From: a virus
Taxonomy: Duplodnaviria; Caudoviricetes
DNA length: 64,000 nt
Virus record (IMG/VR): IMGVR_UViG_3300021399_000113
Location: 32,001-96,000 of that record
Reading direction: 5' to 3' (one strand)
How positions within the stretch are numbered: the stretch's first letter is position 1; every line of letters begins with the position of its first letter. Of the stretch, positions 1-64,000 are shown piece after piece. A program made the translations under genes and the position numbers. The notes beneath the pieces were generated by a model. It was given only the letters and a program-made list of their open reading frames with translations. It was not told the DNA's origin and made no database searches.

Positions 1-301
1 TCCTTTAACTCTAAGAAGTTTAAGGCAGACCATCCCGAAGACTATGCACAGTATTGTGATGAGAAGGTAAATACTTACTTCACAATCACAAGAACAGTTG
101 ATGCAAAGGGGGTTTGATTATGTACAGGGGCTATAAGATTTCTCATAGAGGCTACTGCTGGGTTGTAACATCACCCAGTGGTAAGGTATGGACAGAGGAT
201 ACCCTTGACGATGCGTATAACGCTATTGACGAGGATATTGTTAATGAATGACATAAACACCTAAAGGTGATTATGATATAATTTTTCGGAGGAAAATTAA
301 A

Positions 302-1315
302 ATGATTGTTGTTGGTATTATTTGTGTACTTGTTGCGCTCATTGCGCTCATTGTTGCTGTAGTTGCACGTAAGGAACGTAGTGAAGAATGTAGAGAGGTT
401 AGTGCAGTTAGTACAGTTATTGCTGTAGTTGCATTGGTAATCGGACTTTTGTTAGGTGGGCTTTCTTTCTTTACCACAATCCCCACTGGGCATACAGGTA
501 TTGTCACTTTGTTTGGTAAGGTTGAAAATTATACCTTACAGTCGGGTATTCACACTGTAAACCCTTTTGCACGTGTAATTGAAATGGACAATCGTGTTCA
601 GAAGAAGACAATTGAACTATCTTGTTTCTCATCTGACATTCAAGAGGTAAAGTGTTCTTATACACTTAACTATCAGATTTCCAAGGAAAATGCACAAGAG
701 ATTTACAAGTCAATTGGTAAGGATTATTATGACACTGCTATCTCCCCTAACATTGCGGAAAGTGTAAAGACCATTGTAGCTCATTACAATGCAGAGGAAC
801 TTGTAGCAAATCGTGATAAGTTGGCAAGCGAGATTGAGACGCTTCTTAAGCAGAAGCTTACCGACTATTACATTGAAGTAGTAAGTACCGCAGTAGAGGA
901 TTTGGATTTCACAGACGCTTTCACAAATGCAGTAGAAAGCAAACAGGTTGCTGTTCAGAATAAGTTAAAAGCACAGACCGAACAGGAACAGAAGACAATG
1001 GAAGCAAAGCAAACAGCGGAACGTGCAAAGATACAGGCAGAGGCAGACAAAGAAATTGCACGAATTAAGGCAGAAGCAGACGCAGAAGCCTCTCGCATTA
1101 ACGCTGAGGCTGACTTAAAGGTACAGCAGATTAATGCCGATGCCACTGAGTATGTTGGACAGAAGGAATCCGCAAAGAACAAGGCGATTAGTGAAAGCCT
1201 TACTGATGAACTTCTTCGTTACTACTTTATAACACAGTGGGATGGAAAGTACCCCGACTATTATGTAGGTTCTGATAATATCAGCACTATTGTAGGACTT
1301 CCCACTGGTCAGTAA
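302..1315 (+). CDS. SPFH/Band 7 (prohibitin-like) membrane protein
   Basis: N-terminal TM helices; GHTGIVTLFGKV...GIH.VNPF SPFH start; C-terminal AE/AQ coiled coil and QWDGK.P ending. Confidence 0.85.
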   Translation: MIVVGIICVLVALIALIVAVVARKERSEECREVSAVSTVIAVVALVIGLLLGGLSFFTTIPTGHTGIVTLFGKVENYTLQSGIHTVNPFARVIEMDNRVQKKTIELSCFSSDIQEVKCSYTLNYQISKENAQEIYKSIGKDYYDTAISPNIAESVKTIVAHYNAEELVANRDKLASEIETLLKQKLTDYYIEVVSTAVEDLDFTDAFTNAVESKQVAVQNKLKAQTEQEQKTMEAKQTAERAKIQAEADKEIARIKAEADAEASRINAEADLKVQQINADATEYVGQKESAKNKAISESLTDELLRYYFITQWDGKYPDYYVGSDNISTIVGLPTGQ

Positions 1316-1350
1316 CACTTTATTAAAATCTAATAGCATAAGGAGATACC

Positions 1351-1824
1351 ATGAGCACAAAAACACAGACACAGATGAAGAAACATGGTGAAAGAATTGC
1401 ATCTACTAAGAGAGTTAGGGAGCGTCAGAAGAGGATAGCAGAAATACAGTCACAATGGTGGAATCCCAATTACTATCTTCAGAATTACAGGTACACTTCT
1501 GATATTGTTGAGGTGGTAAATCCCGCACACTATTACACTGAGTATCTGTTTGAAAACAGATATGATGCAACGAAGGGGTGTGTTAGACCAGTTATTGTAG
1601 CCACAGAGGTATTTGTTCCCGAAGAGACTGTGACAAAGCACATTAATCATAGGAGAGTGGATATAAAACCTTATGTGAAGAGATTGTACAAGCCTTGGAA
1701 GAAGAGGTTAAAGGATGACTCGCACCGCAGAGAACGTAGATTCTATAGAAATATTAAAGAGACAGACGAGGACAAGCCTTTACTTCACAAGAAGAATTTT
1801 GGTGACGCTTGGGAGTGGGATTAA
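1351..1824 (+). CDS. hypothetical basic protein
   Basis: 157-aa ORF with AAGGAG RBS. Confidence 0.65.
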   Translation: MSTKTQTQMKKHGERIASTKRVRERQKRIAEIQSQWWNPNYYLQNYRYTSDIVEVVNPAHYYTEYLFENRYDATKGCVRPVIVATEVFVPEETVTKHINHRRVDIKPYVKRLYKPWKKRLKDDSHRRERRFYRNIKETDEDKPLLHKKNFGDAWEWD

Positions 1825-1831
1825 ATAACTA

Positions 1832-1860
1832 TTGACATAATTTAAGTCATGTGATATAAT
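1832..1860 (+). promoter_or_regulatory. sigma70/SigA-type promoter
   Basis: TTGACA-N17-TATAAT with TG extended -10. Confidence 0.8.
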
Positions 1861-1884
1861 GCTTATGTTCGGAGGTAGAAGAAT

Positions 1885-2055
1885 ATGAGCATTATATCTA
1901 TTGATAAGAGAAGTAAAAAGGCACAGAGAGCATATTATGCATCCATGCGTGTACTTCATGGATTTAATACTGGTACACGTACTATGAAGGATAATAAGCA
2001 TAAATCAAGAAACCGCCTTAAGGCTGAGTTAAGGCGAGACCTAAATGGGAGGTAA
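1885..2055 (+). CDS. small basic hypothetical protein (56 aa, not in ORF track)
   Basis: GGAGG RBS, ATG at 1885, MSIISIDKRSKKAQRAYY...LNGR*, directly after the promoter. Confidence 0.65.
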   Translation: MSIISIDKRSKKAQRAYYASMRVLHGFNTGTRTMKDNKHKSRNRLKAELRRDLNGR

Positions 2056-2059
2056 ATGT

Positions 2060-3295
2060 ATGTTAAATAAGGATGGCATTAGAGAATTAGCCTATGTGGT
2101 AACTATTGATGCTATTGAGCCTATTGTTGGCTCTGACAACTGTGAGTCAGCCGTAGTTGGTGGATGGCATTGCATGGTAAGAAAGAATACTCTCAAGGCG
2201 GGTGATAAGGCTGTATATTTTGAGATTGATTCTCATCTTGATACGACAAAGCCAGAGTTTGCCTTTCTCGAAAAGAAGCACGGCAATATTAAGACACAGA
2301 AGTACACCTTTGGTGGCAAGAACGAGGGGTATTTCTCACAGGGTCTGATTATGGGCTTTGAGGATTTAAACCTCAATGCAGATGAGTACGAGGTTGGGGA
2401 TTTCCTCACTGCTACACTTGGGGTAACTTATGCGGAAGTGGAAGATAATAGTCGTAAGGCTAAGTCTGACCCCGATGCAAAGTACAAGACTGTACTGCGT
2501 AGACATCCTAAGTTAGCCAAGAAATTTGGTAAGTTCATTATGTCTCACACATGGGCAAAGAAGCTTATGTATTTCTTCTTACATAAGAAGAATGATAAGA
2601 AGAGCGAATTCCCTTCTTGGGTAGTTAAGACAGATGAGGAACGCATTCAGAACTTGTCTGGTCGTATTCCAGAGTTCAGACAAGAGCGCTGGGTTGCCAC
2701 TGAAAAGGTAGATGGGACATCTACAACATTCTCTCTTAAGAAGAACAAAAAGGGATTTGATTATTACGTATGTTCTCGTAATGTAGTAATGAAGAGTCCT
2801 TCTATGTACAACACCAAGAAGAAGTGCTATTATGACACAGCCACAGATGATGGCAATGTATACCTTGAGATGGATAAGAAGTACAACATGGAAGACAAGA
2901 TGACCAAGATGTTTAAGAATGAAGCTGTCATAGAAGACAACTTAGACTTTCTTACTGTTCAAGGGGAAACTTATGGTGGGAACATTCAGAAGCGTAAGTA
3001 CGGAACAGAGCATAATCTGGCAGTCTTCAATGTAATCTTTGGATATACAGATGGAAAGACAAAAAGGCTTAATCCTTTTGAGATGCAGGAATTCTGTGAT
3101 TATTATGGACTTCCTACTGTTCCAGTACTCACAGAGATTGAACTTCCAGATTCTGTAGATGGAATTCTCGCCCTTGCTGGCGGTGAGTCAGTAATTGATG
3201 GTGGTATGCGTGAGGGTCTTGTATTCAGAACACTTGATGGCAAAAAGTCATTTAAAGCAGTTGATAATGAGTTCCTTGCCAAGTATCATGGCTAA
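2060..3295 (+). CDS. ATP-dependent RNA ligase (Rnl2/DRB0094-like) with N-terminal OB-like domain
   Basis: KTDEERIQN, motif I TEKVDGTS, VCSRN, QGETYG, REGLVFR, SFKAVDNEFL. Confidence 0.9.
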   Translation: MLNKDGIRELAYVVTIDAIEPIVGSDNCESAVVGGWHCMVRKNTLKAGDKAVYFEIDSHLDTTKPEFAFLEKKHGNIKTQKYTFGGKNEGYFSQGLIMGFEDLNLNADEYEVGDFLTATLGVTYAEVEDNSRKAKSDPDAKYKTVLRRHPKLAKKFGKFIMSHTWAKKLMYFFLHKKNDKKSEFPSWVVKTDEERIQNLSGRIPEFRQERWVATEKVDGTSTTFSLKKNKKGFDYYVCSRNVVMKSPSMYNTKKKCYYDTATDDGNVYLEMDKKYNMEDKMTKMFKNEAVIEDNLDFLTVQGETYGGNIQKRKYGTEHNLAVFNVIFGYTDGKTKRLNPFEMQEFCDYYGLPTVPVLTEIELPDSVDGILALAGGESVIDGGMREGLVFRTLDGKKSFKAVDNEFLAKYHG

Positions 3296-3307
3296 TTAAA
3301 TAAAGTA

Positions 3308-3336
3308 TTGACAAACCCTCTGAAATGTTATATAAT
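3308..3336 (+). promoter_or_regulatory. sigma70/SigA-type promoter
   Basis: TTGACA-N17-TATAAT. Confidence 0.75.
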
Positions 3337-3368
3337 ATGTTATATAACAGAGTAGGAGGATTTTTGAT

Positions 3369-3875
3369 ATGACTTTATATGTACTTTGCGGAGTTAGTGG
3401 CAGTGGTAAATCTACATATGGAAATTGGCTTGCAAAAGAGAAGGGTGCTTGCGTAGTTGCTACTGATGATATAAGAGAAGAATTATTTGGAAATGCAAGT
3501 GTGCAGGATAATCCTAAGCTCGTGTTTGATACTGCTTATGCGAGGGTAAGGGGATTGTTGGAAAGTGGGAAAGATGTGGTATTTGACGCTACTAACCTTG
3601 ATAAGTACAGAAGAGCGATTATTAAGTATTGTAGCGATTTGAACAGTGTTAGGTATGAGTTACATATTATCCCTGCTACCTATGAACAGTGTGTTTATAG
3701 GCAGTCATTAAGGGGACGTAAAGTTCCTGTTGATGTTGTTTATAGACAGTGGGAAAAGTTTAATCGCAATGATTTTAAGGCAGAGTATAAGTTAGGCAAG
3801 TGGGACAGAATCATTGCAGTGGAAAAGACTAATGATGGGTACAAAGTTATTACAGATTATTCGGAGGAAAATTAA
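3369..3875 (+). CDS. polynucleotide kinase (P-loop, AAA_33-like)
   Basis: GVSGSGKST Walker A, D.IR.EL, VVFDATNL, R...R.RKVP; next to RNA ligase. Confidence 0.85.
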   Translation: MTLYVLCGVSGSGKSTYGNWLAKEKGACVVATDDIREELFGNASVQDNPKLVFDTAYARVRGLLESGKDVVFDATNLDKYRRAIIKYCSDLNSVRYELHIIPATYEQCVYRQSLRGRKVPVDVVYRQWEKFNRNDFKAEYKLGKWDRIIAVEKTNDGYKVITDYSEEN

Positions 3876-4583
3876 GTGCTTAATAAGGAACAAATAGAAG
3901 AGAATAAAGCCAAGTTTCTTGAATTACTTGAAAAGATAAAAGAGTACAGAACTGGTGTTGATTGGGATAAGTTAACAAACTATCTTGAAACGTCTGGATT
4001 TTTTACTGCACCTGCAAGTAGACTTCTCCACTCAGCCTATATGGGTGGGCTGTGTGAACATTCACTCAATACTTATGAGGCTATGATGGTGTTGGTGGAT
4101 ATGACATTTCCAGATGAGGTTGTCACTGAGGAAGATGGCACAGTAAAGAGTAACCCTACGTGCCCTTATGCTTGGAATGTGCTGGCTACTGTTGCTCTGC
4201 TCCATGACATTGGAAAAGCAAACTTGTATGAAGCATCAGTGCGAAATAAAAAGGTGTACAGTGCATCGGGCACTAAGTATGACCAGTTAGGCAAATATGA
4301 TTGGATAAGTGAGCCAAGTTGGGAAAAGCGTGAGCTTGACCAGCGATTTATGTATGGAAATACTGAAGAGAATTCAGTGTTCAAATTACTTGAGTTTATG
4401 AAGCTCAGTAAAGAAGAGACAGTCGCTATTCTTCATCACAGCGGTTATTTCGCAGATAACTATGAACGCACCATAGAGTATGCCTATGCTTACTCTAAGT
4501 CTCCACTTTGTGCACTTCTACACCTCGCAGATGAATATGCAATGTATTTAATGGAGTGCAACGATTTAGTTAATTATGAATAA
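3876..4583 (+). CDS. HD-domain phosphohydrolase
   Basis: FFTAPAS..H..Y.GGLCEHS, LLHDIGK, ILHH, LHLAD. Confidence 0.85.
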   Translation: MLNKEQIEENKAKFLELLEKIKEYRTGVDWDKLTNYLETSGFFTAPASRLLHSAYMGGLCEHSLNTYEAMMVLVDMTFPDEVVTEEDGTVKSNPTCPYAWNVLATVALLHDIGKANLYEASVRNKKVYSASGTKYDQLGKYDWISEPSWEKRELDQRFMYGNTEENSVFKLLEFMKLSKEETVAILHHSGYFADNYERTIEYAYAYSKSPLCALLHLADEYAMYLMECNDLVNYE

Positions 4584-4950
4584 AACAATAAAAGAGCAGT
4601 TGGACAGAGTGAGTGGGTTACCGCCTTATGACGATAACACCACCACTCTGCATATAGATTGTAAGTCATCAAATCAATCAGCCTATACTGTAGGCAGAAT
4701 GTATATATTACAGCTTGCTAACTATCTCACAAACCCACCCGCTGGCTTTATGTTAGCATCACAGTGGAATAAAGGAATATCCCCACAATCTGAGTATATT
4801 AGATGTGAGGTCTTACAGATTATGGGCAAAATGATACGAGTTGGTGCTATTGGGTTTGATGTAGCTAACAACAGAGATAAAGATGATGTGTATGAGTCTT
4901 TGTGGTTACCTGTCAGTGGACTTAAAATAATAAGATATTTAGGAGCATAA
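4576..4950 (+). CDS. hypothetical protein
   Basis: ORF tightly coupled between HD gene and dnaX. Confidence 0.6.
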   Translation: MNKTIKEQLDRVSGLPPYDDNTTTLHIDCKSSNQSAYTVGRMYILQLANYLTNPPAGFMLASQWNKGISPQSEYIRCEVLQIMGKMIRVGAIGFDVANNRDKDDVYESLWLPVSGLKIIRYLGA

Positions 4951-7053
4951 ATGGAATCATTAGCAGTAAAATACAGACCTCAGACTTTGGAAGAGATTGT
5001 CAGCCAAGAGAGTGTTACAAAAATTCTTGCACGACAAGTATCTGAGGGTAAAATAAAGAATTGCTATTTATTTACAGGTGCGTCTGGTTGTGGAAAAACT
5101 ACAACTGCACGTGCATTAGCAAGGTTGATTAATGGCAATTCTAATGGGGTGATTGAGGTAGATGGTGCTTCAAACAATGGGGTAGACAATATTCGTGCCC
5201 TTATCACTTCCGCTTCAGAACGTGCTATTGGGGCAGAATATAAGATTATAATCATGGATGAGTGCTTTACCGAGAACACTAACATCATCACCTCTGTAGG
5301 CAATAAGGCGATTAAGGATGTGCAAGTGGGCGATTTAGTCCTTACATTAGATGGATTTAAAAAGGTTGTTAAGACTTTTAATAAAGAAATTGATAGTAAC
5401 CGTCTTGTGTCCGTTAAACTTAATAATTCAAAAAAGGTTGATGTTACAGACAACCATTTGTTTTTAACAGTGAATGGTTGGGTAAAAGCAAAAGACTTGA
5501 GAGAGGGCGATGTTTTAATTGACAATCAAAGTGTGTCCCGTTTGTGGCAAGGAATATCAGACACGGAACACAACTTGTTCGATGGAATGTGGACGAATAC
5601 TTCAGTGGCAACAGAGGCACAAAAAGTATTCTCCCAAAAAGTACACGCATACTTGTGTAATTTGTGGAAAGATGTGGGAAACAACACACAGAAGAACACC
5701 GCAGACCTGTTCAATGGAATGCTATTCGACACTGCTTACAAAAAGGCAGAAGGAGCAATATGCCTCCGAACTTGGGATGGAACGCAAGAAATTAGCATCA
5801 GAAAATGCGAAGAAGTGTCTGATACAGACACCCGAAATGAGGCTAAAGAGTTCAATCCGAATGAAGCTGTACAATCCAATGGCAAACAGTACATCAATAC
5901 AAAAGATGCTACAGACGAAGAATACTCATGGAACACTTCATTGTTGGACAGGACAGCGTGGGGGGAATGGACATTATACACACCAACAGTTGATTTTGAA
6001 AGAGAATTTGGGGAGTGCTTGGGAGTTGGAATATCCAATAGCAACGGGGATAACAAGGGCAAACAACCTAAACAAATATCCTACTTGTTACAAGTTAGAC
6101 CTTGCTTGTCCCGAAAAAATGATTGGGATAGAGGTGGATGGCAAAACTCACTTGCGGAAAGAACAACAATACAGAGACTTGAAGAAGACAAACTTTTTGG
6201 AACAGTTAGGGTGGAAAGTGTTGAGGTTTACCAACGCACAGATAGACACAGAATTGAAGAGGGTATTAGAAACAGTACAAGGGTATATGATTTAGCGGTA
6301 GAAGATTGCCCAACATATTTTGCAAACGGGGTGTGTGTACATAATTGCCATATGATAACAGTGCAAGGTTGGAATGCCTTTCTCAAAACGTTGGAAGAGC
6401 CTCCGAAATACACTATCTTTATGTTCTGCACTACAAACCCAGAGAAGATACCGATTACAGTTCTTAACCGATTACAGAGGTTTAATCTTCAGCGTATTCC
6501 AGCAAACAAGATAGAAGAGAGGTTAAATTTTATTTGTAAACAAGAATTGTTTACAAATTATAAAGAGGCTTGCGCTTACATCTCAAAGATTAGTAATGGA
6601 CAGATGAGAGACGCTATTACTGCCCTTGATAAGTGTGCAAGTTATGACACTGATTTGTCTATTGATAAGGTACTGTTTGCTTTGGGAAACTTCTCCTATG
6701 ATATGTTCTTTGATTTACTCAACGCTATCATAGATGATAATGAGGGGGCAGTACTACAGATTATCAACAGTATTTACTATGATGGTAAGGATTTAAATCA
6801 GTTTATAATCAGTTTCACAGCTTTTATTCTTGATGTAACCAAGTATCTTATTTTTGGAAACTTTGATGTTCTTCAGATACCTACATCATACCAGAATGCG
6901 TTGGACAATGTAATTAAGATAGAAAACGTGCAGTTATATTATAATTATCTAATTGATATGTTGTACAAGCTGAGAGAGGCAGTTAAGTTTGACACTGACA
7001 TTAAATCCACTTCGGAAATTTTATTCTTAAAGATGGCAAGGAACATCGAATGA
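4951..7053 (+). CDS. dnaX: DNA polymerase III gamma/tau clamp-loader subunit, intein-containing
   Basis: LAVKYRPQT, GASGCGKTT, DGASNNGVDNIR, Walker B DE|CH split by intein, NAFLKTLEEPP, GQMRDA. Confidence 0.93.
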   Translation: MESLAVKYRPQTLEEIVSQESVTKILARQVSEGKIKNCYLFTGASGCGKTTTARALARLINGNSNGVIEVDGASNNGVDNIRALITSASERAIGAEYKIIIMDECFTENTNIITSVGNKAIKDVQVGDLVLTLDGFKKVVKTFNKEIDSNRLVSVKLNNSKKVDVTDNHLFLTVNGWVKAKDLREGDVLIDNQSVSRLWQGISDTEHNLFDGMWTNTSVATEAQKVFSQKVHAYLCNLWKDVGNNTQKNTADLFNGMLFDTAYKKAEGAICLRTWDGTQEISIRKCEEVSDTDTRNEAKEFNPNEAVQSNGKQYINTKDATDEEYSWNTSLLDRTAWGEWTLYTPTVDFEREFGECLGVGISNSNGDNKGKQPKQISYLLQVRPCLSRKNDWDRGGWQNSLAERTTIQRLEEDKLFGTVRVESVEVYQRTDRHRIEEGIRNSTRVYDLAVEDCPTYFANGVCVHNCHMITVQGWNAFLKTLEEPPKYTIFMFCTTNPEKIPITVLNRLQRFNLQRIPANKIEERLNFICKQELFTNYKEACAYISKISNGQMRDAITALDKCASYDTDLSIDKVLFALGNFSYDMFFDLLNAIIDDNEGAVLQIINSIYYDGKDLNQFIISFTAFILDVTKYLIFGNFDVLQIPTSYQNALDNVIKIENVQLYYNYLIDMLYKLREAVKFDTDIKSTSEILFLKMARNIE
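5263..6345 (+). mobile_element. intein (361 aa) in the DnaX Walker B motif
   Basis: Block A CFTENT after ...IMDE; block B VTDNHLFL; block F VYDLAVE..TYFANG; ends VHN before +1 Cys. Confidence 0.93.
5519..6295 (+). CDS. zinc-finger + DUF559/Vsr-like endonuclease nested in the +1 frame of the intein
   Basis: Two CxxC...CSMEC repeats; YKLDLA...IGIEVDGKTH...D..K..FLEQLGWKVLRFTN; TTG start with GAGAGGG upstream. Confidence 0.85.
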   Translation: MTIKVCPVCGKEYQTRNTTCSMECGRILQWQQRHKKYSPKKYTHTCVICGKMWETTHRRTPQTCSMECYSTLLTKRQKEQYASELGMERKKLASENAKKCLIQTPEMRLKSSIRMKLYNPMANSTSIQKMLQTKNTHGTLHCWTGQRGGNGHYTHQQLILKENLGSAWELEYPIATGITRANNLNKYPTCYKLDLACPEKMIGIEVDGKTHLRKEQQYRDLKKTNFLEQLGWKVLRFTNAQIDTELKRVLETVQGYMI

Positions 7054-7841
7054 TTAAGTTTCAAGATGATATTATCAACAAAATAGATACTACTGAGTTA
7101 AAAGATTTCCCCCACACATTGCTTTTGTTGGGGGATAGAGGCTGTGGAAAACACACTGTGTCCAACTATGTCTCTGAGACTAAAGGATTGCCTCTGTTTG
7201 ATATTACAGAAAGCCTTGACCTTGATACTCTTAATGGGATATACACAAATACGACATCCGCTATTTATCTGATAAATGCAGACAGCATTACAATAAAAGA
7301 GCAGAATGTTATATTGAAGTTCTTGGAAGAGCCATCAGACCTTATTTACATCATTCTATTATGTTCAAATAAGGCTATGCTGTTACCGACAATAACAAAT
7401 AGATGTGCAGTATGGGAGTTCCATAAACATACAAAAGAGGAACTTAAAGAATTTACTAATGATGAAAATGTGCTGGCTCTTTGTACAACAGTGGGACAGA
7501 TATTGGATTGTCAGACATTTGACTTAGTAGAAATGCAAGCCTATTGCACTAAGATATTTGAATGTATAAATCGTGCCAGCGTTCCCAATATTCTCTACGC
7601 TCTCCCCAAACATATAGCGTGGAAGGGTGAAAAAGATTTATACCCTATTGACATATTGTTCAAAATATTATATAATACAGTGTGCGATATGGTAATTAGT
7701 GGATATAATTGTTTTGATATGTGGGAACTTACACATAAATTCATTAATGATTTAAATATCCCAAACATTGACAAGAAACAGCGATATGAGAAATATTTGA
7801 TAGATTTACAGAATTGGTATAAGTATAAGGATGAGCATTGA
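7050..7841 (+). CDS. holB: DNA pol III delta-prime-like clamp-loader subunit
   Basis: HTLLLLGDRGCGK, QNVILKFLEEP, LLPTITNRC; coupled to dnaX. Confidence 0.8.
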   Translation: MIKFQDDIINKIDTTELKDFPHTLLLLGDRGCGKHTVSNYVSETKGLPLFDITESLDLDTLNGIYTNTTSAIYLINADSITIKEQNVILKFLEEPSDLIYIILLCSNKAMLLPTITNRCAVWEFHKHTKEELKEFTNDENVLALCTTVGQILDCQTFDLVEMQAYCTKIFECINRASVPNILYALPKHIAWKGEKDLYPIDILFKILYNTVCDMVISGYNCFDMWELTHKFINDLNIPNIDKKQRYEKYLIDLQNWYKYKDEH

Positions 7842-8751
7842 GGAATTAAAGCAGACAATTGAAAAGGGGAGCTGTCCATATCATGCTTTGATATTTGATT
7901 GTTCAAAGAGTGGGACGTTTATTGCAGAGCAATACATCAAGCAGATTGCTTTATTATTAAATAAAGACGTTGTTGGAATAGATGACCTTTCAGTTGTAGA
8001 ATCTGTCAACGACATGTTTTATGTGTCAGATAATAACGTACATGTGTATCATACAGATAACCTTGAAAAGTTGGACTATACAGATGCAGAGTTGTCGGAT
8101 TACTTTGTCTACATCATCGCAGATAAGGTGGATAAGACTATCAAAGAGCATTCAATCTATGTAGCACTTCCAGAATTAGAAGAGTGGTGTTTAAAGGATT
8201 TATTGTTCTCTTGCTGTGAGGGGGCAGATGAAGATGACCTTGAAAAACTTTTTAATCTGGTAAAAGCTAATCCTTTTAGAGTACAGCAAGAGATAGATAG
8301 GTTGTCCCTATTTCCTTCAGTTGAGCGTAAATACACGCTTAAAAGTTTTCTGTCCGATGGAATATATGATGATTTAAACACAGACACCACATTTGAGTTG
8401 GTCAATGCAATCTTACATAAAGACCGAAAAAAGATTGTGGTGATGCTTAAAAATCTTGATAAGATGGATATAAATGGATTTGGTTTGGCAAGTTTATTGT
8501 ACACACAATTTCGAAATGTAATTCTGGTGCAGTTATCCAAGACAAAAACAACAGAAGTTACTGGGTTACCATCAAATCAGATATACGCAATAAATAAATA
8601 TTCCACTGGGTACTACTCAAAAGACCAATTATTAAGTATATTTAAGCTGTTAACAGATGTACCTACATTGGTTAAGATGGGTAAACTTCCAGCGGAAGAT
8701 ATGATAAATTATATAATTATAAAAATAATGTTAATCGGAGGAATGACATAA
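7831..8751 (+). CDS. DNA pol III delta-like subunit (HolA-like)
   Basis: Position after dnaX/holB; QEIDRL, FELVNAIL, LYTQFRN..LV, D...K.G pattern of delta C-terminus. Confidence 0.65.
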   Translation: MSIEELKQTIEKGSCPYHALIFDCSKSGTFIAEQYIKQIALLLNKDVVGIDDLSVVESVNDMFYVSDNNVHVYHTDNLEKLDYTDAELSDYFVYIIADKVDKTIKEHSIYVALPELEEWCLKDLLFSCCEGADEDDLEKLFNLVKANPFRVQQEIDRLSLFPSVERKYTLKSFLSDGIYDDLNTDTTFELVNAILHKDRKKIVVMLKNLDKMDINGFGLASLLYTQFRNVILVQLSKTKTTEVTGLPSNQIYAINKYSTGYYSKDQLLSIFKLLTDVPTLVKMGKLPAEDMINYIIIKIMLIGGMT

Positions 8752-8880
8752 TGGCTGTGAATGAAGGACGTCTGATAACACATATTTTAAACGATATGAA
8801 GATTTTAATTTAGAGGAACAAACTCTAATAAAAGAAAAATTTACAGAATATTTTAATTAAGAAAGGAGTTATATATAGTC

Positions 8881-9661
8881 ATGTCAGTACGTGATAATTT
8901 AGGAACACGGCTTAAGACTAATTATGAGTCAGTGCCAAAAACTAAGTTAATGAAAAGAACGCCAGTGGCTATACGTCTTTGACGGCAAAGCCTTCCACAC
9001 CTTTACAAGAGGTATGAGAAAGCCATTTGACGCTATCCTTATGAATTCAATGCAGACAACTATGAGGTATTTGTGTGAACACATCCAAGGTTGTGTTTTT
9101 GGATATACTCAGTCAGATGAAATTACTTTGATTTTAACTGACTATGATAAGTTGACTACAGATGCTTGGTTTGATTATGAAGTACAGAAAGTGTGCAGTA
9201 TTTCAGCTTCTATGGCAACGATGATTTTTAATAAAGCTTTCTCTCAAGCAGTACGAAATTATTCTCTTATGGATTACATTGACATTGATGATAATTATTA
9301 CGATGCATTGTGCAAAGCTGTTAGTGCAGGTGCAATGTTTGATTCTCGTTGCTTCAATATTCCTAAAGAAGAAGTTGCAAATCTTGTGTGGTGGAGGGTG
9401 ATTGACGCTGTTAGAAATTCTATTCAGATGGTGGGTCAGGCAAATTTCAGTCACGCAGAATTGCAGAATAAAAGTCAGAATGATATTAAGCAGATGCTGT
9501 TGGAACAGAAGAATATCTGTTGGGAAGATTTTACCAGTGACTGTAAGAATGGTCTTTGCTATGCTAAGCTTGCAGATGGTTGGACAAGGATTGATACACC
9601 TTTTACACGTGTAGAATTAGGAGCATTGATTGACCCATTGGTATTTAAAGGAGAGCAGTAA
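8881..9661 (+). CDS. Thg1-like 3'-5' polymerase / tRNA-His guanylyltransferase; needs a +1 frameshift at 8977-8983
   Basis: Frame 0 gives MSVRDNLGTRLK..YE...PVAIRL*; +1 frame gives DGKAFHTFTRG..KPFD, GYTQSDEITL, FDSRCF, DAVRNSIQM. Confidence 0.85.
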
Positions 9662-9894
9662 TGCAGAACCTCATTGAAATATGGCAACCACGTTATCACG
9701 ATAAGAAAGTCCTCATTGCCACCTTTAAGGTGTGCAGTGGGGATAATTATATCAAGTTCACTAAGGATAAAAGACTTGCTGGGAAAGTATACAAATGCAG
9801 TGGAGATGTAATTCGTAAATGCCCTATAGAGAGCAATGGGAAGATAGCGTGTTTTGCTGTCCCTATGGAAAATCTTGAATTGGAGTTAGTATGA
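9661..9894 (+). CDS. hypothetical protein
   Basis: 77-aa ORF, AAGGAG RBS, coupled to neighbours. Confidence 0.6.
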   Translation: MQNLIEIWQPRYHDKKVLIATFKVCSGDNYIKFTKDKRLAGKVYKCSGDVIRKCPIESNGKIACFAVPMENLELELV

Positions 9895-10898
9895 AGTTTG
9901 CTGTAATCGGAGATGTGCATTGGAGCACATATTCATCTATTGTAAGAGGACGTGGAGAGAAATATTCCAAGCGTTTGGAAAATCTTATTGACACAATAAA
10001 TTGGTGTGAATCTGAGGCTGAAAAGAGAAAGGTCGATGCTGTTGTATATCTTGGAGATTTCTTCGATAAAGCAGAATTGACAAGTGAAGAAATCACAGCC
10101 CTCAAAGAAATTAACTGGAGCAATCGAAACAATTTGGGTAAGACAGAACATCTGTTCCTTGTAGGAAATCATGAGATTGGATTACATGACAACTCTTTCA
10201 GTACTTGTGAACTGTTTGGGCTTTTATTCTCTGAGGTTATGGATAAACCCATGACTATAAAGGCAAGTAATGGAACAGTTATGGGATTCTTGCCTTATGT
10301 TTCCGAAAGTGACAGATTACCTTTAACAGAACTGTTTCCAGACAGATGTGATGTTATATTTTCCCATAACGATTTAATCTGTCAGTATGGAATGTACAAG
10401 TCTACTGTTGGATATGACCCAGCAGATATAGAAAAAGTCTGCGGTTTATTTATCAATGGACACATCCATAACTATAATGAGATGGGAAATATTATCAATC
10501 TTGGTAACATTACTGGACAGAATTTCAGTGAAGATGGAACAGTCTATCCACATCATATGATGTTTTTAGATACAGTCGAAAAGAGCGTTGAGTTCGTAGA
10601 GAACCCTCATGCGCTGTATTTTTATAAAGTTGATTTTGATGGGTCTGATTATGAACCTTTTGATAATCACAGCGTAGTTACAGTTAAGTGTTCATTAGAG
10701 AATGTAGAGAAGGCGAAAGCTCTTGTAGCAAATGCATTAGCATCAAGAATAGTGATTACAAGGGATGAAGCTGTATCTGATGTATCAATAACAGAGTTGC
10801 AGACTGTTGACCATTTACAGAAGTTCGCAGAATTTGTACATCAGACTGTTGGTACAAGTGAAGCTGTTGACGAAGAGTTAAAGAGGGTACTTGCGTGA
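9891..10898 (+). CDS. SbcD/Mre11-like nuclease (gp47-like)
   Basis: GDVH, LGDFFD, VGNHE, FSHND, NGHIH; upstream of SMC-like ATPase. Confidence 0.88.
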   Translation: MKFAVIGDVHWSTYSSIVRGRGEKYSKRLENLIDTINWCESEAEKRKVDAVVYLGDFFDKAELTSEEITALKEINWSNRNNLGKTEHLFLVGNHEIGLHDNSFSTCELFGLLFSEVMDKPMTIKASNGTVMGFLPYVSESDRLPLTELFPDRCDVIFSHNDLICQYGMYKSTVGYDPADIEKVCGLFINGHIHNYNEMGNIINLGNITGQNFSEDGTVYPHHMMFLDTVEKSVEFVENPHALYFYKVDFDGSDYEPFDNHSVVTVKCSLENVEKAKALVANALASRIVITRDEAVSDVSITELQTVDHLQKFAEFVHQTVGTSEAVDEELKRVLA

Positions 10899-12874
10899 AT
10901 ATAAGATTTAAGAAGATACATCTATATAATTTTCAGTCCTTTCACGAGGCAGATGTTATTTTAGATAATCAAAATTACACAATAATCAATGGTATAAATA
11001 ACAGCCTTGTTGATAATGCTAAATCAAATGGCAGTGGTAAGTCTACTATATTTTCTGCCATCTCTTGGGTATTAACAGGTGAGACAGTAAATGGGGCAAA
11101 AGACATTTGTAACAAAACCTATGCAGATGAGGGATGTTTAGTCAGCCTTGACCTTGTAGTTGATAACAAAGAGTACACAATTACAAGAACAAAAGACCAT
11201 AAAGAGTACAAGACCAATCTGTTTATTTATATTGATGGTGAAAATAAGTCTGGTAAGGGTATTAGAGATAGTGAGAAGTTATTAGCAGAATATCTTCCAG
11301 ATTTAACGTCTTCATTGATTGGGTCAGTAATTATCCTTGGGCAAGGCTTGCCTCAGAAGTTCACAAATAACACTCCAAGTGGAAGAAAAGAAGTTCTTGA
11401 AAAGTTATCTAAATCAGATTTCATGATAGAGGATTTAAAGGCTCGTGTAAGCACGAGAAAGGCAGAATTAGCCAGTGAACAGCGTAACTTGGAAGATTGT
11501 GTACTTAAATCTAAGACACGCTTAGAAATGCAAAATAAACGCATTGCAGAGGCAGACGCATATTTAAATAATCCTCAAAATAAATCCGAAATTCAATCTC
11601 AGATAGCTGAAGAGGAAGAAACCCTTAAGAAACTTGGTACAGAGATTGATGATAAGGTAAATGGAAATAACTGTTTGCGTAACTCTTTGAACGAAGCATA
11701 TTCTCAGTATAATGAATTTTTATCACAGATAAACACTAAACAGTCAGAGATACATGATAAATATGCTGAACAGATGGATGGTGTAAGAAGCTCTTTTGCT
11801 GAGAAGAAGCAATCAGCCACGAATGTAGTTAACGAGCAGACCGCAATATTAAGTCAGTTAAAATCTGAATTATCTGTAAAGCAATCTGAATTTGTAAAGT
11901 TGGTACGTATTACAGATGTATGTCCAGTATGTAAGCAGAAGCTAATTGGGGTTGAGAAGCCAGATACAACTGCAATTAAATTAGAGATTGATGATTTGAA
12001 AGACAAGATTGATAAACAGACCACAGTTGTTGATAGAGCAAAAGAGGCAAGCAACTTGTTTGTACAGTCTGAACAAACAAGTTTAAATGAGATTAAGCAG
12101 AAAGAAACCGAAGAATTAAATAATTATAAACAATCCATAGCGGAGCGTGAGCAAGAGTTTAACACCATAATCAAAGAGTTAAACACTAAAGTAAGTAATA
12201 GCACCGATGAGATAAACGCATTACAGAAATCTAAATCCAAACTGACTGATGAGATAAACAAATTAAAGACTGTATTAAGTAGCATTGACTCTCAGATTGC
12301 ATATTACACACAGATGAAGACTGAGGCTGAGGCAGACGTTAAGGCTATCACTGATGAGATTGAAACAAAGAACGCAGAACTCACACGTGTTGCTGAATCT
12401 GTCCAAATTAATTCTAAGTTTAATACTTTGTTGACCAGAGATTTTAGAGGATATTTACTTTCTGATATAATCACATATATTGATAACAAAGCAAAAGAGT
12501 ATTGTCAGATTGTGTTTGATAATAAAAACCTTAAAGTATATCTGAACGGAAATAACATAGATATTGAGTGCCAAGGAAAAGAGTATGCATCATTATCTGG
12601 TGGCGAACAGCAAAAAGTTGACTTGATTATACAGTTTGCCATAAGGGATATGTTGAGCACATATCTCAACTTCTCGTGCAATATCATAGCACTTGATGAG
12701 ATTATGGACTTTGTAGATGCAGTTGGCTGTGATAACATTATCAATCTTGTACAAGAGGCTTGCAAAGATGTATCAAGTATATTTATTATCACACATCATA
12801 CAGAACTTAATTTGCCATGTGATAACACAATTTCCATTGTAAAGAGTGCTGAGGGGATTAGTTCTATACAATAA
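10895..12874 (+). CDS. SbcC/Rad50-like ATPase (gp46-like)
   Basis: NGSGKST, coiled coil with CPVC zinc hook, LSGGEQQK, LDE, ITHH. Confidence 0.92.
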   Translation: MNIRFKKIHLYNFQSFHEADVILDNQNYTIINGINNSLVDNAKSNGSGKSTIFSAISWVLTGETVNGAKDICNKTYADEGCLVSLDLVVDNKEYTITRTKDHKEYKTNLFIYIDGENKSGKGIRDSEKLLAEYLPDLTSSLIGSVIILGQGLPQKFTNNTPSGRKEVLEKLSKSDFMIEDLKARVSTRKAELASEQRNLEDCVLKSKTRLEMQNKRIAEADAYLNNPQNKSEIQSQIAEEEETLKKLGTEIDDKVNGNNCLRNSLNEAYSQYNEFLSQINTKQSEIHDKYAEQMDGVRSSFAEKKQSATNVVNEQTAILSQLKSELSVKQSEFVKLVRITDVCPVCKQKLIGVEKPDTTAIKLEIDDLKDKIDKQTTVVDRAKEASNLFVQSEQTSLNEIKQKETEELNNYKQSIAEREQEFNTIIKELNTKVSNSTDEINALQKSKSKLTDEINKLKTVLSSIDSQIAYYTQMKTEAEADVKAITDEIETKNAELTRVAESVQINSKFNTLLTRDFRGYLLSDIITYIDNKAKEYCQIVFDNKNLKVYLNGNNIDIECQGKEYASLSGGEQQKVDLIIQFAIRDMLSTYLNFSCNIIALDEIMDFVDAVGCDNIINLVQEACKDVSSIFIITHHTELNLPCDNTISIVKSAEGISSIQ

Positions 12875-12884
12875 ACATATATAG

Positions 12885-12936
12885 GTTATGCTCTATGAGT
12901 TGTATATATTTATATATAACGAAATAGGAGCATAAC
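12885..12936 (+). promoter_or_regulatory. long hairpin sequestering the RBS of the next gene
   Basis: GTTATGCTC/GAGCATAAC and GTTGTATATA/TATATATAAC arms cover the GGAG RBS. Confidence 0.55.
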
Positions 12937-12939
12937 TTT

Positions 12940-13734
12940 ATGTACTTTGAACCAGTAAGGGGAATGACAATAACAGATATGTGTATTTGGGTGGATGCCC
13001 ATATGCACGACAAAGATTGTGATGATGACCTTTTATTCAAATATTTATATTTTATTTGTGTAGGGACATTCTGTAAACAAAAAAGCTTTCAAACAAAAGA
13101 GTTGTTCGAGGATTTCTGTTTTTATGACGCAACAAAGATTTGGGAGAGGATACGAAATAAAGACCTTCCAAAATTTGATAGGTCAGTGTTAAATTATATT
13201 AAGGCAACTTTTGTAGCCCATAAAGCCCAATTTTTTAAAGAAGTGCTTTATGATACACAAACGTTGGTTTCTATTGAAGACTTGCAATCTAAAGGAATAG
13301 AACTGTATCGACCCTCTTATACACAGACACAGACCGATTTTAGATTAACACTGGAGAATATTTCTAACATTGTTAAATCTCATTTGAAGTATCGGGTTAA
13401 GCATAAATACTTGTGGAATGATATTTATATCTCATGTTTGGCAAGTTTAATATCAGCGATTACACCACATAGTATTAGAGAGAAATCATATTCAAATCTT
13501 ATAAATAATAATTATCCATATAGTGTAGATGGGTTAGCACGTATCTACGAGCAAGAAGAAAGTGAGATAGTACTGTTTAGGTTAGATGAATCTTATCGTG
13601 GGTACATCAATGTTTTAGTTAAAGAATTGAAACGTAAGATAGCAAAAGAGTTATCACAATGTGTCGATTGTAGTATTGACTATGATTATGGAACAGCACA
13701 CCTTGTAACAACGGAGCACAGTGAAGATGAATAG
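12940..13734 (+). CDS. hypothetical protein
   Basis: 264-aa ORF, AGGAG RBS. Confidence 0.65.
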   Translation: MYFEPVRGMTITDMCIWVDAHMHDKDCDDDLLFKYLYFICVGTFCKQKSFQTKELFEDFCFYDATKIWERIRNKDLPKFDRSVLNYIKATFVAHKAQFFKEVLYDTQTLVSIEDLQSKGIELYRPSYTQTQTDFRLTLENISNIVKSHLKYRVKHKYLWNDIYISCLASLISAITPHSIREKSYSNLINNNYPYSVDGLARIYEQEESEIVLFRLDESYRGYINVLVKELKRKIAKELSQCVDCSIDYDYGTAHLVTTEHSEDE

Positions 13735-14089
13735 AAAACTATTAGAAAAAATGTCATCCAATGACGTGTACAATTTTTTGTTGTTTGGGTTATCTATGAT
13801 TAAAAACGACCCAAATTATTGTACATTGGCTGAGATGATTTATATATTGGACAAGAACACTTTGCTTAAATTGCTTGAATATTATGGTGGGCAAACAATC
13901 ACCATTCCAACAATAGATGAGATGGAGGAACTGCTTTGTGCTCTTAATATATATCAGCAAGTGTCTTTTGAAGGTAGTGACTTTGATACAGAATTAACAA
14001 AAGTTCCAAACTATGTAAGCAAGAAAAATGTTACAGAGCTTTACAAAAAGTTGGAAATTGTTTTGCAAAATTACAGATTTAAGAGGTAA
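13721..14089 (+). CDS. possible Mor-family transcription regulator
   Basis: LAEMI..L....LKLLEYYGGQTITIP resembles the Mor/C signature. Confidence 0.45.
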   Translation: MKMNRKLLEKMSSNDVYNFLLFGLSMIKNDPNYCTLAEMIYILDKNTLLKLLEYYGGQTITIPTIDEMEELLCALNIYQQVSFEGSDFDTELTKVPNYVSKKNVTELYKKLEIVLQNYRFKR

Positions 14090-14264
14090 CATAAAAAATG
14101 AATAGTAACATAAAAGATGTTATTAATGAATTATCTCGTTACCATCGTAATAAAGATGAATTGTATGTAATGTATGTACAAGAGCGATTAAATACATCTG
14201 TTAAAAATTATGAGCATGACTTGAACTTATTGCTTAAAACAGTTAGCATAAAGGAACTGATAAA

Positions 14265-14597
14265 ATGACTGATACAGTTGATATTTTGAAAGAAAGTTTA
14301 CCACTTACTACAATGTCCTCACGAAGTATGGATAATATAGTAAGTATCATAGAATATTGTATATGTAATAATATTGCCACTAAATGTAATCACGATGAGG
14401 ATATTATTCACTGTGACATTGGGCTTGGGATGCTACATATACAGTGGGATAAAGACAATTTAAAAATGAATTTTTCGCCTAATGGAACATTTGAGTCTTA
14501 TATCAAAGACGCTATCAATGGTGATGACGCATTGGTAAAAGCACTTGAAAATTCCCTTAATAGCAAGATTATTCGTGTATATAAGGAATTGATGTAA
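14265..14597 (+). CDS. hypothetical protein
   Basis: ORF in operon, AAGGA RBS. Confidence 0.6.
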   Translation: MTDTVDILKESLPLTTMSSRSMDNIVSIIEYCICNNIATKCNHDEDIIHCDIGLGMLHIQWDKDNLKMNFSPNGTFESYIKDAINGDDALVKALENSLNSKIIRVYKELM

Positions 14598-14598
14598 T

Positions 14599-15132
14599 AT
14601 GGAAGAACCGATTAGTAATGTTATTGTAGAGGATTTATCAGAAGATAAGTTGCTGGCTGACACTTTATCGGAAGTTGATGTAGATAAAACACGACAGTTA
14701 GTTAATCTGTTTAATGCGAATGAGTCCAAGAAGAGCATGGTTAGGCTTAATAAGTTAAACACGCTCTATGATAATATTACTACTCAAATGATTAAACGAT
14801 TTGACAATGTGCCAGATAATTTTAGCAATGACGATTTAGTTAAATTCCTTAAAGTAACACAAGATGCAATAGAGAAAACTACAAATCTAATGAATAAAGT
14901 TAATGACGCTCCAGAAATTCAGCTTCAGCAGAACAACCAAGTTAACATTACTGTTAATAATAATGGTGGGCAAGAAGGATTGGACAGAGCATCAAGAGAC
15001 AGAATATTAGATGTTGTTAAAAATATATTGAAACAGAACCAATTACAAACTGTACCAAAATCTGATGATGAAGAAATTGATGATGATGTGTTGTCTGAGG
15101 ATTTATACAGAATTGAAGAGGATGATGCATGA
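14599..15132 (+). CDS. hypothetical helical protein
   Basis: 177-aa ORF; QQNNQVNI low-complexity segment and acidic tail. Confidence 0.55.
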   Translation: MEEPISNVIVEDLSEDKLLADTLSEVDVDKTRQLVNLFNANESKKSMVRLNKLNTLYDNITTQMIKRFDNVPDNFSNDDLVKFLKVTQDAIEKTTNLMNKVNDAPEIQLQQNNQVNITVNNNGGQEGLDRASRDRILDVVKNILKQNQLQTVPKSDDEEIDDDVLSEDLYRIEEDDA

Positions 15133-16376
15133 CAATAAACGAACAAGATTACTTTAAATTAATGCCAAACGAAAGTTTGTCATCTTTTTGGGAGCGTATT
15201 TATGACTATAAAGATGAGTACGATTTAACATGGTTTGACATTGCTAAAAAGATTACCGCCTATACTGATAGGGAATATAACTCAGAGCAGTGCAGAAAGC
15301 AGTGTGCATACTGGAGAGCAAAATCTGCAAATGATATAATCATTCCAGAGTTCCTTGGAAAAGAACGTGCAGAGGCTTTACACGAGAACACTACAGAGGT
15401 TAATGAATTGTTTGAACAGCAGTTAGCCTTAAAGAAGTTGAAAGTACAGATTTCAGACGAGCGTAATCAGACTAATGCATATATCAGACAGTTATCAAGA
15501 GAAGAGACTTTAAAGGATATTGCAAAGGCATATGCTGAGACAATGGAATTAAGAAAACCACTGCCATTAGAGTTTATGCCACACACAATACAATGTGGTG
15601 ATGAAGCAATCCTTTTAATATCTGACTGGCATTTTGGCATTGAGATAAACAATAGTTGGAATATCTATAATCCAGAAGTTGCACGAAAAAGAATAAATAA
15701 CCTTATTGACAAAGTGGGAAACTTGTGTTATAATAGGGGTGTACATAAGTTACATATAGTTAATCTTGGTGACTTAATCTCTGGTAGAATTCATATGCAA
15801 TTACGAATAGCTAACAGAGAGGATATTATACAACAAACAATGGATGTCGCAGAAATCCTTGATAGTATGATTTGTACATTCGTATCATCTTACGGATTAT
15901 CTGTATCATATTACGACTGTTTAGATAACCATAGTAGAGTGGAGTCAAACAAGAAAGAATCACTTGACCTTGAATCTATGGTTAGAATAATTAAGTGGTA
16001 TCTTAAATCTCGTTATAAAGATGTTGATGATTCTGTCGTTGAGATTGTTGATAATGAGTTTGCAGAAGATATAATCTCCTTTAATTGTATGGGTCATAAG
16101 ATTGGTGGTGTACATGGAGACAAAGACAGTGTAAGTAAAGTTATTAGCAACTTAACACTGTTGACAAAAGAACCTTTTGAGTTGATTGTATCAGCACACA
16201 TACATCATTTTACCTGTGATGAACAAAATGGGTGCATTCTGATAGTTAATCCATCTCTTATGGGTGCAGATGATTACGCTTTATCATTAAGATGTAATAG
16301 CAAGCCTGCTCAAACACTCATATTCCCAAGTAAAGATAACGTGTGTGAGTGTATATATAAATTAGATTTATCATAA
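15129..16376 (+). CDS. calcineurin-like metallophosphoesterase with N-terminal helical domain
   Basis: ISDWHFG, NLGDLISG, DNHSR, VHGD, AHIHH. Confidence 0.8.
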   Translation: MTINEQDYFKLMPNESLSSFWERIYDYKDEYDLTWFDIAKKITAYTDREYNSEQCRKQCAYWRAKSANDIIIPEFLGKERAEALHENTTEVNELFEQQLALKKLKVQISDERNQTNAYIRQLSREETLKDIAKAYAETMELRKPLPLEFMPHTIQCGDEAILLISDWHFGIEINNSWNIYNPEVARKRINNLIDKVGNLCYNRGVHKLHIVNLGDLISGRIHMQLRIANREDIIQQTMDVAEILDSMICTFVSSYGLSVSYYDCLDNHSRVESNKKESLDLESMVRIIKWYLKSRYKDVDDSVVEIVDNEFAEDIISFNCMGHKIGGVHGDKDSVSKVISNLTLLTKEPFELIVSAHIHHFTCDEQNGCILIVNPSLMGADDYALSLRCNSKPAQTLIFPSKDNVCECIYKLDLS

Positions 16377-16468
16377 GTTCAATTCACATAAAATACAAAA
16401 TAACAAATAATTGAGAGTCCAGCGGTAAGTCCCATAGAGGTAAGACGTTGGTAAGACAAGGAGAACAC

Positions 16469-16888
16469 ATGAAGTATTACAGTGAAATTTTAAACAAGAA
16501 TTTTGATTCTGAAAAGGAATGTCGTAAGGCAGAGGAAGATTACAAGAAGAATCAGTATCAGCAGAAAGCATCAAGAAAGCTGTATGCTGACAAGATTGCA
16601 GTAGCAGAGGGAAAGATTGCTGACGCTAAGAAGTTTCAGAATGAAGCAAAAGCAAAGATTGAAGCAATTCAGAAAGAGGCTTTGCTTGAGATTGCTGAGG
16701 TTAAGGATGAAGTAAATCAGAAACTTGCCGATGCTTACGATGAGTACAATAAGGCTTTGAAGGAGTTCACAGACAAGTTCGGAACTTACACAAAGACCTA
16801 TACAGGCAAGGATGCAGAGAATTATATCCGCAATACCTATGGAGACCTTAACACTCTGCTTGATGCATTTGTTTCGCATCTGTATTAA
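16469..16888 (+). CDS. hypothetical coiled-coil protein
   Basis: AAGGAG RBS; followed by terminator. Confidence 0.65.
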   Translation: MKYYSEILNKNFDSEKECRKAEEDYKKNQYQQKASRKLYADKIAVAEGKIADAKKFQNEAKAKIEAIQKEALLEIAEVKDEVNQKLADAYDEYNKALKEFTDKFGTYTKTYTGKDAENYIRNTYGDLNTLLDAFVSHLY

Positions 16889-16944
16889 TTAAGAAAATAA
16901 ATCGTGAATGAACTTATGACTAATAATTTGATGTGAAATAATAT

Positions 16945-16978
16945 GGTGCACAATGGTTAGTCGTTGTGCACCTTTTTT
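16945..16978 (+). terminator. intrinsic terminator
   Basis: GGTGCACAAT/GTTGTGCACC stem + T6. Confidence 0.75.
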
Positions 16979-16989
16979 GTGAGGAAAGT

Positions 16990-17325
16990 ATGTCAGTTAA
17001 ACATGTAAAAGAATATTATGACACAATGTGTAGTCAGTACCATGAGTTGTGTGATGGTTTGAGGGAGTTCGAGGAATTATGTGACAGCAATATAATTTCT
17101 CCAGAGCGTCTTGAAAATATGAAGAAGATGGTAGAGCCATTAAGAAACAATTATCAAACTCTATCATATATTATGTATTTGCTTAATATGCCGAACAGAA
17201 AAGAAAGGCAAAAGAAATACGAGAAAATGCATAAGAAGTTTCTTGGGATGATAGATGACGCTAACACAAAGCAAGGCAAGATTGATGAAAATAAAAAGGT
17301 GTTAAAGGATTTAAAGGACGCATAA
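16990..17325 (+). CDS. hypothetical protein
   Basis: GAGG RBS, ATG at 16990 within ORF 16966..17325. Confidence 0.6.
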   Translation: MSVKHVKEYYDTMCSQYHELCDGLREFEELCDSNIISPERLENMKKMVEPLRNNYQTLSYIMYLLNMPNRKERQKKYEKMHKKFLGMIDDANTKQGKIDENKKVLKDLKDA

Positions 17326-17591
17326 TGGAAGAGTTTTTAGAGAGCATAGGTATCTATGACATCGGAGAGTATGATAAAAAGAACACTTATGTTATTGATA
17401 TAGATAATTCTAATGAGTATGACAAGATGTTAAATAAACTTGAAAAGTCTGACAAGTTAGATGTAGATGATGAGAGTTGTCTGATGACTATACATAATGC
17501 AAGTACACAATTTACTTCTGATGATTATATCGTCACAATTTTAGCTAACTTTGATGATGATACATACAAATTAACAGTTAAAGAAAGGTAA
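17325..17591 (+). CDS. hypothetical acidic protein
   Basis: TAATG-coupled ORF. Confidence 0.6.
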   Translation: MEEFLESIGIYDIGEYDKKNTYVIDIDNSNEYDKMLNKLEKSDKLDVDDESCLMTIHNASTQFTSDDYIVTILANFDDDTYKLTVKER

Positions 17592-17594
17592 TTT

Positions 17595-18287
17595 ATGAAA
17601 GAGATTATAACTATTACTGGTCTTGATGATGAGAAAGTTGGACTTCTTGACAAGATGTGTGACCGCCTTGATACAAAGAAGAAAAACGCTTTGATGAGAG
17701 AGTGTATTCTGGAATTAAAATCTACTATGGAGCAGAATGATTTAGTATCGTTATCAGCCCCTCAGATTGGTTATAATTGCAGAATTTTCTGTGTTAAACT
17801 TGATGATAGGATTAAAGCATTTATTAACCCTATGATTACTAAGGCAACTGGATTGCAGTTGTCAAGAGAGACATGTTCAAGTATTCCTAATAAGACCTAT
17901 ATTAGAATACGTCATCCTCAGATTGAACTGCACTATGAGAACCCTCTTGGTAGAGTAGAGTGTGCCACCTTTGTGGGTAAATCAGCAATGGTTGTACAGC
18001 ATTGTGTAGACCATCTTGATGGATTACTTCTCCCAGATGTAGGTCTTGAGATTGACGCTGATTTTGACAACGCAACAGATGAGGAACGTGGAGAGGTTAT
18101 TGATGCATATCTTAGTGCTCTTGACCTGAAACGTGCTGAAATTCATAAGGATATTGAATCAGATGCCGAGGCAAAGAAAGTCTCAGATGCTATGAAATTT
18201 ATGACTGCTGTAGAAAATGGAGAAGTAGTTCTTTCGGATGAAACTGTAACTGTAACGAGGGCAGTAGACGATAAGGATGAGGAATGA
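17595..18287 (+). CDS. def: peptide deformylase-like protein with degenerate motifs
   Basis: SLSAPQIG, FINPMI, ETCSSIP, QHCVDHLDG. Confidence 0.8.
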   Translation: MKEIITITGLDDEKVGLLDKMCDRLDTKKKNALMRECILELKSTMEQNDLVSLSAPQIGYNCRIFCVKLDDRIKAFINPMITKATGLQLSRETCSSIPNKTYIRIRHPQIELHYENPLGRVECATFVGKSAMVVQHCVDHLDGLLLPDVGLEIDADFDNATDEERGEVIDAYLSALDLKRAEIHKDIESDAEAKKVSDAMKFMTAVENGEVVLSDETVTVTRAVDDKDEE

Positions 18288-18789
18288 AGTCTATTTAAGA
18301 GGAACAATTTGTGATATTCAGCCATCCCATCTCTTTGATGGGGTGCAATACTACAAAGCGTTCCTTAATGTTGTAAACTCTTCTAATCGTATTCCAATAG
18401 TATTTAAGAGGGATTGTGTAGAAGAGGGGCAAGAGGTTTCTATATATGGCAATATAAGAAGTCATACACATCAAGTTAATAATCGCAAGGTTACTGATGT
18501 GTACGTCTATACAGATTTTGTTATCCAAGAAGATTGCAACAATTTTATTTATCTTGAGGGGAATATTTGTAAGGTTAATTCACCTAAAGTAGATAGTAAA
18601 GGCAATAAATTTCAGACTTTCATTGTTGCTAATAATCAATTCCCTAATAATCGCAAGGTTAACAATTATATCCCATTTATTGTTTACGCTGGCAGTGCGT
18701 GTTATGATGCCTTGGAAGTTGGGGATGTTGTTGGTCTTAGTGGTGAATTGACAACCAAAGGAAACTGGTGCGAGGTTCAATTGGCATGA
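18277..18789 (+). CDS. single-stranded DNA-binding protein with two OB folds
   Basis: Duplicated NEVYLRG/NFIYLEG, G.IRS, NNRKV x2, YIP.I, L.VGD.V.LSGEL. Confidence 0.6.
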   Translation: MRNEVYLRGTICDIQPSHLFDGVQYYKAFLNVVNSSNRIPIVFKRDCVEEGQEVSIYGNIRSHTHQVNNRKVTDVYVYTDFVIQEDCNNFIYLEGNICKVNSPKVDSKGNKFQTFIVANNQFPNNRKVNNYIPFIVYAGSACYDALEVGDVVGLSGELTTKGNWCEVQLA

Positions 18790-19139
18790 ATTTTCCATAT
18801 TTAATACAAACAACTGCGACAGCAGATATTGAAATTGAAAATATAGGTAATGTCTGTTTATGCGCCAATAATGACGTTGCAGAAGAATGGTATTTATATA
18901 TTCACACAGTTCTTGGCAGAACAACAATTATTGAGTTCGGACCTGTTGAGTCAGATATAGATGAACTTCCAGATTTTGTTAGTTTTACCTATAGCAAAAT
19001 TGATTTTAATGAGAAAAAACTTGATGGGATTATTGATAAATTTTTAAATAATCCCAAACGAGTTATAACCCAAGTAACAGAGATTGACGCAGAAACCTTT
19101 AAGAGCAGAATCAAAGATATTAAAAGGTATATCGTATGA
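18786..19139 (+). CDS. hypothetical protein
   Basis: ATGA overlap with upstream stop. Confidence 0.55.
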   Translation: MNFPYLIQTTATADIEIENIGNVCLCANNDVAEEWYLYIHTVLGRTTIIEFGPVESDIDELPDFVSFTYSKIDFNEKKLDGIIDKFLNNPKRVITQVTEIDAETFKSRIKDIKRYIV

Positions 19140-19372
19140 GTGAAGTAAAAGTAATGAATTTTAAGCGACAAGTTATTGGCTATATTGATACCAGACCAGA
19201 TGGCACAAAAATAGCCAAAGACTTCTATCGCAGAAAACTTGGTGAGTATTCACCACGTTCAGATGTAACAAAGGACTTTTATGGTCACATTGTGGCACAT
19301 GGTGACCAAACTGCTATGCTAATCAATATGCAGTATGCAGAAACCCACAAGACAAACTAACTTGGAGCGTAT

Positions 19373-20206
19373 ATGAATTATTTACTATACAACAAAGATT
19401 GCTTTGATGCTATGGCTGATATGGTAGCTAATGATACAAAGGCAGATATTATCCTTACATCACCTCCCTACAATACTGGTAGACCTTCTACATCTGAAAA
19501 GTCAAGAAATAACCATGAGGGTCGCTATGATATGCATCTTGACACAATGACCCAAGAAGAATACATTAAGTGGAGTGTTGATTTATTTAAATCCTTCGAT
19601 ACTGTATTGCAAAAAGATGGAGTAATACTATATAACATTTCGTATGGTTCAGATGGCACAGTCAACAGTAGTAGTGTTGGATTACTTTGGTTGGTAATTG
19701 CTGATATTATTCGAAACACTGACTTTACAGTTGCAGATAGAATTGTTTGGAAAAAGAAATGTGCCCTTCCTAATAATGTCAGTAAAAATAAACTAACGAG
19801 AATCTGTGAGGATGTTTTTGTTTTTGTTCGCAAAGATGAGTATTCAACATTTAATTGCAACAAAACCATTAGTGGCACAAGTGAAACTGGACAAACCTTT
19901 TATAATAATATAAATAATTTTATCGAAGCTAAGAATAATGATGGTTCATGTGATTTAAATAAGGCTACATTCTCAAGTGAGTTGGTACAAAAATTATTAT
20001 ATATATATGCACAGCGTGGGATGTTGGTTTATGACCCTTTTAATGGGACTGGTACAACAGCCGTTGGATGTTATTTATATGGCTGTGACTGTATTGGCAG
20101 TGAACTTAGCACAGCACAATGCAACTATTCGGTTGATAGATTGTCAGAAATTTCCAGCGGGATGAATGGACTGCTTTATGGAAATGTAACAACAATTGTA
20201 AAGTGA
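19373..20206 (+). CDS. N4-C/N6-A DNA methyltransferase (beta class)
   Basis: TSPPYN catalytic motif precedes DPFNGTGTT SAM-binding motif. Confidence 0.9.
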   Translation: MNYLLYNKDCFDAMADMVANDTKADIILTSPPYNTGRPSTSEKSRNNHEGRYDMHLDTMTQEEYIKWSVDLFKSFDTVLQKDGVILYNISYGSDGTVNSSSVGLLWLVIADIIRNTDFTVADRIVWKKKCALPNNVSKNKLTRICEDVFVFVRKDEYSTFNCNKTISGTSETGQTFYNNINNFIEAKNNDGSCDLNKATFSSELVQKLLYIYAQRGMLVYDPFNGTGTTAVGCYLYGCDCIGSELSTAQCNYSVDRLSEISSGMNGLLYGNVTTIVK

Positions 20207-20247
20207 ATTGTATAGTTAGATACTACATATTGAAGGAGATTGTCTTA

Positions 20248-20469
20248 ATGACACAAACAGTAGATTTTTATACCACTGGTTGCCCTAAATGTAAAGTGTT
20301 AGAGGCTAAACTTACTGCAAAAGGGCTACCTTACAACATAATATCAGATGAGGAACTTGTGATAAAAAGAGGGGAAGAGTTAGGTGTCTCTTCAGCCCCA
20401 TTCCTCGTAGTTAATGGGAAACTTTTAGATTTTAATAATGCAATAAAATGGATTAATGAGGGGAAGTAA
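20248..20469 (+). CDS. glutaredoxin/NrdH-like protein
   Basis: CPKC, SAP.LVVNG; directly upstream of RNR. Confidence 0.8.
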   Translation: MTQTVDFYTTGCPKCKVLEAKLTAKGLPYNIISDEELVIKRGEELGVSSAPFLVVNGKLLDFNNAIKWINEGK

Positions 20470-22786
20470 ATGAAAGTTCTGATTGGTAACGTTGCTGTTG
20501 ACAGCAGATTTGAGAAGAAGTATAGAGAATTATTAACTAAATATGGTGAGAACATCTGTCGATTAAACGGAGTATCAGCGGAACAATTAAACTCAGACAA
20601 TTTTTTAGTTAGTGTTGGAGATTGTGACACCATTGCAGATATATCTATTGATGGGTCAGCAAATGTAACAAATAAAGATATTACTACTATTCTTGGGGAA
20701 ATGCATAAATCCGAGAATAAGCTGACTTGCCTTAATAAGATATATACAGAGATTATTAAATTATCAAATAAGGCAGTAGCAGATAAATGGCTTGAGTCAG
20801 AGTGGGTGGGATATTTATATCTTCACGATGGGAACACTTCTTCCTACGTCCCATATTGTTATGCTCACGATTTAAAGGAGCTTGCAGAACACGGCTTATT
20901 TTTTGTAAATAATGTTACTGCTGTTCCTCCTAAACATTTAGGAACATTTGTAGATTTTGTTAAAGAATATATTAATTTTGTAAGTAATCGACAATCTGGA
21001 GCAGTCGGATTGCCCAACTTAATTCCATATATGTATTACTTCTGGAAGAAAGATGTTGATAATCAGTATATGGGGCTTACAGAAAAGTATCATGAGGCAT
21101 TTGCTAAACAGCATATTCAGAGGTTTATATTTGCTGTAAATCAGCCTTATGTAAGAAATGGAATACAATCAGCATTGAAGTAAGTGCCTTTGTGGGGTGA
21201 CCCACATCGAAAACCATGTGAATTGCTGAAATGAACTTTAGTTTATTATGAAAAAAATTCATAATAAACATATAAAGTCAATTAGCAACCAAGTTAATTA
21301 CTAAATGTAATTAAAAGGTTCAGAGACTATCGAAAACTAAATATCCCCGTTTCAAGAAATTGATAAATGTTTTATAACAGGGGGATTGAATATAAGGTGT
21401 GTACGCACACGAAGCGAGTAGAGTAGAGGTCAAGTGACCTCGAAGTGCATGGGTTCTTAATTATATGGTAACAGTATATTAAGAATGTGATATAGTCCAC
21501 TCTCTATGGTGACATAGAGAAGTTCAAAAGAGAACTGCATAACTGTAACGAAGTTATGTGAATATTTGGTTACAAACACAAGTATATTTGACCATGAGTA
21601 TTTAATGGCACTCTTTGGTGGAGCAACATTCCCAGATGGCTCATTTATGGTTGATGAGATTGAAGGAATTATGACATTTCAGAAGTGGTTCATGGAAGAG
21701 ATGTCAGAAATAAAAAAGACAAATATGTTCACATTCCCAGTCAACAGTATTTCAATGCTTAAGACAAAAAAAGGTGAACTTGTAGATGAAGAGTTCTGTA
21801 AGTGGGCTATTGAGCATAATATGAAATGGTCAGACAGTAATCTTTTTGTTGATACATCTGTTAATTCATTGTCTAACTGTTGTCGCCTTAAATCAGATAT
21901 TAACAATCTTGGTTTCTTCTCATCTATTGGTGGTACAGCATTGTCAGTCGGAAGTGTTAAGGTGTCCACGATTAATCTTGCTCGTATTGCTTATGAAAGT
22001 AGTTCTGAGGAAGAGTATTTAGAGAAGTTAACAGAAATTACAAAGATTAACTGTGAAGCACTTAATGCAGTACGTCATGTAATTCAGCGTAATGTTGAAA
22101 AGGGATGGCTTAAAAACTTTACATATAAACTTATGGACTTCAAACATCTTTATAACACTATTGGTATTATAGGTGTTTACGAAACATTTAAATCATTTGG
22201 ATATGTAACATTTGATGAACTTGGAGATTGTTACTACACAAAGCAAGCTGAGGACTTTGGCAAGCGCATTTTTGAAACAATCAATAAGGTCAAAGATGAA
22301 TATGCAAAAGATAAAGACTATATAATCAATATTGAGCAAATTCCAGCAGAAAGTGCATCTGCTAAGTTGATGAAGAAAGATGAATATTTCTGCAATAATG
22401 TAGTAAATGATTTACCGCTTTATGGTAATCAGTTTGTACCTTTGGGAGTTAAAGCTACGTTAGCAGAAAGAACAAGAGTTGCATCATTGTTTGATAGCTA
22501 CTGTAATGGTGGTTCAATTCTTCATATCAACATTGATTCACCTTTCACCAATTTTGACCAAGCATGGAAGATGTTTAAGTATGTTGTAGCGCAGAATGTA
22601 ACTTACTTTGCGTTTAATACCAAGATAAACGTTTGTAAGAATAGACACTCATTCTATGAGAGTAAGTGTCCAGAGTGTGGTGGTAAGGTTACAGATACCT
22701 ACACGAGAATTGTAGGGTTCTATGTTCCAGTATCTTCATTTAGTGCAGAAAGAAAAGCAGAATATAAATTAAGACAGTGGGCTTAA
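20470..22786 (+). CDS. nrdD: anaerobic (class III) ribonucleotide reductase, two exons (20470-21175 + 21570-22786)
   Basis: YLHD, YCYA, QSGAVG; spliced junction QSAF-TNTSIFD; SNCCRL, EQIPAES, NGGSILH, C..H...CPECG, TRIVGF glycyl-radical loop. Confidence 0.92.
21176..21569 (+). mobile_element. group I intron without ORF (394 nt)
   Basis: Exon ends in U pairing with G in P1 (GCAU|U...AGUGC); GAATTGCTG/TTAGCAACC (P/Q), TCAGAGACTA (R), GATATAGTCC (S); terminal G; splicing restores the frame. Confidence 0.9.
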
Positions 22787-22791
22787 TATTT

Positions 22792-22824
22792 AAGAGTGGT
22801 TATGAAAATGACCACTCTTATTTT
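22792..22824 (+). terminator. intrinsic terminator
   Basis: AAGAGTGGTT/GACCACTCTT stem + T-rich tail after nrdD. Confidence 0.65.
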
Positions 22825-22833
22825 AATGAACTA

Positions 22834-22862
22834 TTGACAATTTTATTTTTCTGTGTTATAAT
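22834..22862 (+). promoter_or_regulatory. sigma70/SigA-type promoter
   Basis: TTGACA-N17-TATAAT with TG. Confidence 0.75.
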
Positions 22863-22889
22863 GTCCTTACAAACTACGGAGGTAGAGAG

Positions 22890-23905
22890 ATGAGAAGACT
22901 TACTGGACTGTTTACAAATTATGAATATGGCTATTTCAATGAGACAGAAGCTGATAAGGATTACTACAAGAGACTCTACAAGAATTACGGACGCAAGAAC
23001 ATTAAGGTTAAGAGAGTAGCAAGCGATACCAAGGGACTTAAGATGTACGAAGTTACTTATGATATTGTGTGAGGTGTATATTATGAAGATTGTAGAAAAG
23101 AGTTTAACAGTAACTGTAAAAGTGGAGAGTATCGCCTATGGAGATGTCTTTCGCTACAGCGATGGCTGTTATATGAGAATTGCTGACGAAACATATGATG
23201 AAACAGAAGAGGAAAAGTGCCCTGTGGTGGATTTATCTACTGGGGATGTTTATCATTTTCCGTTTGATAAGAGTGTTACTCCTGTCGATAAAGCAAAACT
23301 CGTAATCGGTTAGAAATATGAATAAGAGACAATGGAAAAAACGTAAAATAAATACATATAAGTGTTGCAAATGTGGGAGGGTCGTAGGATTCCTCCCTAA
23401 GTCTCTATGGAATATTGGATTTCAGCACCCATTCTGCGTCTGCCCAAATTGTAGACCCTTTGTAGATTTTGCGTATCATCCAGTGGTACTAATAAATCCA
23501 CCCATAATAGATTATACACAGTCTCCATTAAGGTTTACAAGAGGTTCATTTAATCCATTAGTAGTATTGAAATACGTCCCTTAACATTAAATGTTGACAT
23601 ATCTCCAATTATGTGGTATTATAGTATCAGAAAGAGAGGTACTGAATATGAATATTACAGAGAACACAAAAGTTTGGGAAATTGAATCACAGAGTGTAAA
23701 CCATTTTGACCTTGATGCAAGGTTTGACAGTCGTAAGTCTTTCTATGGCAAGGCAAAGGTTTACGTAATGAAAGATGGAACACAGGTTCTGGTTTCTTAT
23801 TCAACCATTGTTTCCATCTATAAGGATGGTAAGGTAACACATTTTGGAAAGTGGTCACAGACCACGACACGACATCAGAGAGAGTTTGAAAGGCAGTACG
23901 CATGA
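22890..23905 (+). other. four small hypothetical ORFs between nrdD and nrdG
   Basis: ORFs 22890-23072, ~23083-23313, 23318-23584, ~23648-23905, with own promoters. Confidence 0.6.
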
Positions 23906-23906
23906 C

Positions 23907-24365
23907 ATGAAATTAACACACATATCTGACTATGATATAGTCAATTATAAAAAAATATCAATGTTCTTGTCCACATATAAATGCAACATGAAATGTGGGC
24001 AAGAATGTCAAAACAAAGAACTGTTGGAATATGCTGTTAAAGATATTCCCAACAGTCTTATTGTTAAATCTTTTGTGGCAAACCCACTAACAGAGGCAGT
24101 GGTTATTGGTGGGTTAGAGCCACTTGATGATAAAGAGGATGTTTTTGAATTTATTAAGGATTTTAGAAAGTATTGTGATAATGATATTGTTATCTATACA
24201 GGCTATACAGAAGAGGAAGTATCTGCTACTGTATTAGCCTTGAAGTGCTTTAAAAATATTATTATTAAATTTGGAAGATACATCCCAAGAACAAACAAGA
24301 GATTTGATGAAGTGCTGGGGGTAACTCTCGCCAGCAAAAATCAGTACGCAGTGAGGATAAGTTAA
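23907..24365 (+). CDS. nrdG: anaerobic RNR activating protein
   Basis: C..KC...CQN, GGLEPL, IVIYTGY, IIKFGRYIP, GVTLAS.NQ. Confidence 0.85.
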   Translation: MKLTHISDYDIVNYKKISMFLSTYKCNMKCGQECQNKELLEYAVKDIPNSLIVKSFVANPLTEAVVIGGLEPLDDKEDVFEFIKDFRKYCDNDIVIYTGYTEEEVSATVLALKCFKNIIIKFGRYIPRTNKRFDEVLGVTLASKNQYAVRIS

Positions 24366-24641
24366 ATGACAGACAAAGAGAAAGCAATTATGCACTTAAA
24401 GACTATCCTAAAGCATAAAAAGGAAGTTGCTAAGTGTTGTTTTAAGATGGGTATTCCGTGGCAAGGAGTAACCCATGATTTATCTAAATTCACTCCAAGT
24501 GAGTTTGGAATTTATAAGTATTATGATGGGTCAAGAAGCCCTCATGAAGTAGCCAGAGAAGTATTAGGGTACAGCCCTTATTGGATGTTTCATAGAAATC
24601 GCAACAAACATCATTGGGAATTTTGGTTATCTAAGGGGTGA
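24366..24641 (+). CDS. DUF5662-like HD-related protein, N-terminal fragment
   Basis: HL.TI..HK, HDLSKF.PSEF, G.RSP, W.FH..RNKHHWEFW then stop. Confidence 0.7.
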   Translation: MTDKEKAIMHLKTILKHKKEVAKCCFKMGIPWQGVTHDLSKFTPSEFGIYKYYDGSRSPHEVAREVLGYSPYWMFHRNRNKHHWEFWLSKG

Positions 24642-24670
24642 TTTAAATATCTATAAATAGAAGTGAGTTA

Positions 24671-25423
24671 TTGCATTTAGGAATCTTCATTGATAATGAA
24701 GCCTTTAATGCTTATTGTGATATTATTGATAAAAATCGTGATAATGGGGTTTTCATAAAAGACACAGAGAAGCATCATATAGTTCCACGAGCCTACTACA
24801 AACTCAATCAATTACCAATTGATAATTCAGTAGATAATCTTGTAGTATTATCTCATTTTGACCATTGTTTATGTCACTATTATCTGTGTGATTGTCTTGT
24901 GGGCACACTAAAATATAAGAATATACATGCTTTTATGCGAATGGTAAAAATACATAGCAGATTTGAGTTAAATTTTGATGAATTTTTATCGCTTGCTCCA
25001 AAGTTCAATGATATTTATAAACAATTCATTGAGAATCAGTCAAAATTAAATGCTACATCGGCAGAAAAGCGTGGTGGCGGCCCGACTAAAGGTAGGCACT
25101 CTTATACAAATGGAATCACTAATGTGTTTACTACATCTTGTCCAGAAGGTTATTGGGCTGGAAGAACTGTTAAAAAGTTTTCAGATACAACCAGAAAGAA
25201 GATGTCCATAAGTGCAAAAAGACGTTCAACTGCGGGGTATAAATCAAAGATGAAAGAACGACTCACTGAGTATTATGCAAATCATTCTGGAAGTGCAACT
25301 GGCAAGATTTGGATAACTGATGGTAAGGTATCCAAGTACATGCAAAAAGATGCTGAAATCCCAAACGGATGGAGAAAAGGAAGGACGATTAAAAGGAAAT
25401 GTGGTATAGAGGAAGAAAAATAA
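24671..25423 (+). CDS. free-standing HNH-type homing endonuclease with NUMOD-like C-terminal repeats
   Basis: EKHHIVPR...DNLV.L...DH..CH..L; TRKKMSISAK; YTNG..N / WITDG..SK..GWRKGR. Confidence 0.8.
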   Translation: MHLGIFIDNEAFNAYCDIIDKNRDNGVFIKDTEKHHIVPRAYYKLNQLPIDNSVDNLVVLSHFDHCLCHYYLCDCLVGTLKYKNIHAFMRMVKIHSRFELNFDEFLSLAPKFNDIYKQFIENQSKLNATSAEKRGGGPTKGRHSYTNGITNVFTTSCPEGYWAGRTVKKFSDTTRKKMSISAKRRSTAGYKSKMKERLTEYYANHSGSATGKIWITDGKVSKYMQKDAEIPNGWRKGRTIKRKCGIEEEK

Positions 25424-25431
25424 ATAAGCAC

Positions 25432-25755
25432 ATGGTGGAGTACTGGATGGATAATGAGAAAAAGGACGATTGGACACCTATTAAGATACCCTATAAGTAT
25501 GTTATAGAGATGTTCTGCGATTTTGTGGGGGCTGGAAAGGCATATCAGAAAACTAAGTGGACACTTGCAAGCGCATGGGAATATCACTCAAGATGTAAAG
25601 CAAACAGACTTTTTGAAGCACACACTTTATATCTTATCGAAAAATTACTTTGGAACTTAAAAGAAGCAAGTTCTGAAGAGGCTTTTTATGCTTGGTACAA
25701 GCAGGCAAAACACTATCTGAAGAACTGCTATGAAGATAATATATTAGATTATTAA
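25432..25755 (+). CDS. DUF5662-like protein, C-terminal fragment
   Basis: EYW.D....IPYKYVIEMFCDFVGAGKAY continues the family pattern. Confidence 0.7.
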   Translation: MVEYWMDNEKKDDWTPIKIPYKYVIEMFCDFVGAGKAYQKTKWTLASAWEYHSRCKANRLFEAHTLYLIEKLLWNLKEASSEEAFYAWYKQAKHYLKNCYEDNILDY

Positions 25756-25767
25756 AAGGAGAGAATT

Positions 25768-26643
25768 ATGTCGCATTTTACGGTCGGAGTTATCACGAAG
25801 GGAAGACCATCAGAAGAAGCACTTGAAGAGCTTTTAAGTCCCTATAGTGAAAATTTAGAAGTAGAGCCTTATGTCGATAAGACTAAACAACAGATTATTG
25901 ATGAAGCTATTGATGACTATAAAGCATTGGAGGCTTATAGGGCTGGTCAGACAGAGGATAAACCTTGGTTTATCGGAGAAGACAAGGAAGTAATGACGTC
26001 CAGTAAGGAAAGAATTGCATTAGGTCGTAAGGCTTCAATGAGGGTTGATATATCTGATGAGGACATGATTGGGTATCTCAGAGCGAATGGATATGAAAAA
26101 TATGAGATTGATTCACATGGCAACTTATTAACCACTTATAATCCTAAGTCTAAATGGGATTGGTGGGTAATTGGTGGCAGATGGAATCGTGAGATTCCAC
26201 TTAAGGATGACATTGAGGATGAAGACTTGAATGTTTCTTGTGGAAATATGACTCCAATCTCAAATATTGATACTCATAAATATGACAGTTATAGAACACC
26301 TGAATATTATTCTCGTTTCTGGGATATAAACGTAGAGGGTATGCCTTTGGCTGAAGACGAGGATAAAGAAGATTTCTTTACGATGTACAATAAAGAATAT
26401 TATCGTAAGACTTATGGTGATAAAGAGGCATATATTAGATGTATGAATACATTTTATATGTACTCGATGCTTACCCCAGATGGGGAGTGGCATGAACTCG
26501 GTAAAATGGGTTGGTTTGGTTGTTCTGATGAGGAAGATGGGGCGAGAGTTAAGTGGATTGACAATTTTGAAAAGGATTTCATTACCCCTTATGCCAAAGA
26601 GGAAGATGATTACTGGCTTACAGTTGTAGATTGTCACATTTAA
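25768..26643 (+). CDS. conserved phage hypothetical protein
   Basis: MSHFTV, YNPKSKWDWWVIGGRW, TPDGEW...G.MGWFG, VDCHI. Confidence 0.7.
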   Translation: MSHFTVGVITKGRPSEEALEELLSPYSENLEVEPYVDKTKQQIIDEAIDDYKALEAYRAGQTEDKPWFIGEDKEVMTSSKERIALGRKASMRVDISDEDMIGYLRANGYEKYEIDSHGNLLTTYNPKSKWDWWVIGGRWNREIPLKDDIEDEDLNVSCGNMTPISNIDTHKYDSYRTPEYYSRFWDINVEGMPLAEDEDKEDFFTMYNKEYYRKTYGDKEAYIRCMNTFYMYSMLTPDGEWHELGKMGWFGCSDEEDGARVKWIDNFEKDFITPYAKEEDDYWLTVVDCHI

Positions 26644-26651
26644 AAATTATA

Positions 26652-26689
26652 TAATATCCGCAGTAATTTCAATTTACTGCGGATATTTT
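26652..26689 (+). terminator. intrinsic terminator
   Basis: AATATCCGCAGTAA/TTACTGCGGATATT + Ts. Confidence 0.7.
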
Positions 26690-27535
26690 GAAATGGAGGG
26701 AAATTTATGATAAATCCCAATACCAAATTTTATAAGATTTTGACAAAAGGTGGACACTTTGGGAAAGACTACAGAGAGCTACTTTTTTATGTGTGTGGTA
26801 GAGATATATTTGAGGCTATGAACAGAGCTAAGAATATGGCTGGGGTTAAACACGATGCCACTGATTGTATTATTAAATGTACTGAGATAAGCAGAGAAGA
26901 ATATATAGCACAAAAAGTTAGTGGAAGAAGTGCTTACGACACATACAGACAATATGATGAAAGGGAGATTACTGAGTAATTATGATTACCAAAGAATGTT
27001 TTTGTGCAATTCTAAAATCCATTAAAAGTTTATCTGATAGAGAAGAACAATTAATATCTCTTAACTTACTTCCGATAGAGAATGGATGGGGAGATGATAT
27101 TGGTGCGCTCATTACAGCTCTTGGGAAAGAAACAGAGCCAAATCTTGCAGAAGATGTACGCAAGATTTGTGGTTACCTCGTAGATGGATTTATTTTTGAT
27201 TGGGATTGGGGCACTAAATACGCAGAAGATGATTATCTGATAAAAGTAGATGATGTAAAATATACCCCAAAAACGTTTGAAGAATTGTATGATGTAATTA
27301 TGATTGCCAGTAATACAGAGACAACAGATGGAAGAGACAACAACATATCGTGACATTATTAATAGTTTATCCAATGAAGATTTAGCAGATATTATAGTTA
27401 ATGGGGATATTATACACATGGCTTGCCTTGATTATTCTTGCACCCCCGATGAAGAAGATACTTGTGAAGGTTGTGTATTGAGATTACTTGAAAGACAAGT
27501 AGATGATGACAATCCACTTATAGTTAGGTGAGGGA

Positions 27536-27955
27536 ATGAGATTTCAACTATTAGACGAGGCAGTTTGGTCTATCGAGAAAAATTTAAATAATCATTATCA
27601 TAAACACGTTGCTGGAGACGTGGAGTTTTCAGATAATGAATTTAAACTCATGCGAGAATTTCCAGATGAGGATGCCTATAAAATCAAAAGTGAGGAAATA
27701 TCACTATTGCCAGCACATCACATAGATGTTGATACTCAATTACAGCCACATGTAATTTATGGATTTTTGTCTGAGTATAATGGCAGATACAGAAGAATAA
27801 AAGTGATGCTTAATCCGTTTGTTCATAATCTTGTGTATGTATTAACATACAGCAACGAAGACGATGAGATTATATCTTTTTATAATATGACTATTAGAAA
27901 GATGAAAGATTATTTAAGTACCCACTATGTTCGTGACCTTGAGCCAGACGAATAA
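27536..27955 (+). CDS. hypothetical protein with possible RNase-toxin-like H..KH motif
   Basis: MRFQLLDE leader; LNNHYHKHV...EF...Y. Confidence 0.5.
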   Translation: MRFQLLDEAVWSIEKNLNNHYHKHVAGDVEFSDNEFKLMREFPDEDAYKIKSEEISLLPAHHIDVDTQLQPHVIYGFLSEYNGRYRRIKVMLNPFVHNLVYVLTYSNEDDEIISFYNMTIRKMKDYLSTHYVRDLEPDE

Positions 27956-28267
27956 CATATTGACAAATCTTAATTATTGTTATATAATGTAATCATGAAA
28001 GAGAGGTAATCAATATGACAATATTTGATTTGACAAGTGGTGTTGTTGAAGTGGTAAATGGATGGTGCACTGGCGCTACGGATGTTCTTGAGTGTGTAGA
28101 CAGAGTTGAAGAGTGGCTTAATGACCACTATGAGCTTACCACTGGTGGTGAATATTTCACTGTCGGAAATCGAAATGAAGATGGTTCTTATAACGTATAT
28201 GAAGATGACCTCTCCACAGATAACAGAGTGCTCAGATTCAGAGTTGTTATGTAAGGGGGTATCTGCA

Positions 28268-28840
28268 TTGAACATTTTATATCTTCATGGACTTGGCAGT
28301 TCTGGAAACTCAAATACAGTAAAGCTTCTCAGAGAAGCACTTCCTAACGACACAATCTATGCACCAGACCTTCCTTTTGATATGAAGGATGCAGTGGAAT
28401 ATGTTCGTGAGTTTTATTATAGCCACAGCGTAGATGTAGTTATTGGAACATCTCTTGGTGGGTTTTATGCTTGCCTTTGTGGGGGTGTTTCTAAAATCAT
28501 TGTTAATCCAGCACTTAAGCCTGTCGAGGGTCTTACAAAGGTAGCTGAGAAGAACAATGGGGTATTAACCAATTTTGTAACCAATGAGTCTGTTCCTATT
28601 GAAAAGTATCTTGCTGACAATAAAGTGGCAGACATTGAAAAATATTTCTACGGATTTGTCTTTGATGGTGAACTGATTTCTGAGACGATAGCAGTCTTTG
28701 GTGACCATGATGAATTCTTTTCATTCAAAGATTTCTTTGCTCATTATTCAGATAATTATCATGTAATTAATTGCGGACATCGTATGACTGAAGAGGTCGC
28801 TAAGAAGACAATCCCCAACATTATACAGCATGAAATTTAA
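28268..28840 (+). CDS. YqiA/UPF0227-like alpha/beta hydrolase (esterase)
   Basis: LYLHGLGSS, GTSLGG, VNPA, D and GH triad motifs. Confidence 0.85.
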   Translation: MNILYLHGLGSSGNSNTVKLLREALPNDTIYAPDLPFDMKDAVEYVREFYYSHSVDVVIGTSLGGFYACLCGGVSKIIVNPALKPVEGLTKVAEKNNGVLTNFVTNESVPIEKYLADNKVADIEKYFYGFVFDGELISETIAVFGDHDEFFSFKDFFAHYSDNYHVINCGHRMTEEVAKKTIPNIIQHEI

Positions 28841-29363
28841 GTTAACAGAGCACTTCATTAATTTAGTTAATGATGAAGATAAAAAGAAACAATATGTCAA
28901 TGAGGTGGTAGACCTTATCAATAAAGCATATGCAAATATAGGTGGGGCAAATCTTAACGTGGCAGAAATCATGGAAGATAACATCATGTGGAAACTGTGT
29001 TATCGTGGTGACCATATATCGGCTCTAACTCTATATAAGGTGTATGAGGGTAATAATCGTAAAGCCTTTATTGGATGTACTGATGGTACACCACAAGGCA
29101 AAGCAGATTTATATATGATAATGCGTGAAGATGCTAAACGTGATGTGTTTGTAGAAGTATCTCACGCAATGGAGCATATGTACACAAAATCTGGTGCGCA
29201 ATACATAGACAATAAAACGGCTGAGGCTATTCTTAAACAGCTCAACAAGAAAGTCATATCTCTTGACGATGATGGAATACATTATACACGTAATATTGGT
29301 AATGTACCAAGAGTCAAGGCTATGGTTGGTAAAATCCCATCTTGGTGGATGGGTTTTGAATAA
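28830..29363 (+). CDS. hypothetical protein with MKFKLTE leader
   Basis: 177-aa ORF overlapping the esterase stop. Confidence 0.6.
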   Translation: MKFKLTEHFINLVNDEDKKKQYVNEVVDLINKAYANIGGANLNVAEIMEDNIMWKLCYRGDHISALTLYKVYEGNNRKAFIGCTDGTPQGKADLYMIMREDAKRDVFVEVSHAMEHMYTKSGAQYIDNKTAEAILKQLNKKVISLDDDGIHYTRNIGNVPRVKAMVGKIPSWWMGFE

Positions 29364-29648
29364 GTATTGACAAAAACATAGAGCTGTGATATAATTACCA
29401 TTGTAATGAAGGAGGTATTGAAAATGCTTACAAAACTTATTATGTTTCTCGTACATTTGCAGTATCGTAAAACACGTGCACGTGGATATGGTATCCATTA
29501 CATCGAAGGAACTGGTAAAGATTTCCCTAAATACCTCATTTACACTGAGGATGAAGCGTGTGCTAAGCTACTGAAAGAGGCTGTAGATAGCTTAGAAGAT
29601 GAGTTAAAATATTGATAGTATTTCATAAAAACATGGAGGTGCTCGATT

Positions 29649-30017
29649 ATGGCTAAAAAGGAAATTAGATACCATGAGACAAGTTATTTCGTTTCTTTAC
29701 GTGAAGACCCCAGATGTGGGGGTCAATATGCGAGTAGAATGGTTAAAGAAATGCGATGCTCTAATTGTCACACAAAGGTAAGTGCGAGTGCAAGATTTTG
29801 TCCCTCTTGTGGACAGCAGTTTTCTGGTAAAGAAGATTCTTATGCAAGTGGTATGAAAAAAGAGATTGCCAAGGAGAAAAGAAAACTTACTGCTATGAAA
29901 AAGAAGATTACCTGTTATGACAAAAAGGCAGTTAGTGAGATTGAAAAACAAGAAAAACTTGTTGACGAAATGCAACTCAAACTTTGGAATTATGAATTTA
30001 TTCCTGTTGAAAGTTAA
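29649..30017 (+). CDS. zinc-ribbon protein
   Basis: CSNC...FCPSCG; GGAGG RBS. Confidence 0.6.
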   Translation: MAKKEIRYHETSYFVSLREDPRCGGQYASRMVKEMRCSNCHTKVSASARFCPSCGQQFSGKEDSYASGMKKEIAKEKRKLTAMKKKITCYDKKAVSEIEKQEKLVDEMQLKLWNYEFIPVES

Positions 30018-30023
30018 AGCATT

Positions 30024-30145
30024 ATCTTGGTGACGGAATAGGCAGACGTGGACGAGGATGTAATTAGTTAATCACTATCCCTTAATGGTTTGATACGGCT
30101 TACCTTTTGATAAAAGGATTGTAGGTTCAAGCCCTACCCAAGATA
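30024..30145 (+). ncRNA. tRNA-like RNA with expanded anticodon region
   Basis: ATCTTGG/CCAAGAT acceptor, Leu-type GGAATAGGCAGACG D-arm, GTAGG-TTCAAGC-CCTAC T-arm; ~70-nt centre. Confidence 0.6.
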
Positions 30146-30158
30146 TTCGACTTTTAAT

Positions 30159-30305
30159 ACGGACATGGGCATGGTTCACGCAACTCTTGTGTCTGGATGC
30201 ATACAGATATAAGAGCCGAAGAAGGTCTGAACAATAAGATAGTAAGAGTAGGTCGCTCCTACTAACTGTTATCTTATTTTTGGTTCGAATCCAAGAATGT
30301 CCGCT
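30159..30305 (+). ncRNA. tRNA-like RNA (acceptor + T-arm, two long hairpins)
   Basis: CGGACAT/ATGTCCG, TTGG-TTCGAAT-CCAA; CTCTTGTGTCTG/CAGATATAAGAG and AATAAGATAGT/ACTGTTATCTTATT stems. Confidence 0.55.
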
Positions 30306-30325
30306 TTAAATAGGAGGTTACAACA

Positions 30326-30682
30326 ATGAACATAGAAATTGATGAAAAGAGAGTAGATGAACTTGTAGAAAAGCATATCAATGAACGCATTGATAAAAGC
30401 TTCGATGCCTACATAAACAACGCAGTACAAATGCGTTTGGGCACAATAGCACATCGTATTTCTGAGACAAGCAATGACAGCTATGACTTGATGAAGAAGA
30501 CAATAGAGCGTATAGTGCGGGAAGAAGTGAAAAGACGTTTAGATGAAATGAACTTCTTCACAGAAGAAAAACTTACAGAAATATCAAAAGATATAGCATT
30601 AGATTTATCATGGAAATTGGCACGAGATATAACCGAAATCGTATCTGCTCATCTTGCTCCTGTAGAAGAGGAAGACGATTAA
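30326..30682 (+). CDS. hypothetical protein
   Basis: AGGAGG RBS. Confidence 0.65.
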   Translation: MNIEIDEKRVDELVEKHINERIDKSFDAYINNAVQMRLGTIAHRISETSNDSYDLMKKTIERIVREEVKRRLDEMNFFTEEKLTEISKDIALDLSWKLARDITEIVSAHLAPVEEEDD

Positions 30683-31256
30683 ATCTCGTTGAGTAAGGGG
30701 GGGGGGTTGACAAATCTCTTTTCCTATGCTATAATACCTTCAGAGTTGAGATGGTTGACACACTTTCACATAGGAGGTAATTGCATGGTTGCATATAACA
30801 TCAAATATACTTTGAAAAGTGACCCTACAAGAAGAGAGATATTGGTAGAAGCAAGTAACCTTATGTATGCAAAGAAGAAAATTGCTCGTAAGCATGGGTA
30901 CAAAGCAAGTAGGATGGTAACAATCGAAAGCGTTGGTGTCGTTGGATATATGTAAATAATCAATTGTGTTGGCGGTTATATGCGAAAATATCAAAAACAT
31001 CACTGGCTTCGAGAGGGTATGAAAGAATCCAGAAAGCATTTTAAACGAGAATGGAATCGCAAAGCAAGGCACACTAAAACCATAATGAACCACTGTTCAT
31101 ACAAGAAACTTGCAAAAATATCCATTTTTCGTTATGTACCTTAACAAAGCGGTGTATTAATTATTTAACATGGGTGACTTCGTAATGGTGCGATTCCCTT
31201 GTCGGCAGATGGGGGACGAAAGCGGTTCGATTCCGCAGAAAAACAGACTCTTGCAC

Positions 31257-31560
31257 GGAGTAGGTTTTGAAGCCTTGGTGGTGAGACGGTTCGATTCCGT
31301 AGTTGCTCTTTGTGCGGTGACGATGAAGTAGATAGGCACACAGACACATAATCAACTTACACTGTAGGTTATGTGATGTGGAGTTCGATAGTGTAAGGTC
31401 GGCTCTCCTTCCTCTCTTCGTACAATAACAAGTCCCCACCTTTGAGGCAATATACCTGCGGTGGTCGGTGAACGTTGATAGTTGTCTGTGTGCCTCCTGA
31501 GGGAGCAACGATGGACGGACAGATGAAATCCGATGGAGATAAAGGCTAATAAACCTCTCA
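31257..31560 (+). ncRNA. circularly permuted tRNA-like RNA (Y RNA/YrlA-like topology)
   Basis: Outer stem AGGTTT..GCCTT/AAGGC..AAACCT, T-arm ACGG-TTCGATT-CCGT, then GTTGCTC/GAGCAAC closing a long insert. Confidence 0.45.
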
Positions 31561-31849
31561 AAACCTCTGTCAAGTGCCTTGACATAAAAATATGGTGCGA
31601 CAGAAGACTTGACTGTCGTTAGAATTAACTGAGGCAAAACGACCTCGAAACTGAAGCATAGACTTCGTATAAGGTTGGGAGTAAACGGACTCATAAGGCT
31701 GAGTAGCACTGAGGGTGTTTCGACTGCACCACTTCCATTTCGCTCATAATGTAAACATAAGTTTCAGAGATAAGCAGAGATAACATCAATGCCCTTTGAT
31801 AACTTATGAGATGTTGAGGGAGATTGCATCAAAGCAACAGAAATGAGCG

Positions 31850-31989
31850 TTCTCGGTGGCGGAATGGGTAGTCGCTTATAAGCAAAAATCTTCGTGAGGA
31901 TGCAGTGAGTAAGGCTCTCTGAGAACGGCAAACTTGAACGTATGCAGGTTTCGTGAGGCTATGTGAGGTTCGAATCCTCACCCGAGAAA
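31850..31989 (+). ncRNA. tRNA-like RNA with expanded centre
   Basis: TTCTCGG/CCGAGAA acceptor, TGGCGGAATGGGTAG D-arm, GTGAGG-TTCGAAT-CCTCAC. Confidence 0.6.
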
Positions 31990-32100
31990 GCGGTGCGATG
32001 ACGGTACGGCTGGGGGTATCCCCACGGTCAAAGAATGCCATGGTCTTTAAGACATAAGTTAGTACAAAGGTGCACATCTGTACTAATTGACCAACAATCA

Positions 32101-32206
32101 ACGGGTGGCGTGACAGGTTCCCACAAGCGCAGTGGGTGGAGAATGTCAGCGGTCTATCAAACCGTGGGTCAATGACCTATGTAGGTTCAAATCCTTCACT
32201 CCCGAC
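32101..32206 (+). ncRNA. aberrant type II tRNA-like RNA (ATC loop, enlarged D arm)
   Basis: GCGGT-CTATCAA-ACCGT arm, GGGTC/GACCT variable arm, AGG-TTCAAAT-CCT; imperfect acceptor. Confidence 0.45.
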
Positions 32207-33036
32207 TTAGTATTAATATGACATATAGGAGAACAAATCTTGGGAGATACAAGAGGTTACTTTGGAAGATATAATCGGTATATAGGCAAGGTAATGCACA
32301 TTGATAAAGGGCATAAATATGTGTATGGAGGCAAATCATCCGATGGCTATACCTTTCGAGTAATCCCAGATGACACTTTAATCACGGTCAATTACCAAAC
32401 ATTTCGTGAATACCTTCGTGAACGCAAAGTTATGGATATAATCGCAAGGATGTAAAGGAGTAAAAGATGCAAGTATATCCATTTAATAAACCTTCGTATC
32501 TGAAAGAACTTAACAGCTCTCCTACTGAAATTTCTGACACTCTTGTAAGGGAATGGGAAGAGGTAAAGAGTGCGGATGATACACTTGTTACCGCTTTGGA
32601 ACGTCTTATCGAAGTCCACGATGATAAGTATGAATTCCCTTATCTTTCCGCAGAAGAACGTACCAAAAAGGCAGAATTTCTTCTTTCGGAAGAGATAGAC
32701 AATATTATGAAAGGTAGACTGATATAATTGCCATGTGGAAATCCTTTAATCAAATTGTAAAAGACCTTAACGAAAGAGGGTCAATTCAAATTCCTAACGG
32801 ACATGTAACTGGCGAGGAATTTGAAAAGTGGCTTAGAGATGAGTCTAAAGGTAAACTGTCTACAGAGAAGAATACGAAAGGTATTGACATTATTCAATCT
32901 TTATGATATAATAATCAAGTCAGTTGAGTTGACAGTTGAGTTGATAATTTATGTTAGTCCTTAGCATAAGTTAGTAAACTCATAAGGACACTGTATATCA
33001 ACTGCACAAGTGCTGATTATTAGCTATAGTCAGCAC

Positions 33037-33108
33037 GATGGGTTAGTCAAGTGGTTAAGACACTGCCCTCTCACGGCAGAGACATGGGTTCGACCCCCAT
33101 ACCCATCA
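33037..33108 (+). tRNA. tRNA-Glu(CTC)
   Basis: Cloverleaf; CTGCC-CTCTCAC-GGCAG. Confidence 0.9.
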
Positions 33109-33139
33109 TTATGGTGGTACTTTTGAACACCTAATATTA

Positions 33140-33612
33140 TCGAATATGTGATGCTGTGAATATAGGCGGGAACAAGCAATGAGCAGATAATCTGCTCATA
33201 CCCCAACCTCGTTAGGGTGGCGCATGGACACTGCTCCTATGGCTGAAGGTGTCTATCACATATCTAACAAAATAAGGCATGACCGAGCCTGCCGTAATTT
33301 GGTTGAAACGATATATACCTACGGACGTGCTGATACGTATCAGATATTTTGTTAGCGTTACCTCATCTACCTGTACGTTAAACAGGGTGTTGGCATAAAG
33401 ATGGGGAAAAGTCGTAGTTATATCACACATTAAGGCAAATGAACTTGTGCCAAGTTCTACTACGTGATTTGTGTCTGATGTGGGGTAATAGGAAGTTGAT
33501 AGCGAACATCTGTATGGAATTGAGGCGCAATTTTAGGATGTGGTGTGGCTATGCAAACCAACTAATAGTGTTTAGGCATAGAGTAATGAACACACAGATT
33601 AGTAGCTATCGA
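33140..33612 (+). ncRNA. large multi-stem structured RNA candidate
   Basis: No credible ORF between two tRNAs; long-range stems ATATGTGAT/ATCACATAT, CTAACAAAATA/TATTTTGTTAG, GATAGC/GCTATC. Confidence 0.5.
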
Positions 33613-33628
33613 ATCTTATTATGATTAT

Positions 33629-33703
33629 GGTGTCTGTAACTTAAATGGATAAAGGGCAAGATTGTGACTCTTGAGGATGTAGGTTCGACTCCTACCAGAC
33701 ACC
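33629..33703 (+). tRNA. tRNA-His(GTG) with encoded G-1
   Basis: G-GTGTCTG/CAGACAC-C; CAAGA-TTGTGAC-TCTTG. Confidence 0.9.
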
Positions 33704-33744
33704 CTTAGAATTAAAAAATTGCATTGTATATGATAAATATCCGA

Positions 33745-33826
33745 GGGGTGGTCGCATAGTGGCAATTGCGGGGGACTGTAAATCCCTTGCCTCACGGCTT
33801 CGTAGGTTCGAGTCCTACCCGCCCCA
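33745..33826 (+). tRNA. tRNA-Tyr(GTA)
   Basis: GGGGA-CTGTAAA-TCCCT, variable arm. Confidence 0.92.
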
Positions 33827-34046
33827 TTAATAAGATGTTGACAAATTTAATAAAGTATGATATACTCTTATCAGAGTTGAGGCGAGGCAACCGTAGAACA
33901 ACGGAAGGCACAAGTAGCTTATATAAGACCATAAACCGACAAGGACAACTCTCACGCAAGGTCGCTCCTTGTTGCGTGTAATAAATGTGGACCAGCTCAT
34001 CAGCCTTGGAAGATGAACTACGGGGAGTGAATAGGCAAATGCATTA

Positions 34047-34119
34047 GCCACAATAACTCAATAGGTAGAGTAACTGATTTGTAATCAGTAAGTTGGGGGT
34101 TCAAATCCCTCTTGTGGCT
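34047..34119 (+). tRNA. tRNA-Thr(TGT)
   Basis: ACTGA-TTTGTAA-TCAGT. Confidence 0.92.
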
Positions 34120-34137
34120 TTTCTGTGGAGGTAAAAT

Positions 34138-34419
34138 ATGAGGTACGTAGTAAATGAAGATGTGTATGATGTAGAAGTAGGCGATTATGTCTATTATGCC
34201 AGAGCACTTGACAGCTTAAACATATTTGAGGTTGTTGAATATAAAGTACGTACAGTTGATGCTGATTATTTTGCTGGACTGTCTATGGACAGCAGTGCCA
34301 CATTATTTAGCCCTTCGGATATAGGAAAGACTGTCTTTTTTAATCAGAAAGATGCACAAGATGTTGTCAATACAAGGAAAGACAAGGGATTACGTATTGA
34401 CAAGGTTGAGGAAGAGTGA
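34138..34419 (+). CDS. hypothetical protein
   Basis: GGAGG RBS. Confidence 0.6.
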   Translation: MRYVVNEDVYDVEVGDYVYYARALDSLNIFEVVEYKVRTVDADYFAGLSMDSSATLFSPSDIGKTVFFNQKDAQDVVNTRKDKGLRIDKVEEE

Positions 34420-34437
34420 TATAATGTACTCATAAAC

Positions 34438-34510
34438 GTGCCCGTAGCTCAGTTGGTAGAGCATTCGACTTTTAATCGAAGGGTCGTGGGTTCAAATCCC
34501 ATCGGGCACA
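34438..34510 (+). tRNA. tRNA-Lys(TTT)
   Basis: TTCGA-CTTTTAA-TCGAA; promoter at 34397-34425. Confidence 0.93.
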
Positions 34511-34578
34511 TGTTACAAGTTTACGTCCGAGTACCTCCTGAAATTCCCTCTTGTGATATTTACAAGGGGGAATAATAT

Positions 34579-34650
34579 TGGGCTGTAGCCAAGTGGAAAG
34601 GCATGGGACTTTGACTCCCACATTCGCTGGTTCGAGTCCAGCCAGCCCAG
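34579..34650 (+). tRNA. tRNA-Gln(TTG)
   Basis: TGGGA-CTTTGAC-TCCCA. Confidence 0.92.
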
Positions 34651-34723
34651 TTTATTCATAAGGCAAACACGATTTATTCATAAGGCAAACACGATTTATT
34701 CATAAGGCAAACACGATTTATTC
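34651..34723. repeat. 22-bp tandem repeat x3.3
   Basis: TTTATTCATAAGGCAAACACGA repeated exactly. Confidence 0.95.
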
Positions 34724-34774
34724 TTGATTATTGCTTGGTGATAATTCGCAACTTAGTTGCAAAGTGAGGTATAA

Positions 34775-35434
34775 ATGAAAGCTGACAATTCTCCTAAAAG
34801 CCTAATATGCTACAAAGAGGGTAGAACCTATAAGTGGGTTGTATCTACTGAGGGTAATGAACAAAGTCTCCTATATCTTCTGATGATAAACCCTAAAATT
34901 CAGTTAGAATCTATAATTATCATCCCTATATTTGGGCTGTCTTTTGTAGGAGCTGTTCGTATGGGGTCTCAGAAGAAATTTGAGTTCTACGATTTCTTTA
35001 AGGAATATGGAGAAGCACCGACAATTACTACAAAATTTAATCGTGAAGCGGTAGCTCGTAAATTGTCTCAGATAGCAGAGAAATCAAAAACGAACAAAGA
35101 GGAAGTAGTAGTAGAAGACATTGTAAAGACTGTGTGCCATGAAAAGTATGGATTTATTTCACCCGATGGTGAGTATTATCGGTGTGAGTTCATGGGGCAT
35201 GGAGACTTAGCGTTTGACATTTGTGACGAACACAATTTCCCATATCTTAATTCTGCTGAGACTTATCTTGAAGAGCATGGTTGGTGTAAGGTGTATAATC
35301 CATGTGATAATATCCACAAATACGCTGTATATGTTGGAGGGGATTTTGTACTTACAAAAGAGCAGTTTGAAGTGCTTCAGAAAGAGGGACTTGAAAATGC
35401 ATATTATGTATCTGAGTATCTGGTAAGAGATTAA
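34775..35434 (+). CDS. hypothetical protein
   Basis: 219-aa ORF; GFISPDG...GH..LA motif. Confidence 0.65.
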   Translation: MKADNSPKSLICYKEGRTYKWVVSTEGNEQSLLYLLMINPKIQLESIIIIPIFGLSFVGAVRMGSQKKFEFYDFFKEYGEAPTITTKFNREAVARKLSQIAEKSKTNKEEVVVEDIVKTVCHEKYGFISPDGEYYRCEFMGHGDLAFDICDEHNFPYLNSAETYLEEHGWCKVYNPCDNIHKYAVYVGGDFVLTKEQFEVLQKEGLENAYYVSEYLVRD

Positions 35435-35515
35435 GGTGTCTATCCGAATGGTGAGGGGGCTGTTTGCTAAACAGTTGGGCGAAATGCTTTGCGAGTTCGA
35501 ATCTCGTGGACACCG
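35435..35515 (+). tRNA. tRNA-Ser(GCT)
   Basis: GCTGT-TTGCTAA-ACAGT, variable arm, G73. Confidence 0.8.
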
Positions 35516-35655
35516 CTTAGAAGGAAAACTAACCAAACCTATTGCGTAGGCTGGAGATAAATCCATAGAGGTCTAACCACTCAGTACCAGTGAAAATCAG
35601 AATCTGAGGAACTTCAGTACATGTGTACTGCGTAAGGGGATTGCGCCCCTTGTAT

Positions 35656-35727
35656 AGATGCTTGGTGTAGAAGGTAGCACAAGGGTCTCCAAAACCTTTA
35701 GCGTGGGTTCGAATCCTCCAGCATCTG
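35656..35727 (+). tRNA. tRNA-Trp(CCA)
   Basis: AGGGT-CTCCAAA-ACCTT. Confidence 0.88.
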
Positions 35728-35732
35728 CTTTT

Positions 35733-35804
35733 GTTCCTATAGTTTAACGGATAAAATAATGGACTACGAATCTGTTGATACAAGTTCGATTCTTGTTGGG
35801 AACA
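35733..35804 (+). tRNA. tRNA-Arg(ACG)
   Basis: ATGGA-CTACGAA-TCTGT. Confidence 0.85.
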
Positions 35805-35809
35805 TTTAC

Positions 35810-35881
35810 ATCTCCGTAGTCTAATGGATAGGCAACGCTCTTCTAAAGCGTCTTATGTGAGTTCGAGCCTCATCGGAGATA
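35810..35881 (+). tRNA. tRNA-Arg(TCT)
   Basis: ACGCT-CTTCTAA-AGCGT. Confidence 0.88.
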
Positions 35882-35900
35882 TTTTTACAATTAAATATTT

Positions 35901-36027
35901 GGGCTGGTAGCCGAATCGGTATAGGCGGTAGCATTGCGAAAAATCAGTGTAGTCGATTAGACTGATACAGCAATTATCAAATGCATCATGGAGCTACTAT
36001 TTATGGGTTCAAGTCCCATCCAGCCCG
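35901..36027 (+). ncRNA. tRNA body with ~55-nt insert in the anticodon arm
   Basis: GGGCTGG/CCAGCCC, D and T arms intact; GTAGC/GCTAC stem encloses CAGCAATTATCAAA. Confidence 0.7.
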
Positions 36028-36029
36028 TT

Positions 36030-36148
36030 GGAAGGGTGGTGTAGTGGTAACACACGTATTATAAGTAGTTTAGTTGATTTACTACGTCTGCAATTATCAA
36101 AATTAGCCTGTTACGCTCGTGTCGAAGGTTCGATTCCTTCCCCTTCCG
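36030..36148 (+). ncRNA. tRNA-Asn(GTT)-like body with ~48-nt insert in the anticodon stem
   Basis: GGAAGGG/CCCTTCC; CG[insert]AGC-CTGTTAC-GCTCG; insert contains CTGCAATTATCAAA. Confidence 0.7.
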
Positions 36149-36227
36149 TTTTACCCCCCCCCCAAATAATGGAGTTGACAAATTTACTGAGATGTGGTAT
36201 ACTCTTCCACAAGTGAGGTACAGAGAT

Positions 36228-36797
36228 ATGAATAAATCGAGAAACATAGTATTTCTTGATGTGGATGGAGTATTAAACGGATATGACAGATTTTGGTATG
36301 CTATCTTCTGTCTGTTTAAAGTCACTAAATCAAAGAAGCTAATGGATTATTGGCACACCCATCTTGGATGCAGTGCATGGGCACATAAAGTATTTTACTT
36401 ATCAATTATAACACATTTAACACACTCAGACGTGGTATTATCTTCTTGCTGGAGAATGCGGTGGGAAACACACAATTCTCCAAAAAGAATGCGATTAAAG
36501 AAACTATTTAAGAGATTTGGTGTAAATGTGGTTGATACAACTATTCAGAAATATCTAAATGGTCGTGGGGAAGAAATCTCTTTATGGTTATCAGAACATG
36601 GTAATCCTAAAAATTACATTATTATTGATGATGAAACTTGTGACCAGTTAGAACACCTTGACCACATCATAAAAACAAGAAATCCTAAACTTGCAAATAC
36701 CGATATGATACAAGGCGGTGTTTCTGAAAAGACTGGATTAAGAGTACATCATATATTCAAAGCCATTCGGTTAATGAGATATTGGAGTAAGAAATAA
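36228..36797 (+). CDS. HAD-family phosphatase (Swiss-army-knife RNA-repair type)
   Basis: FLDVDGVLN, VLSSCWR, RGEEI..WL, YIIIDD. Confidence 0.8.
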   Translation: MNKSRNIVFLDVDGVLNGYDRFWYAIFCLFKVTKSKKLMDYWHTHLGCSAWAHKVFYLSIITHLTHSDVVLSSCWRMRWETHNSPKRMRLKKLFKRFGVNVVDTTIQKYLNGRGEEISLWLSEHGNPKNYIIIDDETCDQLEHLDHIIKTRNPKLANTDMIQGGVSEKTGLRVHHIFKAIRLMRYWSKK

Positions 36798-36850
36798 GGT
36801 ATTGACAAATTCAATATTTTGTGATACAATGTCCTTGTTGTGAAGGACAT

Positions 36851-36938
36851 GGTGGGATAGCCTAATTGGTAAGGCACTTGCACTGAAAGCAAGCGTTACG
36901 TTAATAGCGTATTGGGGGTTCGAATCCCTCTCCCATCG
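36851..36938 (+). tRNA. tRNA-Ser(TGA), atypical A32/C33
   Basis: CTTGC-ACTGAAA-GCAAG, long variable arm. Confidence 0.82.
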
Positions 36939-36948
36939 TTAGCCCATT

Positions 36949-37022
36949 GCCGTATTAGACAAGTCAGGTTAAGCCTGCGGACTGCAACTCCGTGACCGCT
37001 GGTTCGAATCCAGCATACGGCT
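36949..37022 (+). tRNA. tRNA-Cys(GCA)
   Basis: GCGGA-CTGCAAC-TCCGT, U73. Confidence 0.88.
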
Positions 37023-37026
37023 TGTA

Positions 37027-37088
37027 ACGATGTTAACCGCAAATACACAAATGGTTGACTGCAAATCAATAAACTATAAACACATCGT
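37027..37088 (+). ncRNA. CHGCAA-motif hairpin with Cys-type anticodon stem-loop
   Basis: ACGATGT/ACATCGT; CCGCAA; TTGA-CTGCAAA-TCAA. Confidence 0.55.
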
Positions 37089-37102
37089 GGAGGATGAAAA
37101 TT

Positions 37103-38596
37103 ATGGGATTTTATGAAGAACTTACAAAGGTTGCTAACAATGTAGCAGTAACTGAAAATGGAGCAATTGCGTATCGTACAAGTGGCTCTGCCCTTGTTGA
37201 TATGAACTTTGAAGTATCTGCATTCCGCAATAACGTAACAGCGGGTGTAGATATGTTCAAGAGAGCATACGCAGAAAATCCTAAGCTTGCTGTGCTTTAC
37301 CTCTTCTATCTCAGAGATTGCAGAGGTGGTCTTGGTGAACGTAATACCTTTAGAAACTGTTTTGCATGGCTTGCAAATAACCATGTAAATATGGCTAAGG
37401 CTGTACTTTCACTCATTTCTGAATATGGTAGATGGGATGACCTTGTAGCCCTTGTTGATACAAAGGTTAAGAAGGATGCCCTCGCTATCGTTTCAACACA
37501 GTTAAAGGCTGATATTGACAACATGAAGAATGGTAAGAGCATTTCTTTGCTTGCAAAGTGGATGCCCTCTATCAATACTTCTTCAAATAAGACACGTGCA
37601 CTCGCCAGAGTAATCTGCCGTGAGTTCATGAATATGCCTTATTCTGAGTACAGAAAGACTCTTGCTAAGTTGAGAGCATATACCAATGTCGTAGAGACAA
37701 AGATTTCCGCTAACAAGTGGGATGAAGTAGATTACAACACTGTTCCCTCTATGGCAAATCTGAAGTACAAGAATGCTTTCCTTAAGCATGATACTGACAG
37801 AAGAACCGCTTACCTTGAAGCACTCGTAAAGGGTGACTCCAACGTTAAGATTAACGCAAGTACCCTTACTTGTGTTGACATTGTAGATAAGTACAGTGAT
37901 GGTCGTAGTTACTGGAATGGCTCTGTAAAGAGCGACTTAGACGTAACCCTTGAGGAACTTTGGAAGGCACTTCCGTCTTTCAGTGTTGAAGATACTGTTG
38001 TAGTGAGGGATGGCTCTGGTTCTATGATTGGCACACCTCTCACTGTTGCTACTGCACTTGCAGTTTATACTGCACAGCACAACAAGGGTGAGTTCAAGGA
38101 TAAGTATATCACCTTCTCTGCTGACCCTCGTGTAATTGACATCTCCAAGTGCTCAACACTTCATGATGCCCTCATTAGGTCTTACAGAGAGGACGATTGC
38201 TCCAATACAAATCTGAAGAAGGTATTTCGTCTTATCCTTGATACAGCACGTATGAACAAGTATAAGAATGAAGACCTTCCTAAGAATATCCTCGTTATCT
38301 CTGATATGCAGTTTGACGCTGGCTACATGGCTATGCCTCTCATGTCAGAAATCGAGTTGGAGTACAGACAGTACGGATATGACCTTCCTAAGTTGATTTT
38401 CTGGAATGTTGCTGGTAGTGTGAACAGAACTATTCCTGTAACTGTCAACAAGAATGGTGTAATCCTTATCTCTGGATATACTCAGTCCCTTCTTAAGATG
38501 GTAATGTCCAACGAGACAGACCCTTACAAGGCACTTGTGGCAACCCTTGCTACCGAGAGATACAAAGCGGTAGCGGATGCCCTTGACCTTGTATAA
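37103..38596 (+). CDS. DUF2828-like Ro60/TROVE-related protein with C-terminal vWA domain
   Basis: TENGA, RDCRGGLGER, EYGRWDDL, LAKWMPS, Y..VPS.A, MIDAS DGSGSM, ISDMQFD, IFWNV. Confidence 0.85.
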   Translation: MGFYEELTKVANNVAVTENGAIAYRTSGSALVDMNFEVSAFRNNVTAGVDMFKRAYAENPKLAVLYLFYLRDCRGGLGERNTFRNCFAWLANNHVNMAKAVLSLISEYGRWDDLVALVDTKVKKDALAIVSTQLKADIDNMKNGKSISLLAKWMPSINTSSNKTRALARVICREFMNMPYSEYRKTLAKLRAYTNVVETKISANKWDEVDYNTVPSMANLKYKNAFLKHDTDRRTAYLEALVKGDSNVKINASTLTCVDIVDKYSDGRSYWNGSVKSDLDVTLEELWKALPSFSVEDTVVVRDGSGSMIGTPLTVATALAVYTAQHNKGEFKDKYITFSADPRVIDISKCSTLHDALIRSYREDDCSNTNLKKVFRLILDTARMNKYKNEDLPKNILVISDMQFDAGYMAMPLMSEIELEYRQYGYDLPKLIFWNVAGSVNRTIPVTVNKNGVILISGYTQSLLKMVMSNETDPYKALVATLATERYKAVADALDLV

Positions 38597-38706
38597 AAAT
38601 AAGGTATTGACTTTTTGAAAAAAGTGTTGTATATTATTATATGACACTTGAAGAACAAAAGAGGTAAATCGGCAAGGTTCAGATAACCAACCTCCCCTTG
38701 CGACAT

Positions 38707-38780
38707 TCCCCTTTAGCTCAGTTGGTCAGAGCGAGTGGCTGTTAACCACTATGTCGTAGGTTCGATTCCTACAGGGGGAG
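38707..38780 (+). tRNA. tRNA-Asn(GTT)
   Basis: AGTGG-CTGTTAA-CCACT. Confidence 0.93.
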
Positions 38781-38782
38781 CT

Positions 38783-38890
38783 GAGGCATTCACTGCAAAT
38801 TCTTCTAAAACAAATGGGATAAAGAAGAAAATGATTTGTGTTGTTATTGCCAGACATTTCAAAGGTAACATCTATCGCTGTTTGTGCCTC
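38783..38890 (+). ncRNA. CHGCAA-motif hairpin
   Basis: GAGGCA-TTCA-CTGCAA...TGCCTC. Confidence 0.45.
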
Positions 38891-39023
38891 GTTTAAACAG
38901 TGGATTACTGATGGTGTTCTGAGGGCAACACAATCGACCTCTTATTATGAATCCGCTAATAGTAATAAGAGCCGTTAGGTTACTCACCAACATTGATTTA
39001 GTCGGATTTACCATCCGACACCA

Positions 39024-39096
39024 CGGGGTGTGGCGCAAATGGTAGCGCACGTGCTTTGGGAGCATGGGGTTGTGGGTTCGAGTCCCGTCACTCCGA
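39024..39096 (+). tRNA. tRNA-Pro(TGG)
   Basis: CGTGC-TTTGGGA-GCATG. Confidence 0.93.
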
Positions 39097-39108
39097 CTTA
39101 AAAATCAT

Positions 39109-39185
39109 CGGTGTATTAGTGTAGTTGGTCTAACACGTCTGCCTTGCAAGCAGAATGTCGTGGGTTCGAGTCCCACATGCATCCA
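39109..39185 (+). tRNA. tRNA-Ala(TGC) with irregular acceptor stem
   Basis: TCTGC-CTTGCAA-GCAGA; 3' ...TCCA, 5' CGG. Confidence 0.82.
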
Positions 39186-39497
39186 CGTGGCTGACAATAT
39201 TCTTATATCGGAAAGCCCTGCGTAGTGGGAGCTAAATAGATAGAGGGTGGCAACCTTAATAGCTCAACATTGCTTATCGTAATACGTCCCAAGTACAATG
39301 AATAAAAGGTAAGCAAATGTTGTAATCCGCAAGATGTGTCATGCGGTATAAAAATTATGAAACATCCTCTATGGGTATCGGGATATGAAAGGTGAATCCA
39401 CCCACATAGAGTGAACCCAAAAGCCCATGATATTATTGGACTATGCGTGAATGTCCCTTTGAGGGGCTAAAAAATATCTGAAACGCTTGGTGATATT

Positions 39498-39579
39498 GGG
39501 GGATTGGTGGAATTGGCAGACACACGGGATTTAAGCTCCCGTGGAACAATCCGTGTGGGTTCAAGTCCCACATCCCTCA
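39498..39579 (+). tRNA. tRNA-Leu(TAA)
   Basis: CGGGA-TTTAAGC-TCCCG. Confidence 0.92.
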
Positions 39580-39585
39580 GTTATA

Positions 39586-39923
39586 AAGACAGTTACTGCA
39601 ATCACATTGCAAAGTTATTTAAGGAAATAATACCATTGATGTTCTACGTGTCCAACGTACCGCATTAAACGCAAACAAACTGTCTTGATATTTAATGATT
39701 TTGATTTTTAATTTTAATTAATTTAACGATACATACAGCAACTATTACACAAGCCTTTCACTTTTAATGAAAAACAGCTAAGAAACGTATCGTGTATTAT
39801 TTAACTAACTTTTAATTTAATTTTTAGATTACTTAAAACGACAGCATCAGCAACACAAACATCTTTCCTATTTATAATTTATAATTCCACAAATTACGAA
39901 AAGGGCGAATGAAAAACTGTCGT
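39586..39923 (+). ncRNA. three tandem CHGCAA-motif hairpins (39586-39686, 39726-39793, 39838-39923)
   Basis: AAGACAGTT/AACTGTCTT, ACGATAC/GTATCGT, ACGACAG/CTGTCGT; each 5' arm followed by CTGCAA or CAGCAA; AT-rich spacers. Confidence 0.6.
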
Positions 39924-39936
39924 GTATATTGATTAT

Positions 39937-40010
39937 TGCAGGGTGGCGCAAAAGGTTAGCTCAGTGGACTCATAATCCAAAGGTTGGGGGTTCAAATCCC
40001 TCCCCTGCAA
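39937..40010 (+). tRNA. tRNA-Met(CAT), initiator-like acceptor
   Basis: TGCAGGG/CCCTGCA; TGGA-CTCATAA-TCCA. Confidence 0.85.
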
Positions 40011-40051
40011 CTTGCACGTAACTGTGCTAAACCTTATTTTTATTCAATATA

Positions 40052-40097
40052 AAAGCATCTATCGTTTTAGTGTACTATTGCGGTAGGTGTTTTTTTT
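40052..40097 (+). terminator. intrinsic terminator ending the RNA island
   Basis: GCATCTATCG/CGGTAGGTGT + T run. Confidence 0.6.
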
Positions 40098-40155
40098 CTA
40101 TTGACAAATCCACTAAATTGGTATATAATGTATCTATACGTGGAGGAATGAAAAA

Positions 40156-40473
40156 ATGAGATATAATTTTAAGAGTGATAAGCAAGAGAGACAGGTTTCC
40201 ATTATCTTTGGGGTGTTATTAGCCCTTGCATTTGTTTTCTGCATCTGGTATAATGCCACAGATGATGCAAGAACATTTAATTCCCATGAGTGGGAAACAG
40301 AGTGTATAAGAGTAGGTAGTGGTGATACTTATTGGGGAATCGCCACAGATTATTGCCCTATGGATATGGATAGACGTTACTACATACAGAAGGTTAAGGA
40401 ACTCAATGATACCACCTCTGATTATTTAATCAGTGGTGAGCATATCATGGTTTATGTTTTAAAGGAAGAGTAA
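40156..40473 (+). CDS. membrane-anchored LysM protein (YneA-like)
   Basis: TM helix; VGSGDTYWGIA...I..V.ELN....LISGE. Confidence 0.75.
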   Translation: MRYNFKSDKQERQVSIIFGVLLALAFVFCIWYNATDDARTFNSHEWETECIRVGSGDTYWGIATDYCPMDMDRRYYIQKVKELNDTTSDYLISGEHIMVYVLKEE

Positions 40474-41199
40474 ATGAAAAAGTATTTCGTATTTTCAGAC
40501 GTGCATGGATATTTTGATATATTGGATAAAGCACTTAAAGATAGAGGATTTGACAAGGATAATCCAGACCACATCATAATCTCTTGTGGTGATTTGTTAG
40601 ACAGAGGAAGACAGCCAAGAGAATGTTTAGAGTTTGTAATGGGCATTCCAGAAGATAGACGTATCTTGGTTATGGGAAATCATGATGACCTCTTATGGAC
40701 GCTACTTATGACAAGAAATCCTCATATACACGATATTACGAATGGCACTGTAGATACAGTCATTGATTTCGTAGGAAGAAATGTTAATAACAAAGAAAAG
40801 TATTCACTGCTTGATGCTGACCTTGTTGACATGAAAGAAGACCCTTTGTGGAAGAGTTACTACAATGCGCTTGTGCCTTATGCAGAAGTTGGAGATAGGA
40901 TATTTGTTCATGGATGGTTACCATCCCTTGATTATAAGAATGCTACTTTTAGAGACTGGCGAGATGCTATGTGGCTTAATGGCATGAGAGAGTGGTTTGA
41001 AGATTATCAACTTGCTGACAAAACAATCTTTTGTGGACACTGGCACACATCTTGGGGGCACTATTACATACACAAGATAGGGTCAGAGTGGGACGAAGAT
41101 GCTTGTTTTGATGTATTTGAAGATAAAGGGATAGTTGCTCTCGATGCTTGCACAGCACATTCTCAAAAAATTAACGTTTATACATTTGAAACAGAATAA
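40474..41199 (+). CDS. metallophosphoesterase (protein-phosphatase-like)
   Basis: SDVHG, GDLLDRG, GNHD, FVHG, CGHWH. Confidence 0.85.
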   Translation: MKKYFVFSDVHGYFDILDKALKDRGFDKDNPDHIIISCGDLLDRGRQPRECLEFVMGIPEDRRILVMGNHDDLLWTLLMTRNPHIHDITNGTVDTVIDFVGRNVNNKEKYSLLDADLVDMKEDPLWKSYYNALVPYAEVGDRIFVHGWLPSLDYKNATFRDWRDAMWLNGMREWFEDYQLADKTIFCGHWHTSWGHYYIHKIGSEWDEDACFDVFEDKGIVALDACTAHSQKINVYTFETE

Positions 41200-41214
41200 A
41201 CTGTTGGAGGTACT

Positions 41215-42519
41215 ATGGATTTACTATTAAAGATTGCAAACAGAATACAAGAATGTGGTGGAGAAATTTTCTATGTTGGTGGATATGTCAGAGACAAGAT
41301 TATCGGAAAGCCCAATAAGGACATTGATGTAGAAATCTACAATATCACACCAGATGACCTTAAATCCATCTTGGCTGAATTCGGTGAGGTGCAGACTATT
41401 GGTAAATCCTTTGGTATCTACAACATTAAAGGGTTGGATATTGATTTTGCTCTTCCTCGTACAGAAACAGCTACTGGTAGAGGGCATAAGGATTTTGAAG
41501 TATTTGTTGACCCATTCATCGACAAGAAGACCGCTTGCTCAAGAAGAGATTTTACCATGAATGCTCTGATGGAGAATGTAAATACTGGTGAAGTTTTAGA
41601 TTTCTTTGGTGGCAGAGAAGATATTAATAATAAAATAATTAGGCACGTTTCTGATGAAACTTTCAGTGAAGACCCCTTAAGAGTATTAAGGGCTTGTCAG
41701 TTTTCATCAAGATTCGGATTTGAAATTGCTGAAGAAACAAAGGAACTTGCACGTAAAGCTGACCTTACAGCACTTCCTTCTGAGCGTATCTTTGAGGAAA
41801 TTAAAAAGGCGCTTACTAAATCAAAAAAGCCCTCAATCTTTTTTAATGCGCTAAAGGAAATGGGGTATGAATATTTATTCCCAGAGTTATACAGACTTGA
41901 CAGAATTGAACAGTCTGCTGATTATCATCCAGAGGGAAATGTATATGTACATACAATGTGTGTACTTGATAGCCTTGCAGAACTTGGTTATCATGATTTA
42001 AAACTTATGTTATCAGCCCTCTGTCATGATATGGGCAAGTATGAGGCACATACATTTGATGGAAAGAAGCATCACTTCTACAACCATGAGAGCGTTGGGT
42101 TGCCTATTGCAGAAGCATTTCTTTCAAGACTTACCAATGAGACAGAAATTCATAAATATGTGCTTGATATGGTTAAGAACCACATGAGGATTCATCAATC
42201 ATTAAAATCTAAAAAGCCAAAGGTGTGGAATAGAATTTTTGATGAATCTATTGCTCCCTCAATGCTTATTGAGTTATCTTTTGCTGATACGCTTAACAAA
42301 GATAAGTATGAGCACCTTAAGGCAATCGAGTGGTATACAAAATACAGTAACCACTGTCAGGATGATAAACAGTTACAGGGTAAAGATTTGGTAGCGTTAG
42401 GATATAAGCCCAGCCCAAGATTTACCGATATTTTGAACTTTGCTCATGGTTTATGGTTGAGCATGACACCTTATGACCAGATAGTTAAAGCAGTTACAAA
42501 GGAATTTCCTATTGACTAA
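41215..42519 (+). CDS. cca: CCA-adding tRNA nucleotidyltransferase with HD domain
   Basis: VGGYVRD, DIDVE, RRDFTMNA, EDPLRVLR, ERI..E, YHPEG, HDMGK. Confidence 0.92.
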   Translation: MDLLLKIANRIQECGGEIFYVGGYVRDKIIGKPNKDIDVEIYNITPDDLKSILAEFGEVQTIGKSFGIYNIKGLDIDFALPRTETATGRGHKDFEVFVDPFIDKKTACSRRDFTMNALMENVNTGEVLDFFGGREDINNKIIRHVSDETFSEDPLRVLRACQFSSRFGFEIAEETKELARKADLTALPSERIFEEIKKALTKSKKPSIFFNALKEMGYEYLFPELYRLDRIEQSADYHPEGNVYVHTMCVLDSLAELGYHDLKLMLSALCHDMGKYEAHTFDGKKHHFYNHESVGLPIAEAFLSRLTNETEIHKYVLDMVKNHMRIHQSLKSKKPKVWNRIFDESIAPSMLIELSFADTLNKDKYEHLKAIEWYTKYSNHCQDDKQLQGKDLVALGYKPSPRFTDILNFAHGLWLSMTPYDQIVKAVTKEFPID

Positions 42520-42560
42520 TTTAACTATTTATGTTATCATAAGATATGTGGAGGAATATT

Positions 42561-43544
42561 ATGTTAGATATTAACTTTTTGAATGAAAAAGAATACGACT
42601 TTCTCCGAACAGATAAACGTTTAGGTGATAACGTACATATTTTAGCATTTGGTGGTTCTCATGCTTATGGTACAAATGTGCCCACCAGTGATATTGATGT
42701 GCGTGGAATAGCCTCAAATTCTATTGATGATGTTATTCTCAATAAAGGATTTGAAGAGATTACTGATAACACAACAGATACTGTTATTTATTCTGTTGAG
42801 AAGATGTTTAGACTTCTTGCACAGTGTAACCCTAATACCATTGAAATCGTTGGTGTAAAGGACTACCTTAAAGTTGATGAAATCGGAAAGATGATTCTTG
42901 ATAACAAGAGTATCTTCCTTTCCAATGCTTGCACAAGAACATTTGGTGGATATGCTACACAGCAGTTATATCGTTTAAGACAGAAAACACTCAATGCGCT
43001 TGAAGAAGATGAACTTGAGCGTCATATCGCTAAGGTTTTAAATGAGATGGATAAATACATCAAAGAGAACTTTGGCATCTCGGATTATAGGGTTTACTAT
43101 GACACAGAGCTTAAAATTGATATGCCAGCCGTTAAAGGATTTCCAATGGAAAAACTTTATGATTATCTTAATACTCTCAACTGTGTGGTTAGGGATTATC
43201 ATAAGCGCTCTGTCAGAAATGAAAAGGCTATTGCCCATAACAAGATTAACAAACATGCTATGCATCTTCTCAGACTGTTTATGATGGAAGAAGATTTACT
43301 GCTTAGGGGTGAGGTAATCACCTATCGAGAGAAAGAGCATGACTTGCTTATGGCAATTAGAAATGGAGAGTTTTACGATACTGAAAGTGGACAGATGACA
43401 GCAGAATTCTTCAAATTGTTAGAGGATTATGAGAAGAGAGTTGAATATGCAAAAGAGCACTCAATTCTCCCTAACAAGCCTAACATGAAAGCCATTGATA
43501 AGTTACAGTTGGATATTTTCAATAAAAGGTTGGAGATGAGATGA
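42561..43544 (+). CDS. RlaP/YcgL-like nucleotidyltransferase
   Basis: GGSHAYGT..PTSDIDVRG, NPN.IE, KHAMHLLRL, L..IRNG. Confidence 0.8.
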   Translation: MLDINFLNEKEYDFLRTDKRLGDNVHILAFGGSHAYGTNVPTSDIDVRGIASNSIDDVILNKGFEEITDNTTDTVIYSVEKMFRLLAQCNPNTIEIVGVKDYLKVDEIGKMILDNKSIFLSNACTRTFGGYATQQLYRLRQKTLNALEEDELERHIAKVLNEMDKYIKENFGISDYRVYYDTELKIDMPAVKGFPMEKLYDYLNTLNCVVRDYHKRSVRNEKAIAHNKINKHAMHLLRLFMMEEDLLLRGEVITYREKEHDLLMAIRNGEFYDTESGQMTAEFFKLLEDYEKRVEYAKEHSILPNKPNMKAIDKLQLDIFNKRLEMR

Positions 43545-44869
43545 TAACAGAGATAACACCTATCAGCTTATTCTTTAATGTATTAGACCATATAGTTGGT
43601 ACAAACAATAAAAAGAATTACATACAGCAGTATGCTACCGAAGATATAAAATACGTTATGCAGTGGCTATACGATACCAGTATAGTCACTGGCATTTCTG
43701 ACAGTAAGTATGACAAAGAGGTTGAAGAGGTTCAGCCTTATAAGACCTTAAAAGAATTGTTCTTATACCTTAGCAAGAGGCATACTGGGAGTGATTATGA
43801 TATATCTGTGGTTAAATCCACAGCAAAGCAACTGTGTAAATGTGAGACTGATTTCAAATTCTTTAAATCATTATTAACTAAAAATGTAAAGGTTGGAATT
43901 GACAGTAAGTTAATAAATTCGGTATTTCCGAATTTAATTCCGACCTTTGATGTGATGTTGGCTGATAAATACCTTGATTTAGATGATAAGCAATTAAATA
44001 AAGTATCTAATAATGGCACAAGGGAATTTGTACTACAAGAAAAGTTGGATGGATTTAGGTGCATTGCTATTAAAGAGGGTGAAAGCGTTAGACTTATTTC
44101 CAGACAAGGTAAGTTGTATGAGAATTTAGTTGATGTAGAATCTGCTATTATCAAGACATTTAAGGGATATGACTGTGTACTTGATGGAGAACTTCTAATA
44201 TCTAACAGAGAGAATATTCCAAGCAAAGAACAGTACAAAGCCACGTCAAAGTTGGTAACCCTTAAAGATGTGGAAATTAAAGGAATTACATATAACGTAT
44301 TTGATTTATTACCAATTACTGATTGGCAGAATAAAGTTGGTAATAAACCTTACGATGATAGATACAGCACGTTATGTTCTTATATGGCTAAAAACACCAG
44401 CAATGCCATTAAAATCGTCCCTTGCTTATATCGTGGTAACAATCTCGATGAAGTATTAACAAGGCTTAAAATAGCCAAAGAAATGAACTGGGAAGGGTTA
44501 ATGCTGAGGTGGGTAGACTCCCTTTATGAATTTAAACGTAGCAAAGAATTACTAAAAGTTAAGCCCTTTAATGAAATGGATTTAATCATTACTGGGTATG
44601 AAGAAGGAACTAATAAAAACAAAGGAAAACTTGGTGCATTTATATGTGAGGTAGAACACCCTAAATTTGGTCATATTGAAGCCAAAGTAGGTGGTGGATA
44701 TTCTGATGAAGAAAGAGAGAGATTCGCAGAAATCCGTAATGATTTAATTGGAAGAACTATTGAAGTGCAATACTTTGAGGTTACTGAAAATACTACAACA
44801 CATATTAAGTCATTAAGATTTCCTGTATATAAATGTATAAAAGACATAGGAGTTGTACCAAACAACTAA
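43541..44869 (+). CDS. ATP-dependent DNA ligase
   Basis: MLA, EKLDGFR, LDGEL, VFD, EGLM, LLKVK, VGGG, SLRFP. Confidence 0.93.
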   Translation: MITEITPISLFFNVLDHIVGTNNKKNYIQQYATEDIKYVMQWLYDTSIVTGISDSKYDKEVEEVQPYKTLKELFLYLSKRHTGSDYDISVVKSTAKQLCKCETDFKFFKSLLTKNVKVGIDSKLINSVFPNLIPTFDVMLADKYLDLDDKQLNKVSNNGTREFVLQEKLDGFRCIAIKEGESVRLISRQGKLYENLVDVESAIIKTFKGYDCVLDGELLISNRENIPSKEQYKATSKLVTLKDVEIKGITYNVFDLLPITDWQNKVGNKPYDDRYSTLCSYMAKNTSNAIKIVPCLYRGNNLDEVLTRLKIAKEMNWEGLMLRWVDSLYEFKRSKELLKVKPFNEMDLIITGYEEGTNKNKGKLGAFICEVEHPKFGHIEAKVGGGYSDEERERFAEIRNDLIGRTIEVQYFEVTENTTTHIKSLRFPVYKCIKDIGVVPNN

Positions 44870-44879
44870 GGAGCATAAA

Positions 44880-45413
44880 ATGATTTGGATTACGAGTGAT
44901 TTACATCTCTGTCATGACAGAGATTTTATTTATGGAAAGCGTGGTTACAAGAACGTTCAAGAGATGAACCACGATATTGTGAAAAAGTGGGACGCAAAAG
45001 TAAAGGCTGAGGATACTGTCTATGTGCTTGGTGATGTAATGCTGAATGATGATAATACTGGACTTGGTATATTATCATCATTAAAGGGTAAAATACATAT
45101 CATCATAGGTAACCATGATACAGATAACAGAATAACAATGTATAAGCGTTGTTATAATGTAGAAGATGTAGTGTATGCAGACAGAATTAACTACAATGGC
45201 TACACCTTCTTCTTAAGCCACTATCCCACATTAACTGACAATCATGATGTGTCAAGACCATTAGAAAAGTGTGTATTAAATCTTTTTGGTCATACACATT
45301 CCACAGATAAGTTCTATGAGGGAAATTCTCATATGTACAATGTAGCATGGGATGCTCATCATGATTTGATTTCATTAGACACAATTATCGAAGACATTAA
45401 AAATGCGAGGTAA
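44880..45413 (+). CDS. calcineurin-like phosphoesterase
   Basis: SDLHLCH, LGD, GNHD, SHYP, FGHTH. Confidence 0.85.
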   Translation: MIWITSDLHLCHDRDFIYGKRGYKNVQEMNHDIVKKWDAKVKAEDTVYVLGDVMLNDDNTGLGILSSLKGKIHIIIGNHDTDNRITMYKRCYNVEDVVYADRINYNGYTFFLSHYPTLTDNHDVSRPLEKCVLNLFGHTHSTDKFYEGNSHMYNVAWDAHHDLISLDTIIEDIKNAR

Positions 45414-45418
45414 CAATT

Positions 45419-46636
45419 TTGGAACTGTACAAGCAAGGTGAACATTATACTTTATATAATGGCAGTATGTTGGAACTTAATAATGTAATAGCGGATAACA
45501 GCATTGATAGTATTGTCTGTGACCCACCTTATGAATTAGGGTTTATGGGAAAATCTTGGGACAGTTCTGGAATTGCCTTTAATCCAGATACTTGGAAAAT
45601 TTGCTATAATGCTCTGAAAAGCGGTGGGTACTTATTAGCATTTGGTGGAAGTAGAACATATCATAGGATTGCTTGCGCCATTGAGGATGCTGGATTTGAA
45701 ATAAGAGACACTATTATGTGGATTTATGGTTCAGGGTTTCCAAAATCTATGAATATAGGGCTTGCTATTGATAAAAAGAATGGTGTAGAAAGTAAGATTA
45801 AAGCACAGAATGAATGGGATGGCTGGGGGACAACGTTAAAACCAGCATTTGAACCTATAATAGTAGCAAGAAAGCCGTGTGAGGGCAGTACCACAGATAA
45901 TGTTCTAAAATATGGTGTGGGTGGTATCAATATTGATGAGTGCAGAATCCCAACAACGGACTATTTATATAATCATGGTAATTCTAAAGGCACTATTAAC
46001 AGTTTTTCTGTCGGTAATTTCAAGAAGGCAATTAAAGGAGAAAATGCAAGCACTGAACTTGGTAGATTTCCCGCTAACTTAATCCTCACATATGATGAGT
46101 CTGATTATGATGAAGTGTGTGGTGGATTTCCTGTTGGTGGTAACGCTGTGTATGATAAGTATAATGGGGTTAAACCTTTTGAGGCTTATGATGACGAAGG
46201 CTCTGCATCTCGATATTTCTACTGTGCTAAAGCAAGCAAGCGAGATAGAGATGAAGGGCTGGATAGCTTTCCAACACAAACAAAAGTCTTCAATGGAAAG
46301 TCTGATATGAGTTCAAAAGATATAAAGGACGTTGAGAAGCGGTTCACGACAGAGGGCAAGAACGTACATCCCACAGTCAAGCCAACTGACCTTATGGAGT
46401 ACCTTGTGAGATTAGTGACACCTAAAGGTGGAACTGTTCTTGACCCGTTTAATGGGAGTGGTAGCACTGGCAAAGCCGTATTATATGAAAACCTTGACAG
46501 AGATAAAGATTATAAATATATTGGTATTGAGTTAGAGAGAGAGTACTGTGGAATCAGTGTGGCAAGGCTTGATTATGTCGAACAGCTATTAAAACAGCCC
46601 AAGCAACTTTCTCTCTTTGATACATTGACAACTTAA
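45419..46636 (+). CDS. N6-A/N4-C DNA methyltransferase (beta class)
   Basis: DPPY, GSGFPK, HPTVKP, DPFNGSGST. Confidence 0.9.
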   Translation: MELYKQGEHYTLYNGSMLELNNVIADNSIDSIVCDPPYELGFMGKSWDSSGIAFNPDTWKICYNALKSGGYLLAFGGSRTYHRIACAIEDAGFEIRDTIMWIYGSGFPKSMNIGLAIDKKNGVESKIKAQNEWDGWGTTLKPAFEPIIVARKPCEGSTTDNVLKYGVGGINIDECRIPTTDYLYNHGNSKGTINSFSVGNFKKAIKGENASTELGRFPANLILTYDESDYDEVCGGFPVGGNAVYDKYNGVKPFEAYDDEGSASRYFYCAKASKRDRDEGLDSFPTQTKVFNGKSDMSSKDIKDVEKRFTTEGKNVHPTVKPTDLMEYLVRLVTPKGGTVLDPFNGSGSTGKAVLYENLDRDKDYKYIGIELEREYCGISVARLDYVEQLLKQPKQLSLFDTLTT

Positions 46637-47126
46637 TCATTGTATGATATAATATATTCATAATCAAGATAACGAGGTGAATGAACAATGAGAGATGCTA
46701 TGATGCATGAGTATGGTGTTAGAAAGCCTTACATTGAGAACTTAAATCTTTTCAAAACAGTCTTGCACAATAAGATTGCCAATAGTTTTTTAAAGGATTA
46801 TGTAGATATAAAGATTACCGATAAGGGAAATGTAATTGTAAATTTCAAACCTTTTACTATTGACCTATCAAAAGATGACTACTACGACAGCAGAAAACAG
46901 CAGATAAATGCTTGCAAGCTGGTATATGTCCTTAATGATATTGACTTTGAATGGCTGTTTGAAAATGCCATTCCGCAAGAAGATGAATTAAGAGATGATG
47001 AAATCAGTCAATTGTATGAGGAATTTGATGACTATCTTGACGAGGCATACAAGGTTGAGTTTGGTTATCAGAATAGTGTGGCTGACCAGATAATTAAAAA
47101 TTTCTATATATACTATGGGGATGAAT

Positions 47127-47156
47127 AAAAGAGAACTTAGGTTCTCTTTTTTTTTT
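47127..47156 (+). terminator. intrinsic terminator
   Basis: AAAAGAGAAC/GTTCTCTTTT + T run. Confidence 0.75.
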
Positions 47157-50100
47157 GCTATTGACAAATTTATTGTTATGTGCTATTATATTATCACAAA
47201 GAAAATTTATTGGAGGTAAATATTATGAACTCAACAGAAATTGACCAGCGAATTAGTGAGATTGAAAATTCTTTGAAAAGCCTTAATGGGCAAATAGAGA
47301 AATTGAAGAAAATCAAGGAAGAATTGAAGATGGAACAGGAACGTCTTGATGGTAAACCCTCGATGGGTGAGTTTTACTATTCTATTGATGAAACTGGTTG
47401 TATCAGTGAAAATGTCTGGGGATGTAATCATTGGAATGACAATGATAGATTTAATATAGGAAATGCATTTAAGACATTTGAAGACGCTGAATTTGAGCTT
47501 GAGCGTAGAAAGGTTTATGCACAACTCCGCAGACTGTCTGACACATCTATGGAGAAAGTTGGTAGCAGAAAGAGTCCAGATATTGAAAAGTATACGATTA
47601 TTGCTAATTTAGGCTATACTGGGGGTATAAAGGGCAAAATATACACTTACTTTAATAATACGGATATTGATACAGACATATTTTTTAGCACAGATGCAGA
47701 CGCTGAGAGCGCCATTAAAACAATAGGGGAAGATAGACTTCTGAAATATTATTTTAGATTTTAGGAGGTAAGTAAAATGGAGATTATCGACAACTCAAAT
47801 TACAAACAGTTGGGTGAACTTGAAACTGGAAGTCTCTTTGAAATTGATGGAGCAATTTATCTTTTAACCGATAATTATGAAGATAAATTTGGTGGTGGAG
47901 ATAAGTGGGAATGCATCTCCCTTTCTCATACCTGTGGTTCATCCTACTACTTTGACGATAAGACACTTGTTGTTCCTCGTACTGGTAAACTTATTCTTGT
48001 GTGAGGTGGATAATGGAAGAATTATTAAAAGAGGCTGATAACCTTTTGGAAATGTTTTGTGATGGATTTTCTGATATGCCTTGTGGGTGTGAGGGATGCC
48101 CAATGTTTACAGGAGAAGAAGAAGAGGGGGTGTGACCTTGCAACATTTCGTAAACAGCTTAAAGAGAAAGAGGTAAAAGGAGCATAACAAATGAGCAATA
48201 TTATAATTATGATAATTATTTTAATGATTATTAGAGTGAGTGTGATAATCATTCTTGATGCCGATGGAGACCACATTGCCGATGGAGACCACATTAGTGA
48301 ATTTACTAAAGGATATAACAACGGATATAAGAAAGGCAAATACGATGGATATATTGATGGGAAAGACATGGTTCTCCAGCTTATCGACCTTGGGCTGGAC
48401 AAAAGAAAAGCGATTTTCAACACTGACAGCGTACAGGAAATTCTGAAGACTTTTGATGTGTTTACTATTAGAAATATGCTTGAAGCTAATAAAGAGTTAA
48501 GAGTTGGAGATATAGTAACGTTCACAAGTAGTAACACACTGTCTGGAAACGCGGTCACCAATAGTGGGGTAATTACAGCTATTGATGAAGGTGCTCACTA
48601 TATAACAACAAAGACTGGATATATTTATGTCGTTTATGCAAGCAAAATACTACGTGTAACGGGTCACTTAACGCAAACTGAGGAATTTTTACGTGCGTTA
48701 GATTCTGCTATTACACATAAGGAGGATGAAAAATGAGTATTGCTAAAGTAAATTTTCCACCATCTGAGGTTACATCAAAAGAGACACAGATATGGAATGA
48801 TGGATATTCTGCTGGGTATTCAGATTGTGAAAATGATGGCAAAGGGGTCATACTTGACCTCCTACATCTTGGAGCAGTAGGAAGGCAGAAAATGTTTCAT
48901 ACTGCTTCTATAATATCAATTCTGCATGACCTAACATTTGCTGAGATTTCAGAGGCAATTAAAAAGCGGGAAACCCCACCAGAAGTTGGAGATGTGGTGT
49001 GTCTTGTAGAGCATTATACAGCATTAAATGAAGACAAAGCAGTGCGTGGTGTAGTTGTTGGAATCGAAGGAAACCATGAAATCTATTACATTGTAGGTAA
49101 TAATGGTAAAACTTACACACGAAATGTTGAAGATATAGCTCGCCTTAAGTGTTCCTTAAAATCGACAGTAGATGGATTTCTTTTTACTGTTGAACAAAAC
49201 ACAAGAAAAGAAGACATTTAGTTAGATAGAATATATATTGACAATTATTATTTTTCATGCTATACTATCATCATCGGAGGTAGATAGCATGAAAAATCTT
49301 AAGAAGATAAGCAAGGTGAAAGCCAGAACACTTTTCAATAATGGGCAGTCTGTGTACATCAAAGCAAGCAAGTTATGGCTTGACTGTGCTGTTGAGATTT
49401 CACCAGATGTGAAAACCATTTTGATTCAGCAGTAAACGCTTACGTCTATTATAACTGTAACTCAGAGTGTGGTAAGACTGTTGAATATTATGAGGTGGCT
49501 TAAATGACAAAAGCACAGATTGAAAAGAAGTATGGTGTTCATATTGTGTGGAATCTCTGGAATGAAGAGTACGTGATTTATAGTGCTGATGGCTGTCGCT
49601 GGGATTGCGGATTCCGTACAATCAAGGAATGCGAAAAAGAATGCAAAGAATGGAAAGATGCACTCATAGCTATTAAAAATAAAGAAATTTCAAGAAAGAG
49701 GTAATGAATATGAAAAATACAAAAACAATTAAGACACTTTTTACAGCAATGATTATCGTTCCTATTGTAATTCTTCTTCTCACTTCTTTACTCTGTTCAG
49801 CCCCTATCTCACCTTGCCTTTGGATAATGGGTCAGATTGCAATTGGGGCTATCTGTATGGGTGCGTATAAGACAATAGACAGCTTTGCAGTTAATTCTGT
49901 CATTACAATCCTTGCTGTACTGCTTTATGTCTACCTTCCTCCCATCTCTATCTTTTTCACAATATATTGGGTGCTTGATTTTATCCCCTTTGTATTGGGT
50001 GCTTATGTAGGCAACAAGATATTGACAATTAAGTAATTTGGTGCTATAATGTTTTCAGTGAGAACAATTCGGAGGTATGATTATGAAAAAGTATCTTGTT

Positions 50101-52798
50101 GAAGTAACCAACACACCTACTCAGATAAATCATTATACGGACGCTTATGTTCAGAAGTGGATATATGGTAAGGCTGACCACTGCCTCACATCATGGGAAT
50201 ACATTCATGTTGGGGATGTTAGCAAGATTAACACCAAGGAACTGCTGGAATATGGTTACAACTCTGAGACGCTTGCTAAGAGATGCTATTCCTACAAAAG
50301 CCGAAACGACCAGACAAGCGAGTTCTGGACAAAATCAGCAAGAGTAATTGAAGTAGAGGTGGCATAGATGGACAACCAAATAAATGATATAAGAAGAGAT
50401 GTAATTTGCAACTGTGACAACTTCAGATATTATTTAGATTATTTGTACGGAAACAGTTCTAACGAAGAGGTTCGACAGTGCATAGTAACCATTTGGAATC
50501 AATTCAAAGATTTCTTTGATTCGTATGTTAAAGAAATAGAAGACTAAAATATAAGGAGATTATTATGAGCAGAAATGGTGGTAATACAGTAGTTAAGAAA
50601 TACGGATGTGGATTATCTACACTTTTAACAGTGGTATTTGTGGTACTTAAACTGTGCGGTGTAATTTCTTGGTCTTGGTTTTGGGTATTCTTCCCTCTTA
50701 TTCTTGATATTGGGCTGAGCATACTTATTGCTCTTATTGCCGTTATCGTTCTTGCCATTATTACGAGGTGAGTATGGAGGCTTACAAACTTTTTCAGATA
50801 CTTCACAAAAGAACAGATTACTTTGGGTGGAATGGTCTCTATGATTTTGCACGTAGAACATTACTTCCAGAGGAATATGCTGAAAGGGAAAGGCAAGCAC
50901 ATCAGTCTTTACTGATGCTAAACACAGCGTTAGGATTTCTCTCAGCACACACTAATAGTGGTATGTCTTGGTTTAATCATGGAATAGGATTTGACGATGA
51001 CGATTGGGATTGATTTTAGAAACGCTGACAAAAAGACAATAGATGAAGCCCTTGAAAAACTTATTAGAGGGGAAGTCGTAAGTATCACCCTTAATAATGC
51101 AGTTTCTGCATTATTAGCAGAGATGTATATTGTCAATAAGACCCTTAGCAGAGTGTGGGATTGGGATGACTGGCAAGGCACATTGATTTACAACGATACA
51201 GAGTTTGAAGTTCATGCTTACATGTGGACTGGAGACATCTATATCTTAAGAAAGACAGAGCAGTGATGAAAAATTATAATTATGTAAAAATAAATGGAAC
51301 TGTTATAAAGCAGACTCAAAGCCAAGGCTGTGGGTTAAAACACTTCTTGTCCAATCTTTTTAAGCGACCAAAGGACAACATTTCTCAGTTCTCTTCTATC
51401 ACTGTAAACAATAATGATGCTCATGTGGTGATTAAAAATGGTGATAAAGAAAAATAAATATGACAAGAGACCCTTCTTTAAGCGTATTTTTGGGTACTGT
51501 GATTGCCCTTGTCATAAAAGGCATTGGTTTGTATATCCAGTAACTGTACGAATGAACACATGTTATGAAAACGAACAAGCAAACTGGGTTACGTGCTGTA
51601 AAGAGTATTACGATGATTGGGTTGCACCACTGATAGAAGAAATGTGGGCTGAGTATTGGGCAAGTAGGATTTAACTATGGGAAGATTGATGGAAGACCAC
51701 CTTGAGTTATACCTTAAAGATAGATATGGATTAAAGGTGTCAATTGAAGAAACAACTACAAGAGAAGAAACTGACCAACTAATACAGTTAGAGGAAGATT
51801 TAAGGTCAGCAAAAACAGCAGTTTGGAAAGAGGATTATTGGGGCACAACTTGTTGTAGTAATTGCAATCAGACCAGCGAAAGACCAGAACCTTATTGTTG
51901 TAAGTGTGGAGCAAGGATGACTGATGTAATAAAGGAGAGATAAGGATGAAGAAATCTATAGTAGCAGATTATGATAGAATGGCTGGATATTCATTGCCAG
52001 TATATATCTTTATCTGTAAAAATATACAAAGGGCAAGATATTGGCACAATAAAACTTGTGAAAAGTTTAACTACAACTGGATGCAGTGGAAAAATAATGT
52101 AGGACTTATTCAGTTTGCGGATTGTGCCTATTACTTCATAAGTCAATATGGTGCACGAGAATATCTTCGTGATATGCGAAAGTATAACCCCACGATTTAT
52201 ACAGAAGAGTGTATCTACATCATTTTGGATGATATAGAAAGATTTAGAATAGATGAGCGTGACGATACCACTTACTATAATCTGTGGGTGACAGAGATGG
52301 TTGAAAGAGGGTGGGAAGTATGACACAAGAAGAGGTATTATCAAAAGTTAAAGGTTGTCTTGCAGAGTTATTTCCTGTTGACGAGCATGATGATGTAAAT
52401 GAGGATGTGGAGGAAATAATTAAATCAGTAGAGCCAAAGATAAGGAAGTTGGTGGCGAGGACAAAGACAGCGCATTGGATAGAAGCTGACAGAGGTAAGT
52501 TTGTATGTAGTAACTGTTTTGAACGCTTCTCTATGTTTGCAGAAGACGGTTCAGTACGAAAATACCATATTTGTCCCGAATGTGGTGCAAGGATGATTTT
52601 TACACTACAGAAAGAAACAGATAGTGCCAAACCTACGATAATTGATGAGAACGTTAAGGGTGAAATCAATAAGATTCTTGATAAGATTGAAAAGGAAGTT
52701 GTCTTGACCGATGGTTGGTGGTTTGGAAGAGACCGCATGATAAAGGTAACCAATGTATTTCAGATTATTAACAAGTGTAGAGAAAAAGTTGGGGATAA

Positions 52799-53557
52799 GT
52801 GATGACAAGAGAAGAAGCAAAAGATTGGATTGATAAATTAATCAAAACAATGAAACAAGAAACAAGCGGAAAATTTCCCGAACCTCCATACAAAGATGAG
52901 GTATACGAAGCCCTTAATATGTGTATAGAATTTCTCAAGACCAAGCCTTGTGAGGACATGGGTGAGGTGTCTGATGGTTATCATACTTTTAATCAATTAT
53001 ATCATCAGAGGGCAGTTTTATTTGCAACAATCGTAAATTTAAATAAAGATAAAGCATGGAAATCTTTTAAACATTCTGACGGAAAATATTGTTTTGACAG
53101 AAACGGTGAGTGGTTTATCGTAGGAGTAGATACACCGCAAGGAAGTTACACATATCATTATGATAAAAAATACTGGGATATGTTTGATTGCAAAGAACTG
53201 CAATGCGGTAAAGAATGGGACGGACATACAGAGGAAGATGTCACAAGACTTTTATCATTAGAGCAAGAGCCTTGTGAGGATTGTATAAGCCGACAGACGG
53301 CAATTGATGCAATAATAAGCGTTGATAAGTATGACCTTATAGCTTCTCAAATCTTTTATAAACAAAAGCGTATAGAAAAGATAAAAAATCTCCCTTCCGT
53401 TTATCCGAAAGCAAAGACAGGAAAGTGGATATTAGTACACCCGTTACAAGACGATATTGAAGGGGGATATATGTGTTCGGAATGTGGGACAGGGTACTAT
53501 GATAACAGCCATTGGAACTATTGTCCCAACTGCGGAACAAGAATGAGTAGAGGATAA
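52799..53557 (+). CDS. WDGH-motif phage protein with C-terminal zinc ribbon
   Basis: SDGYHTFNQLYHQR, WFIVG, YTYHY, WDGHT; CSEC..YCPNCG. Confidence 0.7.
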   Translation: MMTREEAKDWIDKLIKTMKQETSGKFPEPPYKDEVYEALNMCIEFLKTKPCEDMGEVSDGYHTFNQLYHQRAVLFATIVNLNKDKAWKSFKHSDGKYCFDRNGEWFIVGVDTPQGSYTYHYDKKYWDMFDCKELQCGKEWDGHTEEDVTRLLSLEQEPCEDCISRQTAIDAIISVDKYDLIASQIFYKQKRIEKIKNLPSVYPKAKTGKWILVHPLQDDIEGGYMCSECGTGYYDNSHWNYCPNCGTRMSRG

Positions 53558-56500
53558 AGAATGACAAACGAAGAAATTATAGAACAGCTTGAGAATACTA
53601 TTGGACTTATCAAGCAAGATGGGAAAGATTGGTTGGACGATAGGGATATTCCAATTCTTGAAGCATGTATTAAGTCGCTAACAGCACTTGACAAGATAAG
53701 AGTCGAGATAGAGCAATTGCGAATACATAAGGCACAATTCCTTACAAGCGATAATAAGGTATGTATTGATAGTCAAGCGGTGCTTGAAATCATTGATAAG
53801 TACAGAGAGGAGCAGACAAATGCAGTTAGTGATTGATATAAAAGAGGCAACTTACGATGCGGTTTGCAAACGCAACATGTTACCACCTGATATTACGGAT
53901 TTAATGGGAGCAACCAAGAACGGCGCATCACTTCCAAAAAGGCACGGAAGGTTGATTGATGCAGATGAATTGGAAGAATGTAAAGAAATAATGACTACTA
54001 TCAGCGGTGAAAGCAAGTATGCTGTAAGAATGAATGATATTAGAAATATGTCAACAATCATACAAGCAGACAAGGCAGAAAGGGAGGAAAAGGAATGACA
54101 GTAGGAGAGCTAATTAACGAATTGCAGAAGTATCCAAAAGAAAGAAGAGTATTGCTGTATGCACATGGACGATGCTCAGTGAAAGAACAAGATGAAATTC
54201 TTGGATGCTACGAAGAAGAAATTTATGACAAGGATGACAACGTAATCGAAGAAGTAGTGAGCTTATACGAGTATTAAAGAGTGGGATGAATAACAGAAAA
54301 TGAGGGCAGTAGAAATGACAAATGAAGAGGAATTAACTGGTGACACTTGTGATGAACACATCAAGGAGGCTATACAAAGCCAGTTCAGAGGAATGTTGAA
54401 CGCTTTTATAAAAGAATTTAAGCCTATGGGTGATAATGGGGGACAGTAAATGGAAAACATCAGCAATGCAACCAATGGAGATATAATAAAACTATTATTT
54501 CCTAAACTTGAATATGACCGTTCACTTCGACCTTTGGTGTGTGCCTTTATTCGTGAACTTATCACTTTTATGCAAAAGCCACCACGAATAAGTATGGAGC
54601 TTTCTTTGTGGAATGAACCATATAAGGGAGATATAGCAACATTAACTGAAAGGATAGCGGGTGCACTCACAAATGGCGATGTAATAACAGAGGCATTTTC
54701 TGAATATACATTCCAAAATAGAAGTGATTTGCCTATGGCACACATGGTTGGTAGTACGATACCTTTGTTTGCTGTAGCAAAAGATTGGTGGAATGAACCC
54801 TATAGGGAGGATTAAGTAATGATGAATAAAAAGGATTTAATCATTTGGCTTTACGAACAGAAAGATAACATAGATTATAAACTTCATGTAGAAGGTGCAG
54901 AGGGTGCTTATAGAGAACAGCTGTGGGCACAAGTTAACTTACTTGACACCATCATTGCCAAAGTAAAGAAGGAGTTAGCAGAAAGTATTCAGAGATTTTG
55001 TGAAACAGATGATTGATTCCATTACAAAAGAACTTGAATCTCTTGGGGTAATTGGTTAACCTACTATAGCCTAATGTTAACGCTATGGTAGGTTAACATT
55101 TTTTTATCATTAAATAAAGTATTGACAGATTTAATTTTATATGATATAATCACCAATGTGAGAAACAGATTAGCACAATCAAGCGAGGTAGAAGGATGAA
55201 ATTGAGAATATACTTTCATATACTCGGAACAGAACCTTATCACAGAGAAGTATCGTCTGCAGAAGAGGCAAAAATTATGATTGATGCCATTGCAGACTTT
55301 GTGAATACAAAGGTTGATGAAGGAGTATTCCCCGACCATTGCAGTACCGCTGGGCTTGAAGAATACGATGAAGAAGAACACGATTGGGTAACTTGGTACG
55401 ATGAAAACGGATTAGATTTAAATGAACACTTTAACACAGAATGGAGAGAGTAATCATGGTTTGGATTGAGATAGTGTGTGATGGTTGTAGTCATTCTCCT
55501 TGTGGAGAATCTTATAGAAAAGGTTCATTGAAAAGAATCAAAGCAGAGGCAAAGGAGTATGGTTGGAAAACCATCAAGGGAAAAATATATTGTCCCAAAT
55601 GTCAAAAAATTTTAAAAGCAATGGCAAAAGTGAGAAAGACGATGTAGAAAATGAGGAAGAAGAATGATTTGTGAAAACTGTAAGAACAATACTGAATGTG
55701 ACTATTATTTCCGCAACATCGAACCTGTTCTGCATACAGAACAAGGTATGTTTGTGAATGACAGTTATCTATTTGCATTGTTTAAATGCTTGGACGGTTT
55801 TACTTGCAACTATTATGAACATCAATCAGAAAGTGGGGAAGAAAGATGATTAAAACAAGATTAACAGTAGATGTAAATGCAGAGGATTTTGACAAAGAGT
55901 TACAGAAATACCTACAGGAAAAAAAGGAGAAAATTAAGATGACTGAACAATTCTTAATTGATAATAATTACAAAATTCAAAATGCTAAAATCACTTCTGT
56001 AGATTTATCTATGAAAGACCATGGCTGTCTTACTCTTAAACTTGTACTTGAAGGTAGCGGGTGGGGATGTGTTTTTGGAAATGTCTCTCTGGGCAATGGA
56101 TTTCTTGGAGCAAAAACGTTCAAGGGCTGGGAGCACTGCGGTGATTATCTGATGATGCTTATGGACACTGTTGGGGTTGATACCTTTAATGATATGACGG
56201 GCAAATATGTTCGTGTAGCCTTTGATGATGAGGATAGAGCGAAAATAATCGGAAATCTAATTGAAGATAAGTGGTTTACAGCGAAGATGCTTGGAGATGA
56301 GGTGTAAATTATGTTAATAAATGGTTCGGATGCGTATTTCTTTTCTCAGAATCAGCTGGGAACATTGTGGAAAAAGATTGATACTGAGGTTAACTCAGCA
56401 ATATACAGAGATGAACTGGCGGTGAAGATTTCTATCCCTAAAAAACTGTCGTTATCAGAAGAATATCGGTTAAAAGATATTCTTACCAAGAACCTTCACT

Positions 56501-56874
56501 ATACCGTCCACATAGAACAGTCTGAAGTAACTGATATTTATATAACATGGAATGCATTTTTATTTGACGATTGGTGGGAAGATGTAAAGAAGAGGTATAA
56601 AGATGACACTAAAGACAATTGAGAAAATCAATGAGCTTGTTAGAGAGCGTAAGGGTTTAGAAGAATTCTTGTGCCTTGGAGAGCATAGCTTATGGGTGCA
56701 AATTAAATACACAGTGAAAGATATAGACCTTTGCCACTACTTCGACAACACCATAGACTTATCAAAAAGTGGAAAACAGAGCCTCATTCAGTTTATTAAA
56801 ACTCGTATTGAAGAGATTGATAATGAACTAACAGAGTTAGGTGTGGAAGAGGGATAAAAGATAATAATAAACTA

Positions 56875-56903
56875 TTGACAAATTCTTTTTTCTATGCTAT
56901 AAT
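56875..56903 (+). promoter_or_regulatory. sigma70/SigA-type promoter
   Basis: TTGACA-N17-TATAAT with TG. Confidence 0.8.
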
Positions 56904-56950
56904 GCTCTTGTAAGGTTAAACAAATCAAACAAATTTTGGAGGTAATGATT

Positions 56951-57889
56951 ATGAGTGCCGAAGTCGAGAATATGTTTTACGTAGGAAGAGAAACCCCTTG
57001 GCATGGACTTGGAATCAGTGTAGAGAGTGCCCCTATTTCAGAGGACGCTATCGTAATGGCAGGTCTTGACTGGGAAGTAACAAAGGAAAAGGTGTTCACC
57101 GAGGGTGGCAAATTAATCCCTAACTTCTATGCTACTACTCGTAGTACAGATGGTAACGTGTATGGAATGGTTACCAACAAGTACAAGGTAATTCAGAACA
57201 GAGAAGCATTTGGTTTCATGGACAACCTCATTGGTGAAGGTGTTAAGTATGAAACCGCTGGTAGCCTTTTTGAAGGCAAGAAGATTTGGTTGCTTGCAAA
57301 GATGCCCGAGAGACAGATTCTTGGTGACAAGTTTGAAACATACTGTGTGCTTACCAACTCCCATGATGGAAAGAATGCAGTACAGGTGGCTATGACCCCC
57401 GTGCGTGTGGTCTGCAACAACACACTCAATCTTGCACTTGGCAGAGCAAAGAGAATCTGGTCTACCAGACACTGTGGGTCAATTGAGGGTAAGCTTGCAG
57501 ATGCAAAGGAAACCCTTGGATTCGCAGAGCAGTATATGAATGAACTCAACACTGAGGCTGAAAAGATGGCAACAACCACTCTTAATGCTGTTCAGTTGGG
57601 CAAGGTTGTTGCAAATGTATTCCCTATTGCTGAGGCAATGAGCAACAGACAGAAGACAAATGCAGAGGATGCACGTAACACCTTTATGAACTACTACAAC
57701 AGAGATGATGTTCAGCCTTTCAAGAACACTCTCTATGGTGCTATCCTTGCTATCACAGACTATGTTGACCACGCAACTCCTGCACGTGTTACCACTGACT
57801 ACAATGCAAATCGCTTTAACAAGATTATCACAGGACATGCGCTTATGGATAACTTCGTTAAGGTTGCCAAGAGTGTAGCAGTAGCTTAA
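56951..57889 (+). CDS. DUF932/DUF945-family phage/plasmid protein
   Basis: RETPWHGLG, AGLDW, QNREAF, ETAGSL, NSHDG, TPVRVVCNNTL. Confidence 0.85.
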   Translation: MSAEVENMFYVGRETPWHGLGISVESAPISEDAIVMAGLDWEVTKEKVFTEGGKLIPNFYATTRSTDGNVYGMVTNKYKVIQNREAFGFMDNLIGEGVKYETAGSLFEGKKIWLLAKMPERQILGDKFETYCVLTNSHDGKNAVQVAMTPVRVVCNNTLNLALGRAKRIWSTRHCGSIEGKLADAKETLGFAEQYMNELNTEAEKMATTTLNAVQLGKVVANVFPIAEAMSNRQKTNAEDARNTFMNYYNRDDVQPFKNTLYGAILAITDYVDHATPARVTTDYNANRFNKIITGHALMDNFVKVAKSVAVA

Positions 57890-58429
57890 TCAAAGGAAAA
57901 CACAGAGGGGACAAGTTTCCCCTCTGTGAATATAGAAAGGACAACATATATGTTGAAAGACGTTTTTGGTATTCTTAAAAGGTTGCGCAAAGACAACACG
58001 GACGTTTCAGAAGAAGCTGTTAAGGAAGTTACAGAGGAAATTAGCGGTTTCGGAATTGGAATGATTCTCGTATTACTAATCATTTTACTTGGATTGATTG
58101 CAGTAGTATCATTGGGATATGGACTCATGATGTATGGGTTTATATGTCTGCTTGGAACAGTAACAAATGTATCGGTGACATTTCTGCCGTGCTTTATATC
58201 TGGGCTACTGCTTACCATAGGTCAAGTGATTGTATCGTCCAAATCAAACGAGTAAATGCGGAGGCTAATATGTTCATCATTAAAATGTACAAGTACAAGG
58301 AACTAATCAAAACACTCAAAGACAAATTTGATACTTATGAAGATGCGAAAAATTTCATCTATGAGTCAGAAGATATTCAAGACAAATTAGATGCTAATTA
58401 TGAATTTAAAATTGCGGAGGAAAATTAAC

Positions 58430-58921
58430 ATGCAGATTACTAATGAGATGAGAGAAGCGGTAAAGAACGCAGAAATCAAACTTCAGATTATTGAGGATAT
58501 TGTAAACTCACGAGGTTATGAGAACACAATCCTTGCCCACAAGAATGTGGTGGACTATAAGGATATTTCAAAGGTAGATGAAAATCTTGGTCTACTTCTT
58601 GAAAGCGAAGCACTTAAAGCACAGGCAGAAGAGGCTGGAAAACTTGAACCCACAGACATTGAGAAGGTACTTTTCAAAGAGCCTTACACAATTGTTTATT
58701 GGGCTGATGGCACAAAGACAAAGGTTAAGTGCAGTGATGCTGATAAATACAGCAAGGATGCTGGACTTGCCTTCTGTATTGCAAAGAAGATTTGTGGTAG
58801 CAAGCGTAAGTTTGACGCACTTTTTGAGGCTATCACTGGAGAGCCAAAAGGCACTCTTGTACAGCCTACTGAGAAGTTTTACTGTTCAAACGGAACTTGT
58901 ACAGTAGCAGAAGAAAAGTAA
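58430..58921 (+). CDS. hypothetical phage protein
   Basis: P.TIVYWADGTKTKVKC...D.Y....GLA.CIAKK. Confidence 0.65.
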   Translation: MQITNEMREAVKNAEIKLQIIEDIVNSRGYENTILAHKNVVDYKDISKVDENLGLLLESEALKAQAEEAGKLEPTDIEKVLFKEPYTIVYWADGTKTKVKCSDADKYSKDAGLAFCIAKKICGSKRKFDALFEAITGEPKGTLVQPTEKFYCSNGTCTVAEEK

Positions 58922-58940
58922 ATTGTATATCAATAGTGAG

Positions 58941-58979
58941 TACCGATACAACTTAATATTAAGTTGTATCGGTATTTTT
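58941..58979 (+). terminator. palindromic hairpin / terminator
   Basis: TACCGATACAACTTAA/TTAAGTTGTATCGGTA + T5. Confidence 0.7.
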
Positions 58980-59025
58980 CACTGAAAATATCAATTTCAC
59001 TAACTGAATGAAAGAGTGAGTAACG

Positions 59026-59571
59026 ATGAAATTTAGACTAAAAGAATCCAAGCCCTCCAACATTATAAAACTTGCTGGCTTAAATGGTAACGCTTACAGT
59101 ACATCAAAATATTTATATAAACAGATTGTGAGGGAGAATACAAAGTATAATTACGAGGGAGTAACACTCTCTGAAGGGATTGATTATACATTTGACCCTA
59201 AGAATTTGGGTGGTACAATTGTATTCTCTACCGATGTAAACGCAGTTGAAGCCTCAAAAAATAAAATTATAAATTGGGTAAAGCAAAAAATTGCCACTCT
59301 CAATAACAGACTTCATGCTGTAAATAGAATAGATAAAATTGCACAGAAGCATGACCTTGCTGGCTGGACAGTAGGCAAGGGATTATCTGTTAGGTATACA
59401 GCAAAAAATGGTAAGGTGTTCGGAGAAAATAGTATATCTGTGGATATTGTTGGTATTTCCACTGACACCCTTTTAGAGATTGCAACAGAATTATGTAATT
59501 TATTTAACCAAGAGGCAGTTCTTGTTAAAGACTACACAACCAAAGATATTTATCTTGTAAATGGAAAATAA
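59026..59571 (+). CDS. SAM-lyase-like protein with MKFRLKE leader
   Basis: Y...NG....E.S..V...A.ELC..FNQEAVLV pattern. Confidence 0.5.
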   Translation: MKFRLKESKPSNIIKLAGLNGNAYSTSKYLYKQIVRENTKYNYEGVTLSEGIDYTFDPKNLGGTIVFSTDVNAVEASKNKIINWVKQKIATLNNRLHAVNRIDKIAQKHDLAGWTVGKGLSVRYTAKNGKVFGENSISVDIVGISTDTLLEIATELCNLFNQEAVLVKDYTTKDIYLVNGK

Positions 59572-59580
59572 GGAGGACAT

Positions 59581-60945
59581 ATGAATAATCTAATGTTAGA
59601 AAATGCAAACAGATTAGACGAGATTTATAGCACCTATGGCAGACACTATATTCCTCTCACAGAGGCTAATCTTAATCGCATTATTAAGGGACATGATTCT
59701 ACTGGGTATGGTGTGTTAAGTGCCTCACGTGCTAACCTCTCAAAAGAAGAAAACGATAAACGCACAAAAGAACTTAAATCAAAAATAAATTCTTTGGGCT
59801 ACTCTCACGTTCCTGTGCTGGGTGGGTATAGAGAAGAGGGAGAGCCTAAAGCAAGTCTGGAAAAGTCCCTTATTGTTTATCCTTATAATTTACGCACAAA
59901 GGAATATGCAGACCTCAATAAGTTTAAGGATGACCTTGTTGAGTTGGGCAAACATTACAATCAAGACACAGTAATGATTAAAGAACCCGACAAGAACCCT
60001 ACTTATATTCGCTGTGCAGATAGACAAGCCGATATGGAATTTGATGATGGCTACACTACAAATGATACAGAAGAACCATTCTTTACAGCGCTTAAAAAGT
60101 GGAGTGATTCTTCTCTTAATCGTAAAAGCCATAATTGGGATAAGGGCAAGCCTCAGAGATTTACACTTAAATCAAATGCTGTTTTTGAGGCATATATTGA
60201 CCAACAACCTATGAGTATTACATCAGAAGTACCTCCAAGATATGCTCTTGGTGAACTTTTTAAGGTTGGATTTACTGGGGAACTGACTGACACATTAAAT
60301 GAGTCCAATAATTTCAGAAGAGTTAAACAAGCATTGTGGGGTGACCCTACTGGAAAGATTAGAACCTTTGCTATATTAACTGGTGAAAATCCTCTGGCTT
60401 GGGGAAATGCTACAGATGATGAAGTTCTCGACCGATACAAAAAATGGCTTAATAATCCAAAAGAATACAATGATAAGATTACTAAGGGACTAAAGGCAGA
60501 ACTTGTACAGAAGTCATTAGAGCAGAATAAAGATAAAGCTTTAAGATATGGTGGGTTTAACTATGCTAAGATTAAAGGAAAGTATGGAGACATCGAGCAC
60601 TCATTGATGATTTTCAATATATCAAAAGAGGATGCTGAACACTTAGCAAGAGCCTATGGGCAAGAGAGTTTCTTTTTTGGTAAGGTATATCCATCATACA
60701 CACATGTGGCTTATTACAAAACAACAAATGCTTGTGCAACATATAAATTGATAGAAATATCTGATGTTACAACTAAAGAAGATGGGGATGATTTCTTTAG
60801 TAAGTATGGTTTTAAGTACAAGATTAACATGAGGGAATTTGGTGATGATGTAATCCCAGTAAAGAATGAGAATGAATTTCAAGAGAGTCTTACTGCACCA
60901 ATGTTTCAAAGTAGAGCATCACATCGTAGAGAAGCATACAGATAA
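59581..60945 (+). CDS. tandem SAM-lyase-like (T3 SAMase/DUF3293-like) domain protein
   Basis: Domain 1 LSASRANLSKEENDKR...GGYRE...EKSL...YNQDTV; domain 2 ILTGENP...GKYG..EHSL...YGQESF. Confidence 0.65.
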   Translation: MNNLMLENANRLDEIYSTYGRHYIPLTEANLNRIIKGHDSTGYGVLSASRANLSKEENDKRTKELKSKINSLGYSHVPVLGGYREEGEPKASLEKSLIVYPYNLRTKEYADLNKFKDDLVELGKHYNQDTVMIKEPDKNPTYIRCADRQADMEFDDGYTTNDTEEPFFTALKKWSDSSLNRKSHNWDKGKPQRFTLKSNAVFEAYIDQQPMSITSEVPPRYALGELFKVGFTGELTDTLNESNNFRRVKQALWGDPTGKIRTFAILTGENPLAWGNATDDEVLDRYKKWLNNPKEYNDKITKGLKAELVQKSLEQNKDKALRYGGFNYAKIKGKYGDIEHSLMIFNISKEDAEHLARAYGQESFFFGKVYPSYTHVAYYKTTNACATYKLIEISDVTTKEDGDDFFSKYGFKYKINMREFGDDVIPVKNENEFQESLTAPMFQSRASHRREAYR

Positions 60946-60965
60946 TCGCATAGGAGCATAATTTA

Positions 60966-61541
60966 ATGATTATTTTAACTGGAAAGACTGCTACTGGAAA
61001 AGATACAATTAAAAGAGAGTTGCTGAAAATCCCAGCACTCTCTCCTATTGTTACATACACAACACGCAAAAAGAGAAATAATGAAAAAGATGGGGTGGAC
61101 TACCATTTTGTATCTATTGACAAATATATGTCAATGAGAGATAATGGTGAATTAATTGCTTGTAATTGCTTTACTAAATCTAATGAGGGTGACGTTTGGT
61201 ATGGAGTTGCCAAAAAGGATTTGATTAATGCAGATACAGATAATAAGGTAATCATTTTGGATGCACATGGGGTAAAGGATTTTCAGAAGATTAAAGATGA
61301 GGTAGGATTTTCTGATATATTCTTAATTGACACTGTTCCAGAAGAACAGTGGGAAAGACTTATTTCACGTGGAAATGACACAGTAGAAGAGTGTCAGCGC
61401 AGAGTGCTGGCTGATAATACTGATTTTGCAGATATTCAGTACAATCATTTAATTGTTAACAGAAATGTATCTGATATTAAACAGATTGCATACACAATTT
61501 ATACTTACTATTTAATTGATAAAGGGTTTACAATGAGGTAG
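60966..61541 (+). CDS. gmk: guanylate kinase
   Basis: GKTATGKDT, YTTRKKRNNEKDGVDYHFVS, WYG. Confidence 0.88.
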   Translation: MIILTGKTATGKDTIKRELLKIPALSPIVTYTTRKKRNNEKDGVDYHFVSIDKYMSMRDNGELIACNCFTKSNEGDVWYGVAKKDLINADTDNKVIILDAHGVKDFQKIKDEVGFSDIFLIDTVPEEQWERLISRGNDTVEECQRRVLADNTDFADIQYNHLIVNRNVSDIKQIAYTIYTYYLIDKGFTMR

Positions 61542-61544
61542 ATA

Positions 61545-62786
61545 ATGACAGACAACAGATATTTTGGTGCAATTAAAGACCCTATTGATAATAGGGATTT
61601 TGTTGCATCTACAGTAGCATCAAAACAAAAAATAGAAATCCCAGAAACATATATTGTACCGCATTTGGATGAAATTCCAGTGTACAATCAAGGGGGCACA
61701 GGGTCATGTGTGGCACATGCTCTTGCTACAGCCCTCGCTTTAGGTTACGCTCAAAAAGGTATTCAGATTGATTTCAGCCGTGGATTTATCTATGGTAACA
61801 GAAGTGAAGATGATTATCAAGGGTCAGGAATGATTCCTCGTGAAGCGTTAAAGCATCTTAACCATGAAGGTGATGTACACTATTCTGATTTCATCTATAA
61901 CTTTGAAGTGCCATTAATCTTCAAAAAGTTCCAAAAAGAAAAAGAACGCTTATTACCTATTGCAAAAGATTATGTAATTGCAAACTATTACAAAGTAACA
62001 ACACAGACTGAAATCAAAACTGCCTTAATGACTACAGGAGCTGTTGTTGTATATTGTCCTGTTTACGGAGATTTTACTGATGACTTAAAAGCTGAGTGGC
62101 GAAGTTCTTATGATTATGCACATGAGGTTTGTTTAGTCGGGTGGGATGAAACAGGTTGGATTATTCGTAACAGTTGGGGAGACTCTTGGGGTAATAAAGG
62201 TAATGGGCATGTTGATTACAAATATGCTTATTGGGAAGAATATAACTTAAGCCTCTTAGACTTCTGGGCAATCACTCCTATATTCGAAGAAGATACAACC
62301 ATCGAAGATGAGGAAGATACTGACGCTAATGAAGACATTAAGGAAGATGAACCAATTGAAGATGAAGAACCAATTGAAGAGGATATTGTAATAGATGATG
62401 ATTCTTCAGATGATGACCTTAAAGAAGATATTAAGGAAGATGATACTGACGTTGAGGAAGAAGACGTTGACGTAGAAGAACATCAAGACACAGAAGACAT
62501 TATCGAAGATACTACAGAGGAAGACTTTAAAGAAGACGTTGATACAGATGTAGAGGAAACAGATAATACAGAAGACGTTGATATTGACACAGAAGTTGAT
62601 GATAATGTCGATGATACTGAGACAGATACTGACACCGATGTAGATGACAACACTGATGTAGAGGATGACAATAAAGATGAATTGTTAGTCAACGATAAGC
62701 GGTTTATCTCATTTGTAGAGGCAATTAAAGCAATTATCAAACAAATTCTTGATAGAATAAGGAACATATTTAATGGAAATAAGTAA
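61545..62786 (+). CDS. papain-like C1 cysteine peptidase with long acidic tail
   Basis: NQGGTGSCVAHA, AHEVCLVGWD, RNSWG..WG. Confidence 0.85.
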   Translation: MTDNRYFGAIKDPIDNRDFVASTVASKQKIEIPETYIVPHLDEIPVYNQGGTGSCVAHALATALALGYAQKGIQIDFSRGFIYGNRSEDDYQGSGMIPREALKHLNHEGDVHYSDFIYNFEVPLIFKKFQKEKERLLPIAKDYVIANYYKVTTQTEIKTALMTTGAVVVYCPVYGDFTDDLKAEWRSSYDYAHEVCLVGWDETGWIIRNSWGDSWGNKGNGHVDYKYAYWEEYNLSLLDFWAITPIFEEDTTIEDEEDTDANEDIKEDEPIEDEEPIEEDIVIDDDSSDDDLKEDIKEDDTDVEEEDVDVEEHQDTEDIIEDTTEEDFKEDVDTDVEETDNTEDVDIDTEVDDNVDDTETDTDTDVDDNTDVEDDNKDELLVNDKRFISFVEAIKAIIKQILDRIRNIFNGNK

Positions 62787-63495
62787 TTTAAAAGTTTATG
62801 ACATGGAAGAGTGTATCTCAGCAAGTGGCTATCCTATGAGGACAAAGGCTGAGATACTTCCCCTTAATGAGAAAGACATTTTAAGAGTTAAGAACCTCAC
62901 AAAGGCAAGCAATGGCAATGGTGCACATGGACAGTTTCTTTCTGGAATATTAGTCGCTTTTGACCTTAAGTGTTCTAATAAGATGTGGGTTGAGATGGAA
63001 CGATATAAATTTGTGGTGTTTGATTCTTCTCAGTCTACAATGCACCGTATTTGTAAGTTCGACCTCAAATCGCAGTGTGTTGAAGAAGTGGATGATAGAA
63101 TCATTGATATAGTTAATGAGAAGATTGAGGCTTATAATCGAGATAATTCAATTGAGAATTACAGAAGAGTGCTTTATAATGTACCCGCAGGATTTCAATT
63201 AACTGCCAGACTGAATACAAATTATCGTGCTCTATTAAATATCTACGTTCAAAGATACAATCACAGATTGCAAGAGTGGCAAGATTTTTGTCAGTATATG
63301 TTAGACAATCTCCCGATGTTCAAAGAGTTAGTTGAGCAGTATTACAGTCACGACAAAGAAGTAATCGCTAAATACTTACAATATTGTGCTGAGTTGACAG
63401 ATGATATAGACATATTCGATACGCATACACTTGATGATTATTACTACACGCACATTCTACCACAGCCACTATCGGATATAATAACAATAAAATAA
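62773..63495 (+). CDS. divergent ThyX-like flavoprotein
   Basis: H.QFL.GI.V, W.E.ERY, SSQSTMH, P.GF, NYRAL.NIY.QR.NHRL.EW. Confidence 0.55.
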   Translation: MEISNLKVYDMEECISASGYPMRTKAEILPLNEKDILRVKNLTKASNGNGAHGQFLSGILVAFDLKCSNKMWVEMERYKFVVFDSSQSTMHRICKFDLKSQCVEEVDDRIIDIVNEKIEAYNRDNSIENYRRVLYNVPAGFQLTARLNTNYRALLNIYVQRYNHRLQEWQDFCQYMLDNLPMFKELVEQYYSHDKEVIAKYLQYCAELTDDIDIFDTHTLDDYYYTHILPQPLSDIITIK

Positions 63496-63557
63496 AGTAT
63501 TGACATATTCACCTTCAAGGAGTATAATAGTATTATAATCTTTGGAGGTGATTTTTT

Positions 63558-64000
63558 ATGATAACAGTTTCAAGACTTACTGAAATGCTTTCTGAGGAAA
63601 TCGTAAAGGCGAAGGTAAATGGGCTGGATTTAATTCCCATTCACCCCACAGTCAAACTCAAGAACAGTAAAACGTATTATGGGTTAAATTGCAAGAGCAG
63701 AGGCAATAGTCAGATTTACATTTCAAAGTATTATCTGAACGCTCCAGAAGAAGAACTTCGCTCTGTAATATGTCATGAGGTTTGTCATTCAGTTAAGGGT
63801 AGCCGAGGACATGATGCGATATGGCGAAGAGCCGTTATGAAAATGCGTAGGAATTATTCTTATGCTTGTGCAGATTATCACCTTAATCCTCATCCTTATT
63901 CAACAGACAGAAGTGAATGCGAGCATACAGAAATGGCAGAAATGGCAAGTGGTACAAGACGGATTAACTACGTTATGGTCTGCACTGGTTGTGGTTGTAC
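63558..64000 (+). CDS. SprT-like zinc metalloprotease (runs off window end)
   Basis: GGAGG RBS; VICHEVCH...GHDAIW; promoter at 63500-63528. Confidence 0.75.
   Translation, partial: MITVSRLTEMLSEEIVKAKVNGLDLIPIHPTVKLKNSKTYYGLNCKSRGNSQIYISKYYLNAPEEELRSVICHEVCHSVKGSRGHDAIWRRAVMKMRRNYSYACADYHLNPHPYSTDRSECEHTEMAEMASGTRRINYVMVCTGCGC

Follow-up and report, generated by a model that had tools for sequence, protein, structure and literature searches.

The 64,000-nt stretch of phage DNA analyzed here (the window) contains a gene for a DnaX-like clamp loader that is interrupted by a contiguous class-1 intein, and the DNA of this intein also carries, in the +1 reading frame, a separate gene for a predicted DUF559/Vsr-type nuclease. 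We consider it highly likely that the insert is a mobile intein residing at the DE|CH site of a phage clamp loader, and that its homing endonuclease is the product of the separate +1 gene. This reading is the best explanation for the anatomy of the element, the selection that keeps its frame open, the purifying selection seen in its relatives, the existence of intein-less homologues and the younger age of the intein in one pair of loci. From the same data we infer that the +1 ORF would be translated, that the intein would splice and where the nuclease would cut. Inteins of this kind form a large family in phages, and their nested gene is rarely called.

Host gene, intein and nested nuclease gene

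The clamp-loader precursor ORF (positions 4951 to 7053; all features described here lie on the + strand) encodes 700 aa including the intein. It matches the Pfam models DNA_pol3_delta2 (1.9e-20) and Intein_splicing (1.6e-13) as well as phrog_5846 (9.6e-73), and is followed at its 3' side by genes for a delta'-like and then a delta-like clamp-loader subunit. The N-extein (4951 to 5262) ends in the Walker B motif ...IIIMDE, and the C-extein (6346 to 7053) begins with CHMITVQGW, so that the insertion point lies within Walker B (...IIIMDE|CHMITVQGW...) and the two halves of the target site read GATGAG (5257-5262) and TGCCAT (6346-6351). The 361-aa intein between them (5263 to 6345) contains the expected splicing residues, namely Cys1, the TDNH motif (His65), VYDLAVED, the terminal VHN and a Cys at position +1; C1 and H65 are invariant in 59 family sequences. 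Its N-terminal splicing domain, with blocks A and B, comprises residues 1-95 (5263 to 5547). In an AlphaFold2 (AF2) model of the intein these 95 residues and the last ~20 have a pLDDT of ~97, indicating that the Hint halves are well formed. The insert is thus a class-1 intein of the Hint fold, for which splicing is predicted. Frame 0 is open throughout 4951-7053, with no stop and restart that would divide the host gene into two ORFs; because frame 0 stays open across the nuclease gene, the intein is contiguous and is predicted to splice in cis.

The intein boundaries were confirmed, and a sporadic distribution of the element was revealed, by the closest clamp-loader homologues, which are free of the insert. 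The eight closest ones in IMG/VR (L088-L095) have a size of 339-355 aa and share 47-53% identity with the clamp loader of the window. Their Walker B motif reads ...IIDECH... in seven of the eight cases, continuing as ...IIDECHMIT..., and ...VDEVHCL... (DEVH) in the remaining one. The intein-less sequence of L088 is ...IIDECHMITTQGWNAF, and the site of this type is ...ATTGATGAATGTCATATG... The predicted spliced product of the window gene, ...IIIMDE-CHMITVQGWNAF, can be compared with ...IFIIDECHMITTQGWNAF in the intein-less proteins L088-L095.

The nested gene (5519 to 6295) starts with TTG, ends with TAG and encodes 258 aa. Two zinc ribbons (C6/C9/C20/C24 and C46/C49/C64/C68; 5534 to 5722), of which the second is invariant throughout the family, are followed by a DUF559/Vsr-type catalytic core formed by residues 191-254 (6089 to 6280). 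When both frames were searched against Pfam, the +1 ORF matched DUF559 (PF04480) with an E-value of 7.8e-13 (48.7 bits; cut-off 20.6) and also a treble-clef zinc model, and the intein frame yielded only Hint-type models and no nuclease model. A preliminary description of this DNA, made from the letters alone, had proposed exactly this division, i.e. a complete intein with no LAGLIDADG or HNH motif in its own frame and a zinc-finger protein with a DUF559/Vsr-like core in the other, and the profile searches bear it out. The gene also begins and ends where it had been placed: it starts just after block B, behind a Shine-Dalgarno (SD)-like site, and its stop codon (6293-6295) falls within the block F codons for VYDLAVED. 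In addition, with residues 142-311 of the intein having a pLDDT of <50, the frame-0 linker (5686 to 6195) is predicted to be disordered. As frame 0 matches no nuclease model and its linker is predicted to lack order, the intein is not of the canonical bifunctional type.

Several other lines of evidence support the assignment of the +1 protein as a predicted DUF559/Vsr-type nuclease. Firstly, residues D194, E205, D207, H211, D220 and K223 of the catalytic core are invariant in 59 family members and are kept in the window, as are C46, C49, C64, N119, P120, G149, G151, G208 and W232, which are likewise invariant in the family. Secondly, a profile built from these 59 members matched the DUF559 protein 3hrl in the PDB (1.5e-13) and the catalytic domain of I-Bth0305I, 3r3p (8e-5). 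Thirdly, an AF2 model of the nuclease based on the family alignment reached a pLDDT of 90, with a pair of zinc ribbons, a helical part and a core of the alpha/beta type. A Vsr-type fold is less certain: Foldseek placed 3r3p, 3hrl, Vsr (1vsr) and TnsA on top, but these matches are weak (E 0.01-0.1; TM relative to the target 0.45-0.67). I-Bth0305I belongs to the EDxHD family of homing endonucleases, and its gene sits in a group I intron that interrupts recA of a phage (Taylor et al. 2011, PMC3239194; PDB 3R3P). Of the homing endonucleases characterised by experiment it is the closest one in the profile search, as well as the top Foldseek match, and it has a Vsr-like core derived from PD-(D/E)xK. 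Unlike this intron-encoded enzyme, the nuclease described here resides in an intein; moreover, its N-terminal DNA-binding region differs, and identity in the core is ~13%.

Recurrence of the layout and selection on the two frames

A scan of IMG/VR identified at least 351 relatives. Among the best 80 of the 351, which were analyzed, 77 loci have a nuclease that reads in +1 relative to an ORF of 560-2500 aa spanning it, as does one further locus that is truncated at the edge of its contig; in loci L001-L006, too, the nuclease lies in +1 of a covering ORF. In total, 84 of 87 related loci, with GC contents of 0.28-0.65, carry the nuclease in +1 within a contiguous intein, and these inteins occupy the DE|CH site of a clamp loader or an SF2/SNF2 helicase; in none of the 87 was the nuclease in frame with the host ORF or in +2. 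The three exceptions to nesting are free-standing nuclease genes, two of them located directly upstream of helicase genes. In nearly all loci the nuclease starts 84-120 aa past Cys1, and it ends 2-22 codons before the end of the intein. A tblastn search of GenBank phages gave 40 matches, all of them under genes annotated as helicases or P-loop proteins. Four phage records were inspected, namely those of the Vibrio phages CP-T1 and 1.088.O, of Pseudomonas phage MR14 and of Corynebacterium phage phi673. Each time the matching DNA reads in +1 relative to a long uninterrupted CDS, and this CDS contains an intein with the junctions ...DE|CF...HN|CH...; two contigs from public assemblies show the same +1 layout. 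Relatives surfaced in protein-level searches only, a blastn search of GenBank phages with the whole gene having given no match. A search for proteins of near-equal length gave seven matches, a small number that can be explained by the fact that the nested ORF is seldom called by gene callers. A search for longer proteins, as expected of in-frame fusions, returned one weak match (P0008, E 1e-4, 610 aa), which constitutes weak evidence that such fusions are absent. It should be noted that for ten loci (L053, L057, L078, L015, L033, L046, L062, L063, L067 and L081) the regex-based junction calls failed or were doubtful, and that these were excluded from alignments A2-A4 and from the site logo.

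Both frames remain open over the entire nuclease gene, and this is not a matter of chance. With the nuclease protein and its codon usage held fixed, synonymous codons were shuffled 5000 times; in the case of the window, the host frame should then contain 11.1 +/- 2.3 stops, yet it has none, and not one of the 5000 shuffles reached zero. The reciprocal shuffle gave an expectation of 7.0 +/- 1.7 stops for the window, again against zero observed. For 73 non-redundant nested loci taken together, ~896 host-frame stops are expected and none is present. The host frame is held open by selection.

The way in which selection acts on each frame was determined on other members of the family and applies to the window by homology, because the searches turned up no close relative of the element in the window (best nuclease identity 43%). 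Two gapless pairs are informative. In L028/L054, an omega of 0.155 for the nuclease frame stands against 0.75 for the host frame of the same DNA, and in L045/L047 the values are 0.124 versus 1.06. Substitutions fall on the third position of nuclease codons in 47 of 81 cases in the former pair and in 67 of 116 in the latter; the exteins flanking L045/L047 gave no usable dN/dS, as the ungapped alignment slips out of register there. Across the family, identity to the window over the same DNA has a median of 33% for the nuclease frame and of 19% for frame 0. These values indicate that, in the relatives rather than as measured on the copy in the window, the nuclease frame is under purifying selection and the host frame drifts, which is the pattern that had been predicted for an intein frame kept merely free of stops.

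This pattern does not extend to the 3' end of the overlap. According to the family consensus and both AF2 models, the last ~90 nt (6205 to 6295) are constrained in both frames, since structured strands of the intein and of the nuclease share this DNA: the intein strand of residues 315-322, VRVESVEV (nt 6205-6228), and the nuclease strand LGWKVLRF (residues 230-237) are encoded by the same bases, and the start of VYDL in the intein overlaps the C-terminal helices of the nuclease. RVESVE is the majority consensus of frame 0 across the family, and in several relatives the nuclease stop lies only 2-3 codons 5' of the last Asn of the intein. The earlier notion of the intein frame as a stop-free spacer, subject to nothing but stop avoidance, therefore holds for the disordered linker and for most of frame 0, and fails for these last ~90 nt, which encode structured parts of the intein.

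Predicted expression of the nested gene and competing explanations

A start codon is located a few codons 5' of the first CxxC in 72 of the 73 non-redundant loci (55 ATG, 11 GTG and 6 TTG), and an SD sequence of at least 4 nt, often AAAGGAGAT, precedes it in 51 of these 72. In frame 0, the AAAGGAGAT of the relatives additionally codes for the K/R-x-G-D motif of the intein. At this place the window has a purine-rich SD-like site, AGAGAGGGC (5500 to 5508), which is weaker, with GAGGG where the relatives have AAGGAG; its TTG (5519) occupies the codon homologous to the ATG of the relatives, and a TAA directly precedes this TTG in the nuclease frame. The TTG, the weaker SD and the adjacent TAA imply that the copy in the window may be poorly translated; its translation is plausible, if probably weak. 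A scan for promoters and terminators gave nothing above chance (11 versus 8.1 +/- 2.7), so that the clamp-loader mRNA is the simplest template for translation of the nuclease; the end of the one promoter-like site near the nuclease start falls 3' of the start codon.

These same features raise the possibility that the layout is real and that the intein in the window nevertheless carries along a nuclease gene that is silent or in decay, and persists through splicing alone. That it is the sole nuclease copy in the 138.6-kb IMG/VR record, and that no close relatives of the element turned up with which selection on its own copy could be gauged, are compatible with this explanation. Nevertheless, we consider it unlikely, since the ORF is intact over 258 codons, all zinc and catalytic residues that are invariant in the family have been retained, the predicted nuclease fold is modelled with high confidence, and TTG is a usable start codon in bacteria.

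Even less probable is that the nuclease is made by +1 ribosomal frameshifting, as a fusion of N-extein, N-intein and nuclease. On the one hand, the nuclease sits inside a translated ORF and is always in +1 and never in +2, which would fit such a mechanism. On the other hand, the TAA immediately before the TTG argues against a frameshift fusion, because the shift would have to take place at or after 5519. Besides, the start codon near the first zinc finger and the SD sequences that are so common in the family speak for internal initiation rather than for a fusion, and free-standing homologues of the nuclease exist. An assembly or sequencing artefact, in which two compensating indels displaced a nuclease domain that is really in frame, can be dismissed almost entirely, as reading a real gene out of frame would give ~11 stops instead of none, the +1 layout recurs in 84 of 87 independent loci including the cultured phages CP-T1, MR14 and phi673, and there is no in-frame version among them.

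Based on this, we favor a mobile intein with a separately encoded endonuclease, for which the following sequence of events can be envisaged. The clamp-loader mRNA would be translated into the frame-0 precursor, from which the two Hint half-domains, tethered by the long disordered linker, would excise themselves to leave ...MDE-CHM... A minority of ribosomes would initiate at the internal SD-like site and the TTG at 5519, yielding the free 258-aa nuclease. This enzyme would cleave alleles that lack the intein, at GAYGAR|TGYCAY or close to it, and the whole element would be copied in when the break is repaired. A free nuclease combined with a stop-free intein frame had been put forward in the preliminary description, and the comparative evidence supports this.

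Target site, mobility and relation to known systems

Pfam analysis of the C-exteins of 63 loci identified 27 clamp loaders, at least 23 proteins with Helicase_C and 12 with an SNF2 domain. Nearly all junctions conform to ...DE|C(F)...(H/S)N|CH..., and the flanking DNA core GAYGAR|TGYCAY is common to both host classes. In a quick IQ-TREE tree, in which host labels were derived from a regex and at least one is wrong (L052), the nucleases group by host class with an approximate number of 2-4 changes, and the nuclease of the window clusters with those of the clamp-loader elements. Elements thus appear to have moved, albeit rarely, from the Walker B site of one ATPase to that of an unrelated one, and the family suggests that one nuclease lineage tracks the conserved Walker B coding sequence GAYGAR|TGYCAY between unrelated ATPase genes. 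In the case of L028/L054, dS is 0.28-0.39 for the intein versus 1.5-1.8 for the exteins; hence, this intein is far younger than the exteins surrounding it, which indicates horizontal transfer.

The general design, an intein endonuclease encoded out of frame or antisense, has already been published for other enzymes. An out-of-frame intein endonuclease was first proposed by Gorbalenya (1998), as cited in bioRxiv 10.64898/2026.09.14.751524. Non-canonical inteins of actinobacteriophages carry antisense LAGLIDADG, antisense VSR-like or "frame 3" endonuclease VII-like genes, and are present in genes for DNA polymerase, minor capsid protein, terminase and thymidylate synthase; their authors propose that a free-standing endonuclease gene invaded the intein (Gosselin, Arsenault and Gogarten, bioRxiv 10.1101/2025.01.02.630785). 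Like those described by Gosselin et al. (2025), the intein reported here is contiguous and has a separate endonuclease ORF overlapping the region between the splicing blocks. It differs from them in the type of nuclease, which is DUF559/Vsr and has zinc ribbons, in the location of the nuclease gene, which occupies the +1 frame of the sense strand, and in the insertion site, which is the Walker B motif of clamp loaders and SF2/SNF2 helicases. The dnaX intein of cyanobacteria, found in bacterial genomes, has a LAGLIDADG endonuclease in a "+2 ORF", a disordered frame-0 linker, a frame-dependent omega and an SD before the nested ORF (Phillips, DeSimone and Gogarten, bioRxiv 10.64898/2026.09.14.751524). 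It resembles our element in its host gene family, disordered linker, frame-dependent selection, SD motifs and sporadic occurrence alongside intein-less alleles, whereas the nuclease of our element is of the DUF559/Vsr type, in +1, and in phage genes.

Two other arrangements are related. Firstly, in fractured genes a free-standing Vsr-like homing endonuclease gene is located between the halves of a split intein (Dassa et al. 2009, PMC2677866). Their hosts are phage DNA-metabolism genes, as is the case here; however, they consist of two ORFs and splice in trans, whereas frame 0 of the inteins described here is open across the whole nuclease gene. Secondly, the ShiLan element contains a hidden out-of-frame HNH endonuclease within a phage methylase, and its insert is thought to be retained by the methylase as a loop (Arsenault et al. 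2025, PMC11855218). It has in common with our element an out-of-frame endonuclease ORF nested in a host gene whose own frame is open, but it lacks splicing domains and its nuclease is of a different type. None of the types described by Gosselin, Phillips, Dassa and Arsenault and their coworkers is a DUF559/Vsr-type nuclease encoded in +1 on the sense strand of a contiguous clamp-loader or helicase intein, and a literature search on inteins in combination with DUF559 returned nothing relevant. The family described here connects fractured genes, free-standing endonuclease genes and contiguous inteins.

The overlap itself may be beneficial for the element. An indel or large deletion in the nuclease gene would also break the frame of an essential replication gene, so that the nuclease would be shielded from the decay phase of the homing cycle, and the last ~90 nt, which encode structured parts of both proteins, would add to this shielding. 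If so, the overlap would be an entrenchment device and not just a relic of the arrival of the nuclease gene, a tentative idea that we regard as less likely than not. If correct, it would explain why 84 of 87 loci, in hosts as different as clamp loaders and helicases, have an intact nuclease that is always in +1, and why in-frame or mini-intein derivatives were not encountered among the nuclease-bearing loci. In any case, a same-strand overlap of ~0.8 kb can persist over deep divergence, the nucleases being ~30-40% identical across the range of GC contents given above. These elements thus offer a natural system in which to study how overlapping coding constrains a selfish element, and are a possible source of new site-specific nucleases. 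They are easily overlooked, because gene callers and intein catalogues miss the nested endonuclease genes, so that the inteins are recorded as large ones whose linker is unknown. In the records of CP-T1, 1.088.O, MR14 and phi673, helicase or P-loop protein is the only annotation given to the DNA that the nuclease matches.

Start region of the nested nuclease gene and the downstream clamp-loader genes

At the start of the nested nuclease gene, which lies in the +1 frame within the intein, positions 5510-5521 of the window read ATG TTT TAA TTG in the nuclease frame, so that a two-codon mini-ORF stops exactly at the TTG start. At the equivalent positions, the related locus L012, like other relatives, has ATG TTC TGT ATG, without a stop. 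The mini-ORF preceding the TTG could serve in attenuation or in termination-reinitiation.

Downstream of the intein-bearing clamp-loader gene, with overlapping stop and start codons, come two further subunit genes: one is delta'-like (7050-7841; DNA_pol3_delta2, 2e-15), the other delta-like (7831-8751; DNA_pol3_delta_C, 6e-7). Therefore, the phage encodes a multi-subunit clamp loader of the bacterial type.

Variation in host genes, insertion point and zinc ribbons

The intein and nuclease module is also found inside very long ORFs with DExH motifs (L060/L070 and L077), which exceed 2400 aa and extend past both locus ends. In a few family members (L056, L077, and L057 and L078, whose regex junction calls failed or were doubtful), the insertion lies 2 or 3 codons 3' of the usual DE|CH point, past the complete DExH box. 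Their junctions read ...DEAH|CF..., ...DEIHY|CF... and ...DEIHK|CF..., and the element appears to have moved its insertion point inside the same motif.

The number of zinc ribbons is variable across the nuclease family. The 432-aa nuclease of a GC-rich relative (L005:3995-5293), likewise encoded in +1 inside a 518-aa intein, carries not two but four or five repeats of the zinc ribbon.

Free-standing nuclease homologues

Three homologues of the nuclease are free-standing and intergenic (L071:1513-2151, L072:3297-3929 and L055:3300-3944). They may represent ancestors of the intein-nested form, or its collaborators. The nuclease genes of L071 and L072 run at their 3' ends into the beginning of a helicase-like gene, so that the two reading frames overlap there.

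What the first reader, a model, noticed from the sequence alone, without database searches (positions are those of the whole stretch)
8881..9013. RF2-type +1 frameshift site (CTT TGA C) just before the catalytic Asp of the Thg1-like gene
Seen: ATG 8881 (AAGGAG RBS) reads 33 codons of Thg1-like N-terminus and ends at CTT-TGA (8977-8982). Skipping one base gives L-DGKAFHTF, in frame with the rest (259 aa total). Known: CUU UGA C is the prfB autoregulatory shift site, and RxDG holds a metal-binding Asp of Thg1. Inference: enzyme output could be tied to RF2 availability or translation stress. Caveat: no strong internal SD precedes the site, so a single-T insertion (pseudogene or assembly error) is also possible.
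Basis: partly seen in the sequence, partly recalled or inferred. Interest (0 to 1): 0.72.

Follow-up and report, generated by a model that had tools for sequence, protein, structure and literature searches.

The report
Endonuclease-borne +1 frameshift in phage Thg1
A gut phage's tRNA-repair gene (Thg1-like) is split by one extra T that creates the ribosome-slip site CUU-UGA-C, and the same break recurs in at least four diverged relatives, nearly always right behind a selfish homing-endonuclease gene, so it is most likely a working ribosomal frameshift carried by a mobile element and not a dead gene or a sequencing error.

Summary
ATG 8881 opens a 33-codon ORF that ends CGT CTT TGA C (8974-8983). 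Skipping one T restores R-L-D-G-K-A-F-H and a 259-aa Thg1-like protein. The extra T is real DNA: it is present in three runs from two samples.

My first comparison suggested an ordinary mutation. That comparison was biased, because it kept only the best-scoring, unbroken relatives.

Pattern searches then found the identical CGTCTTTGA[C/T]GG break in 8 more contigs. With the window they make 4 diverged lineages, and one is a prophage of the cultured Eubacterium plexicaudatum ASF492. A T insertion after ATT, GTT or TTT, the usual codons at this position, was found nowhere.

In five contigs a LAGLIDADG homing endonuclease lies directly upstream of ORF1. The window keeps its last 31 codons (8765-8857). 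None of about 235 unbroken Thg1 loci has this endonuclease.

The module (endonuclease, RBS, ORF1, extra T) replaces the native 5' end of otherwise near-identical genes and ends at the T.

ORF1 keeps the Thg1 invariant residues. ORF2 of frameshifted alleles still evolves under purifying selection.

Best reading (about 0.7): a functional prfB-type +1 frameshift that travels with a homing-endonuclease cassette, probably as self-immunity, like T4 gene 60 with MobA. First-stage readers of this scan flagged the same Thg1 site in two other genomes.

The parts
8765..8860 (+). 3' remnant (last 31 codons plus TAA) of a LAGLIDADG homing-endonuclease gene. The rest of the gene is deleted in this phage.
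   Evidence: tblastn with the intact endonuclease of L248 hits 8765-8854. BLASTP gives 19/30 identical to residues 315-344 of 345, E 5e-6. The intact homologues are PF03161 LAGLIDADG_2, E 6e-21 and 2e-19.
8860..8880 (+). Module leader with RBS (AGAAAGGAGTTATAYA), conserved at DNA level in all frameshifted alleles and different from native Thg1 leaders.
   Evidence: Alignment of leaders. The native leader of unbroken sister genes differs.
8881..8982 (+). ORF1: 33 codons encoding the Thg1 N-terminus, ending CTT then TGA in the zero frame.
   Evidence: It keeps 23 of 25 family-invariant columns of the first 45 residues.
8974..8983 (+). Shift site CGT CTT TGA C. Peptidyl-tRNA-Leu on CUU re-pairs with UUU, and GAC (Asp34) is read next.
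   Evidence: The 9-nt core CGTCTTTGA, followed by CGG (TGG in L259), is present in all 9 contigs of 4 lineages.
8981..9661 (+). ORF2 (+1 frame): 226 codons from Asp34 to the stop, the rest of the Thg1-like enzyme including the S-D-E metal site (9113-9121).
   Evidence: It shows no excess of changes at conserved columns compared with unbroken sister proteins.

Best explanation
The Thg1-like gene is expressed through a +1 ribosomal frameshift.

Proposed mechanism (inferred):
- Ribosomes start at ATG 8881 and translate 33 codons.
- They pause with peptidyl-tRNA-Leu on CUU and the poorly terminating UGA-C in the A site.
- A fraction slip one base, so the tRNA pairs with UUU.
- They then read GAC-GGC-AAA and make the full 259-aa enzyme with its catalytic Asp34.

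Origin of the extra T (shown by comparison): it is not a private mutation of this phage. It is the 3' end of a mobile module made of a LAGLIDADG homing endonuclease, its own RBS, and its own diverged copy of the first 31-33 Thg1 codons. This module replaces the native 5' end of Thg1-like genes in unrelated gut phages. This phage has since lost all but the last 31 codons of the endonuclease.

Purpose of the T (inferred): it breaks the endonuclease's target in the most conserved DNA of the gene, the R-x-D-G codons. That would make carriers immune to cutting, while frameshifting keeps the enzyme. The efficiency of the shift is unknown and may be low, because no stimulatory Shine-Dalgarno or RNA structure is present.
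For: 1. Real DNA. Three runs from two samples carry the T. The same break is in an isolate genome, E. plexicaudatum ASF492.

2. Conservation. CGTCTTTGA[C/T]GG sits at the same codon in 9 contigs of 4 lineages. Their ORF1s are only 45-65% identical and their ORF2s 54-62% identical to the window's.

3. Specificity.
- Among 137 distinct unbroken genes, codon 33 is ATT in 98 and CTT in 2.
- CGT plus CTT never occur together.
- An IMG/VR-wide search for [A/G/T]TT+T+GAY with the same downstream sequence found 0 hits. The CTT+T version found 5.

4. Both ORFs are intact, each with an RBS, in 8 of the 9 contigs. The ORF1s keep 21-23 of 25 family-invariant columns, although their closest native N-termini are only 58-82% identical.

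5. Selection continues in the broken state.
- The frameshifted pair L260/L387 differs from three unbroken sister genes by 6 synonymous and 0 non-synonymous fixed codon changes.
- Their terminal branches show 5:1 and 6:1, the same as the unbroken genes.
- L260 against L387 gives dN/dS 0.05.
- The window's product has no more deviations at conserved columns (9 of 117) than unbroken relatives (9-10). Its differences from a 94%-identical sister fall at variable sites (p 0.0015).

6. Link to the mobile element.
- The endonuclease (PF03161) lies directly upstream in 3 lineages.
- Its homologues occur only in frameshifted loci among the 266 loci held.
- L246 and L248 differ by a clean 1156-nt endonuclease indel.
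- L260 against unbroken L030/33/34: ORF2 is 96% identical, while RBS plus ORF1 is 67% identical, with the boundary at the T.
- ORF1 and endonuclease are identical or 98-99% identical in front of ORF2s that differ at half their synonymous sites.

7. The ASF492 host uses CTT TGA C in its own prfB.
Against: - No SD-like sequence lies 3 nt upstream of CUU, and there is no significant local RNA structure (z -0.23), so efficiency could be only a few percent.
- Within lineages the module has spread recently. Part of the intactness of ORF2 could therefore reflect lack of time to decay.
- One copy (L259/L264) is decaying: its endonuclease is in three pieces and ORF2 has a second +1 break.
- The selection tests rest on small numbers of substitutions, and recombination could blur them.
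- The window's own closest frameshift-suspect sister (P0003) could not be read as DNA.
- No protein or ribosome data exist.
- The immunity role is inferred by analogy only. The endonuclease's cut site is not known.
Confidence: 0.7

Rival explanations
1. Null allele carried by a selfish element. The endonuclease cassette spreads by homing even though its extra T kills a dispensable Thg1-like gene. ORF1 and ORF2 look intact only because each invasion is recent.
For: - Within lineages, ORF1 and endonuclease are 98-100% identical while the ORF2s differ at about half their synonymous sites. This shows recent horizontal spread.
- L259/L264 shows decay.
- Thg1 is an accessory insertion that is absent from distant syntenic phages.
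- About 1-3% of family members carry other breaks.
Against: - The site and a Thg1-like ORF1 with its invariant residues persist across modules whose endonucleases are only 50-64% identical.
- The insertion is exclusively associated with the shift-prone CTT, and with C after TGA in 8 of 9 contigs.
- Synonymous changes dominate on frameshifted branches.
- The window lost its endonuclease yet keeps both ORFs undamaged.
Confidence: 0.17
2. Private frameshift mutation of this phage with only accidental, leaky suppression. A T duplicated in CTT GAC automatically yields CTT TGA C.
For: - A T duplication before a GAY codon always creates TGA.
- The first 160 relatives examined were all unbroken.
- Non-programmed suppression of frameshift mutations at about 1% is documented in E. 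coli (PMC10861913).
Against: The identical site occurs in 8 other contigs of 3 further lineages, including an isolate genome. It never occurs with the far commoner ATT codon.
Confidence: 0.04
3. RF2-sensing regulatory switch. The site was selected to tie Thg1 output to RF2 level or translation stress.
For: Any UGA-dependent shift will respond to RF2 activity in principle. The ASF492 host regulates prfB through the same heptamer.
Against: - The site travels with a homing endonuclease and marks the end of a swapped-in module. That explains its presence without a regulatory purpose.
- Hundreds of unbroken homologues do without it.
- No SD stimulator is present.
Confidence: 0.07
4. Sequencing or assembly error at a TTT run.
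For: The window is a metagenome-assembled contig, and only contigs, not raw reads, could be laid on it.
Against: Three runs from two samples agree exactly. Several pipelines called the same truncated products. The same site recurs in unrelated assemblies and in an isolate genome.
Confidence: 0.01

Closest known systems
Phage T4 gene 60 translational bypass carried by the MobA homing-endonuclease element (Bonocora et al. 2011, cited in Manning and Atkins, bioRxiv 10.1101/2022.08.31.505936)
   Same: - A mobile element of about 1.1-1.3 kb made of a homing endonuclease, a diverged homologous replacement of the deleted stretch of the target gene, and a recoding signal at its 3' end. The replacement is 67-81% identical in DNA there and 67% here.
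- It inserts at a metal-binding catalytic motif.
- It has invaded diverged recipients several times.
- In T4 the recoding insert is what protects the carrier from the endonuclease.
   Different: - The endonuclease family is LAGLIDADG, not HNH.
- The target is a Thg1-like gene, not topoisomerase II.
- The recoding event is a single-base +1 shift at CUU_UGA_C, not a 50-nt hop with take-off and landing codons, a hairpin and a nascent-peptide signal.
- The element replaces the 5' end of the gene and does not split it into two genes.
- Protection from cleavage is not shown here.
prfB (release factor 2) autoregulatory +1 programmed frameshift (PMC5009743)
   Same: - The same shift heptamer, CUU UGA C.
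- A short zero-frame ORF1 (33 codons here, 25 in E. coli).
- The functional protein lies in the +1 frame.
- Re-pairing of tRNA-Leu to UUU is expected.
- The site is conserved among diverged homologues.
   Different: - No internal Shine-Dalgarno 3 nt upstream.
- The E-site codon is CGU.
- The product is not the factor that reads the stop codon, so there is no autoregulatory loop.
- The site is carried by a mobile element and is absent from most homologues.
Listeria phage PSA/A118/A500 +1 frameshifts at CCC_UGA (PMC5009743)
   Same: A phage gene with a +1 shift at a slippery codon immediately before UGA, without a prfB-style SD.
   Different: Those shifts add a C-terminal extension to a fraction of a structural protein, giving two products. 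Here the shift is obligatory for the only useful product and lies near the N-terminus.
Bacterial Thg1-like proteins (TLPs), e.g. Bacillus thuringiensis TLP, PDB 4kgk
   Same: E 2e-49 to 4kgk over both halves. R-x-D-G and S-D-E carboxylates are present after read-through. The product is presumably a 3'-5' polymerase that repairs tRNA 5' ends.
   Different: It is encoded in two frames. Activity is untested. The phage tRNA-His already encodes G-1, so adding G-1 to tRNA-His is unlikely to be its essential role.

Membership tests
prfB-type programmed +1 frameshift site | Zero-frame CUU followed by UGA, with the +1 frame open and encoding the functional protein | tested here: met
   CTT 8977-8979, TGA 8980-8982, and the +1 frame is open to 9661 and is Thg1.
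prfB-type programmed +1 frameshift site | C immediately 3' of UGA (weak termination context) | tested here: met
   C at 8983. C is present in 8 of 9 contigs and T in L259. Unbroken genes use GAC in only 58 of 137.
prfB-type programmed +1 frameshift site | Stimulatory internal Shine-Dalgarno 3 nt 5' of CUU | tested here: not met
   The upstream sequence is CCAGTGGCTATACGT in the window and comparable non-SD sequence in the other lineages. The ASF492 host prfB has GAGGGA upstream.
prfB-type programmed +1 frameshift site | Shift site conserved among diverged homologues while flanking synonymous positions vary | tested here: met
   CGTCTTTGA is identical in 4 lineages, and the flanks differ. No T insertion occurs with other codons.
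prfB-type programmed +1 frameshift site | Frameshifting demonstrated and responsive to RF2 | not testable with these tools
   Needs a reporter assay, mass spectrometry or ribosome profiling.
Thg1 / Thg1-like protein (PF04446) | Profile match above the curated cut-off | tested here: met
   100.6 bits against a cut-off of 29.2, E 8e-29.
Thg1 / Thg1-like protein (PF04446) | Catalytic carboxylates (human Asp29, Asp76, Glu77) in place | tested here: met
   Asp34, Asp79 and Glu80 align. Asp34 exists only in the frameshifted product.
Homing-endonuclease element with a recoding signal (T4 MobA / gene 60 type) | Homing endonuclease gene physically joined to the recoded site | tested here: met
   LAGLIDADG_2 lies directly upstream in L248, L245/247/249, L259, L387 and L388. 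The window keeps a 31-codon remnant. L246 has none.
Homing-endonuclease element with a recoding signal (T4 MobA / gene 60 type) | Element carries a diverged homologous replacement of the displaced target segment and ends at the recoding signal | tested here: met
   L260 against L030/33/34: RBS plus ORF1 is 60-62 of 90 identical and ORF2 is 758-768 of 796 identical, with the boundary at the T.
Homing-endonuclease element with a recoding signal (T4 MobA / gene 60 type) | Recoding insert protects the carrier from cleavage by its own endonuclease | not testable with these tools
   Needs in vitro cleavage of alleles with and without the T.
Homing-endonuclease element with a recoding signal (T4 MobA / gene 60 type) | 50-nt coding gap bypassed between matched take-off and landing codons, with an HNH (MobA) endonuclease | tested here: not met
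   The insertion is one base, the endonuclease is LAGLIDADG, and there is no hairpin. It works like this element but is not a member.

The most novel reading that the evidence does not exclude
The single extra T is an anti-homing immunity device. A LAGLIDADG endonuclease that targets the invariant R-x-D-G codons of Thg1-like genes protects its own carrier by a one-base insertion, which amino-acid constraints would otherwise forbid. The insertion is tolerated because it was placed in, or selected into, the optimal shifty-stop context CGU CUU UGA C. If so, prfB-type frameshifts and short ribosome hops at catalytic motifs of phage genes would form one general class of endonuclease-borne recoding modules, with T4 gene 60 as its extreme member.
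Probability: 0.4. Interest if true: 0.85.

Novelty: new variant of a known kind. Interest (0 to 1): 0.78.

Why it matters
Until now a link between a homing endonuclease and translational recoding rested essentially on one system, T4 gene 60 with MobA. The prfB heptamer was regarded as a device peculiar to the release-factor gene.

This case is a second, much simpler form of that link: a one-base insertion read by a +1 shift. It sits inside a catalytic motif and moves between unrelated gut phages.

If confirmed, three things follow:
- Selfish endonucleases could create and spread recoding sites.
- Some "frameshifted pseudogenes" in phage and metagenome annotation would be working genes. Gene callers truncated this one to 215 or 206 aa.
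- A tractable test system exists, because one allele lies in a prophage of the cultured mouse-gut bacterium Eubacterium plexicaudatum ASF492.

Tried and rejected
- **Biased first comparison.** The search for related loci with the read-through protein in IMG/VR and in metagenomes returned only unbroken genes. I first read this as "not conserved".
- **Searches that found nothing.** Exact and degenerate DNA patterns specific to the window's clade found nothing in IMG/VR or GTDB genomes. A search for short N-terminal fragments found no 33-aa ORF1 calls.
- **False lead on introns.** The clustering of truncated N-terminal fragments near residue 45 looked like an intron site. In the one locus I could read (L165) it is a G7 homopolymer indel.
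- **Run data.** No RNA holder was listed among the sequencing runs. The sheep-gut run X4 carries P0003-type substitutions, but its contig starts at 9024, so the site is not covered.
- **Alternative genetic code rejected.** Reading TGA as sense does not give Thg1 sequence in frame 0. The 138.6-kb record has no suppressor or odd-loop tRNA, and its tRNA-Trp is CCA.
- **Transcriptional slippage rejected.** The T run is only 3 long.
- **Downstream RNA stimulator rejected.** z = -0.23.
- **Split two-subunit enzyme rejected.** Asp34 would be in neither piece, and the internal ATG 9014 has AGAGG only 1 nt upstream.
- **Literature.** Searches found no paper linking Thg1-like genes with frameshifting or homing endonucleases.

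Full report
**1. The observation**

The window is part of a 138.6-kb IMG/VR phage record from an animal gut metagenome. At 8881 an ATG behind AAGGAG opens 33 codons that end CGT CTT TGA C (8974-8983). The frame starting at GAC 8981 is open to 9661.

Read through, the 259-aa product matches Pfam Thg1 at E 8e-29 and the Bacillus thuringiensis Thg1-like protein 4kgk at E 2e-49. Asp34, the first residue after the break, aligns with the metal-binding Asp29 of human Thg1. Asp79 and Glu80 align with Asp76 and Glu77.

**2. Is the T real?**

Logan contigs from three runs carry the stretch with no mismatch and no gap: the probable source run (depth 24), a second run of the same sample, and a run of a second sample of the same study. 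Different pipelines called the same truncated 215-aa and 206-aa products. A sequencing error is therefore very unlikely, although minority alleles cannot be seen in contigs.

**3. A misleading first comparison**

Searching IMG/VR and metagenomes with the read-through protein returned 160 loci at 54-69% identity. All were unbroken at R-[ILV]-D-G.

- The nearest proteins in the 15-billion-protein collection were unbroken 259-260-aa forms at 85-89% identity, with Cys or Ile at the Leu position.
- There was also a 215-aa form at 94% identity that starts at the same Met45 as the window's ORF2.
- No stimulatory SD, no RNA structure (z -0.23) and no unusual tRNA were found.
- Other members of the family carry unrelated breaks at a rate of about 1-3%.

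At that point an ordinary, perhaps leaky, mutation seemed most likely. But these searches keep the best-scoring loci, which favours unbroken genes.

**4. The turn**

Notes from other windows of this scan reported the same CGT CTT TGA CGG at the Thg1 motif in other genomes, one of them beside a LAGLIDADG endonuclease. I tested this directly.

- An exact IMG/VR scan for CTT-T-GAY followed by the G-K-A-F-H-T-F codons found five contigs from four metagenomes or genomes. All were frameshifted Thg1 genes.
- A looser pattern added L259, which has TGA T.
- GTDB genomes added a human-gut Clostridia MAG (L387) and the isolate genome of Eubacterium plexicaudatum ASF492 (L388, identical to L245).
- The control pattern, with A, G or T in place of the first C, found nothing.
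- Yet among 137 distinct unbroken genes codon 33 is ATT in 98 and CTT in 2. Arg32 is CGT in only 24, and CGT plus CTT never occur together. In my IMG/VR sample there are 57 distinct unbroken [AGT]TT-GAY contexts and no CTT-GAY context.

The insertion thus exists only in the shift-prone context.

**5. Anatomy of the frameshifted alleles**

With the window there are nine contigs in four lineages.

- Each has a conserved leader (AGAAAGGAGTTATAYA).
- Each has an ORF1 of 31-33 codons ending CGT CTT TGA.
- All but one have a complete ORF2 of 226-269 codons in the +1 frame.
- The ORF1s are only 45-65% identical to one another, and their closest native N-termini are 58-82% identical. They nevertheless keep 21-23 of the 25 family-invariant columns.
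- ORF2 identities to the window are 54-62%.

**6. The homing endonuclease**

- The ORF directly upstream of ORF1 is a LAGLIDADG_2 endonuclease with a NUMOD/HTH tail in L248 (E 6e-21), L245/L247/L249 (2e-19) and L259 (three fragments, 3e-10). The same holds in L387 and L388.
- tblastn with these proteins against all 266 loci held hits only the frameshifted loci and the window, out of about 235 unbroken Thg1 loci with 3-4 kb of flank.
- In the window the hit is 8765-8854, the last 30 residues, 63% identical, E 5e-6. The endonuclease has been deleted except for its 3' end.
- L246 and L248 are the same phage type and differ by a clean 1156-nt endonuclease indel flanked by GAAAG.

**7. A mobile module that ends at the T**

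- By ORF2 the frameshifted genes fall into at least four separate clades, each beside unbroken genes (quick tree).
- L260 (the L246 phage) and the unbroken L030, L033 and L034 belong to one phage group. The upstream gene is about 89% identical and ORF2 is 96% identical, but RBS plus ORF1 is only 67% identical. Identity resumes exactly after the extra T.
- L261, L262 and L247 share an identical ORF1 and 98-99% identical endonucleases. Their ORF2s differ at about half of the synonymous sites, with divergence starting 11-24 nt after the T.
- Between lineages the endonucleases are only 50-64% identical. The module is therefore old, yet its site is unchanged.

**8. Is the gene still used?**

- Between frameshifted alleles ORF2 has dN/dS of 0.05-0.22. 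Much of that divergence predates module arrival.
- More telling is a comparison within one close group. The two frameshifted alleles L260 and L387 share 6 synonymous and 0 non-synonymous fixed differences from three unbroken sisters. Since then they have gained 5:1 and 6:1 synonymous to non-synonymous changes, like the unbroken genes (4:1, 14:4, 6:0).
- The window's product deviates at 9 of 117 strongly conserved columns, the same as its unbroken relatives (9-10). Its 13 differences from the 215-aa sister lie at variable positions (permutation p 0.0015).
- One copy, L259/L264, is decaying. This shows what loss of function looks like in this family.
- The ASF492 host uses CTT TGA C in its own prfB, so its ribosomes do shift at this heptamer.

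**9. Interpretation**

Shown:
- The break is real and recurrent.
- It is specific to CUU_UGA.
- It is physically tied to a LAGLIDADG endonuclease module that replaces the native 5' end of the gene.

Inferred:
- Ribosomes shift +1 at CUU_UGA_C to make the enzyme (confidence about 0.7).
- The T protects the carrier from the endonuclease (about 0.4).

The closest known system is the T4 gene 60 bypass within the MobA element. That element has the same parts: an endonuclease, a 67-81% identical replacement of the target segment, and a recoding signal at its 3' end that blocks nicking (bioRxiv 10.1101/2022.08.31.505936). The present case differs in endonuclease family, target gene and recoding type.

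It shares the heptamer with prfB but lacks the SD stimulator and any autoregulatory logic (PMC5009743).

I found no paper on Thg1-like genes with frameshifts or homing endonucleases.

Within this scan, first-stage readers flagged the same Thg1 site in two other genomes. A follow-up on a phage hydrolase reached a similar conclusion. I used those notes as leads and verified the pattern on independent loci.

**10. Limits**

- No expression or protein data are available.
- Shift efficiency is unknown.
- The endonuclease cut site is unknown.
- The selection tests rest on small counts.
- The tree is the quick version.
- The DNA of the window's nearest relatives could not be fetched.

Noticed in passing
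window 33629-33704: The phage tRNA-His gene encodes G at -1 (33629) opposite discriminator C73 (33704). The Thg1-like enzyme is therefore probably not needed for G-1 addition and more likely repairs tRNA 5' ends. The 138.6-kb record holds 18 tRNA genes in all.
   Followed up: partly
L165:4120-4140 (IMGVR_UViG_3300045988_132409): Another Thg1-like gene is broken at codon 44-46 by a run of 7 G (CGGGGGGGTTC), where 5 or 8 would keep the frame. This could be a homopolymer indel, an error or a slippage site.
   Followed up: partly
proteins P0128, P0150, P0161, P0180, P0181, P0189, P0212, P0213, P0221: Many short N-terminal Thg1 fragments on long contigs end just after F-H-T-F-T-R-G, and several have the tail Q-K-T-I-stop. 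This tail fits an extra A in the A-run of the K-K-P-F-D codons, which again creates ATT TGA. It may be a second recurrent break point in this gene family.
   Followed up: no
L022:3049-3051 and L075:3265-3267: In-frame TAG where the family has Gln17 (L022) and TAA where it has Gln/Lys89 (L075). These could be nonsense mutations or, for L022, possibly TAG read as Gln.
   Followed up: partly
L264 (reverse strand), about 410-430 nt after the shift site: The L259/L264 copy has a second +1 break (TTT A AAT, an extra A before the N-I-P-K-E-E-V codons), and its endonuclease is in three pieces. This is a decaying example of the module.
   Followed up: partly
L389:1500-1540 (Eubacterium plexicaudatum ASF492 prfB): The host prfB has the classical CTT TGA C preceded by GAGGGA, with UCA as the codon before CUU.
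   Followed up: yes
window 8752-9894 compared with L162-L164: Distant syntenic phages (SbcD 38-40% identical) have the clamp-loader genes directly followed by sbcD. The endonuclease remnant, the Thg1 gene and the small ORF 9661-9894 (77 aa, no Pfam match) are therefore an insertion in this phage.
   Followed up: partly
proteins P0002, P0122, P0123 compared with window 8881-9010: The unbroken closest relatives differ from the window mainly in residues 1-42 (13 of 44 against about 7% elsewhere). They share the clade-specific R-L-K-x-N-Y-E. The window's ORF1 therefore looks like a mosaic of native and module sequence.
   Followed up: no

What the first reader, a model, noticed from the sequence alone, without database searches (positions are those of the whole stretch)
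35901..39923. Ro60/TROVE-like protein surrounded by a family of CHGCAA-motif RNAs, some displaying bare anticodon loops
Seen: five hairpins (37027-37088, 38783-38890, 39586-39686, 39726-39793, 39838-39923) share one plan. Each has a 6-9 bp closing stem whose sequence varies with compensatory changes, then C(A/T/C)GCAA 1-4 nt after the 5' arm, then a variable A-rich interior. Two interiors hold isolated anticodon arms: TTGA-CTGCAAA-TCAA (Cys) and TTTCA-CTTTTAA-TGAAA (Lys). The same motif, as CWGCAATTATCAAA, occurs inside two tRNA bodies at 35901-36148. One hairpin abuts the RBS of the DUF2828-like vWA gene. Known: Ro60/Rsr binds the stem of Y RNAs and is linked to RNA repair; Lys anticodon loops are targets of PrrC-type nucleases. 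Inference: a candidate undescribed RNP in which the protein loads many Y-like RNAs that act as anticodon-nuclease decoys or adaptors, with possible autoregulation of its own mRNA.
Basis: partly seen in the sequence, partly recalled or inferred. Interest (0 to 1): 0.88.

Follow-up and report, generated by a model that had tools for sequence, protein, structure and literature searches.

The report
Partner RNAs of phage Ro60-like protein
A gut phage's tRNA gene cluster encodes a ring-shaped Ro60-like protein surrounded by small RNAs that share one conserved "handle" and display tRNA parts. This protein-RNA pairing recurs in very different phages, is in no RNA catalogue I could search, and is probably a new kind of Y-RNA-like particle acting on tRNAs during infection.

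Summary
A covariance model built only from other phages picks four of the five hairpins as the four best matches in the whole 64-kb window. The fifth fits the plan by eye but not the model. The two "tRNAs" at 35901-36148 carry the same module, capped by a small loop, inside the anticodon arm.

The module is a 7-bp helix, a 3-nt linker ending in A, then C(A/U/C)GCAA. I call it the handle.

- In 80 unrelated viral loci with a DUF2828 gene, CAGCAA is the most enriched non-coding 6-mer (394 seen, 34 expected, 31 on the other strand).
- 135 of 150 DUF2828 loci carry handles on the gene's strand.
- 12 of 12 near-complete viral records found by the handle pattern alone encode DUF2828.
- A control pattern gave DUF2828 in 1 of 117 loci.

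The protein's predicted fold matches only Ro60 structures over its full length.

The handle RNAs are most likely Y-RNA-like partners of this Ro60 paralogue, carrying tRNA-derived cargo. The anticodon-nuclease decoy role and autoregulation remain untested. Papers speculate that Y RNAs lie near these genes but define no RNA family. Rfam has none. The handle closely matches Dictyostelium Class I RNAs. Earlier agents of this scan found the same system on other DNA.

The parts
35901..36027 (+). tRNA-shaped RNA with a capped handle (helix AUCAGU/ACUGAU, then A-CAGCAAUUAUCAAA) inserted in the anticodon arm. Its anticodon region is irregular.
   Evidence: Rfam tRNA 47.2 bits with a 57-nt insert. ARAGORN does not call it. 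Fold z-score -3.2. The same embedded topology occurs in many other loci.
36030..36148 (+). tRNA-shaped RNA with a capped handle (GUAGU/ACUAC, then GU-CUGCAAUUAUCAAA) inserted in the 5' strand of the anticodon stem. It keeps a 3-bp stem with a 7-nt loop CUGUUAC (Asn GUU-like).
   Evidence: Rfam tRNA 44.6 bits with a 61-nt insert. Fold shows the AGC-CUGUUAC-GCU arm. Same architecture as L037:3373 and others.
36192..36797 (+). HAD phosphatase of the 'Swiss Army Knife' RNA-repair type (context gene)
   Evidence: Pfam PF18143 HAD_SAK_2, E 6e-17
36802..36830 (+). Sigma-70-like promoter ahead of tRNA-Ser, tRNA-Cys, handle RNA 1 and the DUF2828 gene
   Evidence: TTGACA-17-TACAAT, 11 of 12 matches
37026..37089 (+). 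Open-handle RNA: stem ACGAUGU/ACAUCGU, linker UAA, CCGCAA. Cargo is a Cys (GCA) anticodon-arm mimic. Its 3' G begins the ribosome-binding site of the DUF2828 gene.
   Evidence: R1 34.1 bits, E 8e-7; fold
37094..38596 (+). Ro60-fold protein (DUF2828 alpha-solenoid plus DUF7788 vWA domain with a full MIDAS motif). The likely start is the ATG at 37103.
   Evidence: Pfam PF11443 and PF25043, both about E 2e-37. PHROG 850 'RNA-binding protein', E 4e-116. AlphaFold2 pLDDT 80.5. The top 12 listed Foldseek PDB rows (ranks 1-13; rank 11 not printed) are all Ro60/TROVE. D306, S308, S310, T372 and D404 are invariant.
38607..38635 (+). Sigma-70-like promoter ahead of tRNA-Asn, the probable handle RNA, three more tRNAs and handle RNAs 3 to 5
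   Evidence: TTGACT-17-TATATT, 10 of 12 matches
38782..38891 (+). Probable open-handle RNA with a long (76-nt) interior: GAGGCAU/GUGCCUC, linker UCA, CUGCAA, 3' G
   Evidence: Sequence and fold. Not supported by R1 (2 bits). No homologue among the fetched loci. A 161-nt contig of a gut metatranscriptome covers 38794-38954.
39585..39687 (+). Open-handle RNA: AAGACAGUU/AACUGUCUU, linker A, CUGCAA. The cargo is three hairpins.
   Evidence: R1 20.7 bits, E 0.006. Fold z-score -4.9.
39725..39794 (+). Open-handle RNA: ACGAUAC/GUAUCGU, linker AUA, CAGCAA. Cargo is a Lys (UUU) anticodon-arm mimic.
   Evidence: R1 42.3 bits, E 4e-9, the best match in the window and in the whole 138.6-kb record
39837..39924 (+). 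Open-handle RNA: ACGACAG/CUGUCGU, linker CAU, CAGCAA. The cargo is an AU-rich hairpin.
   Evidence: R1 19.8 bits, E 0.011. Fold z-score -2.4.
40474..45413 (+). Context: RNA end-healing and sealing genes. They are a metallophosphoesterase, a CCA-adding enzyme (PolyA_pol head plus HD), an RlaP nucleotidyltransferase, an ATP-dependent ligase and a second phosphoesterase.
   Evidence: Pfam; PHROGs

Best explanation
The gene at 37094-38596 encodes a Ro60-type ring protein: an alpha-solenoid plus a vWA/MIDAS domain, of the DUF2828 family.

The small RNAs around it are its Y-RNA-like partners. Each has two parts.

1. A constant handle: a 7-bp helix followed on its 3' side by single-stranded NNA-C(A/U/C)GCAA. 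This is the inferred docking site for the protein. It would play the part of the conserved stem and GNCGAA/GGUCCGA motif that Ro60 recognises in Y RNAs.
2. A variable cargo made of tRNA parts: a bare anticodon stem-loop, a circularly permuted tRNA body (as in YrlA), or a whole tRNA into whose anticodon stem a loop-capped handle is inserted.

The RNAs are transcribed with the phage tRNAs from sigma-70-like promoters and would be cut out of the precursor.

Inferred function: the particle uses its tRNA-like cargo to engage enzymes or nucleases that recognise tRNAs. It would thereby guard, repair or quality-control the tRNA pool while the host attacks it. This fits the neighbouring end-healing, CCA-adding and ligase genes.

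Shown: the fold, the RNA family, the two topologies, and the two-way co-occurrence. Inferred: direct binding, processing, and the biological role.
For: Fold: AlphaFold2 model, pLDDT 80.5. The top 12 listed Foldseek rows (ranks 1-13; rank 11 not printed) are Ro60/TROVE structures aligned over about 500 columns, E 1e-9 to 2e-5. They include the Thermus phage phiLo Ro60, which binds two upstream Y-like RNAs (PMC12135203). MIDAS residues are invariant.

RNA family:
- CAGCAA is the top non-coding 6-mer in 80 DUF2828 loci: 394 observed, 34 expected, 31 on the minus strand, present in 80 of 80 loci.
- The surrounding consensus is A-A-G-A-C-R-C-N-N-A-CAGCAA-W-U-U-U.
- Element lengths peak at 55-65 nt.
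- All 7 closing pairs show changes on both sides, and 97-99% of cells are paired.
- All 66 R1 matches in 80 genome-collection loci are on the gene's strand.

From protein to RNA: 135 of 150 loci carry at least one handle. Handle-like sites number 560 on the gene's strand and 34 on the other.

From RNA to protein:
- A handle pattern scanned over IMG/VR gave DUF2828 inside 43 of 119 fetched stretches.
- It gave DUF2828 in 26 of 49 further whole records, including 12 of 12 records at least 90% complete.
- A control 14-mer containing CAGCAA gave 1 of 117, and that one was a real handle RNA.

Breadth: R1 matches lie beside the gene in Felix O1, Listeria P100, Enterococcus EFDG1, Bacillus PBC2, Campylobacter CP30A, a Staphylococcus phage and mycobacteriophage Archie. 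Archie has no tRNA gene annotated within 5 kb.

Modularity: the same helix plus CAGCAA occurs open (cargo in the loop) and capped (embedded in a tRNA).

Expression, from the literature: in the P100-like phage CKA15 three non-coding regions within 2 kb upstream of the Ro-like gene are among the most transcribed in the genome. The protein is also found in virions (PMC12282133). In P100 a consensus promoter sits directly before three tandem handle RNAs.

Phenotype, from the literature: deleting the Ro60-like gp130 of the Felix O1-type phage Bas63 sensitises it to the Ppl defence (PMC11482910).
Against: - No direct evidence that the protein binds the handle.
- The protein does not match Pfam TROVE by sequence, and sequence searches of the PDB find nothing.
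- 15 of 150 DUF2828 loci showed no handle within about 4 kb. One of eight named phages (Vibrio phi-ST2) gave no clear match.
- Three large but incomplete motif-bearing records had no DUF2828 match.
- In this window the motif is less constant than elsewhere (CAGCAA, CUGCAA, CCGCAA), and one of the five hairpins fails the model.
- The most transcribed region reported for CKA15 (26,236-26,727) maps to a stretch of P100 without CAGCAA. Published expression therefore cannot yet be assigned to the handle RNAs.
Confidence: 0.72

Rival explanations
1. Decoy reading. The handle RNAs display anticodon loops as baits. They soak up or mislead host anticodon nucleases (PrrC, RloC, colicin-like, PARIS-type), and the Ro-like ring stabilises or presents them. 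This refines the best explanation rather than excluding it.
For: Anticodon-arm-like hairpins with U33 and a purine at position 37 occur in 87 of 197 elements, against about 16 after shuffling the interiors. The window's mimics (Cys GCA, Lys UUU, Asn GUU) each have a true phage tRNA with the same anticodon in the cluster. The neighbourhood holds RNA-repair genes. The Bas63 homologue counters a defence system (PMC11482910).
Against: The anticodons are spread over at least ten amino acids, with no focus on known nuclease targets. Many members have no anticodon-like cargo. Ppl, the one defence linked by experiment, is described as an ATPase plus PHP phosphoesterase proposed to attack DNA, not tRNA (PMC11482910). 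There is no cleavage or protection assay.
Confidence: 0.2
2. Repair-scaffold reading. The ring captures broken tRNA ends, and the tRNA-like cargo recruits end-healing, CCA-adding and ligase enzymes. The particle would be a platform for tRNA repair, as proposed in general terms for ROT/TROVE proteins.
For: In the window the gene sits among HAD_SAK_2, two metallophosphoesterases, a CCA-adding enzyme, an RlaP nucleotidyltransferase and an ATP-dependent ligase. [quoted passage not shown]
Against: In several phages with the protein and RNAs (Archie, CP30A, the Staphylococcus phage) no ligase or healing gene lies in the 10-kb neighbourhood shown. The ligase here scores best as a DNA ligase.
Confidence: 0.25
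3. The elements are cis-acting parts of the tRNA/DUF2828 transcripts: processing signals, spacers, or a 5'-UTR operator for autoregulation. On this reading they are not free partner RNAs.
For: They lie inside polycistronic tRNA transcripts. 108 elements in 150 loci end 0-100 nt before the start codon. Hairpin 1 overlaps the ribosome-binding site.
Against: In Felix O1, the Staphylococcus phage and Archie they lie downstream of the gene. Loci hold up to 11 copies, and many copies are over 1 kb from the gene. The handle also occurs capped inside whole tRNAs. In P100 the three tandem copies have their own promoter and are followed by a hairpin before the gene.
Confidence: 0.1
4. Decayed tRNA genes or chance hairpins with no link to the protein.
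For: They sit among tRNA genes and carry tRNA fragments. My simple stem-plus-motif scan of the window alone is not specific.
Against: The handle is conserved across phages of four bacterial phyla. The strand bias is strong (560 against 34), the covariance-model matches are significant, and 12 of 12 complete records carry the protein. The control pattern gave 1 of 117.
Confidence: 0.02

Closest known systems
Ro60 (Rsr) with Y RNAs, especially bacterial and mycobacteriophage YrlA (Rfam RF02553; Chen et al. 2014, PMC4201824)
   Same: A ring protein with a vWA domain. Small RNAs are encoded beside the gene. A terminal helix carries a short conserved motif near the 5' strand (GNCGAA in YrlA). The cargo mimics tRNA, and the long members here have the same T arm, closed acceptor hairpin and D arm order as YrlA (L011:7655-7727 scores 42 bits on RF02553).
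   Different: The protein belongs to the DUF2828 family, not TROVE, by sequence. The motif is NNA-CAGCAA placed after the helix. Many copies occur per genome. Cargo includes bare anticodon loops, which YrlA lacks, and whole tRNAs with a capped handle. No window element reaches the YrlA threshold: the best is 27.8 bits against 69, across two adjacent tRNA-shaped genes.
Thermus phage phiLo Ro60 with Yrl1 and Yrl2 (PMC12135203; PDB 9KOP, 9L5Y)
   Same: A phage-encoded Ro60-fold protein with partner RNA genes directly upstream. These are the best structural matches to the window's protein. Binding is shown there by EMSA and cryo-EM.
   Different: The phiLo protein is a canonical Ro60. Its RNAs carry a CGAA motif in an internal bulge and no tRNA parts. 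It is reported to form a complex with host PNPase.
Dictyostelium Class I (and II) RNAs (PMC7919456; PMC3188802)
   Same: Almost the same plan. A short terminal stem (5-6 bp) varies by compensatory changes. An unpaired conserved motif lies right after the 5' arm (printed as CCTTACAGCCAA, with the 8-mers CTTACAGC and CCTTACAG). The interior is variable, the median length is about 60 nt, the start is AAG and the end is CUGU. The phage consensus is AAG-A-C-R-C-W-W-A-CAGCAA ... GUCUU-G, often CUUACAGCAA.
   Different: They are eukaryotic, transcribed from DUSE promoters, and reported as confined to Dictyostelia. Their known direct binder is an RRM protein, Rnp1A/CIBP. No tRNA-like cargo is reported. 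I could not test whether a DUF2828 protein is involved there.
Published guesses for the same protein family: Listeria phage CKA15_055 (PMC12282133) and Bas63 gp130 (PMC11482910)
   Same: The same protein family, judged from its position next to the tRNA genes, its Ro60 or Rsr likeness, and P100/A511-type and Felix O1-type phages matching my query. Both papers suggest that nearby RNAs may be Y RNAs.
   Different: Neither paper defines the RNAs, the handle or its distribution. The Bas63 paper suspects annotated tRNA genes. The CKA15 paper suspects three highly transcribed regions.

Membership tests
Ro60 / TROVE proteins | Matches the TROVE domain (Pfam PF05731) by sequence | tested here: not met
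   Pfam gives only DUF2828 and DUF7788. phmmer and a profile search against PDB sequences find nothing.
Ro60 / TROVE proteins | Alpha-helical repeat ring followed by a vWA domain (fold) | tested here: met
   AlphaFold2 model, pLDDT 80.5, pTM 0.74. Foldseek ranks 1-13 (12 rows printed) are all Ro60/TROVE over about 500-580 columns, probability 1.0, TM 0.33-0.58.
Ro60 / TROVE proteins | MIDAS motif (DxSxS ... T ... D) in the vWA domain | tested here: met
   D306, S308, S310, T372 and D404 are invariant in 26 homologues.
Ro60 / TROVE proteins | Binds Y RNA on the outer surface of the ring | not testable with these tools
   Inferred only, from two-way co-occurrence.
YrlA (Rfam RF02553) | Reaches the family's gathering score (69 bits) | tested here: not met
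   Best in the window is 27.8 bits at 35974-36083, bridging two adjacent tRNA-shaped genes. Chen et al. warn that dimeric tRNAs can score on this model. Best in the related loci is 42 bits.
CAGCAA-handle RNAs (family defined here, model R1) | 7-bp helix, 3-nt linker, CNGCAA, and a significant R1 match | tested here: met
   Four window elements at E 4e-9 to 0.011. The fifth is not met. The two embedded copies are seen by sequence only, because R1 models the open form; the weak match at 35957-36013 has E 8.8.
tRNA (Rfam RF00005), for 35901-36148 | Cloverleaf above the gathering score with a normal 7-nt anticodon loop closed by a 5-bp stem | tested here: inconclusive
   Scores of 47.2 and 44.6 exceed 29 bits, but with 57- and 61-nt inserts in the anticodon arm. 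ARAGORN makes no call. The second keeps a 3-bp stem plus an Asn-like loop. Decoding ability is unknown.
Dictyostelium Class I RNAs | Terminal 5-6 bp stem, CCUUACAGCAA-type unpaired motif after the 5' arm, length about 42-65 nt | tested here: met
   By comparison with the published descriptions. In the window only the CNGCAA core and the linker A are kept.
Dictyostelium Class I RNAs | DUSE promoter about 60 nt upstream; dictyostelid origin | tested here: not met
   Bacterial sigma-70-like promoters in a phage record.

The most novel reading that the evidence does not exclude
The helix-plus-CAGCAA handle is the universal docking element of the DUF2828 branch of Ro60-like proteins, from phages to eukaryotes. 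If so, the long-unexplained Class I RNAs of Dictyostelium would be Y-RNA analogues of a DUF2828-type protein. [quoted passage not shown] The phage versions would use the same handle to present anticodon loops or whole tRNAs as baits, sensors or adaptors in the conflict over tRNA cleavage.
Probability: 0.3. Interest if true: 0.9.

Novelty: new variant of a known kind. Interest (0 to 1): 0.78.

Why it matters
Ro60-Y RNA particles are known from animals, some bacteria and a few phages. The DUF2828 proteins found in hundreds of phage genomes (709 of 50,697 records) have no defined RNA partner.

A defined handle gives three things:
- a way to annotate many "empty" spacers in phage tRNA clusters;
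- a concrete binding hypothesis that can be tested in model phages (A511/P100, Felix O1/Bas63, mycobacteriophages of cluster L);
- a modular RNA scaffold that nature has fused to tRNA parts in two circular permutations.

It also links a counter-defence phenotype (Bas63 gp130 against Ppl) and abundant unexplained phage transcripts (CKA15) to a specific RNA family. And it offers a testable explanation for the Dictyostelium Class I RNAs.

Tried and rejected
I could not fetch the 94%, 75% and 61% identical relatives, so the window's own variants, above all hairpin 2, have no close-relative test.
- The JGI metagenome scan with the protein found no relative. The single-protein scan of IMG/VR gave one locus.
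- blastn of the region against GenBank phages matched only tRNAs.
- Rfam has no family for the elements, in the window or in six related loci. I rejected the YrlA match across two adjacent tRNA-shaped genes as an effect of dimeric tRNAs.
- Laying three gut metatranscriptomes gave only short Logan contigs over parts of 37.0-39.9 kb at 90-100% likeness. These cannot show ends, strand or level, and DNA carry-over is possible, so I do not count them as expression evidence.
- A search for longer (fused or eukaryotic) homologues returned three unnamed proteins. It gave no help on Dictyostelium.
- Papers on DDB_G0281243 beyond the preprint: none found.
- The simple stem-plus-motif scan of the window had many chance hits.
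- The idea that the CKA15 top-expressed region (26,236-26,727) equals the handle RNAs is rejected. It maps to P100 locus positions about 4490-4981, which hold no CAGCAA.
- I did not use complex prediction, because it does not take RNA.

Full report
**What the window is.** The window lies in a 138.6-kb IMG/VR virus record, CheckV completeness 83%. Bases 33,000-40,100 are a phage tRNA cluster with 17 ARAGORN tRNAs, all on the + strand. Several genes are interleaved with or follow the tRNAs:
- a HAD phosphatase of the RNA-repair type (36192-36797);
- a 500-aa DUF2828 plus DUF7788 protein (37094-38596);
- downstream, a metallophosphoesterase, a CCA-adding enzyme, an RlaP nucleotidyltransferase, an ATP-dependent ligase and a second phosphoesterase.

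Strong sigma-70-like promoters at 36802 and 38607 precede the two tRNA/small-RNA runs. The nearest homologues sit on contigs binned with gut Lachnospiraceae, Clostridia and other gut bacteria.

**Checking the observation.** All seven elements are present. In register, each of the five hairpins has the same plan: one unpaired base, a 7-bp stem, a 3-nt linker (ending in A in four of the five; CAU in 39837-39924), C(A/U/C)GCAA, a variable interior, the 3' arm, then G. The closing stem appears in every minimum-free-energy fold.

On the window alone the pattern is not statistically convincing. A simple scan finds many 6-7-bp stems near CHGCAA by chance. So I looked elsewhere for independent evidence.

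**An unbiased motif test in other phages.** A profile of 26 homologues retrieved 80 IMG/VR loci whose DUF2828 proteins are 45-52% identical to the window's. I masked ORFs and tRNAs and counted every 6-mer in what remained.
- CAGCAA came first: 394 observed, 34 expected, 31 on the opposite strand, and present in all 80 loci.
- The context is strongly conserved: A-A-G-A-C-R-C-N-N-A-CAGCAA-W-U-U-U.
- For 234 of 318 unique sites, the seven bases at positions -10 to -4 have a complement downstream. The element lengths peak sharply at 55-65 nt.
- In an alignment of 66 such elements, all seven closing pairs show changes on both sides, with 97-99% of cells paired. The pairing percentage is partly built in by how I picked the elements. 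The variety of pair types and the length peak are not.

**Testing the window with a model from other phages.** Model R1 was built from those 66 elements.
- 39725-39794 (E 4e-9)
- 37026-37089 (E 8e-7)
- 39585-39687 (E 0.006)
- 39837-39924 (E 0.011)

R1 aligns the Cys and Lys anticodon-arm mimics to the family's conserved inner hairpin. The fifth hairpin (38782-38891) has the right register (GAGGCAU / UCA / CUGCAA ... GUGCCUC-G), but its 76-nt interior and divergent stem give only 2 bits. I call it probable. Under the tool's default first-look filter, which scored 150 of 267 candidates, R1 found no further match outside the window in the 138.6-kb record.

**Two topologies of one module.** Many CAGCAA sites without a downstream partner instead follow a hairpin. 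Its 3' arm has the same AGACAC-type sequence, and a 3-7-nt loop caps the helix. The whole module is inserted in the 5' strand of the anticodon stem of an otherwise complete tRNA.

Other members (about 120-130 nt) have an open handle enclosing an anticodon arm, a T arm, an acceptor hairpin closed by a loop, and a D arm. This is the permuted order known from YrlA. One of them scores 42 bits on the YrlA model.

The window's 35901-36027 and 36030-36148 are of the embedded type.
- Rfam's tRNA model aligns them with 57- and 61-nt inserts.
- Each insert holds a capped helix followed by C(A/U)GCAAUUAUCAAA.
- The second keeps a 3-bp stem with the loop CUGUUAC, an Asn GUU look-alike.

The same local structure survives circular permutation. 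That argues that helix plus CAGCAA is a self-contained unit, most simply a protein-binding handle.

**Link to the protein.**
- From protein to RNA: in 150 DUF2828 loci from IMG/VR and the genome collection, 135 have at least one handle on the gene's strand within about 4 kb, 3.7 on average and up to 11. Handle-like sites number 560 on that strand and 34 on the other. All 66 R1 matches in the 80 genome-collection loci are on the gene's strand.
- From RNA to protein: scanning IMG/VR with AAGACNCNNACAGCAANTTT gave 119 stretches, and 43 contain DUF2828 within the fetched DNA. Of 49 further whole records, 26 encode it, including 12 of 12 that are at least 90% complete. Most of those lacking it are small fragments or proviruses, where a chance match is plausible.
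- Control: the 14-mer CAGCAATTATCAAA gave 117 stretches of similar length, and only one holds DUF2828. That one is a genuine handle RNA with a Lys-like loop.
- Breadth: R1 finds elements directly beside the gene in Felix O1, Listeria P100, Enterococcus EFDG1, Bacillus PBC2, Campylobacter CP30A, a Staphylococcus phage and mycobacteriophage Archie. In Archie no tRNA gene is annotated within 5 kb, so the RNAs follow the protein gene rather than the tRNA cluster.

**The protein.** By sequence it is DUF2828 plus DUF7788, PHROG 850 "RNA-binding protein". It matches neither Pfam TROVE nor any PDB sequence. An AlphaFold2 model (pLDDT 80.5) consists of an alpha-solenoid followed by an alpha/beta domain. 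The 12 Foldseek rows listed at ranks 1-13 are Ro60/TROVE structures aligned over the whole length. Isolated vWA domains follow. The MIDAS residues are invariant. GenBank annotators already label homologues "Ro-like RNA binding protein" or "RNA-binding protein".

**Cargo.** Anticodon-arm-like hairpins (a 4-5-bp stem and a 7-nt loop with U at the second position and a purine at the sixth) occur in 87 of 197 elements, against about 16 after shuffling the interiors. Some of these are T arms. The mimicked anticodons are diverse: Asn, Lys, Ser, Tyr, Ile, Phe, Cys, Thr, Pro, Met and Leu. In the window each mimic (Cys, Lys, Asn) has a real phage tRNA with the same anticodon. This fits a tRNA-directed role in general. 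It gives no special support to a Lys/PrrC-specific decoy.

**Position relative to the gene.** 108 elements in 150 loci end within 100 nt upstream of the start codon. In the window the element's last G starts the GGAGG site, and the functional start is probably the ATG at 37103. This shows frequent co-transcription. It does not show autoregulation, and in several phages the RNAs are downstream.

**What the literature adds.**
- Chen et al. 2014 define bacterial and phage YrlA and the GNCGAA motif.
- The Thermus phage phiLo Ro60 binds two upstream Y-like RNAs and, with them, host PNPase.
- For the P100-like phage CKA15, the Ro-like protein is found in virions, and three non-coding regions within 2 kb upstream are among the most transcribed. 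The authors suggest these may be Y RNAs. In P100 a consensus promoter directly precedes three tandem handle RNAs. The one region for which the paper gives coordinates maps to a different, CAGCAA-free stretch.
- In Bas63, a Felix O1-type phage, deleting the Ro60-like gp130 sensitises the phage to the Ppl defence. The authors guess that some annotated tRNAs are Y RNAs.

None of these papers defines the handle family. My searches found no paper that does.

**The amoeba resemblance.** I checked the papers. Class I and II RNAs have these features:
- median length about 60 nt;
- a 5-6-bp terminal stem that varies by compensatory changes;
- an unpaired conserved motif right after the 5' arm, printed as CCTTACAGCCAA with the 8-mers CTTACAGC and CCTTACAG; the near-invariant positions fit ..U..C..CAA;
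- a start of AAG and an end of CUGU.

This matches the phage consensus closely. A pull-down with one Class I RNA recovered GuaB, NdkC, the RRM protein CIBP and a protein of unknown function, DDB_G0281243. I could not determine what that protein is.

**Verdict.** The RNP pairing is well founded on comparative grounds. The decoy and autoregulation ideas remain hypotheses. I rate this a new variant of a known kind: a Ro60-Y RNA particle with a different protein family, a different handle, many RNA copies per genome, and tRNA or anticodon-loop cargo in two circular permutations. This scan has found the same system before on other DNA, and I reached the same reading by my own tests.

Noticed in passing
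window 39185-39496 (core about 39327-39453): A 312-nt non-coding gap between tRNA-Ala and tRNA-Leu. Rfam finds no match. A 172-nt gut metatranscriptome contig covers 39219-39390. Possibly another conserved phage RNA.
   Followed up: partly
window 38892-39023: A 132-nt spacer between the probable handle RNA and tRNA-Pro folds better than shuffled sequence (z -2.8) into a long irregular hairpin plus a 7-bp hairpin. No homologue among the fetched loci.
   Followed up: partly
window 21166-21519: Rfam group I intron match (53.6 bits, threshold 50) between ORFs 20470-21183 and 21566-22786. It looks like an intron-split gene.
   Followed up: no
window 37094 vs 37103: The first ATG of the DUF2828 ORF directly abuts the GGAGG site. 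The ATG at 37103 has normal spacing and is the more likely start.
   Followed up: partly
L202 (Listeria phage P100) 4427-5000: A consensus promoter is followed by about 500 nt of non-coding sequence. By mapping through record OR088597.1, this corresponds to the most transcribed region of phage CKA15 (26,236-26,727 in PMC12282133). It holds no CAGCAA handle, so it is a different, unidentified abundant RNA.
   Followed up: partly
window 40474-45413: A compact set of RNA end-healing and sealing genes follows the tRNA cluster: a metallophosphoesterase, a CCA-adding enzyme with an HD domain, an RlaP nucleotidyltransferase, an ATP-dependent ligase and a second phosphoesterase. An N6/N4 DNA methylase follows at 45419-46636.
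   Followed up: partly
window 35974-36083: The Rfam YrlA model gives 27.8 bits (E 0.005) across the 3' half of one tRNA-shaped gene and the 5' half of the next. This is a likely artefact of tandem tRNA-like genes, as Chen et al. warn.
   Followed up: yes
literature, PMC12282133: Mass spectrometry detected the Listeria phage homologue (CKA15_055) in purified virions (20 peptides, 57% coverage). The protein may therefore be delivered with the DNA and act at the very start of infection.
   Followed up: no
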